A stretch of 64,000 bases of DNA from Verrucomicrobiota bacterium (GCA_016871515.1 VHDE01000013.1:518-64517), one strand, 5' to 3'. Numbered from the stretch's first letter, positions 1 through 64,000 are shown. Translations and numbers: made by a program. Notes: a model not told the origin generated them from the sequence alone.

Positions 1-1124
1 GCATCGTCGTAGCCGAGCCATTGTTTGAGTTTCCAGCAGGCGAAAAATGGCACCAAGCCTGCGAGGACTCCGATCAACATAGCGCCACCGGTAGTTACGA
101 AGCCGCAAGCCGGCGTAATGACAACCAGACCGGCGACAATGCCGGAACAGAAACCGAGAATGCTCGGTTTGCCCTTGATCAGGTATTCGGACATCGCCCA
201 GACGAAGCCGGCGGTCGCAGCTGCGAGCGTCGTGGTGGTGAAGGCGTGCGCGGCAATGCCATCAGCGGCGAGAGCGCTTCCGGCGTTAAAGCCGTACCAA
301 CCGACCCAGAGCATGCCTGTTCCGATCATACAAAGGACCATGCTGTGAGGAGGCATCGGTTCTTTGCCGACTCCAAGGCGTTTGCCCAGAATGAGGCAAA
401 GGATGAGAGCCGACCAACCCGATGACATATGGACCACTGTTCCGCCTGCGAAATCGAGCGCCTTGATGGAGGCGTTGGCGTTGAGAGCGCCGCACATGAA
501 ACCATCCGCAGCCCACACCATGTGAGCGAGCGGAAAATACACGGCAAACATCCAGAGGGCGATGAACAGCAGCACCGCGGAATATTTCATGCGCTCCGCA
601 ATGGCGCCCACGATAAGAGCAGGTGTGATGATGGCGAATGTAAGTTGGAAAATCGCCCAGATATTGTTTGATATCCAGTTGCTGCCTTGCCCGACGCCGC
701 TGCCATCGACCCCTTTAAAGAGGGCGAAATCCATGCCTCCGAGGAAAGGCGATCCCGCGGCAAACGAAAGACTGTAACCGCAGACCCACCATAGAATGGT
801 CACCATCCCGGCGATGCCTAAACACTGCGCCATTACAGAGAGGACGTTTCTGCGGCGAACCAATCCGCCGTAAAACAAGGCGAGGCCAGGAAGCGTCATG
901 AATAAGACCAAAGCGGTCGAGGCCATTTGCCAGGCATTGTGTCCTGGGCCAGGTCCTGGAATTTTGCTCGGCGCGTTGGTGCTGGCATTGCGCGCGACGT
1001 TATTCATATAAGCTTCAAGGTCTTCGAGGCGCTCCTGGACGGATCGCTCCGGGGCCGAATCGGCGCAGAGGCCGCTGGCAACCAGAGCCATCAGTAAGCT
1101 GAGGGAGAGGAGTATCTTTTTCAT
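1..1124 (-). CDS. amtB: ammonium transporter (Amt/AmtB family); C-terminus cut by the window edge
   Basis: Minus-strand ORF open to the left edge, so it is absent from the ORF track (no in-window stop). ATG at 1124-1122. My translation gives MKKILLSLSLLMALVASGLCA (signal peptide), then LVLFMTLPGLALFYGGLVRRRNVLS, FQLTFAIITPALIVGAIAERMKYS, LDFAGGTVVHMSSGWSAL and MLWVGWYGFNAGSAL, which are conserved Amt/MEP blocks. It starts 39 bp downstream of glnK, the classic glnK-amtB pair. Confidence 0.9.
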   Translation of the reverse strand, partial: MKKILLSLSLLMALVASGLCADSAPERSVQERLEDLEAYMNNVARNASTNAPSKIPGPGPGHNAWQMASTALVLFMTLPGLALFYGGLVRRRNVLSVMAQCLGIAGMVTILWWVCGYSLSFAAGSPFLGGMDFALFKGVDGSGVGQGSNWISNNIWAIFQLTFAIITPALIVGAIAERMKYSAVLLFIALWMFAVYFPLAHMVWAADGFMCGALNANASIKALDFAGGTVVHMSSGWSALILCLILGKRLGVGKEPMPPHSMVLCMIGTGMLWVGWYGFNAGSALAADGIAAHAFTTTTLAAATAGFVWAMSEYLIKGKPSILGFCSGIVAGLVVITPACGFVTTGGAMLIGVLAGLVPFFACWKLKQWLGYDD

Positions 1125-1163
1125 TTTTGGGTTAACTGGGTATTGGGGGTCGTGCAGATTAAA

Positions 1164-1517
<354 letters not shown>

Positions 1518-1911
1518 TCACTACGTTCTGCTAAATGGTGAGTGGTGGTTTGGACGACGGTTCAACGCTCTGCCTGCTGGCAAACAATCTCGACCGACTT
1601 CTCGACGGCTAGTCCTGGCGGAGGGCGTGACAAACAGATCGAATACGAGCAAATCCAGCCAAGATCGGCAAGGTGCTTGTGGCGCATGGCCCATTTAGCA
1701 GCGGCAATGCCATTAGTCCTGCTGCGGGAACGGTTGCGCGCAATCAACTCATTGCGAGAGGGTTAACAGAATGAACGAATTGCGGGTCGTCCATGAACGC
1801 TATCGCTATTTGAACACGCTGATTTTTTTTAGCCATTAGTTCTGTGCAACGCGCTCTCGCACAGAGCTGAGCATTTTCATATACAAATCTGCCTGAACTG
1901 GTGTCTATTAG

Positions 1912-2475
1912 GTGCACGTGCAGGCCGAAAACAAGATTGAGTTGGATTGGCGCGAGCGGCTTTATGAAGACAAAGCCGCGGAACTTATTCTCTATGGCCG
2001 GGCCTTGGGTTTAAGTCATGATGAAGCTGAGGACGTCCTGCAGGAGACATTCTTAGCATTGATGCAGCGCGGGACCGTGCCCGAGCGGCCGGTAAATTAT
2101 TGCCTCCGATCATTCCGCAATCGCGCGCTGAATTATCGTCGCAGCCTTTGGCGGCGGATGGCTCGCGAATTGGAGTCTGTTCGATGGTTTGAACGGTCGG
2201 AAGGTGAAACCACGAGCGAAAGAGCGGCGATGCGATGCCTCATGAAGCTGTCACGCGAGCAACGCGAGGTGATTGTCCTGAAGATTTGGCACGAGCACAC
2301 CTTCGAGGAAATCGGCGAGTTGCTCGAGACGTCACCGAATACTGTCGCTGGACGGTATCGATACGGGATGCAGAAGTTAATTGCGCACTTGAAAGGAAAA
2401 GATCATGAACAATTGGAATCGTTGGGAGAACCCATTGCCCTCCTGGATACCGCGCCGCCCTTCCGCAAAGCTTAA
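1912..2475 (+). CDS. RNA polymerase ECF-type sigma-70 factor
   Basis: 187-aa ORF. Region 2 is DVLQETFLALMQ...YCLRSFRNRALNYRR. The region 4 HTH is REQREVIVLKIWHEHTFEEIGELLETSPNTVAGRYRYGMQKL. The start codon (GTG at 1912) is uncertain. Confidence 0.8.
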   Translation: MHVQAENKIELDWRERLYEDKAAELILYGRALGLSHDEAEDVLQETFLALMQRGTVPERPVNYCLRSFRNRALNYRRSLWRRMARELESVRWFERSEGETTSERAAMRCLMKLSREQREVIVLKIWHEHTFEEIGELLETSPNTVAGRYRYGMQKLIAHLKGKDHEQLESLGEPIALLDTAPPFRKA

Positions 2476-2806
2476 GGCCAGAATCTTCTCCGCGCCTGCC
2501 GCACCAAAAGAACCGTCGGTGGCCTTTGGGGGAGGCTGGCGATGGATGGCGCCGGCGATGGGACTGTTTCTATTGGTCGTGGTGCTGAGTCCACGGCACG
2601 AGCCGATGGGCTATCTTCCGGCGAACAGCACGAATGACTTGCTCGCAACGCTGGCTAGCCACCATGGCTACGCCTACGTGGCAGCGGCCTTTCACAGCAA
2701 ACAAAACGGGTTGGACGACGGGTTAGAATGGACCACTAAAACGCGGACGACGTTCCGCACGGGCGGTGGTTTTTCCCTGCTGCGAACGAATAGTTTGATG
2801 CAATAA
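2405..2806 (+). CDS. putative anti-sigma/membrane protein partner of the ECF sigma factor
   Basis: 133-aa ORF directly following the sigma gene and overlapping it by 71 nt. It has a single hydrophobic helix (WRWMAPAMGLFLLVVVLSP). There is no recognisable domain, and the call rests on position only. Confidence 0.4.
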   Translation: MNNWNRWENPLPSWIPRRPSAKLKARIFSAPAAPKEPSVAFGGGWRWMAPAMGLFLLVVVLSPRHEPMGYLPANSTNDLLATLASHHGYAYVAAAFHSKQNGLDDGLEWTTKTRTTFRTGGGFSLLRTNSLMQ

Positions 2807-2835
2807 GCATAGCATGCAGTTAAGAGCGCCCGCCT

Positions 2836-2937
2836 CCATGAACCTCGGTCGTAGGACGGGGCGTCTCGCCTGTCCAGCATTTGCGTGCACCAAAAGCAGG
2901 ACAGGCAGGACGCGTTGTCCTGCCAAACGGTTCATGG
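2836..2937. repeat. MITE/REP-like element bounded by CCATGAACC...GGTTCATGG (102-bp variant)
   Basis: It has 9-bp terminal inverted repeats, ccatgaacc at 2836 and ggttcatgg ending at 2937. Internal hairpins include ggacggggcgtctcgcctgtcc and ggcaggacgcgttgtcctgcc. The termini are the same as in the copies at 2974 and 23486. Confidence 0.65.
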
Positions 2938-2973
2938 GTGTAATGGTCGAAAATGTGGTTCGGAGACATCTCT

Positions 2974-3099
2974 CCATGAACCGGCCGCTGTGGTATGGAG
3001 TTCCGGCTTCAGCCGGAGCGATTGCATTGCGCAAAATCTGTTTAGGCGCCAGCAAATGCTGCCGCCTAAAGGCGCGACTACATACCGGGAGGTTCATGG
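2974..3099. repeat. MITE/REP-like element bounded by CCATGAACC...GGTTCATGG (126 bp)
   Basis: Same termini as the other copies. Internal hairpins are ccggcttcagccgg and gccgcctaaaggcg. It closely matches the reverse complement of the 126-bp copy at 23486-23611. Confidence 0.75.
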
Positions 3100-3135
3100 A
3101 ACAGGGCACGTGCAGCTGAAATTGACGGGTTAAGG

Positions 3136-6100
3136 ATGAATAACGACAAATCGAAATCAGATCCCAAACCAGGCGAAGCAAAGACAAAGCCACCGCTGCC
3201 AGGGCCGGCGCCCATCGCGCCGAAAACCGCAACTCCAACGGCCTCGGGCCCTCGTTTCGCGCTCTTCCGTAGAATCGACTGGGTCACATTCGGGCTCACG
3301 ACGCTCCTGACCTTCATCGGTTATTACCTGACGCTGGCGCCGGACCTGACGCTGGAGGATTCCGGGGAATTGGCAGTGGGCTCGTTTTATGCCGGAGTCC
3401 CGCATCCACCCGGTTATCCGGTGTGGACACTTTATACGTGGCTCTTCACGTTGATTCCCTATTCGAATATCGCGTGGCGGGTTGCTCTCTCTTCGGCGGT
3501 GGCGGCGGCATTTGCGTGCGGTTTGCTGGCGCTGATGGTTTCGCGCGGCAGCAGTCTTTTGCTCGAGGGAATTGCCGAATTCAAACTGATTGAGCGTCGC
3601 TGGGAGAATGTGCTCTGCCTGGTCTCCGGCTTTGTCGCTGGCATGTTGCTTGGATTTAACGGGTTCATGTGGAGCCAGGCAGTCATCGTCGAAGTTTACA
3701 CGTTGAGCGTGCTCTCGTTCATGGCCGTGCTCTGCTGTCTGTTCCGCTGGATTTATGCGCCTGAGCAACGCCGCTATCTGTACTGGGCTTTCTTCTGGTT
3801 CGGCATCTGTTTCACGAATCATCAAACATTGATCGTCGCGGCGATGGGAATCGAAATCTTGATTATGGCCGTCCAGCCAAAGCTGGGCCGCGACCTATTT
3901 GTTGGAAATAGCATTGTTTATCTGCTCGGGATCGTGGCGAAGGCCGCGGGAGTTCTCACGGCGTTTGATAGCAACCCGCCGTTGTTTGTCATTTACAACT
4001 TGGTCGGCGTCGGGTCGATAACGCTCGTTATTTGGCTGAGCATTCGCCTTCGTGTGACCTTTGCCGTCTGGGAGGCTTTATTCCGCGACCTGCTTTTTGC
4101 GCTGGGTGTTGTCTATCTTCTAGCGCTGGTCCTAAACCAGATGGAAGTGATCGCCTTGAGCAGGAGGTCAGGGTTCATCGCACACCTCATTGGCCTCGGT
4201 GCTCTCGCTTTGTGCGGGCGCATCACTTACCAGGTTTCAAAAGCTAACCTCAAGTCACTTTCTGCCGCGGCCAAGGTTCTGTTGTTCTTTGCTGGCGGGT
4301 ACGTTCTGATCTTGATGTTAGCGTCGTTTCGGTCGGCGGTATTTCTCCGCCAGAATCTTCCTCTGTTCTATACGTTCCATGCGGTGGGCGCGGGCCTGCT
4401 CGTCTCCTCCCTGGCGTTCTTCATCAGGCGGACCGAGCTAGGTTCTGAACTGAAATTCATCAGCGGGCTCGCGGCGGTGTGGATTTTAGGCGCGTCGTTT
4501 TATTTTTACATGCCGCTGGCGTCGATGACCAATCCGCCTTTGAATTGGGGTTATCCCAGAACGGTGGAAGGCTTCAAGCACGCGCTTACGCGCGGTCAGT
4601 ACGAGCAAACAAATCCGACCAGCTCGATTGGCCGGTTCGTGGAACAAATCTGGATGTATGGCGAGGGAGCGTACGACGAATTCACGCCTGTCTATCTGCT
4701 GATTGGGTTGGTCCCTTTCTTGTTCTACCAGCGAATGCAGAAACGTGAGCGCGCCTGGTTGATCGGGTTGACGGCGATTGGCCTTTTCTTATCGGTGTTG
4801 CTTTTGATCCTGCTCAATCCGAATACCGACATGCAAAGCCGGCAACAGGCGCGCGTGTTTTTCACAGCCTCCCACATCATTGTGGCCATTGCGATCGGTT
4901 ACGGCGTCACGCTCATTGGCGGAGTGTTAGCGGCGGAATACCAGCGCTACCGGTTCGTCATCTTATGCAGCGGGGCGGTCGCGGCGGCGATTGAACTGTA
5001 TCATCTCGTCAGCACTTTCGACAAAACGCAGTTTCCGCTGATGCGCTTTTCCGCCGTGCTGGGACTCGCTTCGGCGGCCGTGTTCATCCTGGCGCTGCTC
5101 GTGGCTCGGCATCGGCCGATTTTGCCAGTCCTGATCGCCGTCTTCGCGCTCACGCCCGCGCGTTCGATCCTTTCGCATTGGGCGCCGAATGAACAACGCG
5201 GACACTTGTTTGGTTATTGGTTTGGCCATGACATGTTCACGCCGCCCTTCGGGATTTATCCCGAGATGGCGCGCAACGCCATTCTGTATGGCGGCACGGA
5301 TCCGGGACGGTTCAATCCGACCTACATGATTTTTTGCGAGAGCTTTATTCCAGCCAAACACAAGCCGCATGATCCGAACTTCGACCGGCGCGATGTCTAT
5401 CTGATCACGCAAAACGCGCTCGCCGACAAAACCTACCTCGATTACATCCGCGCCCATTACAACCGAAGCGCCCAGGTTGACCCGTATTTTTTCTCTGACT
5501 TAGTTCGGACCGAAAAGGAACGAGTCGAAGGGCGGACGAATCTCCTGGCTCGCGCCTTGTTGCCTCTGGATCGATATTTCACGGACCTTGGCGACCGCAT
5601 TGAGAGGCGCCGGCGTGCTGAGGGAGTTTACCCTCCAAAAGAAATCCTCACTCCGACAAACGAGGATTCGCAGCAGGCGTTTCACGAATATATCAACGAC
5701 GCGGCCCGCCGTCTGGCGCATGACCGGCAGTTTCCAAACGAACCCAAACAAGTGAAGCCAGGTGAGGGCGTTAGCTTCACGGAGGACAACCGCGTTCAAG
5801 TCAGCGGTCAAGTCGCGGTCATGTCTATCAATGGCCTCCTGACGAAAGTGATTTTTGACAAAAACCCGGAGAGCGAATTCTACGTCGAAGAAAGTTTTCC
5901 GTTGGACTGGATGTTCCCGCATCTGACGCCTTTTGGGATCATCATGAAAATTAACCGGCAGCCTGTTCCGGCGCTCACCGAGGGGATGATGTCGAAGGAC
6001 CACGAATTCTGGAGCAAATACTCCGAGCGTTTGATTGGCAATTGGGTAACGTACGACACGTCCGTGAAAGAAATCTGTGACTTTGCCGAGAAAACCTATC

Positions 6101-7194
6101 TCCGGCACGATTTCACCGGCTTCAAAGGCGACCGGAAATTTGCGCGCGATGACTTTGCGCGCAAGGCCTTCTCGAAATTGCGGAGCGCCATTGGGTGGCT
6201 CTACTGGTGGCGGGTGAGCCACGAATGCCCGCCGGAGCTGCGGCCGAAAGATCTCGCGGATCAACAGCGCTTAATGAAGGAGGCCGAATTTTCACTCAAG
6301 CAATCTTACGCTTTTTGCCCGTACAGCCCGGAAGCTCTCCACAAATATGTTACCCTTCTGCTGGGCGCTGGGCGCGTCGATGAAGCGTTCATGATTGCGG
6401 AGACGAGCCTTAAGTTTGATCCGGACAGTCCGGTCTTTCAAAGCTATGCCAACCAGCTTCGCGGCATGCGGGGAAACCAGTCGCAATTGATGCAAGCTCA
6501 AACCCAGTTTGCTCAGCTCGAACAGCAATTCCGATCTAACCCGACCAACCTGCAACTTGGGCTCCAGTTGGCCACAGCTTACATTCAAATGCAGCAGGGC
6601 GAAGCTGCGGTGCCGTTGCTGGAACAAGTTGCGGCGAGCCCACAGGCCGACGTTTCCGTCATGCTCCAGGCTGTTCAGCTGTTCGCCCAGGTCGGACGAA
6701 GACCGCAACTGGAGGCGGCCTTGCAAAAAATCAAGCCATTGCTTGGTCCACTGCAGAAACAGTACGAAGCGGACACGAATAACGCTGCGCTAGCTCGGCA
6801 ATTGGTCTCCGCGTATTTGCTGACGCAGCAAACGAATTTGGCCGTCTCTTTGGTTGATCAATTGGTGTCAGGACCGCAGGCCACAGCCGAAACACTGCTC
6901 GATGCGGCGCAAGTCTATAACCAGGTTCATGACCGCTCGAAGTTAGAAGGAACCCTGCAAAAGTTGGTCGCGATCATGCCGACGAGTCCGGAAGCTTGGT
7001 ACGATTTGGCCGCCGTTCAGGTCACGCTTGGAAAATCTCCGGAAGCCATCGCTTCGTTGAAGAAGGCGATGCAGCTCAGCCAAACGCGGTTTACCAATCA
7101 AGCGGGCGCGAAGGATTTGCGCCCCGAACTGGCGGTGGACCCGCGTTTCGCGCCGATCCGGCAATGGCCGGAGTTTCAGCAAATGCTGAAGTGA
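3136..7194 (+). CDS. DUF2723 (TMEM260-like GT-C fold) multi-pass membrane protein with C-terminal TPR-like region
   Basis: 1352-aa ORF. The N-terminal block YYLTLAPDLTLEDSGELAVGSFYAGVPHPPGYPVWTLYTW matches the DUF2723 signature (DsGEl...HPPGYP). Many TM helices follow, and the C-terminal ~400 aa is helical-repeat/TPR-like. Confidence 0.8.
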   Translation: MNNDKSKSDPKPGEAKTKPPLPGPAPIAPKTATPTASGPRFALFRRIDWVTFGLTTLLTFIGYYLTLAPDLTLEDSGELAVGSFYAGVPHPPGYPVWTLYTWLFTLIPYSNIAWRVALSSAVAAAFACGLLALMVSRGSSLLLEGIAEFKLIERRWENVLCLVSGFVAGMLLGFNGFMWSQAVIVEVYTLSVLSFMAVLCCLFRWIYAPEQRRYLYWAFFWFGICFTNHQTLIVAAMGIEILIMAVQPKLGRDLFVGNSIVYLLGIVAKAAGVLTAFDSNPPLFVIYNLVGVGSITLVIWLSIRLRVTFAVWEALFRDLLFALGVVYLLALVLNQMEVIALSRRSGFIAHLIGLGALALCGRITYQVSKANLKSLSAAAKVLLFFAGGYVLILMLASFRSAVFLRQNLPLFYTFHAVGAGLLVSSLAFFIRRTELGSELKFISGLAAVWILGASFYFYMPLASMTNPPLNWGYPRTVEGFKHALTRGQYEQTNPTSSIGRFVEQIWMYGEGAYDEFTPVYLLIGLVPFLFYQRMQKRERAWLIGLTAIGLFLSVLLLILLNPNTDMQSRQQARVFFTASHIIVAIAIGYGVTLIGGVLAAEYQRYRFVILCSGAVAAAIELYHLVSTFDKTQFPLMRFSAVLGLASAAVFILALLVARHRPILPVLIAVFALTPARSILSHWAPNEQRGHLFGYWFGHDMFTPPFGIYPEMARNAILYGGTDPGRFNPTYMIFCESFIPAKHKPHDPNFDRRDVYLITQNALADKTYLDYIRAHYNRSAQVDPYFFSDLVRTEKERVEGRTNLLARALLPLDRYFTDLGDRIERRRRAEGVYPPKEILTPTNEDSQQAFHEYINDAARRLAHDRQFPNEPKQVKPGEGVSFTEDNRVQVSGQVAVMSINGLLTKVIFDKNPESEFYVEESFPLDWMFPHLTPFGIIMKINRQPVPALTEGMMSKDHEFWSKYSERLIGNWVTYDTSVKEICDFAEKTYLRHDFTGFKGDRKFARDDFARKAFSKLRSAIGWLYWWRVSHECPPELRPKDLADQQRLMKEAEFSLKQSYAFCPYSPEALHKYVTLLLGAGRVDEAFMIAETSLKFDPDSPVFQSYANQLRGMRGNQSQLMQAQTQFAQLEQQFRSNPTNLQLGLQLATAYIQMQQGEAAVPLLEQVAASPQADVSVMLQAVQLFAQVGRRPQLEAALQKIKPLLGPLQKQYEADTNNAALARQLVSAYLLTQQTNLAVSLVDQLVSGPQATAETLLDAAQVYNQVHDRSKLEGTLQKLVAIMPTSPEAWYDLAAVQVTLGKSPEAIASLKKAMQLSQTRFTNQAGAKDLRPELAVDPRFAPIRQWPEFQQMLK

Positions 7195-7221
7195 TTGCTC
7201 AGGACTTTTGTTTGGGTAAAC

Positions 7222-7479
7222 ATGATCCTGTGGTTGGCGTTCGCTGGTCTCGCCGCTGCGCTTGTCTGGGCCAACGTTGGAATCGCAATGTTCCTCGTTA
7301 CTGCGGCACTGTTCGTTGTGAAGGACGTGATCTTTTCGGTTTGGGCAAAGCGTCAACTTCGGCAAGGCCTTCGTGCCATCGTGACGCGGACATCGGCCGG
7401 CGCCAAGCCTCAAAGGTTGTCGGAGCGTTGGAAGGCCCTTTGGCGTTCGCGTTTCACCTCTCCGCAGCCACAAAGCTAG
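7222..7479 (+). CDS. small hypothetical membrane protein
   Basis: ORF 7195..7479 with the first ATG at 7222. It has two hydrophobic helices (ILWLAFAGLAAALVWANVGIAMFLVTAALFVV). It starts right after the DUF2723 stop. No homology recognised. Confidence 0.3.
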   Translation: MILWLAFAGLAAALVWANVGIAMFLVTAALFVVKDVIFSVWAKRQLRQGLRAIVTRTSAGAKPQRLSERWKALWRSRFTSPQPQS

Positions 7480-8386
7480 CTACGATCGGGCGATGATCCG
7501 ACCCGACACCCCAGTTCGGCTGCGTAAGGATGTAGGTTCCGTTCGTATTCCATTCGCGAGCCATTCCACGACTGAGGAGGATATAATCGATTCGGCTGTA
7601 CGTGTCTTCTTTTCCGTAGTGATGCGTCCAGGTGATATGGCGCGGTTCGAACTGCGGATTGGGATTTGGCTGATCGTCGCCGTTTCGTTCGGCTGGCCGC
7701 GTGTCGGTTAAGGCCGCTCTGCCGCGGCCGATGATAATGCGAGTGGAGCGCGAATCCTTCACATCGTTCAGGTCACCCAGCACGATCAGATTCACCTCGG
7801 GATTGGCTTTGAGCCTCGCGTCAATCTTCTCGCGCAGAATCAGCGCCTCCTGTTCGCGCATCTCGGCCTCATCGGCCACGGCCACCGCGCGCCGCGATTT
7901 GAGATGCGCCGCGAACAGGGTGAATCGGTACTGCGCATTAACTTGAATATCGATCTCCGCAAAGCCGCGGCTCACTCGGAAACGCCGGCCACTCAGCAGA
8001 AAGCCTTCGTTCGTGTGCGGACGGCGCGCGACGATCGGAAACTGACTTAACACGGCGACGTAAATGTTCGTGTCAAAACCAGACGCGTGTTCCCAGTGAG
8101 GGTAATCGAGGCCGTCGGCCTTGAGCGCAGATCGAAGCTCCAGGAGCGCGTTCGTATTCCCAATTTCCTGGAGAGCGAGCACGTGCGGGCGCATGGCCCG
8201 AATGCTCTCCCTAATCTTGGCCTTCGAAGCGGGTGATTTCGCGGGGCGCGTGCCAGAAGGGGCATCGATGTAATTCTCCACGTTGTAGGTCGCAACCGTA
8301 AATGTGCCGGCCCCGATGGCAATCGCAGGGACCAAGCATAGAACCGCGGCCAAGACCAAAGAGGAACGGCCATTGCGCAAATGCAT
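7454..8386 (-). CDS. endonuclease/exonuclease/phosphatase (EEP) family protein, secreted
   Basis: 310 aa with a signal peptide. EEP blocks present: TVATYNVENY, LALQEIG, LGDLND, DYILLS, SDHRPIVASF. Confidence 0.8.
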   Translation of the reverse strand: MHLRNGRSSLVLAAVLCLVPAIAIGAGTFTVATYNVENYIDAPSGTRPAKSPASKAKIRESIRAMRPHVLALQEIGNTNALLELRSALKADGLDYPHWEHASGFDTNIYVAVLSQFPIVARRPHTNEGFLLSGRRFRVSRGFAEIDIQVNAQYRFTLFAAHLKSRRAVAVADEAEMREQEALILREKIDARLKANPEVNLIVLGDLNDVKDSRSTRIIIGRGRAALTDTRPAERNGDDQPNPNPQFEPRHITWTHHYGKEDTYSRIDYILLSRGMAREWNTNGTYILTQPNWGVGSDHRPIVASFVAAER

Positions 8387-8585
8387 GAGGGAGATTTAGT
8401 CGCAGCAATGCAGGAAGTCAAAAGACAATCGGACCAGCAGTTCTCATTATGGTCCCCAAATGGAACTGCTGCAATCGGTCGTGGCATGGTTTGCCTTGCC
8501 CCGCGGCGTTCACAGGCAACCAAGTGAGGTTGGGTGGAGTGAAGCGTCTCAGGTTTTGTGGCGCGACAAACGCCTTCAACCAGTG

Positions 8586-9503
8586 CTACCCAGTTCCGCG
8601 AAAAGCTAAGGCAGCAGCGCCAACGAGTCCGGCATCATTGCCCAGTGCGGCCTTAACCACAGCGATTTCGTGGCGTGGAATCATGGCGGCTGCGTCGATG
8701 CTTTGCTGAATGGCGCTGGCAAAGAGCCGAAAATGGTCGTCGATGATTCCGCCGCCAAGAACGAAACGCTGCGGCAGAAACGTGTGCAGGAGAGCCCAAG
8801 CTGCGCAAGCCGTGGCGTCCAACGCTTGGTCGATGATGGCTTTGGCGCGGCTGTTATTTACCGAGGCCGCGACAAAAACGTCACGCGCGGTGTGAAAGCC
8901 ATGTTCCTGCCCGGCTTTCTCGATCGCCGCGCCAGACGCAATTGATTCCAGGCAGCCGCTGCGGCCGCAATAACACACGGCCCCGCCTCGCATGACCGGC
9001 ACGTGACCGATTTCCGGATGCTCACCTGCGGCGCCCCGGAACACGGCGTTGCCGCTCAGGGCCGCGCCACCAATGCCGGTGCCGAATGTCAGCATCACGA
9101 CTGGATCAAACCCGCGCGCCGCTCCGGCCAGTGACTCGCCTAGCAAGGCGGCGTCCGCGTCATTTTCGAGATAAACGGGCAACCCAACTCGGCTCTGGAG
9201 CGACGTGATGAGATTACCGCCTTCCCAACCTGGAAGTGTGTACGGATTGTTCACCAGGCCGGTTCGAGGATTCACGGGCCCGGCGCAGCCGATGCCTAGG
9301 CCGGCCAGCGCGGAAAACTCGAGCGCTTGCGCGCGCAACAGTTCGCCAAGAGTAAGCGTGATCGACGATACTGCGCTCTGAAACTCCTTCGGGGTTGCGA
9401 ACGACTGCCGGCACACGATTTGGCCACTGCGGTCGACAAGGCCAACGGCGATCTTCGTTCCGCCAATGTCGATTCCTGCTGATAGGCGGCGTTGCTCACT
9501 CAT
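8586..9503 (-). CDS. ROK family sugar kinase (glucokinase-like)
   Basis: 305 aa. Motifs: IDIGGTKIAVGLVD (ATP-binding), ENDADAALLGE, and the zinc motif GHVPV...CYCGRSGCLESIASG. Confidence 0.85.
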   Translation of the reverse strand: MSEQRRLSAGIDIGGTKIAVGLVDRSGQIVCRQSFATPKEFQSAVSSITLTLGELLRAQALEFSALAGLGIGCAGPVNPRTGLVNNPYTLPGWEGGNLITSLQSRVGLPVYLENDADAALLGESLAGAARGFDPVVMLTFGTGIGGAALSGNAVFRGAAGEHPEIGHVPVMRGGAVCYCGRSGCLESIASGAAIEKAGQEHGFHTARDVFVAASVNNSRAKAIIDQALDATACAAWALLHTFLPQRFVLGGGIIDDHFRLFASAIQQSIDAAAMIPRHEIAVVKAALGNDAGLVGAAALAFRGTG

Positions 9504-9610
9504 GTCTGCGCATTATCCTAAGGGGCAGTTGAACCGCGAACAAACACTATGCTCTTTATCGCAATAGATTTCCGGATAGGCAGGGCAGGCGCTGCTGCCT
9601 TCCGGTTTAG

Positions 9611-9746
9611 CGTAGCGCAGACTTTCAGTCTGCTGTATCGCAGAATTGTATTCTGCGGATCGTCCGCAAGTTCGAGCGTCCTGGAATGTGCGGACGGTAT
9701 GCCGATTGCAAATCGGCGATACAGCAGACTGAAAGTCTGCGCTACG
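9611..9746. repeat. 136-bp REPIN (inverted REP pair), 'gcagaCtttcaGtctgc' variant
   Basis: It has perfect 30-bp terminal inverted repeats, cgtagcgcagactttcagtctgctgtatcg and cgatacagcagactgaaagtctgcgctacg. Each arm carries a 7-bp-stem hairpin preceded by GTAG. Internal hairpins are cgcagaattgtattctgcg and ccgattgcaaatcgg. Confidence 0.85.
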
Positions 9747-9879
9747 ACGAAGGCAAGCGCGCTAACCATGTGGGCCGCGCTTCCGGCAAACCAGTGCTAG
9801 CAGATGCGAAACCCGAATGAGCACTCTCGGCGAGCCTCCTGGTTTGCTTACGAAATCGCTGCTAATCTTCTTTCATGAA

Positions 9880-12009
9880 TTATTTCGTGTGAGCCAAGGG
9901 TAATAGTTCGAACTTTCCTTCCCATCCCAAACTTGCGGCGGTCCTTTTCGGAAATTCCCAGCCTTGGTCGTCGGCGTGAGATTGATAAAGACGAATCTTG
10001 GAACGTTCTGCCGCCATTGCGACCGCTTGGGGCACGTCCAGGAAGCGCAGCACATTCAAATAATCCGGCCCATCCCGATGCGAGTTGGGCACGTTTTGAA
10101 ATTCAAGCTGACTGACATTTGGTTCAAAAAGGGAAGCATAAAGACCGTTCACCGCCATCGAACCTTTCGCGCGCAACGACACGGGCGCGTTTCTCAATCC
10201 CTCAAGGGAGCGGAGCGCCTGAATGCCGCGTCGAATGTCCCAAACACGCATTGCGTCCACGGTCTCGCCCAAAAGCATATACCTGCGACGCTGTTGGAGA
10301 CGTTTGGCTTCGCTCAAGTTTGAGGCCGTTGGCCCGATGCCCCGCGGCGCGATCCACGCGAAGGCGGTGCGCTGGCTGGCTAACTCTTCTTTGATCGAAG
10401 CGAAACGACTCCCTGAAACTGCGAACTTCGTTGAGCTAGGGCCGGCCAGCGTCTCAATCTCTTGTTTGGTAAGGCTCTGAAAACTCTCGCGAAGCAGAGC
10501 CGTCCAATCCGCCCAGTCCTCATCATCCATGATCTGCACAACGAGCCGTTCAGGTTTGGCACGTGAATTCTGAAGCAGGTAGATCGGCAGTTGGACACTC
10601 GGCTGACTCGAATATTCGCAGGCTCGCAAAAGGATGCCATCATCATCGACCGAAACGAGCGGTTGCATAGTGAGTGAAAGCGCTTGATCGGGCCAAGCGC
10701 GGAAAACCTTTTCCTGCAGAGCCGCCGTCCACGCTTGGCGTTGTTCGGTCCACTGCGATGCGGAAACGGGAACAGTTGGTTTTGGCGCGAGCGGAACGAA
10801 TGTTTCGTGAATCCTGCTGGTCCGTTCATCGGCGGGCAACGTCTCGAATACTTTGAGTTGATCGGGCGTGAAGAAACGCCGGGCCGCCACTTCAATGACG
10901 GGGTCCTCGCCTTTGAGATGCCGGTTAAACCAGCGAAACACGGGCAATTGCAAATCTTGCGTGTCCTTGTGCGGCCCTTCGGTAATCAGCAAACCCAGAG
11001 AGTTGGTCGCGCCATAAAGCTTGTAGATGTTCGCAACCTTGGCATGGATGCGAGCGACTCCGTCCAAGGGAAAGATCCAGTCCTTGTCCGAATTGCAGAT
11101 CAATAACGGCCGCGGAGCAGCCAGCGCCGCGACCATCGCGTAATCCCAGCGAAAGGTATTCACGATGAACATGCAATCGCAGTGGCCTTCGACGGCGCCA
11201 TCGACGACATGATTCTGAAGGTCCGTGATCCCTGCCACGGGCGCGGCGACCTTGATGCGATCATCGAGCGCCGTGATCCACCAACTGTACGCTCCGCCGC
11301 CCGAACGGCCTGTGACTCCGATGCGGTTCGGATCGACCTCCGGACGCGACTGGAGGTAATCCACCGCGCGGAGGCTGTTCCACGCTTCGACGCCAGCCGA
11401 GCTATAACCGCGCGCATTCCACCACCACATCCCTTCGCGGTAAGTGCCGTGATGGATGCCTTGGATCTCTCCGAGTTGCACGGTGTCAACCGTCAGGCAG
11501 ACGTACCCGTTCCTCGCGAACCACGAACCATGATGCTCGTAACCAGCCTTGTTCCCGAAGCTCACGCCATTGGTGATAAGGCGGGCGTGACCGCAAAGGT
11601 AAAGAATCGCCGGCGCGGGCTTCTGCAGTTTCTTTGGCAGAAATAGATTCGCCGTGACATAGAGGCCAGGCATCGATTGAAAATGCAGTTTCTCAACCGT
11701 GAACAACTCGGAGTCGATTTTGCCTGTGATGACTGGTTTCAAATCGGTCCGCGCGGGCAGGGGAGATAAGCTCAGCATTTCGAACAACTGTTGCCGATAT
11801 TCGGTTCGTTTCGCTTTCCAGTCGTCGAGCGTCTTAATATCGGCCAAAGAGCGATTCGCTAGCGCTGCCGTGCGGCTTTTGAAGTAATCGGCGAGCATCT
11901 GATCGCCGCGCGATGGCTGGGATGATATGTCAGCTGCAAGCAAAAAAGCCGGAGACAAAGTCGCGAGCAGAGCAAGAGAATAGAGGCGTGCGCAAGCGTA
12001 GATTTTCAT
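9880..12009 (-). CDS. alpha/beta hydrolase (acetyl xylan esterase/AXE1-like N-terminal half) with C-terminal extension, secreted
   Basis: 709 aa with a signal peptide. Nucleophile elbow GVTGRSGGGAYSWW. Surrounding blocks (LYLCGH..., VAAPVAGITDL, GHCDC) are typical of AXE1/dienelactone-hydrolase-like esterases. Confidence 0.7.
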   Translation of the reverse strand: MKIYACARLYSLALLATLSPAFLLAADISSQPSRGDQMLADYFKSRTAALANRSLADIKTLDDWKAKRTEYRQQLFEMLSLSPLPARTDLKPVITGKIDSELFTVEKLHFQSMPGLYVTANLFLPKKLQKPAPAILYLCGHARLITNGVSFGNKAGYEHHGSWFARNGYVCLTVDTVQLGEIQGIHHGTYREGMWWWNARGYSSAGVEAWNSLRAVDYLQSRPEVDPNRIGVTGRSGGGAYSWWITALDDRIKVAAPVAGITDLQNHVVDGAVEGHCDCMFIVNTFRWDYAMVAALAAPRPLLICNSDKDWIFPLDGVARIHAKVANIYKLYGATNSLGLLITEGPHKDTQDLQLPVFRWFNRHLKGEDPVIEVAARRFFTPDQLKVFETLPADERTSRIHETFVPLAPKPTVPVSASQWTEQRQAWTAALQEKVFRAWPDQALSLTMQPLVSVDDDGILLRACEYSSQPSVQLPIYLLQNSRAKPERLVVQIMDDEDWADWTALLRESFQSLTKQEIETLAGPSSTKFAVSGSRFASIKEELASQRTAFAWIAPRGIGPTASNLSEAKRLQQRRRYMLLGETVDAMRVWDIRRGIQALRSLEGLRNAPVSLRAKGSMAVNGLYASLFEPNVSQLEFQNVPNSHRDGPDYLNVLRFLDVPQAVAMAAERSKIRLYQSHADDQGWEFPKRTAASLGWEGKFELLPLAHTK

Positions 12010-12063
12010 AATCCGAGTTCAAAGCATGCGACCGCAGGAATACTCCGGCAAGTATTTTGGTGC

Positions 12064-12215
12064 TTTTGGAGTGCGGCCATGGAGTCTAGTCTGCGCAATC
12101 GCCGCTTTGGCGTAAAAGAGCCAGGACGTGTCCCGAACTGCGTGGCGTTTTCGGAGTGCGGACGCCAAAGCGGTGACTCCGCAGACTCCGTCACCGCAGT
12201 CCAAGACGCTGTCGC
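12064..12215. repeat. composite REP-like palindromic region (approximate bounds)
   Basis: Duplicated motif ttttggagtgcgg / ttttcggagtgcgg. Inverted pair gccgctttggcgt / acgccaaagcggt. Hairpin gtgactccgcagactccgtcac. Confidence 0.4.
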
Positions 12216-12308
12216 GACGACGGATGCTCCGGCCCATCGGTTCTCTACTCTACAAGTGCGCGCGCTTTGGCTCTTCAGACCCAATTGGGGCCGCGCGGAC
12301 CAACTCGC

Positions 12309-13085
12309 TCACTTCACAAATTCCGGATGAATATCTTGCAACGCCGGGAATTCGTCGCGCCAGGATAAGACCTGATTCAAATCGGCGTCCGCGCTGACCG
12401 CACCTTCCTTGTCCCTGCCATCGGCAAGAACTTCCCCGCGCGGGTCAATGATTAGGCTGCGGCCCGGATAGGCGAGCTTTGGATCATTGCCAGTTCGATT
12501 GACGCCGATTACGCAAGCTTGATTTTCAATGGCGCGCGCTTGCAACAAGGTTGTCCAGTGCTGGACGCGCTTTGTTGGCCAGTTCGCGATGACGGTGAAA
12601 AGATTCGCGCCGCGACGGACGGCTGCGCGGAAGATTTCCGGAAAGCGCAGATCGTAACAAATGAAAGGCGCCACCGTGAAGCCATGCCAGTTGAACGTCA
12701 CTATATCTCCGCCGGCTTCGTAGAATTGCGATTCGCCACCAAACGAGAATGGATGGATCTTGCAATAACGAACGACTCGCTGGCCTTCCGGACCAATCAC
12801 GACGGCCTCGTTGCGTCCGCGATTGTCCCGCCCAGAGGTTACCAGCCCTCCGATCACAAAGGCGCCATGCTGCCGGGCTATCTCGGCCAGAAACGTTTCG
12901 GTTTGCGATGGCGTGTCTTCACGGATGGCCGCAACGTTCATGCTGAACCCGGTCGAGAACATTTCGGGCAAAAGCACCAACGAACCGGCCGGCACTGTGG
13001 CTGCGTCGAGCAACCGCCGGACTTTTTCGTAGTTGGCCGTTTTGTTTTCCCAAATGATATCCAATTGAATGCAGAATATCTTCAT
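12309..13085 (-). CDS. carbon-nitrogen hydrolase (nitrilase superfamily; omega-amidase/YafV-like)
   Basis: 258 aa. Motifs: LPEMFSTGF (Glu), ...YCKIHPF (Lys region), ICYDLRFPE (Cys). It overlaps the upstream aminotransferase gene by 4 bp (ATGA). Confidence 0.85.
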   Translation of the reverse strand: MKIFCIQLDIIWENKTANYEKVRRLLDAATVPAGSLVLLPEMFSTGFSMNVAAIREDTPSQTETFLAEIARQHGAFVIGGLVTSGRDNRGRNEAVVIGPEGQRVVRYCKIHPFSFGGESQFYEAGGDIVTFNWHGFTVAPFICYDLRFPEIFRAAVRRGANLFTVIANWPTKRVQHWTTLLQARAIENQACVIGVNRTGNDPKLAYPGRSLIIDPRGEVLADGRDKEGAVSADADLNQVLSWRDEFPALQDIHPEFVK

Positions 13086-14248
13086 GCGTTGAGAATGCTC
13101 TTCAAGCCGCGAGCCAGCCGGCCGATTCCTTCTGCGGCTGTCTCTTTCTTGAGCGCGCCATACGCCACGCGCAAGTAGCAGCCTTTCTCGATGCCGAACG
13201 CTGTGCCCGGTATCACCGCGACACCGAATTCGCGCACGAGTCTTTCCACGAGTTCCATCGGCTGCGCATCAGTTTCCAAGCGAAGCAAGAAATAGAACGC
13301 GCCGTCGCTTTGCGGCACGACACATCGGCTGCCGAGGCTTTTCAATTCGCCCAGGATCAACGCGCGCACTTCCGCAATCGACCGAAGTTTTTCGCGGCAA
13401 TAATTGACGCCAGCCCGCAGCGCGCCGACGGCTGCGTATTGCGAAATGACGGGCGAACAGATGAGCAACGTGTCCTGAATCTTCTTCACTGAGACCACCA
13501 GATGCTCGGGAATCACCATGTAACCGATCCGCCAACTCGCGAAACCGTATGCCTTGGACAACGAATACAGCGAAATCGTGTGGGCCGCGCTCCCGGGAAT
13601 TGACGCGGGCGAGAAATGACGCGCTCCGTCGTAGGTGAAGTACTCGTATGCTTCGTCATTGATGTGGTAAATGCCTTTCTGCCGGCATAGATCATTCACG
13701 TCGCGGAGAGCCATCTCTGAATAGACTGCGCCGGTTGGATTGTTGGGTGAAATCGTCACTACCGCGCGCGTCTGGGGCGTAATCGCTTGGCGAATCGCAT
13801 CGGGGCGCAATTGATAATTCTCATCGGTTGAAACCAGAACGGGGCGGCAACCAGCCATCACAATCGCCATCTCATGATTGAAGTAGTAGGGAGTCTGAAG
13901 AATGATTTCATCGCCAGGATCTGTGATGGCCAGCACCGCGTTCATGAAAGCGAGGTTGCCGCCGGCGGTGACGATCAACGGATTCGAATGATCGATGGCA
14001 ATTCCATTTTCGGATTTCAGTTTAGCGGCGAGGCCGTCGAGCAATTGGGGAATGCCTTGGACCGGTTTGTACTTGTGATTGTCCGGTTCGGCGAGAAACC
14101 AAGTGATCTGGTCGATCGCTTCGGGCGGAGGGCCGTAATACACTACTCCTTGACCAAGCGAGATTGTGCCAGGGCAGCTTCGGATTAACTCGGCAACTGC
14201 CGGGATGACCGGCGATTGCACGGCCTGCATGCGCAGTGGATCACGCAT
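13082..14248 (-). CDS. PLP-dependent aminotransferase, class I/II
   Basis: 388 aa. Motifs: SPNNPTG, INDEAY, and the PLP-lysine block YSLSKAYGFASWRIGYM. Confidence 0.85.
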   Translation of the reverse strand: MRDPLRMQAVQSPVIPAVAELIRSCPGTISLGQGVVYYGPPPEAIDQITWFLAEPDNHKYKPVQGIPQLLDGLAAKLKSENGIAIDHSNPLIVTAGGNLAFMNAVLAITDPGDEIILQTPYYFNHEMAIVMAGCRPVLVSTDENYQLRPDAIRQAITPQTRAVVTISPNNPTGAVYSEMALRDVNDLCRQKGIYHINDEAYEYFTYDGARHFSPASIPGSAAHTISLYSLSKAYGFASWRIGYMVIPEHLVVSVKKIQDTLLICSPVISQYAAVGALRAGVNYCREKLRSIAEVRALILGELKSLGSRCVVPQSDGAFYFLLRLETDAQPMELVERLVREFGVAVIPGTAFGIEKGCYLRVAYGALKKETAAEGIGRLARGLKSILNA

Positions 14249-14251
14249 CCA

Positions 14252-15022
14252 CTACTTCTTTTCCGCGCGCCGAATTTGAATATTGCGCAGAGCCGAGGTG
14301 GTTTGCCATGCAGCCAAACCAAAGGGAACGGAAAGTTCGATTTCCCCCGCGCGCATGCTGATCTTGCGGTCGCCAATCGGTTGGTCGACGAGTTTTTCAT
14401 CATCGATCCACGCTTCGATTTTCGGCTGCGTTACCCGGACGCGCACGCGATACCAGCGGTTCTTTTCGAAGGTCATGAATTTCGTTGTTTCGTTCTCGGA
14501 AGCGTCTGCGCCATCGATGCTGGAGATCCCAACGACAGCGCCGCCCCATCCGCCGACGATAAGAGAGCAATGGTTCGTTCCGACGGGGAAGGTGAGGCCG
14601 CAGAAAAAATCGCTGCCATCGATCTTCATCGCCTCGAACGCGACTTCGTAATCCGTTTTGGGGAGAGCATTCGTGAACGTAACGCCGGTCAACATCGCTC
14701 CGCTGTGCAACATGAGTTGGCCCTTCTCGACGCCAACCCGGCCGGCGCCGGCGAAATCGGTGGCTTTCCAACCTGCGAGCGTTTTGCCGTCGAAAAGCGG
14801 TTTCCACTCCGCGGTTAGTTGCAGTGGAGTGGTCGAATATTCTGCCTGCCCTTTGATTGCGGTAACGACGGCTTTGCCTTCTGCGGGTTTTCGCGGCGAT
14901 GATGAATCCTGGCGAGCCTGTTGGTGCATGCAACTTGCCAGCAACGCCATTCCTGAGATAAGCGAGCGCAGTGGCCAGCGAGGAGCGCTGCCAGATTTAC
15001 TTGTAATTGGGTGTTTGAACAT
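14252..15022 (-). CDS. DUF1080 (3-keto-disaccharide hydrolase-like) domain lipoprotein
   Basis: ORF 14252..15082. The ATG at 15022 gives a signal peptide with lipobox LASC. The block WKPLFDGKTLAGWKATDFAG...W.V..G.L is typical of DUF1080. Confidence 0.7.
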   Translation of the reverse strand: MFKHPITSKSGSAPRWPLRSLISGMALLASCMHQQARQDSSSPRKPAEGKAVVTAIKGQAEYSTTPLQLTAEWKPLFDGKTLAGWKATDFAGAGRVGVEKGQLMLHSGAMLTGVTFTNALPKTDYEVAFEAMKIDGSDFFCGLTFPVGTNHCSLIVGGWGGAVVGISSIDGADASENETTKFMTFEKNRWYRVRVRVTQPKIEAWIDDEKLVDQPIGDRKISMRAGEIELSVPFGLAAWQTTSALRNIQIRRAEKK

Positions 15023-15236
15023 AAGCAGGATTGGACATCCTTTCGCCGAAATGCGCCAGTCTGAAAAGCGTGGTTGCAGCAATCAGGCAGGGACGGCGCG
15101 CCGCGCTGTCCTGCTTTCTGCAAGACAATGCCCCGGAACAACTCTTGGGTGCACTGCTTCGCTTGGAGAGCGCACCGCCCGTTCGCCGCCGGCTGTTTTA
15201 TTCGCGCGCTGTCCCTCGACTCTGTGCAAAACTGCC

Positions 15237-17300
15237 CTACGGGATCACGGCGAAATTCAAGTAACCGATGAACATCTCTTCGTAGGTTTGTTCGCCAAAG
15301 CGCACGGTTACCGAAGGATCGGGGTTCTCGAGGTTCTGCGCCGAGTTGTCGAAGGCGCCGGTGCAGCGCACAATCGTTCCGGCCGGGAGCCGCTTGGGCT
15401 GAGCGAGACGATAGAGCGTTTGCCAGTGGAAATCGTATTTGGGAACCGAGAGCAGGACTTCACTGGTTCCGTTCGGATACATTGCCTCAAATTTGAAGCG
15501 CGATCCGCGGTAATGCATGTGCGGCGAGACTTCGTACAGCCAAACATCCCGCGTGGCCGAAGGCGTAACGTAAGCCTCGCGCGCGTAATCTTTCTCGCCC
15601 GGCGGCACGGCAATATCCAATGTGAAGGCGGATCGAGTCACCAATTCCATGGTCGGTGGTTCGCGCAGGAAATAGAGACCGACTTGTGTTTGATCCGTCT
15701 CCGTTTTGCCTGTGGTCGTGTAATGCATTTGAACCGTCAGGGCCGAATCTTTGCGCAGGAATTTGCCCGTGCCAGCGGGATATGCTTCTTGCTTCATGCC
15801 GGGGACGTATGCGGCGAAATATCCGTTCAAACCGCCCGCGTTCAATATAACCTCAGCTAGGGAACCGGCGAAAACGAGGCTGTGATGGACAACCCGCGTG
15901 TTACCAGGCAGCACGACGGCCGCGCGCAACCAGACATTGGACGGAATTCTTGCGACGACTTGAGGATGTTTGTAAGGAACGTGGCCGGTCGCCGGAATCG
16001 TTTGCCGCGGAATCGATATGACGTAGTCAGGTTTTCCCAACGACGCCGGCCATGTTGCGGGATAATCAGCTGGCGGCGGGGTGCTAGCAAAGGTTTCGGC
16101 CAACGGGTCTGGCCCACTGCCTCGAGGCGCCCCGTCGTCAATCCACTGGAGTAAGATCGCTGCCTCGGCTGGCTTTAGGGACACATCGTTGGCAAACAAC
16201 CCGTGAGCCGGATCAGCGTGCCACGGCGGCATGCGACCAGTAAGGACTTCGGTCCTGATCGACGAAGCAAAGGCCTGCACGACGGCATGATTCGTCATCG
16301 ACCACGGACCAATGTTGCCGGGACTATGACAGCTAACGCAGTTTTTCACCAGGAGCGGTCCGACATCGGCCGAGTAGGAGATGGGCGTCCTTGGCAACTC
16401 GATGGGGCAACCCGAGGCGCGCGTTTGGTGAATAGATATCGGGTGATCCGCCAGAAAACGGGTCAGCGCATTCGCAAGATAATGCTGCCTTGTGCCTGGT
16501 GGTGTTGAATCGGCCCCTCCGTCATTGATAGCTCCGCGATAAAAAACGGTCCAATCAGTTGCGTTAACGGCGACGATCTCCGGCGCGATCGAAACACCAA
16601 ACGCGCGCGCGACTAACTGCCCTCGATCTCGCAAAACGGGCAAGCCTGGCGCCGAATTCGCCACTTGTGCGGAAACGGTTGAACGGGCTTCGGCGCTGGT
16701 GTCAATCACCCAGAAGAGCACGCCTTGCGAAGCATATTGATCGCGGAGCGAGGCTAACACTGCCAGCATCTGTTGATGCTGAGGACAAGTGCTGTCCGTA
16801 AATGCGAGCACCACCGCTCGTTCGGTCGAGTTATAATAAAGCTCGCGTGACACGCCGAGGTTATCGATCAGCCGGAAGTTATACGCCGGCGGAGGTTCGA
16901 TGGCGCCGGTTGGGCTCAACAGACGGTAAAAGCGCTGCGGCGCCGTAAGCGAAGCAGAATCGAACCATTGATGCGAGTTGGTGGCCAGCGTCAGTGCCAT
17001 TAGCAAGCCCCAACTATCGGGAGCGGCGGGAGTGGAGGTCTGCTCGACGAGGAATCGATCTCCGACCTTCCCGCTGATCTCGAGTTTCAACGGCGCTGGC
17101 CCGCGGTGAATGGACAATTTCGGCGATTGCGCTTGGGCGGTCCCGGCAAACCAAACGCACACGCCTAGAGTACAGGTAAGTTGTAGAGCACGCACAATGG
17201 GCTGACCGTCGCATGACGCGCCGGTTTGTGCAATCCTGAATTCCGATTTTTCGCCATTTTCGCCACTTTCGGGCTGTCGGGAATTCCCAAACCAGAACAC
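15237..17300 (-). CDS. secreted multidomain redox protein: thioredoxin/redoxin-like + c-type heme motif + PHM/DBH-like (HxH...M) C-terminal domain
   Basis: 687 aa. Redoxin-like segment VVLAFTDSTCPQHQQ. CXXCH motif CVSCHSPGNIGPW followed by MPPW. The C-terminal SPHMHYRGSRFKFEA...DFHWQ resembles copper monooxygenase-type folds. The start is uncertain and the domain calls are by eye. Confidence 0.55.
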   Translation of the reverse strand: MFWFGNSRQPESGENGEKSEFRIAQTGASCDGQPIVRALQLTCTLGVCVWFAGTAQAQSPKLSIHRGPAPLKLEISGKVGDRFLVEQTSTPAAPDSWGLLMALTLATNSHQWFDSASLTAPQRFYRLLSPTGAIEPPPAYNFRLIDNLGVSRELYYNSTERAVVLAFTDSTCPQHQQMLAVLASLRDQYASQGVLFWVIDTSAEARSTVSAQVANSAPGLPVLRDRGQLVARAFGVSIAPEIVAVNATDWTVFYRGAINDGGADSTPPGTRQHYLANALTRFLADHPISIHQTRASGCPIELPRTPISYSADVGPLLVKNCVSCHSPGNIGPWSMTNHAVVQAFASSIRTEVLTGRMPPWHADPAHGLFANDVSLKPAEAAILLQWIDDGAPRGSGPDPLAETFASTPPPADYPATWPASLGKPDYVISIPRQTIPATGHVPYKHPQVVARIPSNVWLRAAVVLPGNTRVVHHSLVFAGSLAEVILNAGGLNGYFAAYVPGMKQEAYPAGTGKFLRKDSALTVQMHYTTTGKTETDQTQVGLYFLREPPTMELVTRSAFTLDIAVPPGEKDYAREAYVTPSATRDVWLYEVSPHMHYRGSRFKFEAMYPNGTSEVLLSVPKYDFHWQTLYRLAQPKRLPAGTIVRCTGAFDNSAQNLENPDPSVTVRFGEQTYEEMFIGYLNFAVIP

Positions 17301-17425
17301 ATGAGATTGGAACAGGAGAAAACAAAGGAAGCGAAGGTCCGGCAGTTTCGACTCTGACAGAGTCTAAGTCAATAACGTCCTGAAATGCGCTTGCTTTTTT
17401 TGGATCGCACGTCCTGATATACGGC

Positions 17426-20377
17426 ATGATAAAATCACTCTTTACCCAAGTTAACAATTTATCGAAGGGCTCTGGCTGTAGTCCCTTTGCCACGAAGCTC
17501 CGCTCGCCTGGGGCGCCGATAGCCAGGGCTCGGTCCGCACATCGCTTATTGCTGTCCGGCGCGTGCGCGATTCTCGCCACTGCTTTCGCAAGCGAGACCT
17601 TGTTGGCGCAAGCGCCCCCGCCGTCCACTGTCACCAACGTTTTGGCGCCCATCACCTTGCCCTCACGGCCACCGTCGAAATTCCGCGATTTCAACGATGT
17701 GACCCGTGACACGATCAAGTACGACGGTTTCTTCACGCTCTATCGGACGAATGAAACGCTTTACGGCGAAATCAAACCGATGGTGTTGAATCAGCCGATC
17801 ATCGCTCCCATGGCCATCGCGCGTGGCATGGCGAGCGCGGGCCAGCCTCTGAACTTCGGTGACGAATGGATTTTGGTTTTCCGGCGGATTGATGACAAAG
17901 TTCAGCTTGTCCGGCGCAACATCCATTATCAGGCGCCGCGGGGCACTCCGCTCGACAAGGCGGTCCAACAGAATTACACCGATTCAGTCCTCCTGGCATT
18001 GCCAATTGTGACGATTAATCCGGCCACGCAGGGACTGTTGATTGACTTCAGCCAAATTTTCTTGACCGACTTTGCGGATCTTCGCATCGGCGGCCTCGAT
18101 CGCAACCGCTCGACTTGGCATAAGATCAAAGTCTTTCCGAACAACGTCGAACTCCAAGTCGAAGCCACTTTCAGCGGTCGCGGTCTGTTATTCGGCGGTG
18201 ACTCGGGCGTCGTCGATGCGCGGGGCATGACGTTGGTGATTCACTATAGCTTGGCCAGACTGCCGGACGCTGGCTACCGTCCACGTTTGGCGGATCAACG
18301 CGTTGGCTACTTCTTGAACGCGACAAAGGATTTTGCTTCGACCAATCCCGACACACAATTCGTGCGGCAGATTAATCGCTGGCGTCTGGAGAAAGCTGAT
18401 CCGAAAGCGAAATTGTCCCCTCCGACAAAGCAGATCGTCTGGTGGGTCGAAGATACTGTTCCGCAAGAGTACCGCCCATTCGTTGAGGACGGGATTCTGG
18501 AATGGAACAAGGCGTTCGAGAAAATCGGCTTCCGCAATGCCTTGGCGGTTCGCTGGCAAAACGAACGCGATGAGTTCGATCCTGAAGACATAAATTACTG
18601 CACGTTCCGATGGATTACGAGCGGTTCGACTTTTGCCATGTCGGCGCTGCGCTCGAATCCGTTGACCGGAGAAATGATTGACGGCGACGTGATCTTTGAC
18701 GCGAGCTGGATCCGCTATTGGAAGACAGAGTACGCGTTCATGGTTGGCACGCCGATCCCGACGGGTGAAGGACCGGTGGAGCCGATCGCTCTCGCGGAAG
18801 TCATCAGCCCGATCATGGCGGTGAAGGAAGGTTATGGACTGCCATTCCCACTGCCCCATCGCCAGTTCAGCGCGGGCCTGCCGATTCCAGGTGAAAAGCA
18901 GCAAGTTCCCCACGTATATCCAGCCGATTGGAGTCCGCTCCAGATGCACTTAAGCCGAAGGCTTGGCCCTGGCAAATTCGCGGCCTGCCAATGCGTCTCA
19001 GGCAAGAAACATGAATTCGCGATGGCCGCGATGGCCTTGGCCGCTGCTGGCAAAACTGATGCCGACGGCAAATTGCCCGAAGAATTTCTGGGTCAAGCCA
19101 TCAAAGAAGTGGTGATGCACGAGGTCGGCCATTCCCTGGGCCTGCGGCATAATTTCAAAGCCAGCAGCATGCTGAACCAGGACCAGATCAACGACACGAG
19201 CATCACTCGGGTCAAAGGCATGAGCGGAAGCGTGATGGATTACAACCCCATCAACATTGCTCCGAAAGGCCAGAAGCAAGGTGACTACGCTTCGACAACG
19301 ATTGGGCCTTACGACTATTGGGCTATCGAATACGCCTACAAACCAATCGACGGCGACGAGGCAGCGGAGTTGAAGAAAATCGCCGCGCGTTCGCCCGAAC
19401 CCGACCTGACGTTTGCGACCGATGAAGACATGTATGGCAGCGACGATCCGCAGGTGAACGCGTTCGATCTCGGTTCAGACCCGCTCCGTTACGGCCAGGA
19501 ACGCATGGAATTGGCTGCGGAATTGTTAAAGAACCTCGAAGACAAAGTGGTCCGTGACGGCGAATCGTGGGCCAGATTGCGGACGGCCTTTTCCGTTTTG
19601 CTCGGCGAATTCGGGAATGCCACCTATCTCGCTTCTGGATACATCGGCGGGCAAAGCTTCTCCCGTGACTTCAAAGGCACCGAGAAAGGCCGCGATCCGA
19701 TTGTTCCAGTTGCGGGCAGCAAACAACGTGAAGCGCTGAAGCTCGTGACCGAGAAGATACTGGGTGATGGCGCCTTCAAGTTCTCGCCTGCGCTGCTTCG
19801 GCGGTTGACTATCGAGCATTGGTATCACCGGGGCAGCGGTGGCTTTGGCGCCTCGATCAATTATCCGATCTACGATCGCATTCTGGCTCTCCAACGCATT
19901 GTCTTGAACCAATGCTTTAATGGAGCTGTCTTGTCGCGGATTCAAAATCAGCAACTCCAAGCAGAGGAAGGCGCCAACCCATTGCGCATCGAAGAAATCT
20001 TCCAAACCTTGACCGATGGCATTTGGTCGGAACTGGCGTCGGGATCAGATTCGAAGAAAGTTTCAGCCTCCACGATCCGTCGCAACCTCCAGCGCGAACA
20101 TCTGCGTCGTCTCGCCACGATCGTCTTGGGCAATCGCCGGAGCCCGTACGAAGACATGTACGGCTACATCATTATCATTGGCGGTGGCGGCGGTTCAGTC
20201 CCGGCGGATGCTCGGAGCTTGGCTCGACTGCATCTGGGCAATATCACCAGCCACATCGATAAGAAACTGAGCATGCCCGACGTCGAGGTTGATGACACAA
20301 CCCGCGCGCATCTCAGCGAGTGCCGCCAGCGCATTGCCAAGGTTTTGGAGTCGAGCTATACGGCGAACGAGCCGTAA
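17426..20377 (+). CDS. zinc-dependent metalloprotease (DUF5117/DUF4953-type), secreted
   Basis: 983 aa. HEXXH motif in VVMHEVGHSLGLRHNFKASS followed by GSVMDY. The large N-terminal beta-rich region is typical of this family. The true start may lie downstream of 17426. Confidence 0.8.
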   Translation: MIKSLFTQVNNLSKGSGCSPFATKLRSPGAPIARARSAHRLLLSGACAILATAFASETLLAQAPPPSTVTNVLAPITLPSRPPSKFRDFNDVTRDTIKYDGFFTLYRTNETLYGEIKPMVLNQPIIAPMAIARGMASAGQPLNFGDEWILVFRRIDDKVQLVRRNIHYQAPRGTPLDKAVQQNYTDSVLLALPIVTINPATQGLLIDFSQIFLTDFADLRIGGLDRNRSTWHKIKVFPNNVELQVEATFSGRGLLFGGDSGVVDARGMTLVIHYSLARLPDAGYRPRLADQRVGYFLNATKDFASTNPDTQFVRQINRWRLEKADPKAKLSPPTKQIVWWVEDTVPQEYRPFVEDGILEWNKAFEKIGFRNALAVRWQNERDEFDPEDINYCTFRWITSGSTFAMSALRSNPLTGEMIDGDVIFDASWIRYWKTEYAFMVGTPIPTGEGPVEPIALAEVISPIMAVKEGYGLPFPLPHRQFSAGLPIPGEKQQVPHVYPADWSPLQMHLSRRLGPGKFAACQCVSGKKHEFAMAAMALAAAGKTDADGKLPEEFLGQAIKEVVMHEVGHSLGLRHNFKASSMLNQDQINDTSITRVKGMSGSVMDYNPINIAPKGQKQGDYASTTIGPYDYWAIEYAYKPIDGDEAAELKKIAARSPEPDLTFATDEDMYGSDDPQVNAFDLGSDPLRYGQERMELAAELLKNLEDKVVRDGESWARLRTAFSVLLGEFGNATYLASGYIGGQSFSRDFKGTEKGRDPIVPVAGSKQREALKLVTEKILGDGAFKFSPALLRRLTIEHWYHRGSGGFGASINYPIYDRILALQRIVLNQCFNGAVLSRIQNQQLQAEEGANPLRIEEIFQTLTDGIWSELASGSDSKKVSASTIRRNLQREHLRRLATIVLGNRRSPYEDMYGYIIIIGGGGGSVPADARSLARLHLGNITSHIDKKLSMPDVEVDDTTRAHLSECRQRIAKVLESSYTANEP

Positions 20378-20735
20378 TTCAACTGGATCAAGCAAACTTC
20401 ACGGCCGCCAACGGACAATCCGCCGGCGGCCTTTTGCTGCCTGGACGGTGCGATAAAACTGTCGGTCAAGGAGCGCAGCGTTTCACGCCGCAGAAAGTGA
20501 TATTGCCGGACGGCTCGAAGCTCTGCGGACCGTTTCGATTCTTCGAAGATTTCGTCCCTTTGTGCTCCATTGTCAGATGTCCGCAAGTTTAACATCAGTC
20601 ATCCAGAGTTCATACTGGCAGGCAAAGGGGTTGTCGCAGTCTTGCGTGATGATGATCTAGTTGAAACCATTGATGCGCTCCATGTGGTTTCAGTCGAAGA
20701 AGCATCGAGTAAATCTTGAGGTTCGACGACAGACT

Positions 20736-22310
20736 CTAACTCCAATAGCGGTAATTAACTTCCGGGAAAATATTATCCTGCCATTCGAGTCTTCTAAGCC
20801 AGGCTTCGTCTGCGCGATTTTCAAGAATCCGGTCTCGCAGAGCATTAAAGCGCAGCAAGTGATCCGTAATACGTTTGCGCGCGTATTCGGGGCTCGTATC
20901 GGTGCGCAAAATAAATGGCCAATCGCTGGCTTGAGCTAGCAACAACTCACGCGCGGCTTGTTTTAGTGCTCGTTCCAACAATCCACTCGCTTGAGGGAAA
21001 CGTCGAGCCAGTTCCGCCATTCGCTCTTGAGCCACATGCAAGTGGGGATAAATCCATGCGTTCGTTTCATTCAACCAAACCTTCCAATAGCCTTCTTCGC
21101 CCCAACTCGATGGAGCCGGTTGGGCGGCTTGGTGCGTCGAATGTTGCCGCAGATATTCTTCAGGGGTGATCATGGCAAACGCTTTTTGATCGTAGAACGC
21201 CTTGCGGAAAAGAAAGTCCAGAAACTCAGGGCCTTCGTACCACCAATGTCCGAACAACTCGGCATCGTACGGGCACATTACGATCGGCGCACGTTCCATA
21301 ATGCCCGCCAGCCGTTCAATCTGCTTCATTCGGGCATCGAGGAAGTGCCCAGCGTGGTCCGCCGCCGCCTGGAGCGCGGCCGCGCGATGGTAGGTTTTTT
21401 TCTCAACGTTATCGCCCGTGATAGCGTTATATTTGATGCCCGTGAAGCTTCGGCAGGGTGGGGCCGGCAGATGTGGTTTGAGATAATCGTAATCGAGGTC
21501 GAATCCGATATCGCGGTAAAAGTCGCGATAGCGGCCGTCACCCGGATATCCTTCGTGTTTGCTCCAGACCTGCTTGGCCGAATCGATGTCGCGGCCAAAG
21601 GCGGCGATTCCGTTCGGAGTGAACACGGGCGTGAACACGCCGTAGCGCGGCCGGGGATGCGCTTGAAGAAGACCGTGAGTTTCGAGGACGAACCACCGAA
21701 TATTCGCCTCCTGCAAGGCTGAATCAACCGCCGGAGCATAGCCGCATTCCGGAAGCCAGATGCCGCGCGGGTCGCATTTAAAACAACTGCGATAATGATC
21801 GCGCGCGACGAGAACCTGCGCGCGCAATGAAGCTGGATCGTCTTCCAATAAGGGCAGGAGCGCGTGCGTTGCTGCCGTGGTAATGATTTCGAGCCTGTTT
21901 AGGTCCTGAAAGGCGGCGAAGGCTTCGACCAAATTCCGATCGTGCCGGAGGTAGGTGTCCCGAATCTTCTTGAATCGCTCCAAGTAATCGTCAGCCAACG
22001 GCCTTAAGCCCGCCTCCCAGTAAGTGCGATGCGTCTCTTTTTCGGCGAGTTCAATCAACCCATTCAAGTAACGCATGTAACGTTCTTGCAACAAGGGATC
22101 GAGCAGCATCGAGCAGAGCGTCGGTGATAAAGTCAGCGTGAGCCGGGCATCCATCCCGTCCCGCAGCCAGCCTTCCATCACTTGCAGCAAGGGAATGTAA
22201 GTTTCGGTGATCGCCTCATAGAGCCAATTCTCTTCGAGGAAATTGTCATGCTCCGGATGGCGGACGTAAGGCAGATGAGCATGGAGAACCAGAGAACAGT
22301 AGCCTTGCAT
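20736..22310 (-). CDS. GH57-family 1,4-alpha-glucan branching enzyme (DUF1957-containing)
   Basis: 524 aa. The N-terminus MQGYCSLVLHAHLPYVRHPEHDNFLEENWLYEAITETYIPLL is the characteristic GH57 branching-enzyme start. Later blocks: WLPECGY and FGHWWYEGPEFL. Confidence 0.85.
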   Translation of the reverse strand: MQGYCSLVLHAHLPYVRHPEHDNFLEENWLYEAITETYIPLLQVMEGWLRDGMDARLTLTLSPTLCSMLLDPLLQERYMRYLNGLIELAEKETHRTYWEAGLRPLADDYLERFKKIRDTYLRHDRNLVEAFAAFQDLNRLEIITTAATHALLPLLEDDPASLRAQVLVARDHYRSCFKCDPRGIWLPECGYAPAVDSALQEANIRWFVLETHGLLQAHPRPRYGVFTPVFTPNGIAAFGRDIDSAKQVWSKHEGYPGDGRYRDFYRDIGFDLDYDYLKPHLPAPPCRSFTGIKYNAITGDNVEKKTYHRAAALQAAADHAGHFLDARMKQIERLAGIMERAPIVMCPYDAELFGHWWYEGPEFLDFLFRKAFYDQKAFAMITPEEYLRQHSTHQAAQPAPSSWGEEGYWKVWLNETNAWIYPHLHVAQERMAELARRFPQASGLLERALKQAARELLLAQASDWPFILRTDTSPEYARKRITDHLLRFNALRDRILENRADEAWLRRLEWQDNIFPEVNYRYWS

Positions 22311-22384
22311 GAGTGGGCGTGATGAAAGCTAAAAGGGTTGCGCAAAGCAAGCCGCTCTTTAAAAAACGACGCATCCAAAGGTTC

Positions 22385-22547
22385 GTAGCGGCGGGCATCC
22401 TGCCTGCCTGCCGTAAAGCCGTGGCATCCTGCCCGGCGGATGACGCGTGCGATTTCAAAGCGCAACGGCCGGGTTGCACGCGCTGTTCCGGGCGGCAAGA
22501 TGCGCGCCCTCTACGGCAGGCCGGAGGCCCGCCGCTGCCGCCGCTAC
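22385..22547. repeat. REPIN-like inverted repeat ('gtagcggcgggc...cctgccgta' family)
   Basis: The left arm gtagcggcgggcatcctgcctgcctgccgtaa matches the reverse complement of the right arm ctacggcaggccggaggcccgccgctgccgccgctac. It lies in the divergent intergenic region between the GH57 gene and the TPR gene. Confidence 0.45.
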
Positions 22548-22577
22548 TAAAGGGTTGAAACAAGCTCGAATTCTCTT

Positions 22578-23429
22578 ATGTTCTGCCAACGCATGAACCG
22601 AGGTGAAAAACGACGCGCGAAGCGAAATTCATCCGGGGCTGTCTGGTCGCTGGCGGCTGTCGGCGCGTTGGTTCTGGTTGCGCTCGGCGTCATTTCCACG
22701 ACCAAGAATCGATCGGGCCAATCTAGTGACTCGCCACGAGTTTCGGACGCGGCAAATCCTTTCGCGGGAAACTCGGGTTCGACAAATCTGAGCTCGGCGA
22801 CTTCGACGAACGAATTCGGCCATCGCGAGGATGAGGAAGGCGGAAGTGACGCCGAGAAGGCTGTCGCTCTGCTCACGACCGGAAATGAATTCCTGGCAGA
22901 TGGCAGGTTCGAGGAAGCCATTCGACATTACAAACACTCGCTCATTCATGATCCAGCCGCTGAGGATACGCATTACAACCTCGGCATTGCTTTGGGACGG
23001 GCAGGGAAAACGGACGAAGCGATCGAACATTATCAAGAAGCGCTGAGGATTCTGCCTGATTACGCGGACGCGCATAACAACCTCGGAAATCTCCTGGTGA
23101 AACAAGGCAAGTTCGACCAAGCCATCGAGCACCTTAAACAATCGATCGAACTGAATCCGGAGTCGGCTTCCAATCACAATAACCTCGGCACAGCATTGGC
23201 CCGCCAAGGGAAGATCACGGAAGCTACGGTGCATTTTGCCAAAGCCGTGCAACTGATGCCCAACTATTTGGATGCCCACTACAACCTCGGCAATGCTTAC
23301 GTTTCTCAGGGCAGGATCGAGGAGGCGATCGCTGAGTTTAACGAAGCGCTGAAAATCCAACCCGACTTTAATCCCGCAATGATTGCCCTGGCAAAGGCAC
23401 GCCAAAAAGCAGCCGAGCTGCGCAAATAG
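22578..23429 (+). CDS. TPR repeat protein (membrane-anchored/secreted)
   Basis: 283 aa with an N-terminal hydrophobic anchor. Then about 6 canonical 34-aa TPRs (A..HYNLG.AL...G..DEAIEHYQEALRI.PDYA.AHNNLGN...). Confidence 0.8.
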   Translation: MFCQRMNRGEKRRAKRNSSGAVWSLAAVGALVLVALGVISTTKNRSGQSSDSPRVSDAANPFAGNSGSTNLSSATSTNEFGHREDEEGGSDAEKAVALLTTGNEFLADGRFEEAIRHYKHSLIHDPAAEDTHYNLGIALGRAGKTDEAIEHYQEALRILPDYADAHNNLGNLLVKQGKFDQAIEHLKQSIELNPESASNHNNLGTALARQGKITEATVHFAKAVQLMPNYLDAHYNLGNAYVSQGRIEEAIAEFNEALKIQPDFNPAMIALAKARQKAAELRK

Positions 23430-23485
23430 GCGCGGCCCACGTGCGTCAGGGCAATGGCATTCAACGAACCACGAACTTTCACTTT

Positions 23486-23611
23486 CCATGAACCTCCTGG
23501 TATGTAGTCCCGCCTTTAGGCGGCAGCATTCGCTGGGAGCGAAACGGGCTTTGCGGATTGCAATTGCACCGGCTGAAGCCGGGACTACGTGCCCCAACAG
23601 TCGGTTCATGG
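23486..23611. repeat. MITE/REP-like element bounded by CCATGAACC...GGTTCATGG (126 bp)
   Basis: Same 9-bp termini as the other copies. Its reverse complement aligns along its full length with the copy at 2974-3099. Confidence 0.75.
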
Positions 23612-23650
23612 TTCCAATGCATGAGATTGAACTATGAAAAACAATCGCAG

Positions 23651-25900
23651 ATGAAATGCTACGCGAACATCTGCTGGTTCTGCCTTTGGTTGGTGTTGTT
23701 GGTTCGCTTCGTCCTGGCGGATTCGCCTGCCCACTATACCGGTTCCGGCACGCGCAAAATGTCGGAGCGTCTGCAGGAGATCGCTCGGCAGGGTGATCCC
23801 ATGGAGAACCGATTTAGAAACGCGGAGCGAGCTGACATCTTGCGTTTGCGATTACCCAAGGCCACCAATGCTCAGGAAAGGTTTGAAATCCAAAGCAGCT
23901 TATGCACGGAGCTCTTGAATGCAGGCCGAAGCGAAGAATGTTTGGTCGAGCTGGAGAGACTCGAGCAGGTTCTTAAAGAAGGACAAGTATTCGACCTCAA
24001 CAAACAATTATTGCGAGTCTCGCAAGCCATCGCCTGGCTGCGCATTGGCGAGCAAGAAAATTGCCTAACCAACCATAATGTCGAGTCGTGCCTTCTGCCC
24101 ATTCAAGGAGGCGGCATTCATAAGGCCCAGCGTGGTTCCCGCGGTGCCATGGGAATCCTAACCAATTTCCTCGCTGAGGTCCCTGACGACCTGACCTCTC
24201 GCTGGTTGCTCAACATTGCTTATATGACCACCGGTGAGTACCCGGACAAAGTTCCATCGCGGTGGCTTATTCCACCGCCGGCTTTTGCGTCGGACTATGA
24301 CATCAAGCGCTTTCCTGACGTGTCGGCGGGCTTAGGCTTGGATTTTGATGGCTTGGCGGGCGGGGTCATTATGGATGATTTTGACGGGGATGGTTATCTC
24401 GATTTGGTTAATTCAGCTTGGGGCGCTTTGGATCAGCTTCGTTACAGGCATAACAATCGCGACGGCACCTTCACCGAACGAACCAAGGAAGCAGGATTGA
24501 TCGGGGTGTTCGGTGGGCTCAACCTGATTCAAGCCGACTACAATAACGACGGCCATCTTGATTTTTTTATCTTGCGCGGCGCGTGGTCTGGCGCAGCGGG
24601 GCGCGTGCCGGACTCGCTCATTCGCAATAACGGGAATGGGACGTTCGACGATGTGACTGAAGAAGCAGGACTGCTTGCGTTCCATCCGTCGCAAACGGCG
24701 ACATGGTTTGATTACAACAACGACGGCTGGATTGATCTTTATATTGGGAACGAGTCGCAAGGCCGCGAAATACATCGATGCCAGCTTTTCCGGAATAACG
24801 GGAATGGAACGTTCACCGAGTGCGCTGCTCAGGCAGGGGTGGCTGTGATCGCTTTCGTGAAAGGCGTGACCAGCGGCGATTACAATAATGACGGACGCCC
24901 TGACCTCTATGTTTCTTCGCTCGCGAAACCGAACATGCTTTTCCGGAACGATGGGCCGCGCGCCGATCCCAGCAACCCGCACGGATGGAAATTCACTGAA
25001 GTGGCACGAATGGCCAAGGTCCAGGAGCCGATGCATAGTTTTCCGACCTGGTTTTGGGATTACGATAACGATGGCTGGCTCGACATTTTTGTGAGCGGCT
25101 ACAACATCGATCACGTTGGCGATATCGCGGCGGATTATTTGGGACTTCCTTCCGGGAGCGAGCGGGCTCGGCTTTACCGGAACAATCGCAATGGAACGTT
25201 CTCTGATGTAACACAGGCGGCGAAGCTTTACAAAGTCCTGCTCACGATGGGTTCCAACTTCGGCGACCTGGACAATGACGGGTTTCCCGACATGTATCTC
25301 GGCACTGGCAATCCGGACCTTGTCACCATTGTTCCCAATCGCATGTTTCGGAACGCGGAAGGCCGCTTCTTTCAGGATGTCACAACCTCCGGCGGTTTCG
25401 GTCATCTGCAGAAAGGCCATGGGATTGCGTTTGGCGACATCGACAATGACGGTGATCAAGATATCTACGAAGATATGGGAGGTGCTTTCACGGGCGACGT
25501 CTATCGCAACGTTTTTTTTGAGAATCCCGGACATGGCAATCACTGGATAAGCGTGAAACTGGAAGGCAGGAAATCCAATCGTTCCGCCATCGGCGCGCGA
25601 ATTAAGATTACCGCCATTACTGCGCAAGGCGAGCGCACCGTTTACAAGACTGTGAACTCAGGCGGCAGCTTCGGAGCGTCGCCTCTGCGACAAGCGGTTG
25701 GTCTGGGCCAAGCTAAAGCAATCAAATCGATTGAAATTTACTGGCCAACGAGCGGAACGACTCAGGTATTTAACAATGTTGAGATGGATCAATTCTTCTC
25801 CATTCGCGAAGGCGGCTCCGAGATGGCTCGGACAGAATTAAAGACCTTCAAATTAAGCCGCGGCCATGGTGGCCACACACATCACCACCATCACAAGTAG
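23651..25900 (+). CDS. CRTAC1-family protein (TPR-like N-terminus, FG-GAP/VCBS repeats, ASPIC/UnbV C-terminal domain), secreted
   Basis: ORF 23558..25900. The ATG at 23651 gives the signal peptide MKCYANICWFCLWLVLLVRFVLA, and upstream codons are translated repeat. Repeated DFDGDGYLDL / DYNNDG.D / DYDNDGWLD / DLDNDGFPD motifs. ASPIC block NHWISVKLEGRKSNRSAIGARI...NSGGSFGASP. Ends in HGGHTHHHHHK. Confidence 0.8.
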   Translation: MKCYANICWFCLWLVLLVRFVLADSPAHYTGSGTRKMSERLQEIARQGDPMENRFRNAERADILRLRLPKATNAQERFEIQSSLCTELLNAGRSEECLVELERLEQVLKEGQVFDLNKQLLRVSQAIAWLRIGEQENCLTNHNVESCLLPIQGGGIHKAQRGSRGAMGILTNFLAEVPDDLTSRWLLNIAYMTTGEYPDKVPSRWLIPPPAFASDYDIKRFPDVSAGLGLDFDGLAGGVIMDDFDGDGYLDLVNSAWGALDQLRYRHNNRDGTFTERTKEAGLIGVFGGLNLIQADYNNDGHLDFFILRGAWSGAAGRVPDSLIRNNGNGTFDDVTEEAGLLAFHPSQTATWFDYNNDGWIDLYIGNESQGREIHRCQLFRNNGNGTFTECAAQAGVAVIAFVKGVTSGDYNNDGRPDLYVSSLAKPNMLFRNDGPRADPSNPHGWKFTEVARMAKVQEPMHSFPTWFWDYDNDGWLDIFVSGYNIDHVGDIAADYLGLPSGSERARLYRNNRNGTFSDVTQAAKLYKVLLTMGSNFGDLDNDGFPDMYLGTGNPDLVTIVPNRMFRNAEGRFFQDVTTSGGFGHLQKGHGIAFGDIDNDGDQDIYEDMGGAFTGDVYRNVFFENPGHGNHWISVKLEGRKSNRSAIGARIKITAITAQGERTVYKTVNSGGSFGASPLRQAVGLGQAKAIKSIEIYWPTSGTTQVFNNVEMDQFFSIREGGSEMARTELKTFKLSRGHGGHTHHHHHK

Positions 25901-25941
25901 GACAGACATTTCTGTTGGTTTGCGACCTGGTGTCCGACGTG

Positions 25942-26050
25942 AGGAGCGGAGCGTTCACGCTGCAGAAACTTCGAATTGGGCCGCAGCGTTCTCAAGATTT
26001 CGGAACGTTTGAACATGCGAACGTTTCTGCAGCGTAAACGCTGCGCTCCT
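25942..26050. repeat. REPIN ('aggagcgcagcgtttacgctgcag' family)
   Basis: The left arm aggagcggagcgttcacgctgcagaaac matches the reverse complement of the right arm gtttctgcagcgtaaacgctgcgctcct with 2 mismatches in 28. It lies between two convergent CRTAC1-like genes. Confidence 0.65.
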
Positions 26051-26076
26051 GCAACGGTTCGCCGTGCCAAACTGGG

Positions 26077-29000
26077 TCAGCGCACCCCTCCATCCGCAGC
26101 GACGGTGATTTCTTTCGCTCCTTTGGGAATATTCGATTTCGTAGTTTTTCCTCCGGGCCATCGCACCCAAATTCCAGTTGGCTCTTCGGGAGTCCCCAAA
26201 ACCATGGTCAAGCTGTCTTGCGACCAGTAGCCGCTCCCTGTGCGGATCTCGCGCGAGGGCCCCGCACGTTCTCCAAAGATTAATCTCGCGCTCGCGCCCA
26301 CAGCACCAGGATTTTGGTCAACCCCTTTGAGACGCACGCGCAAACCAGGTTTAGCTCCTGCGTTCTGATAAAGTTTGGTCGCGGCGCCGTTCTGAGTGAT
26401 TGCCAAGTCCGCACGCCCATCCTTGTCATAATCTCCCACTGCGCAACCCCTCTGCTCGCCATAGACAGTTACGCCGCTTTCCTGTCCTGGGACTGCTTTC
26501 AACCCGCCTTTGCCATCGCCTCTTAACCACAAGCCGCGCCCAGCGTCGCAGCGATTATCCTCGGTTCGAACAGCAAAAAAGTTTTGAGCCACCAATACGT
26601 CCTCATTGCCGTCCCCATCGAGGTCGGCAACGGCAAGGCCGAGAGCGGGCGCCCATTGCGTTTCCGGCGGTAGCGGAGCCGCTTCGAATTTCTCGCCGCG
26701 ATTAAGAAAAACCGTCGAGGCAAGCGTGTTCGCTTGAAGTTGAGTGGCATTCCGATCGCCAAGGATTTGAGCGACGGTCGAACGCCCGTAAACCTTGTGT
26801 GACGTCAATCGTTCGGGAATCCATGGCAAAACCGCACCGACCAAGGCCATGTCGCGCCACGGAATGATCTTTTGCAACGCGAGATTCAGATAACCTTCCA
26901 GCAAATGAACCTGCGCATCCGCATTGAAATCTCCATAATACAAATGCCACGGACCCTGCGGAGCGCGATGGTACAGGCTGTTTAGCCCCCAATTGCCGGC
27001 GATAATATCCATGAGTCCATCGCCATTGAGATCGCCAGCAGTGACGCTGTTCCACGAACCCACGAGTCCAGCTAAGCCGAACGCGGCAGTTACGTCTTGA
27101 AATGTCCCTTGATTGTTTTGCAGCAGGCGAATTGGGCCCCACTCACATGCCAGAATCAAATCGGGCTCTCCATCGCCGTTGACATCGCTAAAGAGCGCAG
27201 CCGTGATCAGGCCAATCTTTTCGAACGCCCGGCTATTCTCGGCATCCAAGGCGAACTTCCCATTGGCGTTCCGAAAGAGCGCCGAAGTCGCCGGTTCCGG
27301 ATATCGGCCCGCGATCACTCGTCCTCCAACGAATAGATCCAAATCACCGTCTGCATCAATATCCGCCAGCGCCAGCGGTCCAACACTCGATGGCATGGCC
27401 GGCAATCCGAGCGTCTCGCTGAACGCGCCATTCGCATATTCGTATTGCAAGACCGAAGGCAAATTCGTCGCAGCGGTCTCGTAGTTGCATAGCCCAACCC
27501 ATAATGTTGATTTTCGTCCCGCGCTTCCCGGCATGGCCACAATCCCCGTTAAGTCTCCGGCCGCAGGCATGCTTGGGACGTTGCTGGGCAAGCGACTGAA
27601 ACCGCCTTTTCCATCGTTGCGGTAAACAGCGAGGCTCCCGCCTTTGCCAGAGCCAACGATCAATTCATCGTTTCCATCGTCATCGAGATCGAACCACACG
27701 ACGCTGGGCCCTGGCTGGCTGAGTTTCTTGGGCAGGAGCGGCTGACGCGCAAAATCGTCGTACGGCTGTTCAGTGTGGGTGTGCGAAATCAGGCTGCTCA
27801 CATCTCGAAAAAGCGACGTGCCTGCGGAGACCTTTGTGCTTGCGTCTGGGGCCGGCCGCATTTTTGCAGGCGAAGCTGCATTTTCGCTGGGCTGTGGGAT
27901 TTCGGCTGCCGATTCGTCGATCTCGTAAAGATGGTTGTGCAGAGCTTGTGGAACGACACTCCGCTTTCCATTTCGCCAGGTTACTTCCACCTTCAGTGAA
28001 TTGTTCGATGTGCCTGTCGCGAACACGCGCACGGGGTCATCGCCTGACAGGTACCGCCCGCCGCAAATGATTTCCTGGGTCTGCGTTACGGGCCCGCCCG
28101 AGACGGTGATTTTTCCCCCGATCCCCTGCGTATTCGGAGACGCTCCCTTCAACCGCACTGCTAGCCGATTGGCGGCCGAGTCATTGCGATAGATCAACGG
28201 TGCGGCATTTTGACAATTTGCGATGACATCCGCGTCGCCGTCGTTATCCAGGTCGGCGAGAACCATTCCATGGGCGATGTCTCGTGAATCAAATCCCCAC
28301 GCCGCGCTCACATCCGCAAAAGTCAGGTCCCTCTGGTTGTGAAAAGCGGCCTTCGGCGTATCGAGCCTCGGATATTGCAGCGGCGCCTTTACTTTGTCTT
28401 CGTTTGGGGCGGATCTTCGGCGCGCTTGCACGTCTCGATCGTTCACGTCGTGAAGATGGCCGTTTGAGACGAGCACGTCCTCGTAACCATCCAGATCAAC
28501 GTCGATAAAAATTGGGGTCCAAGACCAATCTGAAGCCGCGAGTCCGCTGTAAAACGCAAGCTCAGCGTAGGTGCCGTCGCCGCGATTCCAATAAAGCGTA
28601 TTGCGCGGGACTTCTTCCCGGTTCTCGATTGCGCCAATCACTCTCGGGAACTGGGTTACTGGACTTGATTGATTCATGAGCCGGGTGTGATCGCGGCTTA
28701 ACATTTCAACCGCAAAAAAATCAAGTCGTCCGTCCCGATCGATGTCGGCGAAATCCGCGCCCATCGAAGCGTAACTCATGTTCCGCAAGGCCAACCGCTC
28801 GACAGCTCGAAAACGCCCGCGCCCATCATTCAGCCAAAGGCGATCGGGCGTTTGAAAGTCGTTGCAGATATAAATGTCTGGAAATCCGTCGCCATTGATG
28901 TCGCGGATTTGAACCGCCAAACCGAAATCCGGTTGCGGCGCCATCCCCTGGCCATTCTCGTCGCGGAAGGTCTGTTTCCAATCCACCGGACTGAATCGTC

Positions 29001-29772
29001 CTTTCCCATCATTCACATAGTAGATGTCTGGCTCGCCCAGTTCCATGATCCGGCCATCTGCGATGGTTAAGCGTTTGGCATATTGCCCAGTCACCCGAGG
29101 TTGTCCGTTGACCATGCGATAGGAATAAGCGCCTCCGTCGCGCAGAATCGCTTCGATCCCAAAGTAGCAAACATACAAATCCAAATCGTTGTCGCCGTCC
29201 ATGTCGCCGAGCGCCATGCTCGTGCAGCCTCCTTTGGCATTCAATCCGGATGCTGACGTGATATTGGTGAAGCGGCCATCTCCCAAATTTAGGAAACAGG
29301 CGTTCGGTCCCGTAAACGATGTCACCAAAAGATCGAGCCGCGCATCGCCGTTGATGTCGGCGAAAACTGCGCCGGTTGATGTTTGATTGGTGCAGGCGAC
29401 GCCGGCTCGCGCCGTAACATTTTCGAATTTCCAATTCCCGAGGTTGCGGAAGAGACCGTTGGGCCCTTCTTTATTGCAAAGGTACAAGTCACACCAGCCA
29501 TCACCATCATAATCACCGGCCGCCAACCCCGAACCGTTCATGAGATTCTGGCGCGCTGCGTACCGGTCGGGGGCGATGAAGTTCGTCCAACGGATACCGA
29601 GCGCCTCGGGCGAAAGCAGAGTGAAACCGGTCTTTCCCGCCGCGGGCACGTTGAGCTTCGCGCGCCGATGTCCAGGGCCAACTTCCCATTTCAATCCTTC
29701 CGCCGCGAGCGCACATTGGCTTATTTGGCCAACCAGCAACGCGGAAAGCCCGATAGCAATGCCGTTCATCAA
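26077..29772 (-). CDS. FG-GAP/VCBS repeat protein with ASPIC/UnbV domains (CRTAC1-like), secreted
   Basis: 1231 aa with a signal peptide. It has many GDYDGDGW.DL / DINGDG.PD / DLDNDGDAD repeats. ASPIC-like blocks include GARVRLKG...SGYLS. Confidence 0.8.
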   Translation of the reverse strand: MMNGIAIGLSALLVGQISQCALAAEGLKWEVGPGHRRAKLNVPAAGKTGFTLLSPEALGIRWTNFIAPDRYAARQNLMNGSGLAAGDYDGDGWCDLYLCNKEGPNGLFRNLGNWKFENVTARAGVACTNQTSTGAVFADINGDARLDLLVTSFTGPNACFLNLGDGRFTNITSASGLNAKGGCTSMALGDMDGDNDLDLYVCYFGIEAILRDGGAYSYRMVNGQPRVTGQYAKRLTIADGRIMELGEPDIYYVNDGKGRFSPVDWKQTFRDENGQGMAPQPDFGLAVQIRDINGDGFPDIYICNDFQTPDRLWLNDGRGRFRAVERLALRNMSYASMGADFADIDRDGRLDFFAVEMLSRDHTRLMNQSSPVTQFPRVIGAIENREEVPRNTLYWNRGDGTYAELAFYSGLAASDWSWTPIFIDVDLDGYEDVLVSNGHLHDVNDRDVQARRRSAPNEDKVKAPLQYPRLDTPKAAFHNQRDLTFADVSAAWGFDSRDIAHGMVLADLDNDGDADVIANCQNAAPLIYRNDSAANRLAVRLKGASPNTQGIGGKITVSGGPVTQTQEIICGGRYLSGDDPVRVFATGTSNNSLKVEVTWRNGKRSVVPQALHNHLYEIDESAAEIPQPSENAASPAKMRPAPDASTKVSAGTSLFRDVSSLISHTHTEQPYDDFARQPLLPKKLSQPGPSVVWFDLDDDGNDELIVGSGKGGSLAVYRNDGKGGFSRLPSNVPSMPAAGDLTGIVAMPGSAGRKSTLWVGLCNYETAATNLPSVLQYEYANGAFSETLGLPAMPSSVGPLALADIDADGDLDLFVGGRVIAGRYPEPATSALFRNANGKFALDAENSRAFEKIGLITAALFSDVNGDGEPDLILACEWGPIRLLQNNQGTFQDVTAAFGLAGLVGSWNSVTAGDLNGDGLMDIIAGNWGLNSLYHRAPQGPWHLYYGDFNADAQVHLLEGYLNLALQKIIPWRDMALVGAVLPWIPERLTSHKVYGRSTVAQILGDRNATQLQANTLASTVFLNRGEKFEAAPLPPETQWAPALGLAVADLDGDGNEDVLVAQNFFAVRTEDNRCDAGRGLWLRGDGKGGLKAVPGQESGVTVYGEQRGCAVGDYDKDGRADLAITQNGAATKLYQNAGAKPGLRVRLKGVDQNPGAVGASARLIFGERAGPSREIRTGSGYWSQDSLTMVLGTPEEPTGIWVRWPGGKTTKSNIPKGAKEITVAADGGVR

Positions 29773-29954
29773 AGCTGAAACTAAAGTGCGGTGATCGGAA
29801 AAAGCAAGACCGCTGTTCCCGATAGTTTTGGTTCTCGCAAGAAATGGCCATTTGCATTTGAAAGACCTGTGCGATTCTTTCCTGTTGCTGCGGTGCGTAG
29901 TCCCGGCTTCCGCTCAATGCCTTTCGTTAATTCAAGGCCGTGTGGCAAATGGTT

Positions 29955-30156
29955 GTCCTGAAGGGACAACGTGAAAATAGCCCGGCGTTTCAACGCCGGG
30001 AACCGAATCGCCCGAGACGTAAGTCCCGAAGGGACGGTTGAATTGCATGGCAAGGGTGAACGGTTCAACCGTCCCTTTCGGGACTCTCGTGTTCATCGGC
30101 CCAACCCGGCGTTGAAATTGAAACGCCGGGCTATTTTCACCGTGTCCCTGCGGGAC
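29955..30156. repeat. ~200-bp palindromic MITE-like element
   Basis: The left half gtcctgaagggacaacgtgaaaatagcccggcgtttcaacgccggg...gtcccgaagggacggttgaa mirrors the right half ttcaaccgtccctttcgggac...cccggcgttgaaattgaaacgccgggctattttcaccgtgtccctgcgggac. Confidence 0.65.
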
Positions 30157-30186
30157 AAGCGCCTTCTGAATTACCGAAAAGGCATT

Positions 30187-30276
30187 AGGCTTCAGCCGGT
30201 GCGGCTGCAATGCGCAATTCCGTTTCGCTGCCAGCAAATGCTGCCGCCTCAAGGCGGGACTGCATGCCGGGAGGTG
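30187..30276. repeat. degenerate copy of the CCATGAACC-family element (lacks intact termini)
   Basis: The segment aggcttcagccggtgcggctgcaatgcgcaattccgtttcgctgccagcaaatgctgccgcctcaaggcgggactgcatgccgggag aligns with the interior of the copies at 2974 and 23486. Confidence 0.5.
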
Positions 30277-30333
30277 TTGCCGGCGTCGCATATCCGATTT
30301 GCTCTCGCTGCGGTTTCGGGTAGCATCAAACGC

Positions 30334-31140
30334 ATGCTCGCTCGAAAGAATTATTCCCTTGCTCTGCGTTTGATTGGATTGGTCTCGCTCATTGCCGCGC
30401 CGGCCGATGCTCGAGCTCAAACAGCGCCCAAGCCGGCGGCGCCCGGGTACGAATTCCGTCAGCAACACGACCCGAACGGCATCGGCAAGTTTTACATGGG
30501 CCGCGAAATTGCGCACGTTATGGGGCATCAAGCGGCGGATTGGCTGGAACGCGCCGAGCGCGAAGAGGAAGAAAAGCCGGGTCTGCTTTTGGAAGCGCTC
30601 AAACTAAAGCCGGGTGAGGCCGTAGCAGATATTGGCGCCGGCAGCGGCTACTTCAGTTGGCGTCTTGCGCAAATGGTTGGCGAGAAAGGAACCGTTTATG
30701 CCGTCGATATTCAGCAGGAGATGCTCGATCTGTTGTCCAGGAAAATGGCCGAGCGGAAGATAAACAATGTGAAGCCAGTGCTCGGTTCGATCACCAACAC
30801 GCATTTGCCAGCCAACTCTGTCGATCTTGCCATCATGGTTGACGTCTACCACGAGTTCTCTCACCCGTACGAAATGATGGAATCGATCATCCGCTCACTA
30901 AAGCCAGGCGGCCGCGTTGTTTTCGTCGAGTACCGCGCGGAGGATCCAAATGTTCCGATCAAATTGGTCCACAGAATGTCCGAGGCTCAAGTGCGAAAGG
31001 AAATGGCCGTGCATGCCGTGGATTGGTCTGAGACGGCAGACGTTCTACCCAGACAACACATTATTATCTTTCGGAAACGAGGTGCGACCTCTCCGGGAAC
31101 CAGGCAGCAGGACAGTGCGTCTCGGCGGGCCAAACCTTGA
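30334..31140 (+). CDS. class I SAM-dependent methyltransferase with N-terminal signal peptide
   Basis: ORF 29971..31140, but its first 121 codons are translated repeats. The ATG at 30334 gives MLARKNYSLALRLIGLVSLIAAPADARAQ. SAM motif I is VADIGAGSGYFSWRLA, followed by VYAVDIQ and LKPGGRVVFVEY. Confidence 0.8.
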   Translation: MLARKNYSLALRLIGLVSLIAAPADARAQTAPKPAAPGYEFRQQHDPNGIGKFYMGREIAHVMGHQAADWLERAEREEEEKPGLLLEALKLKPGEAVADIGAGSGYFSWRLAQMVGEKGTVYAVDIQQEMLDLLSRKMAERKINNVKPVLGSITNTHLPANSVDLAIMVDVYHEFSHPYEMMESIIRSLKPGGRVVFVEYRAEDPNVPIKLVHRMSEAQVRKEMAVHAVDWSETADVLPRQHIIIFRKRGATSPGTRQQDSASRRAKP

Positions 31141-31176
31141 GATGCACCATGACAGGCGGGACGCGCTGCCCTACCC

Positions 31177-31252
31177 TGCAGCAACGTCTCGCAAGAGCAC
31201 CACCATTCCTAAACATCCCGAGTTTGCGGCGCCCTTACGAGACGCCGCTACA
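31177..31252. repeat. degenerate inverted repeat of the 'cgtctcgtaagagcgccgc' family
   Basis: The arm tgcagcaacgtctcgcaagagcaccac matches the reverse complement of gcggcgcccttacgagacgccgctaca with 7 mismatches in 27. It belongs to the same family as 37093-37163. Confidence 0.4.
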
Positions 31253-31262
31253 ATGCGTGTGC

Positions 31263-31832
31263 TTAAGAGATTAGACGGGCTCGCGCACGAGTTTGAGCGA
31301 CCTTCCGCCCCAAGATGACCAAGACAGCAACGATTAATCCAACGGCGACGATTGGCGCAACCAGCGAAAGGACCGATGTGATAAGCGACCCGCCCAATTC
31401 AGCGGTGGCAAAAATTGGATTGGCCAATCCTCCCGTTCCAGCGGACGAAGCGCCCCGAATTAGAACTGTCGCACCTTGAACTAATCCTGCAGTGCTACCG
31501 CCGGCAATCACGGCCAAAGTCCATTTTAGGAACGGGCTCACATCAGTGACCATCGACGCAGTCACGATAGTTCCCGCCACAATGGCCGCAGGCGTGGCGA
31601 TGGTGTCTAAAAAATTGTCAACCCAAGGGATGTAATAGCCGCCAATTTCCAGCGCGGTTGCCAAAGCGAATGCGATCAGCGCGGGCTGCGAGCCGATCCA
31701 TTGAAAAGAAGGCGCTAGAGATAGATGTCCGGAATATGAGGCGATGCTCATGACTAAGAGCGGGACGAAAATTCGAAAACCGCACGCCGCGCTCAGGCCG
31801 ATGCCGACGCAAAGACTTAGTACTGTTTCCAT
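31263..31832 (-). CDS. DUF4126 family membrane protein
   Basis: ORF 31263..31886 with a likely start at ATG 31832 (METVLSLCVGIG...). The block LEIGGYYIPWVDNFLDTIATPAAIVAGTIV resembles the DUF4126 core (..iP.vDh.lD.i.t...p.aGa). Confidence 0.7.
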   Translation of the reverse strand: METVLSLCVGIGLSAACGFRIFVPLLVMSIASYSGHLSLAPSFQWIGSQPALIAFALATALEIGGYYIPWVDNFLDTIATPAAIVAGTIVTASMVTDVSPFLKWTLAVIAGGSTAGLVQGATVLIRGASSAGTGGLANPIFATAELGGSLITSVLSLVAPIVAVGLIVAVLVILGRKVAQTRARARLIS

Positions 31833-32145
31833 AATGATGTGATCGTTAAACTCTGTGTTAGCCGCTCGGACAGATCCAATTGCCAATCAGCCTGTCTATT
31901 TGCATAAAGAATAGCTCAATTCATCAACGTCGCAACCAATCTGTGCGCAATCCACAGTCCCGTATAGATACGGGAGCGCGAACATTCCTGTCCACAAAGG
32001 TTTTAACACCGCCAAGCTCGTTCGAGTTTCAAAAATTATTGTTGCGGCCAAATGAACCGGTTCAAAATCATTACCAGCCGAGATCCGCAAGATTCACGCC
32101 GCAATTTTCCTTGTCTCTTGCTCATGTGAAGCGTAGTCATCCGAT

Positions 32146-33519
32146 ATGAAAACTTCTTCCTCTCCGCCTCGTTCCAGTCGGGTGACCCGCCGCGGTTTCC
32201 TGAAATCATCCTCGGCGGCAAGCGCAGCGTTCCTCCTTGGCGCCCCAGCTCTTTTGCGTGGCCAAGGCCTCAATGAGAAACTCAACATTGCGATCATTGG
32301 CGCTGGAGGGCGTGGCGCGGCGAATACCGAGAGCGTTAGCAGCGAAAATATTGTTGCGCTTTGCGATGTTGATGAGGGGCGCTTGGAGAACGCAGGGAAG
32401 AAATATCCGATGGCGCGCAAGTATGCGGACTTTCGCAAGCTCTTTGACAATGCGAACGGAATCGATGCTGTCGTCGTCAGCACGGCGGAACACACCCATG
32501 CGTTTGCAACCTTGCCCGCGCTTCAGATGGGCAAGCACGTCTATTGTGAGAAGCCGTTGACGCATGGCATTTGGGAAGCGCGCATCATCGCCGAGGCCGC
32601 CAAGCAAGCGAAGGTGGCCACACAAATGGGCACGCAGATTCATGCCACCGAGAATTATCATCGCGTGGTTGAGCTCATTCAAACCGGAGCCATCGGTCCG
32701 GTGCGGGAAGCGCATGTTTGGGTCTCGCGTGCGTGGGGATTACAAACACCGGAAGAAGCCAAAACGCACGGAGATATTGTGAGCGTGCAGGACCGTCCTA
32801 AAGAAGCGACGCCTGTGCCGGCCGGATTGCATTGGGATTTGTTTGTCGGCCCCGCGCCGGAACGCCCGTTCCACGAAGTGTATTGGCCTGGACCGAAGTG
32901 GTATCGCTGGTGGGACTTCGGCAGCGGCACGATGTCAGACTTGGGCAGCCATTTTATCGATCTCCCTTTCTGGGCGCTCAAGCTGCGGCATCCGCTGACT
33001 ATTGAGGCCAAAGGCCCTCCGCCGCATCCGGAACTCGCCCCGGCGTCGATGAGCGCGACCTATGAATACGGAGCGCGCGGCGGCATGCCGCCCGTGAAGC
33101 TCACTTGGTATCAAGGCACGGAAAAGCCCCCGCATTACTTGGAAAAGAAGATTCCGCAATGGGGCAGCGCGATTTTGTTTGTTGGCGACAAAGGAATGTT
33201 GCTGTCCGATTACGGCAAACACCTCCTCCTGCCCGAAGCGGACTTCAAAGATTTCAAACGGCCTGATCCATTTATTCCCAGGTCGTCGGGCCATCACGCA
33301 CAATGGATCGAAGCCTGCAAAACAGGCAAGCCAACCGGTTCGAACTTTGACTATGCTGGCGCGCTTACGGAAGCGAATCATCTCGGCAATGTGGCTTACC
33401 GCATCGGCAAGAAGATCGAGTGGGACCCGGTGAACCTGAAGGCTAGGAATGCTCCCGAAGCAGATCGTTTGATTCGGAAGGAATACCGGAAAGGCTGGCA
33501 GTTGCTGAGGAGCGTTTGA
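32146..33519 (+). CDS. Gfo/Idh/MocA family oxidoreductase with Tat signal
   Basis: 457 aa. Twin-arginine leader [24 protein letters not shown]. Rossmann block [16 protein letters not shown]...VALCDVD. Followed by EKPLTH. Confidence 0.85.
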
Positions 33520-33692
33520 GACACGGCCATTCGCGGTGTTCGATCTCTCTGGGTTCTTTGCGTCCGTAGCGGTTAAGAAATCCGAAAGCGCTGCGCACGC
33601 CAGCGTCCAGCGTAGCCACCCGCTTGGCAACGGTCCTTAACCGAGAGAAATGTGTTGCGGAGTGGCTCCGCGGGACAGGCGGGACGCCCGTC

Positions 33693-36020
33693 CTACTCGG
33701 CTGGTGGTTCCGGCCAAATCAGCGCGTACTCCGTGGGCGCAGCCGCAATTTCCGCGACGGTGGCGAAACGAATGGACGCGTCCAGGTACAATTTCTCGCG
33801 CCGGTTGACCCAGTCTTTGAAGACTTGTGTCACGATAAAAACGTAATGGCAGTTTCGGTCGAATGCCAGGCCAAGCAGAGCGCTGCCCTTGAATTCGTCG
33901 GGATCAATCGTGACGTCCGGTTGGAGCAAACAGCGTTCTGGGCCGAACTCGACGCGCTTGCCTTTGCAAGCATAGTTCAAAAGCGTTTTTCGGTCGTTGA
34001 TATGCGTGAGATAAAATCCGACGAACTCCCCCAAACGCAGTTCCAGAACCTCTGTGATTTCCGGGTGGCTGAAGCTAATGATTTCAAAACGGCGGTTTGC
34101 GAAGACGCGTGGCAGGTCGAGACAAATGTCCTGGACAGCTGGGCCCAGGCGTTTTCCGAGCTTCCGAAAGGCCTCAGCGTTGATTCGCAACGGATCTGTT
34201 TCGTGAAAGAGTGCCGGCATCGGCTGGTCTCTTGGCGGCGCGGGCTCCGCAACGACTGTAGGAGGCGCATCTGTTGAGGTGGCTGGACGAGTCTGTTCCA
34301 TTTCTGGCGCCGCGGCGTTATTGCTTGCCTGTTTACTCTTCGGAGGCTCGCTTTGGCTTTGCGATGGTTCGGAAGCCGCCTCGGATGACCGCGTTGGAGC
34401 GGCTGGGATAGTTGCGGCAACGGATGGAGCCGTTGCTGCCGCCAGAGGCGGAACGGGCATTGCAGGTTCAGAAATGGACAAAGGTGAAGAGGGATTTTCA
34501 ACCGACTCCTGCTTGAGTATCGTTGCAAGCGGTTCCGGGGTTTCCTTCGCAGGCGCAGGTTTCACTTCGGTGGCTGGCCGGGGCACGGGTGGTTTCAAGG
34601 CCGCCGTTAACATGAGTCCCGCTTTGCCCAAATCAGCATCCGGGCTGCTCTGGTCAATAGCAATGACCTCCTTCTGATTGGATTCTTTGTTCAGGACACG
34701 GAGCGTGCGGTTATCTACCGAAAGCGCCACTTCGAGATGCGGCAAGAAAACAGCGTGGTGTTGTAACTCGGAAATATTATGATGAGTCAACGCGCTTCCT
34801 TTCGGCGTTCCGCCAGCCGTGGTAACGCACTCAAGCCAAAGGAATAGTTTGTTCTGCGGATTTCTCACGACGCGAATTTCGATGATATCGACCGGCTGTT
34901 CCTGTTCGGCAGCCGCGGTTTGTTCTGCTTTCTCTCCAAGGCGGCGGATCACAGGATGATTGAGCATGCGCTGGAGCTGTCCGGCGGTGACACGTCGATA
35001 CTGCACATCGGGCAATTCTGGAATCTTTTCTTCGCTGCTGTCGCGTCGCCGGCGTCGAAAGAGCAGGCAGGGAGGCGAAAGCCGAAGCACCGTGCCCGGC
35101 TGAAGGATTTCGCAGCGGTTGGTGTCCTGCAGGACGTCGAGCTTGTCCTGAGAGAGATGTCCCTTGATCTCGAAACGTGCCCCTGCTCGAATCGTCACGA
35201 AACGGATGTCGAATCCTGTCGCGGCAGCGGGATTTTCCTTGATCTCAACCGCATCGTCTTCTTCGGCGCCCAGAGCGGGCGCATAGCGAGAGTTCAGAAA
35301 TTCCTCGAGTTGGCGAGCGCCAGCCTCATTGGATTCAAAGTGCGTGTCATCGATATCGACGCCTCGGAGCAATGGATCGACGTGCAGGCTTTTCGGTTTG
35401 AGCATCAAGCCATTCTCAACCAGAGACGGCAAACCGCGGATGCCCGTTTCGACGCGCTCGTTGCGCCGGAAACATTCGACCATCAAATGCCCCAGATGAT
35501 CGAGCCGCACTTTAAATTGGACGCGTCCGGATATTCCGGATGCAGCGCCTGAAGCTGGCGCGCGCGTGCCATGACCTGTGGCGGGCGTTTTGTGCGCAAC
35601 GGGCGGCGCATGACGGCTATGGATTTCGCGCTCAAGCTTAGCCGTGCCCTCGGGATCGCTCAGGCGAATATTTTCGCCAGCGATTGCAATGGCGCCATCT
35701 GCGTGGATATGAAATGAGCGCGGATCTTCAATCACTCCGCGTGTGACCCACTTGTAAACATCGAGCTTGTTCCAAGATTTGCCCGGTTCGAGGACGACAG
35801 TTTCCGCTCCAAGACTGAGCGTGAAGACCTTTGGGTTGCCTTCTTCGTCGCTCTTTTTCCCCGCTTTGAGTCGTTTCGCGCCAGCGGCTTCGGCGGTGAC
35901 CGCGGCGGCGGCCATCGCGACAATTCCGCCCACCAAAACACCGAATAGCGTGACAGGCTCGAGGGATGATCCTTGATAAGTGAGGCCGACACCTGAGGCC
36001 AACAGCAAGCTCGTTGTCAT
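33693..36020 (-). CDS. hypothetical membrane-anchored protein (no recognisable domain)
   Basis: 775 aa. N-terminal TM helix VTLFGVLVGGIVAMAAAAVTA. Then a ~430-aa region, a ~120-aa Pro/Ala/Ser/Glu-rich linker and a ~190-aa C-terminal globular region. Composition is coding-like throughout. Confidence 0.6.
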   Translation of the reverse strand: MTTSLLLASGVGLTYQGSSLEPVTLFGVLVGGIVAMAAAAVTAEAAGAKRLKAGKKSDEEGNPKVFTLSLGAETVVLEPGKSWNKLDVYKWVTRGVIEDPRSFHIHADGAIAIAGENIRLSDPEGTAKLEREIHSRHAPPVAHKTPATGHGTRAPASGAASGISGRVQFKVRLDHLGHLMVECFRRNERVETGIRGLPSLVENGLMLKPKSLHVDPLLRGVDIDDTHFESNEAGARQLEEFLNSRYAPALGAEEDDAVEIKENPAAATGFDIRFVTIRAGARFEIKGHLSQDKLDVLQDTNRCEILQPGTVLRLSPPCLLFRRRRRDSSEEKIPELPDVQYRRVTAGQLQRMLNHPVIRRLGEKAEQTAAAEQEQPVDIIEIRVVRNPQNKLFLWLECVTTAGGTPKGSALTHHNISELQHHAVFLPHLEVALSVDNRTLRVLNKESNQKEVIAIDQSSPDADLGKAGLMLTAALKPPVPRPATEVKPAPAKETPEPLATILKQESVENPSSPLSISEPAMPVPPLAAATAPSVAATIPAAPTRSSEAASEPSQSQSEPPKSKQASNNAAAPEMEQTRPATSTDAPPTVVAEPAPPRDQPMPALFHETDPLRINAEAFRKLGKRLGPAVQDICLDLPRVFANRRFEIISFSHPEITEVLELRLGEFVGFYLTHINDRKTLLNYACKGKRVEFGPERCLLQPDVTIDPDEFKGSALLGLAFDRNCHYVFIVTQVFKDWVNRREKLYLDASIRFATVAEIAAAPTEYALIWPEPPAE

Positions 36021-36371
36021 AAGAACTCCTGGTTATTGCGTCGTGGCGCAGTTGAAAGCGACGTGCGGCGCCGGGCTCCAAGTCTCAACGTTGGGTCGGG
36101 TCGCGTTGAGGTACGCAAGTGACACGTTGGACGCCGAACGTTTTCACCTTTCACCACGCCAAAGAACTTTGCGGATTGTCGGGAGTCTATGCCTCAAAGG
36201 GGTCCAAATTCAAGCAGAGAAGAGCAGAGAAGGGAAAACGACTTCCCATCTTAGCTTCGAGTAGCGCCTCGGAGGGCCGTGAAGACCGAACTTCGGCAAG
36301 CCAGCCTCGCTGAGCCGCGTTCGCCCTGCCAACCGTGGACTGCGCCAATGTTGTGTGCTTCGATTTAGGAT

Positions 36372-37007
36372 TTACTTCGACAGTGTCTCGAAGTGCGCCT
36401 GATCGCCTTTGAAAGCCTTGGCCTTCTCGCCGATCCTCAGAATCTTAATGGTCTTGATAGCGTCACCGTTGGCGATCTTGTTCACGACGTCCTGGCCTTC
36501 CACAACGTGGCCGAAAACGCTGTGCTTGTTATTCAAATGGGGTGTCGGTCCATGCGTGATGAAGAATTGGCTGCCGTTTGTGCCGGGACCTGCGTTGGCC
36601 ATCGAAAGGATGCCAGCTCGATCATGCTTCAAACTTGGATCGAACTCGTCTTTGAACCTGTAGCCGGGGCCGCCACGCCCGCTGCCTTGAGGACAACCAC
36701 CTTGGATCATGAAATTCGGAATGCAACGATGGAAGGTCAGCCCGTCGTAGAATGGTTTGGTCTGGGATTTCGGCGATGTGCTGCCTGGCGTGGTATCGTA
36801 GTGCTTCGTTCCTGCAGCCAGGCCAACAAAATTTGCAACCGTGAGAGGCGCTTTCTCATATTCCAATCGCAGGAGAATCTTGCCTTTGGCGGTATCGAAT
36901 TCCGCGTAAAGGCCATCAGCCAGTTTTTTGTCGGCATCAGCTGCCCCGGCCGGCACGATTGCAAGCGTTCCCAAAGTGACCAATTTGACGAGATGTTTTC
37001 TAATCAT
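36372..37007 (-). CDS. peptidyl-prolyl cis-trans isomerase, cyclophilin type, secreted
   Basis: ORF 36372..37163. The ATG at 37007 gives the signal peptide [25 protein letters not shown]. Cyclophilin blocks: [45 protein letters not shown]. Confidence 0.9.
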
Positions 37008-37092
37008 AGTAGGGGGAATAAAAACCAAATCTGCGCGGAAGCAAGAGCTTTTTTCTGTCGTCACCACCAGGCATGGGCGCGTCCGTTCAGTT

Positions 37093-37163
37093 GTAGCGGC
37101 GTCTCGTAAGAGCGCCGCCAGCTTTGGCGGGAAGAATGCGGCGCTCTTACGAGACGCCGCCAC
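37093..37163. repeat. near-perfect 26-bp inverted repeat with 19-nt spacer ('gtagcggcgtctcgtaagagcgccgc')
   Basis: The arm at 37093-37118 matches the reverse complement of the arm at 37138-37163 in 25 of 26 positions. It lies between two co-directional minus-strand genes, so it could act as a terminator or RNA-stability hairpin. Confidence 0.65.
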
Positions 37164-37230
37164 AGCTAGAAAGGACGCTCCCTACACCAGGCATGGTCAG
37201 ACTGAGATGCGCACTTGAGTTGAGAAGCGC

Positions 37231-38232
37231 TTAGGGCCTGTTCGTCTCGAGCAATGCCAGCGTGGCCCAGCCTGTCGTGGAAAGGCGATGCGCATAGCTT
37301 TCGGCGCCGGGCGGCCGCGTCGTTTCGGGCCAACTGCCATCACTCTGTTGCAACTTGAGCAGAAAATTTCGGCCGCGACGAATCTGTTCTGCATTCGCTG
37401 GATTCGGAGGAACGCGTGCCAGCGCCAAGAGAACTATTGCCGTATCGAATGTCTCGGGCGGCGCAGTCGGAAACGGCCCCCAACCGCCGTCCGCCGATTG
37501 TCCGCGAGCAATCAAACTGAGACATTGATCGCGCTGCTGGACGGCCTCCGTATCCGAGGAGTTTTCCAGCGCGAGAAGAATTGCGGCCGCATCGAGGATG
37601 CTATTGATGGGCGCGCGACGCAGCCATCGTTCGCCCTTTTCGATGCTGGTTCGCAAGTGATCCGACTTGGCCGCTCGCAGAATCCGAAGCGCCACGTGCG
37701 TGGCCAGCGAGGGTCCGTACGTGATTGGAGAACCGACAGAATCGCTGCTGCCCACATGCCAAGCGCCGTCTTCAGCTTGCGATTCGATCACCAAATCAGC
37801 GGCGCGAACCAGAACACGACGATCTTTGATATGGCCAGTTTCAATCGCCGTTGTCAGAGCCGCCGCGAATTGGATTCGCGCCAGATGTTTGTCGCTAAAG
37901 CGCGGGTCACCTTTGTTGTCATCCCAACGATTCGGTTTGGTCAGCCACTCGATCGTATCGGCAGTTGTGCTGGCAGCTATTCGATAGGCCCGATGGCCGC
38001 CAACAAAGAGCGCTCGCGCCGCGTCGCCATTGTTGTGACAGGAAAAGCATCTGTTCTCGTGATGCCAGAGTGGGACCTCCTGACTCAAGAACGTGAGCGC
38101 TTTCTCCTCGGGCGTGGAGCTGCCAACGGTTCGGCCACTGTTCAACGAGGGGCCTGAGCGGCAGCCGACTAAAGCGAAACAAAAAACGAGCAAAGTTCCG
38201 CGACTGACACTTAATGCCTTTCGATATCCCAA
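37231..38232 (-). CDS. lipoprotein with CXXCH motif and prenyltransferase/squalene-cyclase-like (alpha/alpha toroid) repeats
   Basis: ORF 37231..38427, but codons upstream of 38232 are a translated REPIN. The TTG at 38232 gives MGYRKALSVSRGTLLVFCFALVGC, with lipobox LVGC. It carries CFSCHNNG plus repeated DGAW / DGGWG / DGSW motifs. Confidence 0.55.
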   Translation of the reverse strand: MGYRKALSVSRGTLLVFCFALVGCRSGPSLNSGRTVGSSTPEEKALTFLSQEVPLWHHENRCFSCHNNGDAARALFVGGHRAYRIAASTTADTIEWLTKPNRWDDNKGDPRFSDKHLARIQFAAALTTAIETGHIKDRRVLVRAADLVIESQAEDGAWHVGSSDSVGSPITYGPSLATHVALRILRAAKSDHLRTSIEKGERWLRRAPINSILDAAAILLALENSSDTEAVQQRDQCLSLIARGQSADGGWGPFPTAPPETFDTAIVLLALARVPPNPANAEQIRRGRNFLLKLQQSDGSWPETTRPPGAESYAHRLSTTGWATLALLETNRP

Positions 38233-38235
38233 CGT

Positions 38236-38371
38236 CGCAGCGCAGACTTTCAGTCTGCTGCATGGCAGAATGGCGATCGGGATGCCGCCCGCACTTTCCA
38301 GGACGCTCGAACTGCCGGGCGATTCGCAGAATGCAATTCTGCCATGCAGCAGACTGAAAGTCTGCGCTGCG
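38236..38371. repeat. 136-bp REPIN, 'gcagaCtttcaGtctgc' variant
   Basis: It has perfect 30-bp terminal inverted repeats, cgcagcgcagactttcagtctgctgcatgg and ccatgcagcagactgaaagtctgcgctgcg. It lies between the peroxidase stop and the next gene start. Confidence 0.85.
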
Positions 38372-38423
38372 ATGAAGACAAACGCCCTAGACACGCAAGG
38401 ACGGGCACACTTCGGCAAAGCGT

Positions 38424-40313
38424 TCATTCATAGTCTTCGTTCAAGGAACGCAGAAACGCCGAAAGCGGCGCAAGCGTTTCTTTGACCAAATGGATTCGAG
38501 CCATTTCGGGATCGCCGTTGCGAACTCTTTGCTCGCGGGCGAGGTCAGAAGTAAAACGATAAAAGAATATGACGGCTTCAATGGTCGATGATTGGCCGGT
38601 GTGCAGGTAGGGCGCCGAATGGCCAAGATCACGCAGTCCGGGCGTTTTGAAGAGAGCGACGGTTTTAGGCAGCAGATCACCGCTGGCATTCGACCCAAAC
38701 TGCGCGGAGAGCATCGCGTTAAGTGGCGCTTGCGACGCCGGAAAATCCGGGTTCGCGTACACATTCCACAACCCGAGATCAGCGAAACCCGGGGACTCTT
38801 TGATCGGCTGGAAAGCAAATCGACCGTTTGCGTTCGGATGCATTGCGGTCGGCGGGAGGAAATCGTTCGGCGCAGCCAAACGTTCCGAGAGACTTGGGAT
38901 GGGAATCTGCGCCAACGTTCCTTCACCGTGAACCGAGTCGTACTCCCACTGCGTTGCGCCGGTGTTGTGAAAACTGAAATCGGTAAAATGCGGCGCGGCG
39001 TGGCAGGCGACGCAATTGCCAATCTTGCCCGGGACAGACGATGGGTCGCCGGGCTCAGCGAGGAATATTTTGAAGCCCTGCAATTCGGTTGGTCCGAAGC
39101 CGAATTTTTGGGCGTGGGTTGTGAATAAACCGTCGTCTGCGGTAACAAATACAGGGGATTTCAAGTTTGCGACAAGCCTCAACAAACGGCGACTGTAGGC
39201 CTTGTCATCCTCGCCGGCTTGCGGGCGACGCGGAAGGGAGTTCTTCTTGAGGAAGAGGTCGTAAGGGCTGCCCACGTATTCTCCGGCGTCGTCGGTGGCA
39301 AAAGCGAGCGACTTGAGATAAGCGTCGACGAGCTTGGCAACGGATTCGAGAATCCCGGCGTTGCTGGCTTTGAAGACATCAATCCTGAACTGTTCAGGCA
39401 ATCTGAAGGCGCCGGGAATTGCTGGATCGGTTCCGGCAAAGACTGTTCGGTAGGCTCCGCCCGTTTTTCGACCGAGGGGGTCCTGACCATTATCTTCGCG
39501 GATGACTCGGGCGATATGACTCACCGCCTGAGCGTGTTCGGCCGGCAACCAACCAAAGTTGCGACCGGTCAATGTTCCCTTAACGAGGGCTTCTCCGTTT
39601 GGGAATTCGCCATCGAAGTGCAGGAAGAACGCTCCTGGGCGGGCGACGGACGCGTTGGCGAGAGCGGGCGAATTGCGCGCCGTGAAACGACGGCCATCGC
39701 CGCGATCTGGAATCGGCGAACGGATGGCGAAATCCGCGTTAGCACGGGTCCCGAGACCGCTCGAACTGTGTTCATTCACGAGGTGACAAGCGCGGCAATT
39801 CATCGATTGTCCGGCGAATGCGCCTGGTTCCGCCGTATTGACCGTGAGCGTCTTTTCCATGACTGGGTCACCGCCGTTCGCCAACGGAGCGTTCACATCG
39901 CCGCCATAGTGCGCGAAAAAGAACTGGGCGAAACGAGTTTCAGCAAAGAGGCGCTCCCCGATCGCCACCTCAGGAGGATCAGGTTTAGCGTTAGCTTCCG
40001 CAGCCGAAAAAGCCCGAAAGAAGAGTTGAGGAGAGGATAATGGAACAGCGAATGTCGTCCGGCCGTTCGTGTCGGCAATTTGGACGGGCCATGTGGTCCA
40101 GCGCTGGAAGTCTTCGGTGGACGAAATGCCATAAGCGACCCCACCGGTTCCGGACACTATCAGCTGAGCGGTGCGGTTCGAAGAAGCCAGAATGGAAAGC
40201 CCGGGCGCACCCGAAGCTGTCGAATGGCCGCCGAGCAACAGAGCACCGAGACCAATAGACCAGCTAAGCCCAACGAGATGGGGCATTATTGCTGACACCA
40301 AGCCGAAGCGCAC
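38424..40313 (-). CDS. di-heme cytochrome c peroxidase (CCP/MauG family), secreted
   Basis: 629 aa. Two CXXCH motifs (CRACHLVNEH, CVACHAAPHFTDFSFHNTG). It also has the conserved FKTPGLRDLGHSAPYLHTG block. Confidence 0.8.
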   Translation of the reverse strand: MRFGLVSAIMPHLVGLSWSIGLGALLLGGHSTASGAPGLSILASSNRTAQLIVSGTGGVAYGISSTEDFQRWTTWPVQIADTNGRTTFAVPLSSPQLFFRAFSAAEANAKPDPPEVAIGERLFAETRFAQFFFAHYGGDVNAPLANGGDPVMEKTLTVNTAEPGAFAGQSMNCRACHLVNEHSSSGLGTRANADFAIRSPIPDRGDGRRFTARNSPALANASVARPGAFFLHFDGEFPNGEALVKGTLTGRNFGWLPAEHAQAVSHIARVIREDNGQDPLGRKTGGAYRTVFAGTDPAIPGAFRLPEQFRIDVFKASNAGILESVAKLVDAYLKSLAFATDDAGEYVGSPYDLFLKKNSLPRRPQAGEDDKAYSRRLLRLVANLKSPVFVTADDGLFTTHAQKFGFGPTELQGFKIFLAEPGDPSSVPGKIGNCVACHAAPHFTDFSFHNTGATQWEYDSVHGEGTLAQIPIPSLSERLAAPNDFLPPTAMHPNANGRFAFQPIKESPGFADLGLWNVYANPDFPASQAPLNAMLSAQFGSNASGDLLPKTVALFKTPGLRDLGHSAPYLHTGQSSTIEAVIFFYRFTSDLAREQRVRNGDPEMARIHLVKETLAPLSAFLRSLNEDYE

Positions 40314-40478
40314 GAGCAGTCAGATTGCTCACCTGGGGCGAAGGAGTCCACAGTATTTTTGAACTTGTCGGCGCCAGCCATTCTAGGTGTGATGCTCCGT
40401 GTCTTTACCCACGAGACCGAATCCTAAGCAGGACGATGGTTCCGAACCGGGCCATAAAATTGGAGCATAGAAGATTGG

Positions 40479-40549
40479 AACAGAAGGCAACGAAGGAAAC
40501 AAAGATGAACCGAGCTACCTTTTCTTCGTTATCTTCGTTTCCCTCTGTT
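40479..40549. repeat. REP-like inverted repeat ('aacagaaggcaacgaaggaaac' family)
   Basis: The arm aacagaaggcaacgaaggaaacaaag matches the reverse complement of cttcgttatcttcgtttccctctgtt with about 5 mismatches in 26. It lies in the divergent intergenic region. Confidence 0.45.
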
Positions 40550-40616
40550 AATCCCAAGCAGGAGCGCGAAGCAGCCTTCCAATGTGGGCTGTTTTGATTA
40601 GCAAGCCTGAAGCATC

Positions 40617-41609
40617 ATGAAAACGCGATTACCGAACTTCGTTCTAATTTCTCTTTGTTTTTTTGGGGACTTGGCGGTATCGGCGCAAACGCCCGCGTCG
40701 CTCAAGATCGATTTGCCTGGGCGGCTGACAATCACAGGAGAGCCGGGCGCTGTTTACTCGATCGAATATGTGACGGACCTTTCCAAAACGAACGCTTGGC
40801 GCTGCCTTGACTTCCTTCAGTTGCCTTCCAGAACTCACACCTGGGTCGATTTAAGTTCGTCCAACGCCTCGCGGCGATTTTACCGAGCCGTCCGGCAAGC
40901 GCGGCCGGAAATGATATTCATTCCACCTGGCGCCTATCAAATGGGCAGCCCTGCGAACGAAGTCGGACGTGCTGAGGATGAAGGTCCGCAAACCGCGGTG
41001 ACGCTGTCAAAGGGTTTCTATATGGCCAAATACAAAGTTACCCAGCAGGATTATCAGTGGGTGATTGGCACTTATCCCAGCGTTTTTACGGGCGATGTCA
41101 AGAGGCCCGTGGAAACAGTGGACTGGCAAGACGCGGCCAATTACTCCGCTCAACTGACCAAACGCGAGCGAGCGGCCAGAGTCATACCACAGAACTGCGT
41201 TTATCGGCTGCCCACAGAAGCCGAATGGGAATATGCGTGTCGAGCGTCGACCACGACGCGGTTCAGCTATGGCGACGATCTGGATTACAAGATGTTAGCC
41301 AATTACGCGTGGTACGAAGATAACAGCAGCCACACTACACATGCCGTGGGTGAGAAACTGCCCAATCCATGGGGCTTATATGACATGCACGGGGGGCTTT
41401 GGGAATGGTGCCAGGATTGGTACGGCCCATATCCAGGCGGATCGGCCGTCGATCCACAAGGGCCCGCCACAGGTTCATATCGCGTTTATCGAGGGGGAAG
41501 CTGGGGTTGCGAACCGCCGCAATGCCGCTCCGCAACTCGCGGATACAATCCGGAAGGTGAAACGGGTTACGTTGGCTTCCGGGTCGTGCTGGCAATAGGG
41601 CAGCCGTGA
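40617..41609 (+). CDS. formylglycine-generating enzyme (SUMF1/FGE-sulfatase) family protein, secreted
   Basis: 330 aa. Motifs: [71 protein letters not shown]. Confidence 0.85.
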
Positions 41610-42332
41610 GAAGGGAATGGTTCGGTTTGGTGGCGCCGCCCAAAATGGATCAGTCTCTGGTAACGTAGGAAATCGATAGCCCTGCGCGTGGCCGTCGCCA
41701 AATAACATAACAACCAAGCTTTTCCCTTTGTAGTTGTGCCAGATGCTGCGAGGACTTGTCCAACCGCGGTTCATGTGCCAAATCCAATCGCCCAGAATGA
41801 TTTTGTTCGCGGGACTGACGGCGATCTCTGTGGTGTTCATGGATCGTCCCGAATAATCGTTGGGTGAAAAGTTAACGTTGCCAAAGACACGTTTGACGCG
41901 CATTGCGTCGAACGACCATTCCATCAAATAGCTCGTTCCATATTGCACGTAACAGTTCGTGGAGTTGATGTTGACCCAACGCATTCCTTGCGAATCCCCT
42001 TTGTCAGCCGGACAACGAAATACCTCCGGCGTTCCCTGATAGCGATAAAGTGGCTTATTGGTCATATCCACAAAGAGATCGTAACGACCACTTTTCCCAC
42101 CCAACGATGCCCAATCCCGGCAAACGGGCAAAGTATCATTGAAGTCGTCGGCATACAGCGCCAAGGCAATGCCGATTTGTTGGTTATTGCTCAGCCACTT
42201 GGTCTGTTGTGCTTTGGACTTGGCCCGGGAGAGCGCCGGCAAAAGCATGCCGGCCAAAATTGCGATGATCGCAATAACGACCAAGAGTTCGATGAGCGTG
42301 AAGGCCGCACGCGGTTTGGATGGGGAATTCAT
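41475..42332 (-). CDS. prepilin-type N-terminal cleavage/methylation domain protein (H-X9-DG/DUF1559-like)
   Basis: 285 aa. Motifs: [29 protein letters not shown] and, near the C-terminus, [11 protein letters not shown]. The last ~45 codons overlap the convergent FGE gene. Confidence 0.75.
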
Positions 42333-42656
42333 GAACGTTCCGTGGATGGTTGATTGGAGCTTTCGTGTAAATCAACCAGGCGCGTTCGGCAATAGATTTA
42401 TTTGGTTGAAACAAGTTTCACCAGGAACGACATCGTCACACGCCCTTCGCGCAATTGAATTCTTGGAACAGCAAACATGTGCGAATCTGGCGAATGGTTT
42501 GCGACGATTTGGATACAGGACCTAGTTTTGGCAGCGTTTCCGTGACAAACATATTGACTATTGGCGTGGTCTGTGACGAAATGCGTCGCATAATCCCGGC
42601 AGACAAGAACCGTTATCGGAACGACTCGGTATTGTAACGGAACACCAGGCTAGTTT

Positions 42657-45653
42657 ATGAAAACACGTTCACTCCCTAATATTCTCTCATTCGCACTATC
42701 GGCGTTGCTCGCCCTCACGAGCGTCCATGCCGCCGATCCAGTCATCAGCAATGCCCAAACAACTTCACTCGGCGTCGTCACCGGTGGTGATGCTGGTGAG
42801 GGGTTGGACCTGGAAGGAAACATTATTTATGCGCTCGCGATCGGCGCCGACGTCACCTTGGCGGTTCCCGTGCGCGGCGTCATATTCAAGGGCCTCATCA
42901 ACAGCGAGGTTCCAGGCGCCAACTTGGTCGCTGGGAACAGGATTCTGAATTGGTACAATCTCGATTACGGTGATTCGGTCAACGATGACAATCTCGAGTT
43001 GGCCACGCGCAGTATTCGGTGGAGCGCCGCGGGCGATGCGAATACGCCTCAGGTCATCCTGACACTGCAAAAAATCAAAGTGGGTGGGAAATACAAAGTG
43101 CAACTGATCTTTGGCGAACAATGTTGCAACCGTGGTTTCGACGTCTTCTTCAATGACGTGCTCGCTGTAAAGGATTTTAATCCCGGTGTTCAGCATGGTG
43201 GCATTGCTAATGGCACGCAGACAGCATTGATTACTCACGAATTGACCGCGACTGCTCCGACCTTGGTGCTGCGCCTCGATGGCCGCTCAGCCAGCAGCGA
43301 TTACCCAGATCACAACGCCATCTTTAATGCGATTACCGTCGAGGAAGTTTCAGCTCCTGGAGATTCGGATAATGACGGCTTGTCTGATGCTTGGGAGCAA
43401 CTTTATTTCAATAATCTCACCGCCATCGCCGGCGGCGATCCGGATGGCGACGGACTGACTAATGCGGAAGAACTTACGGCCGGCACAAATCCCACGCTCG
43501 CTGATACGGACAAAGACGGCCTCAATGACGGCCTCGAGGTCAAAACCCATAAGACCAACCCAGGCCGGGCCGATACAGACAATGATGGGCTCTCCGATTT
43601 TGACGAAGTCACGGTGCACAAGTCGGATCCGCTCAAGTCCGACGGCGATGGTGATCTATTGAGCGACGCAGCAGAGATCAACATACACAAAACCAACCCC
43701 GCCAAAGCCGACACAGACGGCGATGGTCTGAGCGATTATCACGAAATTCATTTCTTGACTGATCCATTGGTTGCTTCGACTAAACCATCCAAAACGGTTG
43801 CGAGCGTGTTCACAGGGCCGGGAGCGGGACAAGGTCTCGATTTCGCTGGGACATTTCCTTACGCCATCAGCTTCGGCAACGAACAACCGGGTGGACAAAT
43901 CGGAAATGCGTTGTTTACCTCGGACTCAGTGGACGGATTTACCGTTCTCGCATCTCAGGTTGCGAACAACTGGAACCAGGGTGTTAACTATGGCAGCACT
44001 CCTGAACAGGAGGTGTTGAGTTCCGTGATGGGCAGCATCCGCTGGAGCGACGCCGGCAATGCCACCACCGCCGATGTCACCGCTACCTTCTCGAAGCTGC
44101 AAGTGGGCGCGGCTTACAAGCTGCAGCTTCTGTTCGGCGAACGTCTCTGGGCTCGCGGCTTCAATGTCACCATCAATGGAAAACTGGTCGCCCGCGATTT
44201 CGCTCCGTTCCAATGGCAGGGCGGCTTTGTTGGGCCGGGCAATGCAACGCCACGAACCAACGGAGTCGTGATCACTCACAGCTTCATCGCGACCAGCACC
44301 GAGGCCGTAGTTGTTCTGGACGGCCGCCCAGTCAGAAATCCCGCCATGCCAGATCGCAACGCAATTATCAATGGCGCGACGCTCGAACGGGTTTCGCCCG
44401 CGGTTGACTCGGATAATGATGGTTTGTGGGATGCCTGGGAAATGGAGAACTTCGGCAACCTGACCCAAAACGGAACTGGTGATCCCGACAATGACGGTCT
44501 AAGGAGCTCCTTGGAGTTCACCGCCGGTTCCGACCCGAGCGTGGCTGATACTGATGGCGACGGTCTCAACGACGGTCAGGAAGTGAACACGACCAAGACC
44601 GACCCTGTAAGTGCTGACACCGATAAAGACCTTCTCAGCGATGGAGCCGAAATTAATATCTATAAATCAGATCCTCTGAAGGCCGATACCGATGGCGATG
44701 GCTTGGCGGACGGCGCGGAAGTGCTCACTCACAAGACAGATCCATTCAAAGCGGATACGGATGGCGACGGATCCAGCGACGGCAAAGAGGTAAACTTTGG
44801 CGGTAACCCAATCAAGGCCGAAGCCGCGACCAAGTTTAGCAACATCGAGATTAAGCCCATTAGTGGCGGCGATCCGGGCGAAGGTTTGGACCTCCAAGGC
44901 AACTTCGTCTACGCGGTTAATGTCAGCAGCGCCGGCGTGGCTGGCAAAGCCGGTGACGCCGATTTCACGGCTGATAATGCGGCGGGCGTTACCGTCACAG
45001 CGCCGAGCAATATTCCCAACTGGTCTAATCCGGCGTTCGGCGATACGGCGGCTGATAACGTCATCGAAAAGGTGAATCAATCGATCCGCTATGGCCCAAC
45101 CATGAGAGTCGAGCTCGCGAACATCGTGCCTGGCAGCACCTATAAACTGCAATTGATGTTCTACGAACAGTGCTGCGCCAATCGTGGGTTCAATGTTTAT
45201 GTCGATGGCGAAACTCTCGCGGCCGACTTCTCTCCGCCTGAGATTCAAGGCGGGGTGAACAATACAGCGGCAGCAGCTGCTATCTCCGCCGAAGTGGTGA
45301 CCCAACGCGACCGCATGACCATTGTGTTAACCACAATGGGACGGACCCGCGAGGATTTGACCGATCCAAATGCAATCCTCGACGGACTGACGCTGGAATT
45401 AATAAGACTGGGCGACGTTCCGGTTGCTGCTAAGGTCTCAAGCGTCAAGGCTGATGCGAGCGGCATTACGATCACCTTCGATTCAATCTCCGGCCGGCGT
45501 TATCAAGTCGAGTACCGGGAAAACGTCGCCACGGGCGCCTGGCAACCGGTCGGCAATCCTGTGACGGCCACGGGCGCGAGTTCGTCGTTCACGGATAATG
45601 ACGCGACTCGCCGAGCCCGCGGCCGAGGCTTCTATCGTATCCGCAGCCAATAG
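42657..45653 (+). CDS. large secreted protein: three malectin-like carbohydrate-binding modules separated by thrombospondin type-3-like Ca-binding repeats
   Basis: 998 aa with a signal peptide. Three paralogous ~200-aa modules (GEGLDLEGN..., YKVQLIFGEQCCNRGFDVFFNDVLAVKDFNP / YKLQLLFGERLWARGFNVTINGKLVARDFAP / YKLQLMFYEQCCANRGFNVYVDGETLAADFSP) resemble malectin. Runs of D.D.DGL.D..E repeats lie between them. Confidence 0.7.
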   Translation: MKTRSLPNILSFALSALLALTSVHAADPVISNAQTTSLGVVTGGDAGEGLDLEGNIIYALAIGADVTLAVPVRGVIFKGLINSEVPGANLVAGNRILNWYNLDYGDSVNDDNLELATRSIRWSAAGDANTPQVILTLQKIKVGGKYKVQLIFGEQCCNRGFDVFFNDVLAVKDFNPGVQHGGIANGTQTALITHELTATAPTLVLRLDGRSASSDYPDHNAIFNAITVEEVSAPGDSDNDGLSDAWEQLYFNNLTAIAGGDPDGDGLTNAEELTAGTNPTLADTDKDGLNDGLEVKTHKTNPGRADTDNDGLSDFDEVTVHKSDPLKSDGDGDLLSDAAEINIHKTNPAKADTDGDGLSDYHEIHFLTDPLVASTKPSKTVASVFTGPGAGQGLDFAGTFPYAISFGNEQPGGQIGNALFTSDSVDGFTVLASQVANNWNQGVNYGSTPEQEVLSSVMGSIRWSDAGNATTADVTATFSKLQVGAAYKLQLLFGERLWARGFNVTINGKLVARDFAPFQWQGGFVGPGNATPRTNGVVITHSFIATSTEAVVVLDGRPVRNPAMPDRNAIINGATLERVSPAVDSDNDGLWDAWEMENFGNLTQNGTGDPDNDGLRSSLEFTAGSDPSVADTDGDGLNDGQEVNTTKTDPVSADTDKDLLSDGAEINIYKSDPLKADTDGDGLADGAEVLTHKTDPFKADTDGDGSSDGKEVNFGGNPIKAEAATKFSNIEIKPISGGDPGEGLDLQGNFVYAVNVSSAGVAGKAGDADFTADNAAGVTVTAPSNIPNWSNPAFGDTAADNVIEKVNQSIRYGPTMRVELANIVPGSTYKLQLMFYEQCCANRGFNVYVDGETLAADFSPPEIQGGVNNTAAAAAISAEVVTQRDRMTIVLTTMGRTREDLTDPNAILDGLTLELIRLGDVPVAAKVSSVKADASGITITFDSISGRRYQVEYRENVATGAWQPVGNPVTATGASSSFTDNDATRRARGRGFYRIRSQ

Positions 45654-45679
45654 TTCACCTCCTGAGTTCGTTTGAACCT

Positions 45680-45707
45680 GAAGGGCATCGCAGCAGCGAT
45701 GCCCTTC
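45680..45707 (+). terminator. candidate intrinsic terminator hairpin
   Basis: A perfect 12-bp stem with 4-nt loop (gaagggcatcgc-agca-gcgatgcccttc) lies 27 nt after the stop at 45653. The downstream T-tract is weak (actttgt). Confidence 0.45.
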
Positions 45708-45729
45708 ACTTTGTACAATTGATCGTGGC

Positions 45730-45755
45730 AGGAGCGCAGCGTTTACGCTGCAGAG
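45730..45755. repeat. solo REP of the 'aggagcgcagcgtttacgctgcag' family
   Basis: aggagcgcagcgtttacgctgcagag matches the arms of the REPIN at 25942-26050. Confidence 0.5.
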
Positions 45756-46042
45756 TGACCGCATGACTGCGTTTGTTTCAAGTGATCGCCGGGCCAAGCT
45801 TGTTTCAGAGGCTAATGCAGACGCTGATCCCGTTTGGAAGATTTGTAAGCTCTTGGCCCGAAGGCCGGCGGCGCTGGCGTCCTCTTAATCGTAATCACAA
45901 CACTCAAAGCCTATGAAAATGGCCCCCAGTTCCCGCGCGTCTCGTCGCAACGCCAAGAACGCTCTCAAACTGAAGCAGCAATCCCGTCAGAAAGCCAAAG
46001 CTGGAGCGTGGGTCGTGGACATGGAAAAGCTCGAGCCGATCC

Positions 46043-46363
46043 ATGAGCCGGCGGACCCGCAAAGTCGTTAATCGCGCCGCCATGATTCTGGGCCTGGCAG
46101 CGGTGGCGGTGGGGCGCACCGACACTTGGCTCGGTCTGTTCTACCGACGCATCAAAGCCCGCAAAGGCGGACCAAAGGCGGTGACGGCCACCGCTCGAAA
46201 ACTGGGCTGCAGCATCTATCACATGCTCAAATACCAGGTCGAGTTCGTCGCGTTGGACATGGACAAGTACGTCGCTCAGGCCGAAGCTCACCGGCTTGGT
46301 TACTTGACGCGTGAAGCCAAAAAACTCGGATACCAACTCATTGAAATAGAACAGGCTGCTTAG
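46043..46363 (+). pseudogene. IS110-family transposase, C-terminal fragment only
   Basis: The 106-aa ORF ...LGLAAVAVGRTDTWLGLFYRRIKARKGGPKAVTATARKLGCSIYHMLK... matches the conserved C-terminal (Transposase_20) end of IS110-type transposases. No N-terminal DEDD domain is present upstream. Confidence 0.6.
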
Positions 46364-46668
46364 AAGTTATTTGGAAGATGATTTGGATCGCCATTCTGTG
46401 CTGAGACGCGAAGCAGTCCATCACTTTGTTCGTAACGATCTCCCCCAGATCCATAAGCCTTCCAATCAGGATTTCGATTAGGGGAATCAAAATCGTCTTG
46501 AAATCCGTTAACACGCTGACCGAGTTCCTGCGGCAGGCCGAAGTTTGGAGCCTGCCCTTGACTGTCAGATGTTACCGCGACTCCATAAAGCAAAGCGAGT
46601 AACAAACTAACGCACCAAACCTGTTGAATTGCGACAGTCACTGGTTGGCGATAGCAAGTAACGAACAC
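46360..46668 (-). pseudogene. truncated N-terminal fragment of a secreted LamG/DUF1080-like protein
   Basis: 102-aa ORF with a signal-like helix (VWCVSLLLALLYGVAV). Then FQDDFDSPNRNPDWKAYGSGGDRYEQSDGLLRVSAQNGDPNHL, a typical start of a concanavalin-like lectin domain. It ends abruptly where the IS110 fragment ends. Confidence 0.35.
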
Positions 46669-46702
46669 ACTTTCGAGTAGAGGTCAATAATGTTGGGCAG
46701 CG

Positions 46703-48100
46703 CTAGGCCACAATACCACCAATCGGATTGCCCTCCGCGATCATGACAGGTCGCTGCCCGACAGCATAAACTTCGGTGTGCGGGTCGATCCCCAGAAGAT
46801 AATAAATTGTCGCCGCTAAATCTTCCGGACGAACCGGATCCTTCGTTGGAAGCGAAGCCGTTTTGTCCGACTCGCCGAAAACGAATCCTCGCTTCACTCC
46901 GCCGCCCGCCAGCAACACCGTATAACAATCGGGCCAATGATCGCGGCTGGCCTTTTCGTTGATCTTCGGCGTGCGCCCAAACTCGCCAGTCCACACCACC
47001 AGCGTTGTATCGAGCAATCCGCGCTGGTCGAGTTCCTCAAGCAACGTCGGCAACGTTTGATCTGTCATCGGGAGATGATACTTCTCCATGATCGGAAACA
47101 TCTTCTTTCCGTTATTCCCATGCGTATCCCAGCCACTGCCCACATCGCCTCCGATGTTTGGCGAAAAGTAAACCGTGACGAACTTTGTGCCGGCTTCTAC
47201 CAGCCGACGAGCGAGCAAACAACTCTGTCCGTAGGGCGTTCGTCCGTAGCTGTCGCGAACTGCGTCCGATTCTGCCGAAAGATTAAACGCCTCGCGCAGT
47301 TTGGGTGAATCGAGCATGGCCAGCGCCTTCTCGTAATAGGCATCCAGGCCGCGCGCCTGCGCCGAATGACTCAGCAAGCGCGACTGGCTATCAATGATTT
47401 TCTGGATCGACCGCCGATGCATGAGCCGCTCGTAAGAAATATTCGCGGGCAAGCTTAGTTCGGGCAGTTTGAAATCCGGTTTGTTCGGGTCGCGCGTGAT
47501 AAGCAACGGGTCATGCACCTTGCCGAGAAAGCTCGCCGCCTGACCCGGCGTTACGGTGCCGTCCCCAATAACCCACGGCAATGCGACGGAAGTCGGAATC
47601 GCTCCGACGACAGGTGCTAAGCGATCCACTACCGATCCCAACGCCGGAAAAAGGTCTGGAGAATCCCGCAACGTGATATCATCCACTGGCGGCGCATGTC
47701 CCGTGAGTGCATAGTACGACGCCGGGTTGTGGTTCTTCATGTGATGATGAACCGAACGAATCAGCGTGACCTTATCCGTTACCTTCGCCAGACGCGGCAA
47801 ATGCTCGCTAATCGCAATGCCATCGGCATTCGTGGCGACCGGTTTGTGCAATCCACGAATGCCCTCCGGCGCCTCCGGCTTCATATCGAACATGTCGATA
47901 TGACTCGGCCCGCCGAATTGATAGAGGAAGATTACCGACTTCGTGCGCGCTTTGAGGGTTGGCTTGGAATTGTTCGCCTCGGCTTGCAAAAGTTTGGGCA
48001 AACTCAATCCCAGAAGCCCAAGACCGCCGACCTTCAGCGCGTGACGCCGCGACATCGCGTGAAAAGCTGGACAAGCGAAGGAATGTGTCATCGAATTCAT
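46703..48100 (-). CDS. DUF1501 domain protein (sulfatase-like fold, Tat signal)
   Basis: 465 aa. Motifs: MSRRHALKVGGLGLLGLSL, SVIFLYQFGGPSHIDMFDMKPEAP, WDTHGNN, TGEFGRTPKIN..SRDHW. Confidence 0.85.
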   Translation of the reverse strand: MNSMTHSFACPAFHAMSRRHALKVGGLGLLGLSLPKLLQAEANNSKPTLKARTKSVIFLYQFGGPSHIDMFDMKPEAPEGIRGLHKPVATNADGIAISEHLPRLAKVTDKVTLIRSVHHHMKNHNPASYYALTGHAPPVDDITLRDSPDLFPALGSVVDRLAPVVGAIPTSVALPWVIGDGTVTPGQAASFLGKVHDPLLITRDPNKPDFKLPELSLPANISYERLMHRRSIQKIIDSQSRLLSHSAQARGLDAYYEKALAMLDSPKLREAFNLSAESDAVRDSYGRTPYGQSCLLARRLVEAGTKFVTVYFSPNIGGDVGSGWDTHGNNGKKMFPIMEKYHLPMTDQTLPTLLEELDQRGLLDTTLVVWTGEFGRTPKINEKASRDHWPDCYTVLLAGGGVKRGFVFGESDKTASLPTKDPVRPEDLAATIYYLLGIDPHTEVYAVGQRPVMIAEGNPIGGIVA

Positions 48101-48395
48101 CTCAGCCTCGGTTCAGTCGTCGGTAGCTGCGCGTTTAAACGCGCAGGCAAACTTAGCATCGAAACATTATCATCACCAACCCAGTTCAACAAAGCTCAAA
48201 TTGAAGTCTCTAATTGGCGGGTTTGATTGAATTGAAAAACTCGACGGAATTTGATCCCGGCTGACTCCTTCATCTGCTTGTGCCACGGAAAGTTTAGTTT
48301 TGTTGCGCGCCCTGCCAACCCCTCGGCTGTGACAATGTTGGAGACTTCGATTGCAGCACCTGTCCGTCGTGAAACAGCTGCGTTGGCGTTTGAAT

Positions 48396-50777
48396 TCATC
48401 TACGAAAGACAAAGTCTTTTGAATTGAGCAAGCCCCACAAAATATCTTCGAACTCCGCTCGGCGATCCTTCGTTGCCTCGAGCGCTGCCAAAAGGCCCTC
48501 TCGTTCTTCGGGCATGGGCGGGCGAGTGAGGGCTGTCCAAAAAAATTCCTCCAGGATTTCGCCGTTTGACTTATCAGCAGCCAGGAGGCGGCTGACACGA
48601 TTCTCCTTTTCCGCCAGCAATCCGTTGATGGCTGAACCACTGATCATTTGAAAGGCCTGGCTCATATTGCATTCGCAGGACCGTTCGGTGTCGGTTGTCA
48701 ACAGCCGCGGGGGTTTTCCGAACATTTCCAAGAATTGATCGAGTTGATTGGATCGCCGCTTGCCTTTGCTCTCGGGACGCACGCCGGGTAATTGCGCGGC
48801 GCGCATTCCAACGGGATAGCTCGCAAATCGGAGCGGGACGCCTGTTACTTGGCTTTGGCAATCCAGCAGTTGTTCTGCGCCCAAGCGGCGGGTAAGCGTT
48901 CGTGAGAAATTGATGTCATCGGCGCCGTTCGTGTTGTTCGGTTCGAAAGACAATTGATAGACGCGCGAATTCATGATCAGCCGAATGATGTGGCGAACAT
49001 CATGATTATGCTCGACGAAGTCTTTGGCCAGCGCGTCGAGCAATGCGGGATGCGACGCAGGATTTGTGGCTCGAAAATCGTCGGGCGGATCGACCAGGCC
49101 TCGGCCCATCAAATGAAACCAGATGCGGTTGACCTGAACGCGGGCGAACAGGGTGTTGTTGGTGCTCGTAAGCCACTCGGCCAGGACTTCGAGGCGGTCG
49201 GGTTCGTGATGCGTGATCCGTGATCCGTGATCCGTGATCTGTGAAGTTAGTCCTCGCTGGTCGGCGGTGGCGCCGAGGAAGCGAGGTTGAGCGTCCTTGC
49301 TGGTGCGGGGGTTCTTTAGGGAACCTGAGCGCGGCGCGAAGACGATTTGTTCGCCGTTCCATTCGTGTTTGTCGCTGCCAATCTCACGCTTGTTCTCGAT
49401 AATCTTATAGCCAACCCGCCCGAAGGCGGCAGCCCAATCGTAGTAATCGTCCTGAGTCCAGCGGTCGGATGGATGATTGTGGCACTCGGCGCATTGCAGG
49501 CGCGCACCGAGAAACACCTGGGCCGTCGCCTTCGCTCGCGAGGCGGGATCGCGATTGGGACGGTAATAGTTGGCGGCGGGATTCTGGTACGTGCTGCCGC
49601 GTGCGCTAATAAGTTCGCGAACGAATTGATCGAGCGGCTTGTTTTCGGCGACACTTTGGCGAATCCAGTGATGAAAAATCTGAACGCCTTTCTGGTCGAG
49701 CGAATGGGCTTCGACTCGCAACAGGTCAGCCCACTTGAGCGCCCAGAAGTCGGCAAACTCCGGTCGATCAAGCAACTGGTCAATAAGCCGCTCTCGTTTG
49801 CCGAAGACCAAACTCTCCATAGCAGCCGACGTGAGGAAGCTCTGATCCGGCGCCGCGTTGGTGCTCGAAGGCTGAGCCTCCTGGCGTCGGCTGCTACGAA
49901 TAGCTGGCACAACGAACGCGCGCGCTTCATCGGCCGTTGGCAGAATGCCAAGCAAATCGAGATACGCTCGTCGCATGAACACTTCATCCGAAGCTAATTC
50001 CGAAGGATTCATTCGCAGCGTCCGAAGCTTCACAAAGATATGGTCGTCGATGTAATTCTGGCGCGGCGTGTCCATCCACGTGAATCCCGGTCGGGCTGGG
50101 ATAAATGCGACTCGAACCGGTTCCTGACAATGCAAGTAGCGAACCAGAATTGTGGTCTCGCCCAGGCCTGCGCGTTGCACTTCGCCCGTCGCGCTCACTT
50201 TCGCGAACGGGTTCGAGGCTTCATAAACTGCGAAGTTGGTTATGTCTCGAACCGAGCCGTCGGAAAACTTCGCCTGGACTTGCAGTTGGAATCGATCATC
50301 GGGATCGATCAAGTTTCGCTCGCCCGGCGCCACCGCGATACCCTGCAGTTTGGGCGACGAACTCACGTCGTCCCGCATGCCTTCAGCGATCCAATTTCGA
50401 AGCGCTTGATAGAGCTCTGAATCTTTTCGAAAACGCAAGCCGCCCTCATGAGCCAACTCTGTGGTCGGCTTCAACAGAATAAGACTTTGTTCCGGATCGA
50501 GCAGGTTGGCGCGGCGACCAAACAACTCGCGTGTTAGCGTTTGGTGATCCGCGTCTGGATCCTGCCCGCGGAGGGAAAGTTTGAATCCGCCCTTGCCGTT
50601 CTTGTTGCCATGACATGTGCCGGCGTTGCAACCGGCTTTCGAAAGCACCGCCATGACATCGTTCCGGAACGAAACCTCAGCGGCTCCGATGCCGTTGCAA
50701 GCCCCAACGAAGCACGCGAGCAGCAGCCAACAGACGCCTCGAGTCAATGGTCGATTGTTGGACCGTCGTGTAAGCAC
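48396..50777 (-). CDS. DUF1549/DUF1553 (PSD1-like) protein with Big_2-like domain
   Basis: 793 aa. Motifs: VLSKAGCNAGTCHGNKNGKGGFKLSLRG, FADFWALKWADLLRV, LGARLQCAECHNHPSDRWTQDDYY, VNRIWFHLMGRGLVDPPDDF, FGKPPR....ER. It is the typical partner of DUF1501. Confidence 0.85.
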   Translation of the reverse strand: MLTRRSNNRPLTRGVCWLLLACFVGACNGIGAAEVSFRNDVMAVLSKAGCNAGTCHGNKNGKGGFKLSLRGQDPDADHQTLTRELFGRRANLLDPEQSLILLKPTTELAHEGGLRFRKDSELYQALRNWIAEGMRDDVSSSPKLQGIAVAPGERNLIDPDDRFQLQVQAKFSDGSVRDITNFAVYEASNPFAKVSATGEVQRAGLGETTILVRYLHCQEPVRVAFIPARPGFTWMDTPRQNYIDDHIFVKLRTLRMNPSELASDEVFMRRAYLDLLGILPTADEARAFVVPAIRSSRRQEAQPSSTNAAPDQSFLTSAAMESLVFGKRERLIDQLLDRPEFADFWALKWADLLRVEAHSLDQKGVQIFHHWIRQSVAENKPLDQFVRELISARGSTYQNPAANYYRPNRDPASRAKATAQVFLGARLQCAECHNHPSDRWTQDDYYDWAAAFGRVGYKIIENKREIGSDKHEWNGEQIVFAPRSGSLKNPRTSKDAQPRFLGATADQRGLTSQITDHGSRITHHEPDRLEVLAEWLTSTNNTLFARVQVNRIWFHLMGRGLVDPPDDFRATNPASHPALLDALAKDFVEHNHDVRHIIRLIMNSRVYQLSFEPNNTNGADDINFSRTLTRRLGAEQLLDCQSQVTGVPLRFASYPVGMRAAQLPGVRPESKGKRRSNQLDQFLEMFGKPPRLLTTDTERSCECNMSQAFQMISGSAINGLLAEKENRVSRLLAADKSNGEILEEFFWTALTRPPMPEEREGLLAALEATKDRRAEFEDILWGLLNSKDFVFRR
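49206..49240. repeat. heptanucleotide tandem repeat (gtgatcc)n inside the DUF1553 CDS
   Basis: The run reads gtgatgc gtgatcc gtgatcc gtgatcc gtgatct, with 3 perfect and 2 imperfect units. It is translated as ...ITDHGSRITHH... Confidence 0.7.
49820..49896. repeat. REP-like inverted repeat embedded in-frame in the DUF1549/1553 CDS
   Basis: The arm tagcagccgacgtgaggaagctc (49820-49842) matches the reverse complement of gagcctcctggcgtcggctgcta (49874-49896) in 20 of 23 positions. It encodes ...SSRRQEAQPSSTNAAPDQSFLTSAA..., a low-complexity stretch inside otherwise conserved sequence. Confidence 0.5.
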
Positions 50778-50869
50778 GGAGCAAAGTTATCCACTTGCTC
50801 TGTCCAATACAAGCGACACGTCAATTTCAGCCAAATGCCGAGAAGGTAAGCGTCGCCCTACGGAGCTCA

Positions 50870-53800
50870 CTAACTTGCCTTGCGGAAGGCGCGGCTCGCG
50901 GCGCCGAATGCAGCCAGTACAACAAACACGCCGATGAGGATCGACAGGCGCAGCCGCCAGGAAGCGGTCCTTGCCGCGACCGCCTCCAGTTCAATCCTCA
51001 AGTCCGCCCATGGATCCACGAGCACGGCACGCTTGAAGGTGAGGAGCCGGCCTTGTTCGGGAATAGACGCGCGCATCGCAACGGGACTGCTGACGGCGGC
51101 ATCCTGCTGCTGAATGAGTCGTTCGGCCAAGCGCATGAAAGCGGCGTTTTCATCCGCGGTGTTGCGATCGATAATCTCCTTCGCGTCCTGTTGGGTGTAG
51201 GTAACTCCTTCGCGACTCCGCAGGTCACGCACCCTTGCGCCCAGTGCCGTGGTGTCACCAGCTACTGCCGCTTGGCGGACGTTCAGCCCGACCAAAGCCT
51301 GTTGCAGCTTCAGATTGTGCAATTGAACGCGAGCATCTTCATTGAACGCGTTGTCATGCTGGCTCAAGCCGTAGGCGGCCTGGAATGCGCGTCGCGCCTG
51401 CTGCGGGTCGCCGCGTTCGAGCAGCGTATTGCCCATAGCCAGGAGTTCCTCGGCTTCTTTCGTTTTGCCGCGTTGCAGAGCAGCCTCATTTTGAAGATAA
51501 GTCTGCAAATCAACCGCGGCGCTCCGAGGCGCCATTTGGTCCTGTTGCAACTGCAGGGTCCCCGCCCAATCTTTGACGCGCCATTTCTCACTGAGATAGA
51601 CCCGCCATGTGATGTCCTCCAGCGGCAAATCAAATTTCGGGGCGAGCAGGTCAAGATCGAGCGAGCGCCTGCGAGATGAACCAATCTTGCTGCTGTAAAA
51701 TATTTCCACTGGGATCGCTTTCCCGGAGCGCGCTTGCGGTTCGAGCGGAACCAAAATGCGGTCCCCTTCGCGCCACGGCCAAACGCCGCTTTGATTCACG
51801 AACGCAAACCAAAAACGCGCGTCTGCTGGTAACGTGAGATAAAGCAAACGTTTGTCGCCTGGCAACATCTCGAGACGCGCTTGCGTGAGCATAACACCAT
51901 CATCGGAAATGACGGAGGTCAGCGTGACATTGTTGACGCGAGCGGGCAAAAGCTTCGCGGCTTCGTGGCGGTCCAGTTTCAATGGCAATTGAAACGACGG
52001 TTCAACGAGACGAAACGCGAAATTGGCCGAGACTGCTGACAAGTCCTGCTGCAGCGCGCGGGGAATGCTTTGCCACTCGGTCGTTTGCAGCGAAGCCGGC
52101 AGCGCATCGATGCGGACTTGTTGACGGCCTCGGGCTTGCACTGTGACGAAGCCGCGTTGCAGGTTCACGTCCGCCGTTTGGACGCCACGCAGAACGGTCT
52201 CGGTCGCGGTGTCTGCGACGGCAGTCTGATAAGTGACTTGCAACAAGTATCGACCAATCACACGCCGATGCAGCTTGATTTCCCACGCTTGCAAATTATT
52301 CGTCACCCCGCCTGCAATTGGGAGGAAACCGGAAACTTGGTCGCCTTGAAAACGGACGCTTCCGGCATTGGTCGGCAAGAAAACGCGGAACGCTTTCAAG
52401 CCCGTGTTCTCGATCTGGTATTGCAAGTTTGCCCCAACGTTTACCAGGGCTTCACTGACAGTTGCATGTTGCAGGCTCGTCACCTGAATCCACGGATCGA
52501 CTTGTTCGATGTCCAGCGCCAGATTCCACGGAACCTGCAGAATGCGGAAGGCGAGCACGCCCTTCTGCTGGATGCCTGTCTTTTGCGGGTCCAGCTGTGT
52601 CACGCCATTGCGCGTGCCCGGTTGCAGCCGCATGCCTTGGTCCGGCACAATCAAGAGAGTTCCGCGCTGCTTGCTGGCTTCGCGCAAAACGAGCTGTGGA
52701 ACGGCCCAATTGTTCGTGGTCTTAACACCGGCTCCCGACAAACTGATGGCGAACTGTTGCGGCCCGGCCGTCTTGCCGCGCAAGTGCAGCGTGATAATCC
52801 GTCCAGCATCAGCGCGCAACTCGGTCCAATGGCTCAACGCTTGGCCACTGATCGACTCCACATCGAGCGCGCCGGGCAACACAAAACTCAGGCGGAAAAT
52901 GCCCGCGCGCGTAATATCGACCGACAGGTTCGACGCAAGAACTGTCCGGTCTTCGCCCAATGATACGGTGTCCTGTGTTTCGACGCGCACGTCCGGCTCG
53001 ACTGGAGAGGCTCGGACCGAAACCGTAGCTCCAGTCTCCGTGTATCGAAACGCGCGGCGGACGGTCAGCTCAGGAATCTGCGCCTGGAGCATTTGCGGTG
53101 CGCTAACGGGATAATCTTCGAGATTGATCGGGGAGAGATTGCCTGCGTTCACGGAATCGAGTTGAACTTCGCGGCCCGTCGCAATACCAAGCAAACCGAT
53201 CTGCCCCGCCGCCTGCTCGATAGAAAGAAGTCCAATCGATTGTTCAAAGGGCAATGGGCCGGTAGGAACTTGTGAGCGGATCAGCAGCGTGAAAGGACGC
53301 GACTGCGCCGGGTTCAAATTCACGCGGAGCCTGCGCGTGTCGGGATCGAAACGCCAGAGCGACGCGATCGATTTTGGTGGCAGTGGTTGGTTGGTGGCGG
53401 CATCGGTCCCGGGTGTAGGATCGATTGCGCTGACATCCGTGATCGTCGCGCCGGTTGGGACGTTAAAGACAAGCTCCGTAAGTTCTCCCTGGGCCGGGCG
53501 AATGACGGCGTGATGCGCACCTTCAATTACACCCGCAGTCGGGACGTAAAGTTGAGAGATTTCAGCATAGAAGACCGCTCTTTCCCGCTTCACATCACGG
53601 CTGCGCGGGCGCCAGTTGATCCAGGCGTCGTTCACGGGCGCGAGGACGAGGTTCGCCATGGTGTTGCTGTTGGAAGTCGTGCGTTCGATGGAAGCGGCCT
53701 GCGCTGAGAATACGTCCACATCAAGATTGGCGAGGGTCAACCGAAGCGGATTGATCAACCCATGTTGCGTGGGGAGAACGAAGCCGCTTTCGCTAAGCTT

Positions 53801-56800
53801 GGCCGTCACGTGGATTTGGTATCGCAATTCGACATCGAACGCGCCGGTTTCCAAAGCTAGCAACTGATGCGCACGCCTGCCGTTGGCCGGAGCCTGAATC
53901 AGTCTGAGTGCGTTCGTCGGATAAACAACGCTCGTCAATACGGCCGGCTCGAACAGGAGAGGAAGCGTCTGGTTTTTCTCGGCCGTCCAATGGATCTTGG
54001 CCGTGCCGAGCGCGAACCTTTCTTCGACGCGAATTTCCTGCGCGACCGATTCGGCCAGCGCCGGCGCTCTGGGAAATGGAGTAGGGGTGTAAAGGGCGGC
54101 GGGAACTGGATTGGCTTGCGGATTGGCCGTCTGCGCCTGAGCAACCAGCAGCGTGCCATCGTAACGCAGAGTTCCACTCTGCTGTATCGCAGACTTGTAG
54201 TCTGCAGCGAGTCCGAGAGCCGAGACATTCCCGCGAGATCGAGCGTTCTGCCGACTGAAAGTCGGCGATACAGCAGAGTGAAACTCTGCGTTACGAGGCG
54301 CGCTCGAATGCGCAATGACCGGCGGCGCGGATTCAGACCACAGTGACAGCAGGGTTCCAATGAGCAGCGATGCCACAGCCGGCGCCGGGCCGCTGTCCGG
54401 CGGAGTCAGCGCCGCGGACTTTGGTTTTCTTGGCAGTTGCCAAAGCCGGCGCAGAGCCGGAATCAAAGTGTGGAGCAGTAAGAAGAGGAGAATAATTACG
54501 ATGAAACTCGGCGCTCCGCCGGGTGCCCGCAGTCCCGCCCAGGCCACAAGCGTCCATCCGAACAGCCATCCGACCGCCGTGAACCACATGCGATTCGTGA
54601 TCCATCCATAAACCCAGACCACCAGCGCAAGCAATGCCGGCCATGCGTAGCCAAGGAAACTGAACACCGTGGCTTCAGCTTTGATGTTTGCTACTTCGAC
54701 GTTAAGCCCAGTGCCGGCTTGTTGTACTGGCGCTAGAAACGTTACCTCGCGCGAAACAGCGACGTTCTGCTGCGCGGCCAAGTCACCAAGGCTGATCAGT
54801 GCTGCGATCGCCATAGCCACGGCTATCAGACCCAGGACCGTCCCGAACAGATGGCGCGCGCTGTATCTGTAAACGCCTTCACGCACCGTCCATCGCCAAA
54901 CCACAAGCGCAATCCCAACTAATAACAGCGCAGCAATCAGCGAAACCAGAGCTTGCGCAGCGTCCAGACCGCTGAATGCTTTGTTCAACTGGGCGAAGCC
55001 AGAAATATCGGCGACACCATCCACAGGCGTCAGTGAACCCCGGCGATAGATCAAACGTTGTCCTGCGTCTGGCGCAAGTTTCCATTCTGCGAGCATCACG
55101 GGTGCGGCGACGATTGGTGTGGCGATGGCCACCCGTTTGGGGGTTGTTGACCGCGAAGCCAACTTAACGTCCACGGCCAGGACCGCGTTGGGATCCGCTC
55201 GCTGCGGCAAGGGAATCATGTTCGCTTGTCCATCCAGGACCGGCACGACCGGAGCGCCGTTCACTGTTGCGGACCACAATTGCGTTCCAGCCGGGAGCGT
55301 CACTCGGAAATGTGAATTGCCGCGATTCTTGACGAAATAATGCGCGTCCGTCAGGACTTGTCCTTCTTTCGAAATTCGTGTCAACAGCGACGCCCGGTCA
55401 ACGACTTGGCTGAGAGAATCGCCCTGGACCAGCGGGTTGAGCGCGAGCCGCAAATTGAATGGCCGCGATGTGTAACGATAAGCCGCGAGAACTGGCGCAT
55501 CGAAGAAGAGTCGATATTCCGGAGGCACTTCACCAGTTTCGAGCGGCAACAATCCTGGCGACACATCCACCGGATTGACCTGAAATTGATACGCGCTAAT
55601 CACCAGCGTGTGGCCTTGTTCCGATTGCGCGTCGAGCGGGCGCGCTCCGGTAAATGCGAGCGTTTCGCCTTGCGCTCGAAACGGCCGCTCATAGGTTGCG
55701 AGCAGCGTATAAGCGCCGGACACGGGCGAGTGCAATTGCACGACGTAGCCATTGGTCGCTCTTTGCCAATTGCGAATGTCTTTGCCGATAAACTCGACGT
55801 TGAAGTATTCGTTCGAGAGCTCGATCCTCAGCGTTGATATCGGCGCGCCTGAAACCAGATAGTGCATCACGCTGCTGCCGTAAGCGATGCCTTCGCCGAT
55901 GGAAAAAAGATGGAAAGCATCCGCTTGCACCGTCTGCGGCAAACGCTCCACGCGCAACGTTGCCTGCCAAGCCGGTTCGCTGAGTCGAAATGCCAACTGA
56001 ATGCCAGCGACCTTGCGCGGAAAGAACGCCGTTGCGATCTCGGTCAATGCTTGGGTCCTGTCGGGTGTGATGCGGAAACCCGCATCCGCCGAGACGCCCA
56101 AATGGCCACGCACCGATTTCGCTCGGGAAATCTCGATCCGTGGCAACACCCAATTAGTTTGGCCCAGCGCTTGATGGCGTTCGACGCGGAGCTGAACGAT
56201 TTGCCGGCCGGAAACAGGTTGGCCATACACCAGACGCAGTTCGGCGTCTGGATCGCCCTCCGGCTCGCGCAGAAAATAATCGCTCAGGCCGGACGCGTTC
56301 AGGCGCGCGATGGCATATCCTTTTGGGACGCGCATCAGCAACTCCCGCATGGGCGCTTCGCGGATGTCCAATTCAAACTCCGCGTCGATGGCGAGTTCGT
56401 TCTCGGCGTGATGATATGCGAGCACTTCGGAGACGCTGAGTTCAGGCAAGATTTGGTCCGCTTGAATTCGCAGGGAGAATTCGCCGCCAGAAAAGCGATA
56501 AGCAAACCGCTGGCTGCCGCCAGTCGCAAAGAGCGTTCTCGTGACGTCCGTTTCCGGAAATTGTTCGGGAGAAATCTGAGAAAGTCCGGCGGCTTGGACA
56601 ACTTCGAGGCGCACCGCACCTTCGTTGAGTATCCGAACATAACCAGCTAAACGGGTCGCGCCTTCAGGCCGTAGTTGCATGGCATCGACGGCTTGGGGAA
56701 GCGCCCCGATGGATGTCTGCATTTGAACTTGGAGCGCGAACTGATCTTTCTGGGGTTGATTAAACTGAATGACGAGGCGCCGGCCAGCAGAGTTCGCAAT

Positions 56801-58174
56801 AGGTTCAACATTCCATGCGAGCACATGAGCGCCTTGGACACGTGTGACTTCGCCGGCGCCGCGCAACAACAAGGCGACGCGGTTCAACTCGCCTTGCATG
56901 ACTTTGAAATCAAGCAACGCCATTTGCCGCATGAGCCCGGGACTGACGCCGATCTGAGAAAGCATTTCGGCCGCGTAGAACAGTTTGCCCTCGGCTTCGC
57001 GCCGAGCTTCTTTCCAGGAAAGTTTCACCGCGCCGTCCGCCGGAAGGTAACCCACGAATTGGCTGCCAGCGCGTTCGGGCCGAGCCGCCCCGGGAAACTC
57101 GAACTGAGTATCGGCGATCAATCCTTCGAGAGCGATCGGTTGCAATGCACTCGGTGCAACGCGGAAATCGACTGAGTTCCAACCATTGGTTTGGCTAACT
57201 GCGGCCTTGAACTTGAGCTGAATGGGAAATTCGCCCGACCGATCGAACGCAATGATGAAGCGGCCTTGCTCGAACCGGAGACGCCAATGTGGATGCGTTT
57301 TCAGATCGGTCAAAGCAATGTTCCCTTGCAACAGCGCTATCGAACCGCCGCGCGGATTTTTGATGCGCGCGTTGGCGGTCAAGACAAAGCTTACCGTTTG
57401 GTCGCTGAGTTGCCCGCTCAGCTTAAAGTCGCGCAACACAACTCGGCGCGCTTCGGGGTCCGCGATCGTAATGCGGAGCGGGATATGGTAGGGCGAGCCG
57501 TGGAAACGGAAGGCGAGCGGATCTGGACTATCCGGCTTGGCCTCGATGCGCAATGATGATGGCAAGAATTTGGGATCGATGGGCGCCAGGCCGGTGGGGC
57601 TGTCGGGCTGGACATCGAGGTCCGGCGTCACTTCAATCGTCACGTAACCGTTGAATAACGCTGGACTGGATGGAGTGAGGGTTAAGGCGGTTAATGGATT
57701 CGTCCATGTGCGGAGATCGCGTTCGGCCGAAATCGTGACCGAAAGTTGCGTGATTGGTTTGTCGCTTTTGCGAGGGCGAAGGATCAGCGTGCGCACGCCG
57801 TTGGTTTCTTGGCGGATGCTCCAATCTTGCAGCAACTCGCCGGTGACCTGGCGTATTTCACCTTCCCCGCTGATCGTGAGTGGGAGTTCTTTGGGCTCGC
57901 CTTGAAGAATGTCGAAGGTGGCTGCGATGGAATGGGCGATTTTTTCGCGCGAGACTTTGATCGAGTGCTGGAGAGCGGTGGCGTAAATAAGCTTGTCTTT
58001 CTCGCCGGACAAACCGCTGAGCACCGCTTCGATGATCAGCCGCGCCCTCCCGTCTTCGACGCCGCCGTTGATGGAAAGGTTTCTTAATTCTGCGGTCGCG
58101 CCCGAAACGTTGTTCGCGGTCAGGATCGATAACGCAAGGAGGATGGATATGGGGATGCGTACGGGAATGTTCAT
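50870..58174 (-). CDS. giant hypothetical membrane protein (2434 aa): two paralogous beta-rich halves, each ending in TM segment(s), joined across a REPIN
   Basis: Uninterrupted ORF with the N-terminal signal peptide MNIPVRIPISILLALSILTANNVSG. The first half ends in ~5-6 TM helices. The second half ends in a TPR-like segment plus one TM helix (LSILIGVFVVLAAFGAA). The halves share blocks such as VTLPAGTQLWSATVNGAPVVPVLDGQANMIPLP and LTLPADARFWFAFVNQSGVWPWREGDRILVPLEP. It may really be two genes. Confidence 0.6.
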   Translation of the reverse strand: MNIPVRIPISILLALSILTANNVSGATAELRNLSINGGVEDGRARLIIEAVLSGLSGEKDKLIYATALQHSIKVSREKIAHSIAATFDILQGEPKELPLTISGEGEIRQVTGELLQDWSIRQETNGVRTLILRPRKSDKPITQLSVTISAERDLRTWTNPLTALTLTPSSPALFNGYVTIEVTPDLDVQPDSPTGLAPIDPKFLPSSLRIEAKPDSPDPLAFRFHGSPYHIPLRITIADPEARRVVLRDFKLSGQLSDQTVSFVLTANARIKNPRGGSIALLQGNIALTDLKTHPHWRLRFEQGRFIIAFDRSGEFPIQLKFKAAVSQTNGWNSVDFRVAPSALQPIALEGLIADTQFEFPGAARPERAGSQFVGYLPADGAVKLSWKEARREAEGKLFYAAEMLSQIGVSPGLMRQMALLDFKVMQGELNRVALLLRGAGEVTRVQGAHVLAWNVEPIANSAGRRLVIQFNQPQKDQFALQVQMQTSIGALPQAVDAMQLRPEGATRLAGYVRILNEGAVRLEVVQAAGLSQISPEQFPETDVTRTLFATGGSQRFAYRFSGGEFSLRIQADQILPELSVSEVLAYHHAENELAIDAEFELDIREAPMRELLMRVPKGYAIARLNASGLSDYFLREPEGDPDAELRLVYGQPVSGRQIVQLRVERHQALGQTNWVLPRIEISRAKSVRGHLGVSADAGFRITPDRTQALTEIATAFFPRKVAGIQLAFRLSEPAWQATLRVERLPQTVQADAFHLFSIGEGIAYGSSVMHYLVSGAPISTLRIELSNEYFNVEFIGKDIRNWQRATNGYVVQLHSPVSGAYTLLATYERPFRAQGETLAFTGARPLDAQSEQGHTLVISAYQFQVNPVDVSPGLLPLETGEVPPEYRLFFDAPVLAAYRYTSRPFNLRLALNPLVQGDSLSQVVDRASLLTRISKEGQVLTDAHYFVKNRGNSHFRVTLPAGTQLWSATVNGAPVVPVLDGQANMIPLPQRADPNAVLAVDVKLASRSTTPKRVAIATPIVAAPVMLAEWKLAPDAGQRLIYRRGSLTPVDGVADISGFAQLNKAFSGLDAAQALVSLIAALLLVGIALVVWRWTVREGVYRYSARHLFGTVLGLIAVAMAIAALISLGDLAAQQNVAVSREVTFLAPVQQAGTGLNVEVANIKAEATVFSFLGYAWPALLALVVWVYGWITNRMWFTAVGWLFGWTLVAWAGLRAPGGAPSFIVIILLFLLLHTLIPALRRLWQLPRKPKSAALTPPDSGPAPAVASLLIGTLLSLWSESAPPVIAHSSAPRNAEFHSAVSPTFSRQNARSRGNVSALGLAADYKSAIQQSGTLRYDGTLLVAQAQTANPQANPVPAALYTPTPFPRAPALAESVAQEIRVEERFALGTAKIHWTAEKNQTLPLLFEPAVLTSVVYPTNALRLIQAPANGRRAHQLLALETGAFDVELRYQIHVTAKLSESGFVLPTQHGLINPLRLTLANLDVDVFSAQAASIERTTSNSNTMANLVLAPVNDAWINWRPRSRDVKRERAVFYAEISQLYVPTAGVIEGAHHAVIRPAQGELTELVFNVPTGATITDVSAIDPTPGTDAATNQPLPPKSIASLWRFDPDTRRLRVNLNPAQSRPFTLLIRSQVPTGPLPFEQSIGLLSIEQAAGQIGLLGIATGREVQLDSVNAGNLSPINLEDYPVSAPQMLQAQIPELTVRRAFRYTETGATVSVRASPVEPDVRVETQDTVSLGEDRTVLASNLSVDITRAGIFRLSFVLPGALDVESISGQALSHWTELRADAGRIITLHLRGKTAGPQQFAISLSGAGVKTTNNWAVPQLVLREASKQRGTLLIVPDQGMRLQPGTRNGVTQLDPQKTGIQQKGVLAFRILQVPWNLALDIEQVDPWIQVTSLQHATVSEALVNVGANLQYQIENTGLKAFRVFLPTNAGSVRFQGDQVSGFLPIAGGVTNNLQAWEIKLHRRVIGRYLLQVTYQTAVADTATETVLRGVQTADVNLQRGFVTVQARGRQQVRIDALPASLQTTEWQSIPRALQQDLSAVSANFAFRLVEPSFQLPLKLDRHEAAKLLPARVNNVTLTSVISDDGVMLTQARLEMLPGDKRLLYLTLPADARFWFAFVNQSGVWPWREGDRILVPLEPQARSGKAIPVEIFYSSKIGSSRRRSLDLDLLAPKFDLPLEDITWRVYLSEKWRVKDWAGTLQLQQDQMAPRSAAVDLQTYLQNEAALQRGKTKEAEELLAMGNTLLERGDPQQARRAFQAAYGLSQHDNAFNEDARVQLHNLKLQQALVGLNVRQAAVAGDTTALGARVRDLRSREGVTYTQQDAKEIIDRNTADENAAFMRLAERLIQQQDAAVSSPVAMRASIPEQGRLLTFKRAVLVDPWADLRIELEAVAARTASWRLRLSILIGVFVVLAAFGAASRAFRKAS
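54160..54295. repeat. 136-bp REPIN, 'gcagaGtttcaCtctgc' variant, inside the giant ORF
   Basis: Terminal arms are cgtaacgcagagttccactctgctgtatcg and cgatacagcagagtgaaactctgcgttacg, with internal hairpins gcagacttgtagtctgc and ccgactgaaagtcgg. It is translated in the ORF frame as RNAEFHSAVSPTFSRQNARSRGNVSALGLAADYKSAIQQSGTLRY. Confidence 0.85.
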
Positions 58175-58190
58175 GAGCAGTGTTCTGGAA

Positions 58191-58219
58191 ATCGCGATAA
58201 CCGAAAAAACAAGCGCTCC
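58191..58219 (-). promoter_or_regulatory. candidate ECF-type promoter (GGAGCG-N17-CGCGAT) upstream of the giant ORF
   Basis: The minus-strand sequence reads ggagcg cttgttttttcggttat cgcgat, ending 16 nt before the ATG at 58174. It resembles the GGAGCA-N16-CGTCTA box upstream of the ECF sigma gene at 63315. This is pattern match only. Confidence 0.2.
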
Positions 58220-58223
58220 GGAC

Positions 58224-58454
58224 CGTAACGCAGAGTTTCACTCTGCTGTATCGCCGACTTGCAGTCGGCAGAGCACTCGACCTTGCGGAAACTTCTCGAT
58301 TTGGCGGACGCGCTGCAGATTGGAAATCTGCGATACGGCAGAGTAAAACTCCGCGCTACGATCTGGCACTCGAATTTGTGGGAGCTTCTCGATTGTCGGA
58401 CACGCCGCAGAGTGAAACTCTGCGATACAGCAGAGTGAAACTCTGCGTTACGCC
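58224..58454. repeat. 231-bp REP cluster (one 137-bp REPIN plus a partial REPIN with tandem hairpins), left flank of RAYT
   Basis: By eye it is identical base-for-base to 59243-59473. It starts cgtaacgcagagtttcactctgctgtatcg and ends gcagagtgaaactctgcgatacagcagagtgaaactctgcgttacgcc. Confidence 0.9.
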
Positions 58455-58536
58455 GCTGGCCGCGACATTGAGGTTGCAAATAACCGAGTCGACGCGCTAG
58501 CCTCCGCACGTGTTTCCCAAGGAGGAAAATCCGCGG

Positions 58537-59247
58537 ATGGATCGAGTGCGCTTTGAGCTTCGTTCGGACGGGATCAAACCGGAGGAAACAAACCCGTTGC
58601 GTTCCGGTGTTCATACACGAGGCTATCTGCCACACGTCAAGCGCGAAGGCGCGCGTTACTTTGTGACATTTCGCCTCGCCGATTCGTTGCCCAAAGAGGT
58701 CTTGCTCAAGTATCAGGCGGAGCGCGGGGAGCGGTTGCAGCTTTTCTATGCGCAGCACGACGCCGCGAAAGGCCCGGGGACAGCCCTCCCGAAGCAAGAG
58801 ATGCTGGAAGAAATCGAGCGCGAGTACAATCGCAAGGTCGAGCGTTATCTTGATCAAGGCTGCGGGGAATGCTGGCTGAGACGACCCGAAATTGCGGACT
58901 TGGTCACTGAAGCCGTGCGATTCTTTGATGGCAAGCGATATTGGCTGGATGCTTGGGTTATCATGCCAAATCACGTGCATGGTGTCTTGTGGCCGGCGCC
59001 GAACCACTCGTTGAGCCATATCCTGCAAAGCTGGAAAAGCTACACAGCTCGGCAGGCGAACAAAGTTCTCAATCGGACGGGACATCCATTTTGGCAACGA
59101 GAGGCATTCGATCATTGGATTCGCGATGATGAGGAACATGCGCAGTGCTGTCGTTATGTGACAAACAATCCGGTAAAGGCTGGCCTGTGTGCAACGCCGC
59201 GGGACTGGAAATGGAGCAGCGCGTGGGGTGATGGCCAGCCATCGTAA
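58537..59247 (+). CDS. REP-associated tyrosine transposase (RAYT; IS200-like Y1/HUH family)
   Basis: ORF 58510..59247 with ATG at 58537, preceded by aaggagg (58519-58525). HUH motif in WVIMPNHVHGVLWP. Downstream blocks: SWKSYTARQAN, FWQREAFDHWIRD, YVTNNPVKAGL, W.WSS. N-terminal block GYLPHV. The TAA stop lies inside the right REP cluster. Confidence 0.8.
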   Translation: MDRVRFELRSDGIKPEETNPLRSGVHTRGYLPHVKREGARYFVTFRLADSLPKEVLLKYQAERGERLQLFYAQHDAAKGPGTALPKQEMLEEIEREYNRKVERYLDQGCGECWLRRPEIADLVTEAVRFFDGKRYWLDAWVIMPNHVHGVLWPAPNHSLSHILQSWKSYTARQANKVLNRTGHPFWQREAFDHWIRDDEEHAQCCRYVTNNPVKAGLCATPRDWKWSSAWGDGQPS

Positions 59248-59473
59248 CGCAGAGTTTCACTCTGCTGTATCGCCGACTTGCAGTCGGCAGAGCACTCGAC
59301 CTTGCGGAAACTTCTCGATTTGGCGGACGCGCTGCAGATTGGAAATCTGCGATACGGCAGAGTAAAACTCCGCGCTACGATCTGGCACTCGAATTTGTGG
59401 GAGCTTCTCGATTGTCGGACACGCCGCAGAGTGAAACTCTGCGATACAGCAGAGTGAAACTCTGCGTTACGCC
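59243..59473. repeat. 231-bp REP cluster, right flank of RAYT
   Basis: Identical to 58224-58454, at an offset of 1019 bp. Confidence 0.9.
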
Positions 59474-59525
59474 TTTGGGCAGTTTCTATGCGTGGGATGA
59501 ATTGGTTCGGCCTGTTCATCTCGAT

Positions 59526-62500
59526 CTATCTTCCCGCCATGCTCTTCGCTTGCCGGATCATCCATTCGAGCTTTTTAGGACGTGCATCGGCGCCATAGAC
59601 TTCGGGCACACCATTCAGTTGCGCGAGCAAACGGTCGGTCGTCACTTCGCCGGCGTATGGACTTGAAATGAGCCATTCCGAGAACGCACTTGCGGTCGCG
59701 GCTAGGCGCATAGCCGGCCCAGCTTGTTCCAACGCCACAGCATTTCCGCTGTAAGGCACCGGCCATTCATGCTCGCGATATTCGGTTGTATTCGGTTTCT
59801 TGTATCGCACTCGCACGACGGCCAACGGCCCGTCCCCCTGCGGATTCACCTCAACGACGTAAAGCGCGTTGCCCGATTCCGCCGCACCAATCTCGGCCGC
59901 ATCGACGGTGTTATCGCGGAATTGTTCTTTGGTCAGCTGATGTTTGGCATACCCGATTTGGCGGCAGGCCGTCACCCGTTTCGGATTGAATTCAACCTGA
60001 GCTTTAACATCCGACGCTGCCACTCGCAGAGAGCCGGCGAGTTGAGCGACAAAACCAGTTGCGGCCTCAGCCGGTGTGTTAATAAAACCGTAACGCCCAT
60101 CACCATTGCGCGACAGCACCTCCAACAAATCGTCGTTGAAACCTTCCCACCCAATTCCGAAGCAATCGAGCGCGATCCCTTGTTTGCGATGATTTTCAAC
60201 TTTCCGCTTCAGAGTGTCCGGATTAACGTCACCGAGATTCGCCGCGCCGTCGGTGAGCACCACGACGCGGTTGCCGCCGCTCACGTAATGCCGCAACGCC
60301 GTCGCGTAGGCGAGATTCAGCGCATCTTCGAGATTGGTGCCGCCTTGTGGTGCGAGTTGGCTCACCCGTTCCGCGACCTGGGCCGCTTGGTTGCCTGGCG
60401 CACCATCCACCCAGAGCCGGGCTGTGCGCGCAAACGCAATGACACTGAGTTTGTCTTCGGGCTTCAATTGCGTTGCCAACACGCGCAATGCCTCCCGAAG
60501 AATCTGCACGCGATCCGCCCGCTCCATCGAGCCGGAGTTGTCGAGCAGCAACACGAGATTCAACGGCTGGCCGGGTTGACGGCCTTGCGCCGCCGTCTTG
60601 ATCGAGAAACGCAGCAAATCACGATTATGCGCGAACGGATAGCGAGCGCGTTCCCAAGCAAAGGCTACGGGGACATCTGGCGGCGGCTCGGAATCGCCGT
60701 AATCGAACGCATTGATGAATTCTTCGCTGCGCACGGTCGCAGGCTCGGGCATGACTCCCTTTTCCAGACTGGCCAAGGCAAGCTTGAACGACACATCGCT
60801 GACGTGCAGCGAGAAGGTCGAGAATGCGTTTTCGCGCGTCTGGACTTCGGGCTGCGGAACTGGCGCGCCAGCCACGGGTTTGCGCACGGCTGTATCGGCC
60901 TCTTCTCGGTTGGACTCTCCACGCAGGCGATCAAGTTCCGTGTGCGCTTGAGCATCCTTTTTCTCCTGCTCGGCAAGCTGTTCTTTCAAGACACGAGCGC
61001 TATCGTCGGCCGCCTGTTTGCTCCGTTCCGCGCGTAAATCGCGATAAACCTCGGCGATGGTGTTGGCGATCTGGGCAGCCTCTTCTGGTTGATCGCTCTT
61101 CACTCGAATATCGAGTTCGCTCGAATTGGGAACCTGCCGCACATCAACGCGGCCTAATAGCGCTTGAAATGCTTCGGCATTATTCAGCTTCTCGCCCTTG
61201 CCATGCTTCTCGGCCCAAGCTTCATTCAGATTCAATTTCTCAATCACCTTGTAGAGAACTTGCTTGGACTTGACCTTCTCGAATTCAGTCGTGACGAAGT
61301 AGGGATCGAATCCAACTTGAGGCTGAGCGCGCGTCACGAGCGGCGCCATATCAGTCGCATCTTTCCCGACGCTGATGCGCGCGCTTCGTTCGACTTTCCC
61401 GCTCAACGCTCCGCCGATGCGTCCCCACAAGCTTGAATCTCGTGGTGACTCAGCTTGCGCAACATCGACAATCTGGACAGGACCATTGTTAGGCGCGAGC
61501 GGCGGTCGACTTGCTCCTGTAGCTGACCGGGTCGCATGACCTGCGCGCAATTCACCCCATTCACGTTTGGCTTTGGACTGCGGTGTCTCCTGCGCGACTT
61601 GAAGCTCTTCGATCCGTTGTGTCGACTCGGCTGGTCTCGCTCCAGACTTGCTTTCAGTGCCTGGCTTGGCTGCTTTGGCGAGGGTGCGTGCTCCAATATC
61701 CGCTGCCCACGCCTGGTTCCGCGGCTGACCAACCTCTGCCTCTGCCTCTATTGGTGGAAGAACAATGGACGACCGATTCGACTCCCGCAGCGCCTCCTCT
61801 GTCACTTTGGAATCTTTTCCGAGGCTGCTCATGCCCGGGCGCATCAACCCATAACGTTCCACATCCATATCGCGAATCGTCTTGATTCGAACCTCGCCAT
61901 CTGGCGGCGCTGCTGTAGTGGAAAAGTCGGATTTTAAACTGGAGACAACGCCGGCGTTTTTGCTGGGAATTATGCCTAAGCTATCGCCGAGGGCTGCGAG
62001 AGGTTTCCCGATCGATTCGCGCTGCGACTGAACATTGTCGATCACAGCCGCGCCGAAGTCCTTCTTGTTCACACCAAATTCCAAAGCTCCGTTCTCTGCG
62101 GCAGCCACTGCCACGAAGGATGTTTCCTTTGAGCGCTCGAGCCGCCTGGCGAATCCCGGCAGCAACGCGACCGTGCCCAGTAGCGCGACCAATGCGGCGG
62201 CAAGGCTCATCGGGACAAACCAACGGCTCTCTCGATGGACTGAGGCGGCGAATTCCTTCGGGGCAACCGTCTTAAAATGCTGCAGCAGCTTCTCGCGCCG
62301 TTCAGCGGACAATCGCAGGGGCGTCTGTTGCGCAGCCGCTTGTTCCACCGGGTTGGCTGCAACTTCAGCGACCAGCCCAATCGTTTGCTTGAGGCGTTCA
62401 TGAAGTTGCGCCAGTTCGGCATCTTGCGCGATCTCCTCGCGCAAAGCAGCAGCTTCTTCCGGCGATAGCTCCCCGTGCAGCAGAGCAGTTAAGCGCGCTT

Positions 62501-62576
62501 CCATTTGTTCGCGCGGTGTTTCAGAAAAACCGTCGTTCATAAAGAGCCCCTTCGGATTTCGATGTGTGAGAGGCAT
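59526..62576 (-). CDS. anti-sigma factor fused to GumC/Wzz-like and YfbK-type vWA (vWA + DUF3520-like) periplasmic domains
   Basis: 1016 aa, with an alternative start at ATG 62540 (MNDGFSE...). The N-terminus EARLTALLHGELSPEEAAALREEIAQDAELAQLHERL is typical of an anti-sigma domain. TM helix WFVPMSLAAALVALLGTVALL. Chain-length-determinant-like block KSKQVLYKVIEKLNL...VDVRQVPNSSELDIRVKSDQPEEAAQIANTIAEVYRD followed by a coiled coil. Then STFSLHVSDVSF..., the MIDAS motif LVLLLDNSGSM, VVVLTDGAAN and a C-terminal YfbK-like tail. Confidence 0.75.
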   Translation of the reverse strand: MPLTHRNPKGLFMNDGFSETPREQMEARLTALLHGELSPEEAAALREEIAQDAELAQLHERLKQTIGLVAEVAANPVEQAAAQQTPLRLSAERREKLLQHFKTVAPKEFAASVHRESRWFVPMSLAAALVALLGTVALLPGFARRLERSKETSFVAVAAAENGALEFGVNKKDFGAAVIDNVQSQRESIGKPLAALGDSLGIIPSKNAGVVSSLKSDFSTTAAPPDGEVRIKTIRDMDVERYGLMRPGMSSLGKDSKVTEEALRESNRSSIVLPPIEAEAEVGQPRNQAWAADIGARTLAKAAKPGTESKSGARPAESTQRIEELQVAQETPQSKAKREWGELRAGHATRSATGASRPPLAPNNGPVQIVDVAQAESPRDSSLWGRIGGALSGKVERSARISVGKDATDMAPLVTRAQPQVGFDPYFVTTEFEKVKSKQVLYKVIEKLNLNEAWAEKHGKGEKLNNAEAFQALLGRVDVRQVPNSSELDIRVKSDQPEEAAQIANTIAEVYRDLRAERSKQAADDSARVLKEQLAEQEKKDAQAHTELDRLRGESNREEADTAVRKPVAGAPVPQPEVQTRENAFSTFSLHVSDVSFKLALASLEKGVMPEPATVRSEEFINAFDYGDSEPPPDVPVAFAWERARYPFAHNRDLLRFSIKTAAQGRQPGQPLNLVLLLDNSGSMERADRVQILREALRVLATQLKPEDKLSVIAFARTARLWVDGAPGNQAAQVAERVSQLAPQGGTNLEDALNLAYATALRHYVSGGNRVVVLTDGAANLGDVNPDTLKRKVENHRKQGIALDCFGIGWEGFNDDLLEVLSRNGDGRYGFINTPAEAATGFVAQLAGSLRVAASDVKAQVEFNPKRVTACRQIGYAKHQLTKEQFRDNTVDAAEIGAAESGNALYVVEVNPQGDGPLAVVRVRYKKPNTTEYREHEWPVPYSGNAVALEQAGPAMRLAATASAFSEWLISSPYAGEVTTDRLLAQLNGVPEVYGADARPKKLEWMIRQAKSMAGR

Positions 62577-62581
62577 GGCGC

Positions 62582-62717
62582 CGTAACGCAGAGTTTCACT
62601 CTGCCGTATCGCAGAGTTTCACTCCGCGGCGCGCCCGCAATTCCAAAGCCCACCGACAGATCGAACGCTCTGCCGACTGCAAATCGGCGATGCGGCAGAG
62701 TGAAACTCCGCGTTACG
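62582..62717. repeat. 136-bp REPIN, 'gcagaGtttcaCtctgc' variant, between the ECF sigma and anti-sigma genes
   Basis: Terminal arms are cgtaacgcagagtttcactctgccgtatcg and cgatgcggcagagtgaaactccgcgttacg, with 2 arm mismatches. It fills almost all of the 151-bp sigma/anti-sigma spacer. Confidence 0.85.
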
Positions 62718-62727
62718 GGGTTTTCCG

Positions 62728-63315
62728 TCATGGGATAACTCCGGTTTTGGCCAATTCGTCAGCGATGCTTTTCAGCGCATGATGCAGAAGGTAACCGACG
62801 TGACCCACGGTGAGACCGGTCCGGGCGCTGATTTCTTTATAGGACAAACCTTCGTTGAACTTCAGCCGGATCAACTCGCGGCTGCGTTCGTCGAGTGTCT
62901 CCAAACTGAGCCGCACCAGACCGATGCCTTCCCAGCGCGCGATTTGTTCGTCCGGCAGCGGCTGAGGATCGGTGATTTCTGGTTCGGCAGATGCGGGACG
63001 GTCTTCCGACGATGAAGCTGAAGTCTGCGCGAGCGGGATAATCTTGCCGGACTGTCGCCGTTGGTTTAGCGCGAGATTGTGCACCGTGCGATAGAGCCAT
63101 CGCCTTGGCTCGCGCACTTGATCAAACTGTGCATGCAATTTCATGAAAGCGTCTTGAACAACATCTTCAGCGAGACTCAATTCCTGAACAAAGCGCAGGG
63201 CATAACAGAGGAGCGGCGATTCCAGAGCGGCAAAAAGCTCCTCAATCGTTTCCGGTCGTGGTGATGCCACACTAACGTCTTCTCTTCGGCCCACGGCCAT
63301 GCCTGGGTGAGTCAT
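62728..63315 (-). CDS. RNA polymerase ECF-type sigma-70 factor
   Basis: 195 aa. Region 2 is EDVVQDAFMKLHAQ...WLYRTVHNLALNQRR. The region 4 HTH is RSRELIRLKFNEGLSYKEISARTGLTVGHVGYLLHHALKSI. Confidence 0.85.
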   Translation of the reverse strand: MTHPGMAVGRREDVSVASPRPETIEELFAALESPLLCYALRFVQELSLAEDVVQDAFMKLHAQFDQVREPRRWLYRTVHNLALNQRRQSGKIIPLAQTSASSSEDRPASAEPEITDPQPLPDEQIARWEGIGLVRLSLETLDERSRELIRLKFNEGLSYKEISARTGLTVGHVGYLLHHALKSIADELAKTGVIP

Positions 63316-63406
63316 TTCATTCTATTCGCGATTTCCATTTAACTGCCTTAGTCGCAACGCTGGCAGTTGCCGGTCTCACTAGTATGACACGCGAGAGCAG
63401 CAATTC

Positions 63407-63435
63407 TTAGACGATTTCTTCGGGAATTTTGCTCC
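63407..63435 (-). promoter_or_regulatory. candidate autoregulated ECF-type promoter (GGAGCA-N16-CGTCTAA)
   Basis: The minus-strand sequence reads ggagca aaattcccgaagaaat cgtctaa, about 90 nt upstream of the ATG at 63315. It is one mismatch from the generic ECF -35 GGAAC, with a CGTC-type -10. This is pattern match only. Confidence 0.25.
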
Positions 63436-63555
63436 AGAATCGTGCGGATAAAGTGCCAGGCCTGAAATGGCCTAACTAACGCGTCAAACTGGCTTGCGCC
63501 GCACCAGTTCAGTTTTGTATGAATTGCCGGAACGCTTGCAACTGCCGACGTCGCA

Positions 63556-63966
63556 GTGAAAACCAAACCGAAACTTGGCGCCATCTGCCAAAAGCAATTC
63601 GTCGTCGAGCGATCACATGCGATTGACTTCGCCGACGACAAAATGCCGGCGGTTCTCTGTACGCCCTGGCTCATTTGGTTTCTCGAACACACGGCGCGCG
63701 AGGCTGTGCTGCCGTGGCTGGAGAATGGAGAGAGCACAGTCGGCATCGAGATCGAAATTTCCCACTTGGCGCCCACTCCAGTCGGACAAACCGTGACGTG
63801 CCTGGCGCGCGTGGTGCATGCGGATGGTGCTCGGGTTTCCTTCCAACTCGAAGCTCGCGATCAACACGAACTGATCGCGAGGGGCTCCCACAAACTCCAG
63901 ATCATTCGCGTGGACCGATTCGCCAGCAGGGTCCACCGCAAGCGTGGGCCTTTAGATTCAGGTTAG
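63556..63966 (+). CDS. hotdog-fold thioesterase (FlK/fluoroacetyl-CoA thioesterase-like family)
   Basis: 136 aa with a GTG start. Blocks VLCTPWLIWFLEHTAREAV, GESTVGIEIEISHLAPTPVGQTVT and ARGSHKLQII resemble the VlaTP.li...E / VG..v...HlaptpvG pattern of this thioesterase family. Confidence 0.65.
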   Translation: MKTKPKLGAICQKQFVVERSHAIDFADDKMPAVLCTPWLIWFLEHTAREAVLPWLENGESTVGIEIEISHLAPTPVGQTVTCLARVVHADGARVSFQLEARDQHELIARGSHKLQIIRVDRFASRVHRKRGPLDSG

Positions 63967-64000
63967 CTTGCTTTTCAACGCTTGCCCACCTCTCGCAACC

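Follow-up and report, generated by a model that had tools for sequence, protein, structure and literature searches.

What would a bacterium monitor with a protein that begins like an anti-sigma factor, crosses the membrane once and ends in a vWA head, with part of a polysaccharide co-polymerase (PCP) in between? We addressed this question for an ORF on the minus strand (59526..62576; 1016 aa as called) of a 64,000-nucleotide stretch of DNA from a Verrucomicrobiota bacterium, henceforth referred to as the window. The original prediction described an unusual multi-part ORF, and the ORF, its sigma neighbor, the transmembrane (TM) helix and the PCP-like and vWA parts were all confirmed, with the motifs that it quoted found where it had placed them. 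The NCBI record of the ORF (MBM3832678.1, "DUF3520 domain-containing protein") gives the 1016-aa form starting at Met1, whereas the JGI annotation starts at Met13. Met13 is the first residue in every homologue, a 100% identical metagenome protein of 1004 aa starts at this residue, and a GAAGGGG Shine-Dalgarno-like run precedes it. Based on these observations, the true start is probably Met13 at position 62540, which would give a protein of 1004 aa. Residues are numbered here on the 1016-aa ORF. From the N-terminus, the protein comprises a helical anti-sigma-like domain, a TM helix, a disordered stretch, the PCP-like module and a vWF_A/VWA/YfbK_C head:

62274..62540, minus strand: cytoplasmic anti-sigma-like domain, ORF residues 13-101 (profiles and AF2)
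62148..62219, minus strand: single transmembrane helix, residues 120-143 (Kyte-Doolittle peak 2.25; AF2 helix 108-126 in 1004-aa numbering)
61590..62147, minus strand: disordered periplasmic tether, residues ~144-329, ~185 aa (AF2 pLDDT ~25-30, without secondary structure)
60912..61394, minus strand: PCP-like half-domain, residues ~395-555 (profiles, Foldseek, identity to a Wzz+GNVR protein)
60846..60911, minus strand: Pro-rich linker, residues 556-577 (sequence; low pLDDT)
60609..60845, minus strand: vWF_A N-terminal domain (PF12450), residues 578-656 (48.3 bits, cutoff 25)
60069..60560, minus strand: VWA domain with intact MIDAS, residues 673-836 (Pfam VWA, VWA_2 and VWA_3 above cutoffs)
59529..60032, minus strand: YfbK_C/DUF3520 domain (PF12034), residues 849-1016 (104.6 bits, cutoff 25)

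The vWA module, a metal-dependent binding domain, is the best-conserved part of the protein. In the window protein and in 35 out of 35 aligned homologues, the vWF_A, VWA and YfbK_C domains follow each other in this order and all exceed their Pfam gathering thresholds. The MIDAS residues (D679-x-S681-x-S683, T747 and D776) are invariant across the 35 homologues, so the predicted vWA domain with an intact MIDAS and a YfbK/DUF3520-like tail is well founded. Foldseek matched the VWA domain to those of ArnB, ITIH1, SpaC, BatB and the anthrax receptor, with E-values down to 1e-15, a fold in common with ligand-binding VWA proteins. Between the N-terminal domain and the vWA module, homologues vary greatly in length and content. 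The tether, which had been described as a low-complexity region and is modelled as disordered over ~185 aa, belongs to this hypervariable middle region. In other orthologues, the region contains Secretin_N, TPR or PATR domains, or pilin-like TM segments.

For the N-terminal domain, AF2 predicts three confident helices (pLDDT 84-90) plus a fourth. NCBIfam NF052375 ("anti-sigma factor") matched 25 out of 26 N-termini of the family (best E 5.5e-10; ~27 bits, cutoff 100), NF010501 matched 8 of the 26, and Pfam zf-HC2 matched 18 of the 26 below threshold (14.3-19.4 bits against a cutoff of 22.2). RsiW was recovered with an E-value of 0.19 in the PDB profile search. None of the anti-sigma-domain profiles reached its curated cutoff at the N-terminus. 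The H-x3-C-x2-C zinc motif, which defines the ZAS subclass only, is absent, and there is no Cys in residues 1-800 of the ORF. The "standard" ECF anti-sigma domain of the original prediction is not one of the zinc-binding type, as a Cys/His motif is missing and zf-HC2 stays below threshold, although anti-sigma profiles match it consistently below their cutoffs. One hydrophobic segment (RWFVPMSLAAALVALLGTVALLPGF) accounts for the predicted single TM helix. It contains no SHLS/His motif and no Asp.

The anti-sigma gene is the middle gene of a three-gene cassette that is kept in hundreds of Verrucomicrobia genomes. In the window, the cassette and the elements inserted into it are as follows:

63382..63416, minus strand: bipartite promoter-like element AATCGTCTAAGAAT-N13-GTGTCATAC, ~70-100 nt upstream of the sigma start (dyad and PWM scan)
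62728..63315, minus strand: ECF (group 4) sigma factor gene (Pfam Sigma70_r2, PF04542, and Sigma70_r4_2, PF08281, above cutoffs; TIGR02937)
62588..62711, no strand: REP hairpin cluster between the sigma stop and the anti-sigma start (repeat copies; the genes of orthologous loci often abut or overlap instead)
58225..59470, no strand: REPtron between the anti-sigma and giant genes (RAYT gene and two REP clusters)
58510..59247, plus strand: RAYT gene within the REPtron (NF047646 REP_Tyr_transpos, E 5.8e-29, 100.8 bits against a cutoff of 80)
50870..58174, minus strand: giant cassette gene for a 2434-aa envelope protein without known family (downstream in 58/58 loci)

The sigma gene lies directly upstream of the anti-sigma ORF, as had been noted in the original prediction. 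Its small product (~190 aa) is an ECF (group 4) sigma factor in which both region 2 and region 4 are present, and it scores 80.3 bits against TIGR02937 (cutoff 42.9). The sigma gene is upstream on the same strand in all 68 loci with room for an upstream gene, and the giant gene is downstream on the same strand in all 58 loci with room downstream. Genes flanking the cassettes are unrelated between loci. The sigma and anti-sigma genes abut or overlap in many orthologous loci, including 4-bp overlaps in L006 and L088, and distant vWA/YfbK relatives are likewise placed after ECF sigma genes. Placement of an anti-sigma gene directly behind the ECF sigma gene (+1), often with 4 bp shared, is a hallmark of sigma/anti-sigma pairs. 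Given this position in 68 out of 68 loci and the consistent sub-threshold profile matches, the protein is very probably an anti-sigma factor. The strictly conserved combination of sigma factor, anti-sigma factor and giant protein (2,200-2,430 aa, without known family) appears new. At least one cultured host, Chthoniobacter flavus Ellin428, has the full cassette. No protease genes are linked to the cassette. In the inspected contexts, neither PCP, Wza, Wzx, Wzy and glycosyltransferase genes nor ABC-transporter and OPX (Wza) export genes are conserved beside it, and tolQ/tolR/exbB-like motor genes are absent from all of them. We found no other PCP-like ORF in the whole 64-kb window, nor any at up to 9 kb from a cassette locus.

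The cassette also has a candidate promoter of its own, CGTCTAAGAAA-N13-GTGTCATA, which appears to be new and cassette-specific as judged from sequence conservation. The dyad TCTAA-N17-TGTC occurs upstream of the sigma gene in 57 out of 69 loci, versus at most 4 in shuffled controls. A PWM scan of 1.35 Mb of loci detected 57 copies upstream of sigma genes, three directly after the anti-sigma gene (all ahead of the giant gene) and none elsewhere. The same scan of the 64-kb window detected one copy, with no second copy before the giant gene, and a sigma-70 promoter and intrinsic-terminator scan of 58000-63600 returned nothing informative. The RAYT gene in the window is flanked by two near-identical REP clusters of ~230 bp. 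Because this insertion splits off the giant gene and no second promoter copy was found, co-transcription of the giant gene is uncertain in this window. Neither the conserved third gene nor the REP/RAYT insertions had been mentioned in the original prediction.

The giant protein has a signal peptide, two extracytoplasmic halves of ~1,000 aa around four TM helices, and a C-terminal TPR-like region with a TM anchor. The two halves are homologous to each other (internal duplication, E 2e-29), and orthologues are 60-69% identical. No match was found in Pfam, in NCBIfam or, using the family profile, in the PDB. The UniRef name of the Chthoniobacter orthologue, "Alpha-2-macroglobulin domain protein", was rejected because these searches found nothing of the kind, including no A2M/MG Pfam match at E ≤ 10.

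We assessed the origin of the PCP-like module, which consists of a beta-strand, helices and a beta-hairpin (the alpha/beta base) and one ascending helix of ~59 residues. Residues 398-552 share 43% identity (E 2e-29) with a genuine verrucomicrobial Wzz+GNVR co-polymerase, NCBIfam EpsF matches the segment (E 3.9e-8), and the best 50 Foldseek matches of the AF2 model are all KpsE or Wzc. Pfam Wzz matches 13 out of 33 family members, although the window protein alone falls below the Pfam Wzz threshold. The family profile matched only Wzc and PslE in the PDB, whereas with the segment alone as query, the PDB sequences yielded chance matches only (globin, L31), the relationship being visible with the profile and invisible to the single sequence. 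The module starts at the point where the co-polymerase P0204 leaves its TM1. The GumC/Wzz-like assignment thus proved correct and the module descends, by sequence and modelled fold, from a polysaccharide co-polymerase of the EpsF/GumC type. What this signalling protein contains is a fragment. No TM helices flank it (the sole one is ~250 residues upstream and none follows), GNVR has no match in the window protein at E ≤ 1, and the descending (return) helix is absent, the AF2 model showing a single long helix and then a disordered linker.

Only 26 out of 78 orthologues carry the PCP-like module, and it is therefore an accessory module rather than a conserved sensor. This distribution, the half-domain structure and the lack of conserved export genes nearby run against the proposal that the segment is the core sensor of an "envelope-polysaccharide state". 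We considered whether the module is ancestral to the family. Its presence on the vWA tree is patchy (15 state changes, compared with ~24 when labels are random), and the midpoint root is reconstructed without it. The tree suggests that the module was gained, with repeated gain or loss, but the evidence is weak because this is an NJ tree built from a highly conserved domain. The same module forms the extracytoplasmic part of BlaR1/BlaI-type sensors. From sequence comparison this reuse appears new, and it hints at a possible signalling function of the module itself, in addition to spacing.

The best explanation of the whole, which we hold to be reasonably probable, is a single-pass anti-sigma factor in a self-contained, probably autoregulated three-gene Verrucomicrobiota cassette. 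From the computed architecture, homologies, MIDAS invariance, cassette conservation and promoter motif, we infer sigma binding, a ligand, proteolytic release and a role for the PCP-like module, as follows. The cytoplasmic N-terminal helical domain would hold the sigma factor, and the long tether would carry the invariant YfbK-type vWF_A/VWA/YfbK_C head at its far end. There, the MIDAS would have a ligand located in the outer periplasm or at the outer membrane, bound through an acidic residue of that ligand. The co-encoded giant protein, or something that it assembles, would be the best candidate, although the giant protein could instead be the regulated output only. A change in head occupancy or tether tension would open the anti-sigma factor to regulated proteolysis, and the freed sigma factor would recognise the cassette's own conserved promoter and transcribe the cassette. 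Part of the tether in this protein is a PCP half-domain (alpha/beta base and one helix of ~9 nm) copied from an EpsF/GumC-type protein. The half-domain is most likely a rigid spacer or oligomerisation element; stalk modules are interchangeable in this family, and it is one of several rather than the conserved sensor.

Three other explanations were weighed against this one. The PCP-like module could itself be the real input, docking into a native EpsF/GumC-type ring, mimicking one of its subunits or binding nascent polysaccharide, so that sigma release would report the state of exopolysaccharide export and the vWA head would be secondary. PCP periplasmic domains oligomerise, as known from Wzc and KpsE structures. 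This property, the PCP-like fold, the close identity to genuine Wzz+GNVR co-polymerases and the independent recruitment into BlaR1/BlaI-type sensors, which suggests a capacity for signalling input, all argue for such a role. However, the two thirds of orthologous cassettes that lack the module keep the sigma gene, the vWA head, the giant gene and the promoter. Considering also the patchy distribution, the missing TM1, TM2, GNVR and descending helix, and the absence of conserved export genes and further PCP-like ORFs nearby, we regard this explanation as unlikely.

We give even less credence to a protein that is mainly a trans-envelope tether, adhesin or force transducer of the TMH-linker-vWA kind proposed for PVC bacteria, with an N-terminus that does not bind sigma and a sigma link that reflects co-expression only. 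The TM helix, the disordered or Pro-rich linker and the YfbK-like head match the proposed vWA force transducers (PMC12204202), and the anti-sigma profile matches are all below threshold. Nevertheless, the TM helix lacks the SHLS/His motif and Asp of such proteins, tolQ/tolR/exbB-like genes are missing from the inspected contexts, and the cytoplasmic domain of ~100 aa is conserved, with 25 out of 26 members matching anti-sigma models. The gene also always comes directly after an ECF sigma gene (+1), in many cases overlapping it by 4 bp, as is typical of sigma/anti-sigma pairs, and more distant vWA/YfbK relatives follow ECF sigma genes as well. Lastly, the multi-domain ORF could be an artefact of assembly or annotation, or else a pseudogene in decay, its parts joined by nearby REP/RAYT activity. 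REP clusters on both flanks, a RAYT gene and the discordant NCBI and JGI starts would fit, but identical 1004-aa proteins are encoded on independent contigs of several metagenomes, the same architecture recurs from end to end in relatives from at least 575 species-level genomes, and the reading frame is unbroken and conserved over its whole length. This explanation is effectively refuted.

Returning to the anti-sigma factor in an autoregulated cassette, a more far-reaching version appears doubtful to us and is offered as speculation. The protein would belong to an undescribed trans-envelope device in which the MIDAS head docks on the duplicated giant protein of ~2,400 aa and monitors a large verrucomicrobial envelope structure. 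If true, docking would close a feedback loop on the assembly or integrity of that structure, and the stalk modules (PCP half-domain, Secretin_N, PATR repeats, pilin-like TM segments) would fit the device to different envelope machines. The PCP stalk would plug into an EpsF-type exopolysaccharide co-polymerase ring and, in PCP-bearing lineages, of which this is one, sigma activity would thereby become linked to the export of polysaccharide.

ECF sigma/anti-sigma pairs constitute the third major mode of signal transduction in bacteria, and we know of no vWA/DUF3520-type anti-sigma factor with a known signal or mechanism. The family offers a clean entry point, with a conserved cassette, a specific promoter that could be used as a reporter, an invariant MIDAS that can be mutated and a cultured host. 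The analysis also reveals a family of very large proteins (~2,400 aa) that have no recognisable domain and occur in hundreds of species; their expression is probably the system's output. Anti-sigma factors and BlaR1-type sensors are unrelated transmembrane signalling families, and the reuse of a half-PCP domain in both bears on the evolution of sensor modules. None of these findings overturns current understanding, and we consider them a solid lead rather than a surprise.

We compared the protein to known systems. E. coli YfbK and the TMH-linker-vWA force transducers proposed in PVC bacteria and Proteobacteria (PMC12204202) have the same vWF_A/VWA/YfbK_C head, carried by the transducers at the end of a long periplasmic tether with one TM anchor; a TM helix, a disordered linker and a YfbK-like vWA head form a recurrent trans-periplasmic design (PMC12204202). 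The window protein differs in its anti-sigma-like cytoplasmic end beside an ECF sigma gene, and it lacks the SHLS/His or TolR-like Asp motor-coupling motif and TolQR/ExbBD-like neighbors. FecR-type anti-sigma factors are similar, by analogy of topology, in being single-pass proteins whose periplasmic part may reach an outer-membrane partner. However, the domains are unrelated (no FecR, no STN), and no TonB-dependent transducer is encoded nearby. PCPs (Wzz, Wzc, KpsE, GumC, EpsF) share homology and the fold of the membrane-proximal alpha/beta base and ascending helix, whereas the module here has no TM1/TM2, GNVR or Pro-rich motif, descending helix, kinase or polysaccharide-export neighborhood. 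In the BlaR1/BlaI sensors P0198, P0229 and P0232, the PCP-like extracytoplasmic module is 40% identical (E 3e-34) and a cytoplasmic transcription regulator is encoded directly upstream in each, but these sensors lack a vWA head and use as transducer an M56 metalloprotease whose target is a BlaI-type repressor. We found no functional studies of YfbK/DUF3520, or of PCP-like domains in anti-sigma factors, in the literature.

Class I anti-sigma domains (zf-HC2/RsiW, RslA and ChrR type) resemble the protein in having an N-terminal helical domain of ~90 aa, one TM helix and a gene directly after the sigma gene, and the first helix here gives weak zf-HC2 and RsiW matches. They differ in that the H-x3-C-x2-C zinc motif is missing here (no Cys in the region) and all profile scores are below curated thresholds. 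The closest catalogued system is group ECF289, for which DUF3520 + vWA anti-sigma factors are already listed (Casas-Pastor 2021, PMC7826278). The original statement that the protein belongs to no described anti-sigma class was consequently too strong, and distant vWA/YfbK relatives following ECF sigma genes point the same way. Compared by anti-sigma domain content only, ECF289 shares the +1 gene after the ECF sigma gene with an extracytoplasmic VWA + DUF3520/YfbK_C part. Its domain-content description (PMC7826278) mentions no PCP-like insert, giant downstream gene or promoter of this kind, and no experimental study of any ECF289 member was found in the searched literature. Because the cassette is kept in hundreds of Verrucomicrobia genomes and the class has already been catalogued by bioinformatics, we consider the anti-sigma gene a real but only moderately novel variant.

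The probable anti-sigma gene is an uninterrupted frame of 1016 codons on the minus strand of the window, and the gene preceding it does encode an ECF sigma factor (TIGR02937, 80 bits against a cutoff of 43), as the original prediction had observed. Its true start is most likely at 62540 (Met13), because every recovered homologue, including a 100% identical 1004-aa metagenome protein, begins at this residue, and GAAGGGG precedes its codon at a suitable distance. NCBI annotates the longer form (MBM3832678.1, “DUF3520 domain-containing protein”). Residues are numbered here in the 1016-aa form.

Cassette features in the window
63382-63416, minus strand: candidate promoter element, the single PWM copy in the 64-kb window
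62728..63315, minus strand: ECF sigma factor gene, 195 aa, Sigma70_r2 and r4_2, directly upstream of the anti-sigma gene
59526..62576, minus strand: anti-sigma gene
50870..58174, minus strand: giant protein gene, 2434 aa, third gene of the cassette

The roughly 100 close relatives of the full protein (900-1,750 aa) all belong to Verrucomicrobiota and share a plan of conserved N-terminus (~110 aa), hypervariable middle and conserved vWA module. The proposed search for the same architecture in other genomes was productive: in a scan of one genome per species, relatives are encoded in at least 575 genomes, nearly all of them labelled Verrucomicrobiota MAGs (for example, Limisphaerales, Pedosphaera and Chthoniobacter). 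We fetched 84 independent loci and limited the counts to those with room. A same-strand ECF sigma gene lies directly upstream of the anti-sigma gene in 68 out of 68 loci, and a homologue of the 2434-aa ORF directly downstream in 58 out of 58. The outer flanking genes vary between loci. Two relatives with ~30% identity in the vWA module also directly follow ECF sigma genes and are without the giant gene.

A full-length AlphaFold2 (AF2) model of the anti-sigma protein was built on 35 homologues. Three helices are confidently placed at residues ~21-74 (pLDDT 84-90) and a fourth at ~91-101, and hydropathy identifies one TM helix (residues 120-143). After it come ~185 structureless residues (pLDDT ~25-30) and a short helix and strand, then a well-modelled module at ~395-555; a Pro-rich linker connects this module to the vWA region, which carries three Pfam domains.

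Pfam domains of the anti-sigma protein (all above gathering threshold)
Residues 578-656: vWF_A
Residues 673-836: VWA
Residue 849 to the end: YfbK_C

The MIDAS residues D679, S681, S683, T747 and D776 are invariant in 35 out of 35 aligned family members. The vWA domain with intact MIDAS and YfbK/DUF3520-like tail, both read from the sequence in the original prediction, is thus well founded. Foldseek matched this part to ligand-binding VWA proteins with E-values down to 1e-15, comprising ArnB, inter-alpha-inhibitor heavy chain, BatB, anthrax-toxin receptor and the pilus-tip adhesins SpaC and PitA.

The N-terminal domain was expected to be a standard ECF anti-sigma domain. Alone, the window protein matches zf-HC2 (14 bits, E 0.044) and the NCBIfam model NF052375 “anti-sigma factor” (E 5e-6) weakly. 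Across 26 family N-termini, NF052375 matches 25 (best E 5.5e-10), zf-HC2 matches 18 and NF010501 “putative anti-sigmaE protein” matches eight, all below the curated cutoffs. A PDB profile search with the family N-termini returned RsiW as the sole anti-sigma entry (E 0.19). The first 800 residues contain no Cys, so the domain is not a zinc-binding anti-sigma domain. Given the consistent sub-cutoff profile matches and the invariant +1 position after the sigma gene, an anti-sigma role is probable. In a few orthologues, aligned in A2, the TM segment resembles the N-terminal methylation segment of type II secretion pseudopilins and type IV pilins (GspG, PilA and N_methyl matches, and geopilin in the PDB search); the window protein is without such likeness.

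Several lines of evidence bear out the predicted GumC/Wzz-like segment, which corresponds to the module at ~395-555 and resembles the base of polysaccharide co-polymerases (PCPs). The NCBIfam EpsF model matches the window protein (E 3.9e-8) with a score far short of its full-length cutoff. We aligned the segment in 33 sequences (alignment A1), 13 of which individually match Pfam Wzz. Used as a profile against all PDB sequences, A1 gave meaningful matches only to Wzc (E 7.6e-6 downward) and PslE; the alignments include the “E..iqS..vL.k.i..L.L” helix as well as the beta-hairpin/helix motif. The AF2 model of the segment (core pLDDT 88-97) has one strand, four short helices, one beta-hairpin and a single helix of 65 residues, and its top 50 out of 50 Foldseek matches in the PDB are KpsE or Wzc (probability ~1.0, E from 2e-3). 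The A1 profile found 14,305 hits among 1.84 billion representative proteins. Beyond the anti-sigma family, the strongest of these are proteins of 470-540 aa that carry both Pfam Wzz (40-45 bits, cutoff 25.5) and GNVR and are, by these profile matches, genuine GumC/EpsF-type co-polymerases. Residues 398-552 share 43% identity (E 2e-29) with residues 56-209 of one database protein, P0204, whose matched stretch opens exactly at the exit from its first TM helix and whose gene adjoins a BBP2_2 beta-barrel gene. Homology of the module to co-polymerases is secure. Pfam, hydropathy and the AF2 models found neither flanking TM helices nor a GNVR match in the window protein, and whereas co-polymerases have a helical hairpin, its module has one long helix in that place. 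For these reasons, the window protein is not a PCP by the defining features of that family; it contains a PCP-derived fragment, half a domain.

The PCP-like module was detected by tblastn and HMM in 26 out of 78 full-length loci. On the vWA-domain tree its occurrences cluster, though patchily: 15 changes are inferred, compared to ~24 for random labels. The middle region of other orthologues contains Secretin_N, TPR or PATR domains or a pseudopilin-like TM segment; in the cultured Chthoniobacter flavus Ellin428, the cassette is complete (GCA_004341915.1, SLWZ01000005.1, ~217.5-240.7 kb) and PATR takes the place of the PCP-like module. A search extending 9 kb from each cassette and across the whole window found no stand-alone co-polymerase gene. 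Since the vWA head never varies and the PCP-like module is optional, we regard the head as the conserved sensor; the simplest role for the module is that of a spacer or a stalk for oligomerisation. That the module instead contributes input of its own, an idea of the original prediction, appears unlikely to us, although its reuse in other sensors speaks for it. In M56 BlaR1-type proteins (P0198, P0229 and P0232), the extracytoplasmic part is a PCP-like module with 40% identity to that of the window (E 3e-34). At the one locus inspected (L089, 4819-7283), the P0198 gene follows a BlaI/Penicillinase_R-type repressor gene with a 4-bp overlap.

The giant protein begins with a signal peptide, a ~1,040-aa extracytoplasmic half and four TM helices. 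A second half, related to the first through an ancient duplication (E 2e-29), follows, and the C-terminus has a weak TPR-like stretch and a TM anchor. Orthologues share 60-69% identity. The protein is conserved across hundreds of Verrucomicrobiota, among them Chthoniobacter flavus Ellin428 (WP_006980149.1). Searches against Pfam and NCBIfam and a profile search of the PDB gave no match. Every source but one names the protein hypothetical: UniRef calls the Chthoniobacter orthologue “Alpha-2-macroglobulin domain protein”, a name that no profile supports.

The cassette is also marked by repeats. The hairpin GCAGAGT-TTC-ACTCTGC occurs 13 times in the 64-kb window, compared to 0.02 expected, and all copies are inside the cassette.

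REP-associated features in the window
54166-54289, 58230-58446, 59249-59465 and 62588-62711: REP clusters, together holding the 13 hairpin copies
58510..59247, plus strand: RAYT (REP-associated tyrosine transposase) gene (NF047646, E 5.8e-29)

One cluster separates the sigma and anti-sigma genes. The RAYT gene lies between two near-identical ~230-bp direct copies of a composite cluster, and this REPtron (58225-59470) sits exactly between the anti-sigma and giant genes. Another cluster is in frame within the giant ORF (~aa 1296-1337); it lies in the linker that joins the TM block to the second half and is translated as '...RNAEFHSAVSP...ADYKSAIQQSGTLRYDG...'. Because the giant orthologue at another locus (L001) bears a similar peptide, 'GADLQSAVSQ...IGDTAGYKT', at the same place, the insertion is tolerated and possibly old. 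Two neighbouring genes at 46703-50777 (minus strand) code for a PSCyt2/PSD1 (DUF1549/DUF1553) protein and a DUF1501 protein, a pairing common in Planctomycetes and Verrucomicrobia. At 42657-45653 (plus strand), a 998-aa protein combines eight bacterial TSP3 repeats with a Ca-binding Binary_toxB-like domain and a malectin domain; it is probably secreted and probably binds both calcium and carbohydrates.

We searched for dyads in the 260 nt upstream of 69 sigma genes, with shuffled controls. TCTAA-N17-TGTC was found upstream of 57 out of 69, compared to ≤ 4 in the controls. The full consensus, tttCGTCTAAGAAA-N13-GTGTCATA (also written CGTCTAAGAAA-N13-GTGTCATA), lies 72-126 nt before the approximate sigma start, and we take the invariant GTC of its downstream half to resemble ECF -10 elements. 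A PWM scan of both strands of 1.35 Mb of loci gave 60 sites; 57 are upstream of sigma genes, and the remaining three closely follow the anti-sigma stop codon and precede the giant gene. We see this bipartite motif as a candidate autoregulatory promoter of the ECF type that could be used as a reporter as it stands. Its distribution supports positive autoregulation and would make the giant gene part of that transcription unit or regulon.

To the architecture, homologies, conservation pattern, operon structure and promoter established computationally, we add a proposed mechanism. The cytoplasmic domain would sequester the sigma factor, while the vWA head, held far from the inner membrane by a tether of the ~185-aa disordered stretch, the PCP-derived base and its ~59-residue helix (~9 nm) and the Pro-rich linker, would bind a ligand via its MIDAS. 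For this ligand, the giant envelope protein encoded in the cassette is the obvious candidate. Altered binding may set off regulated proteolysis and sigma release, which would drive the cassette promoter.

The original observation was thus confirmed and its interpretation partly supported. The combination had not been recognised as a described anti-sigma class; the broad class is in fact already catalogued, by bioinformatics only, as anti-sigma factors with DUF3520 and vWA in ECF289 (Casas-Pastor et al. 2021, PMC7826278). In the literature searched, we found neither functional work on YfbK/DUF3520 nor an anti-sigma factor reported to carry a PCP-like module. The domain combination alone contributes little; the value comes mainly from the conserved cassette, the giant protein without known family and the portable PCP half-domain. 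A 2025 study proposed a role as TolA/TonB-like force transducers, placed beside TolQR-like motors in PVC bacteria, for proteins in which a disordered linker joins a TM helix to a YfbK-like vWA head (PMC12204202). The window protein shares this topology. Unlike the force transducers, however, it is without motor-coupling residues and motor genes and has an anti-sigma-like cytoplasmic domain instead; it belongs to a known, experimentally unexplored kind of anti-sigma factor.
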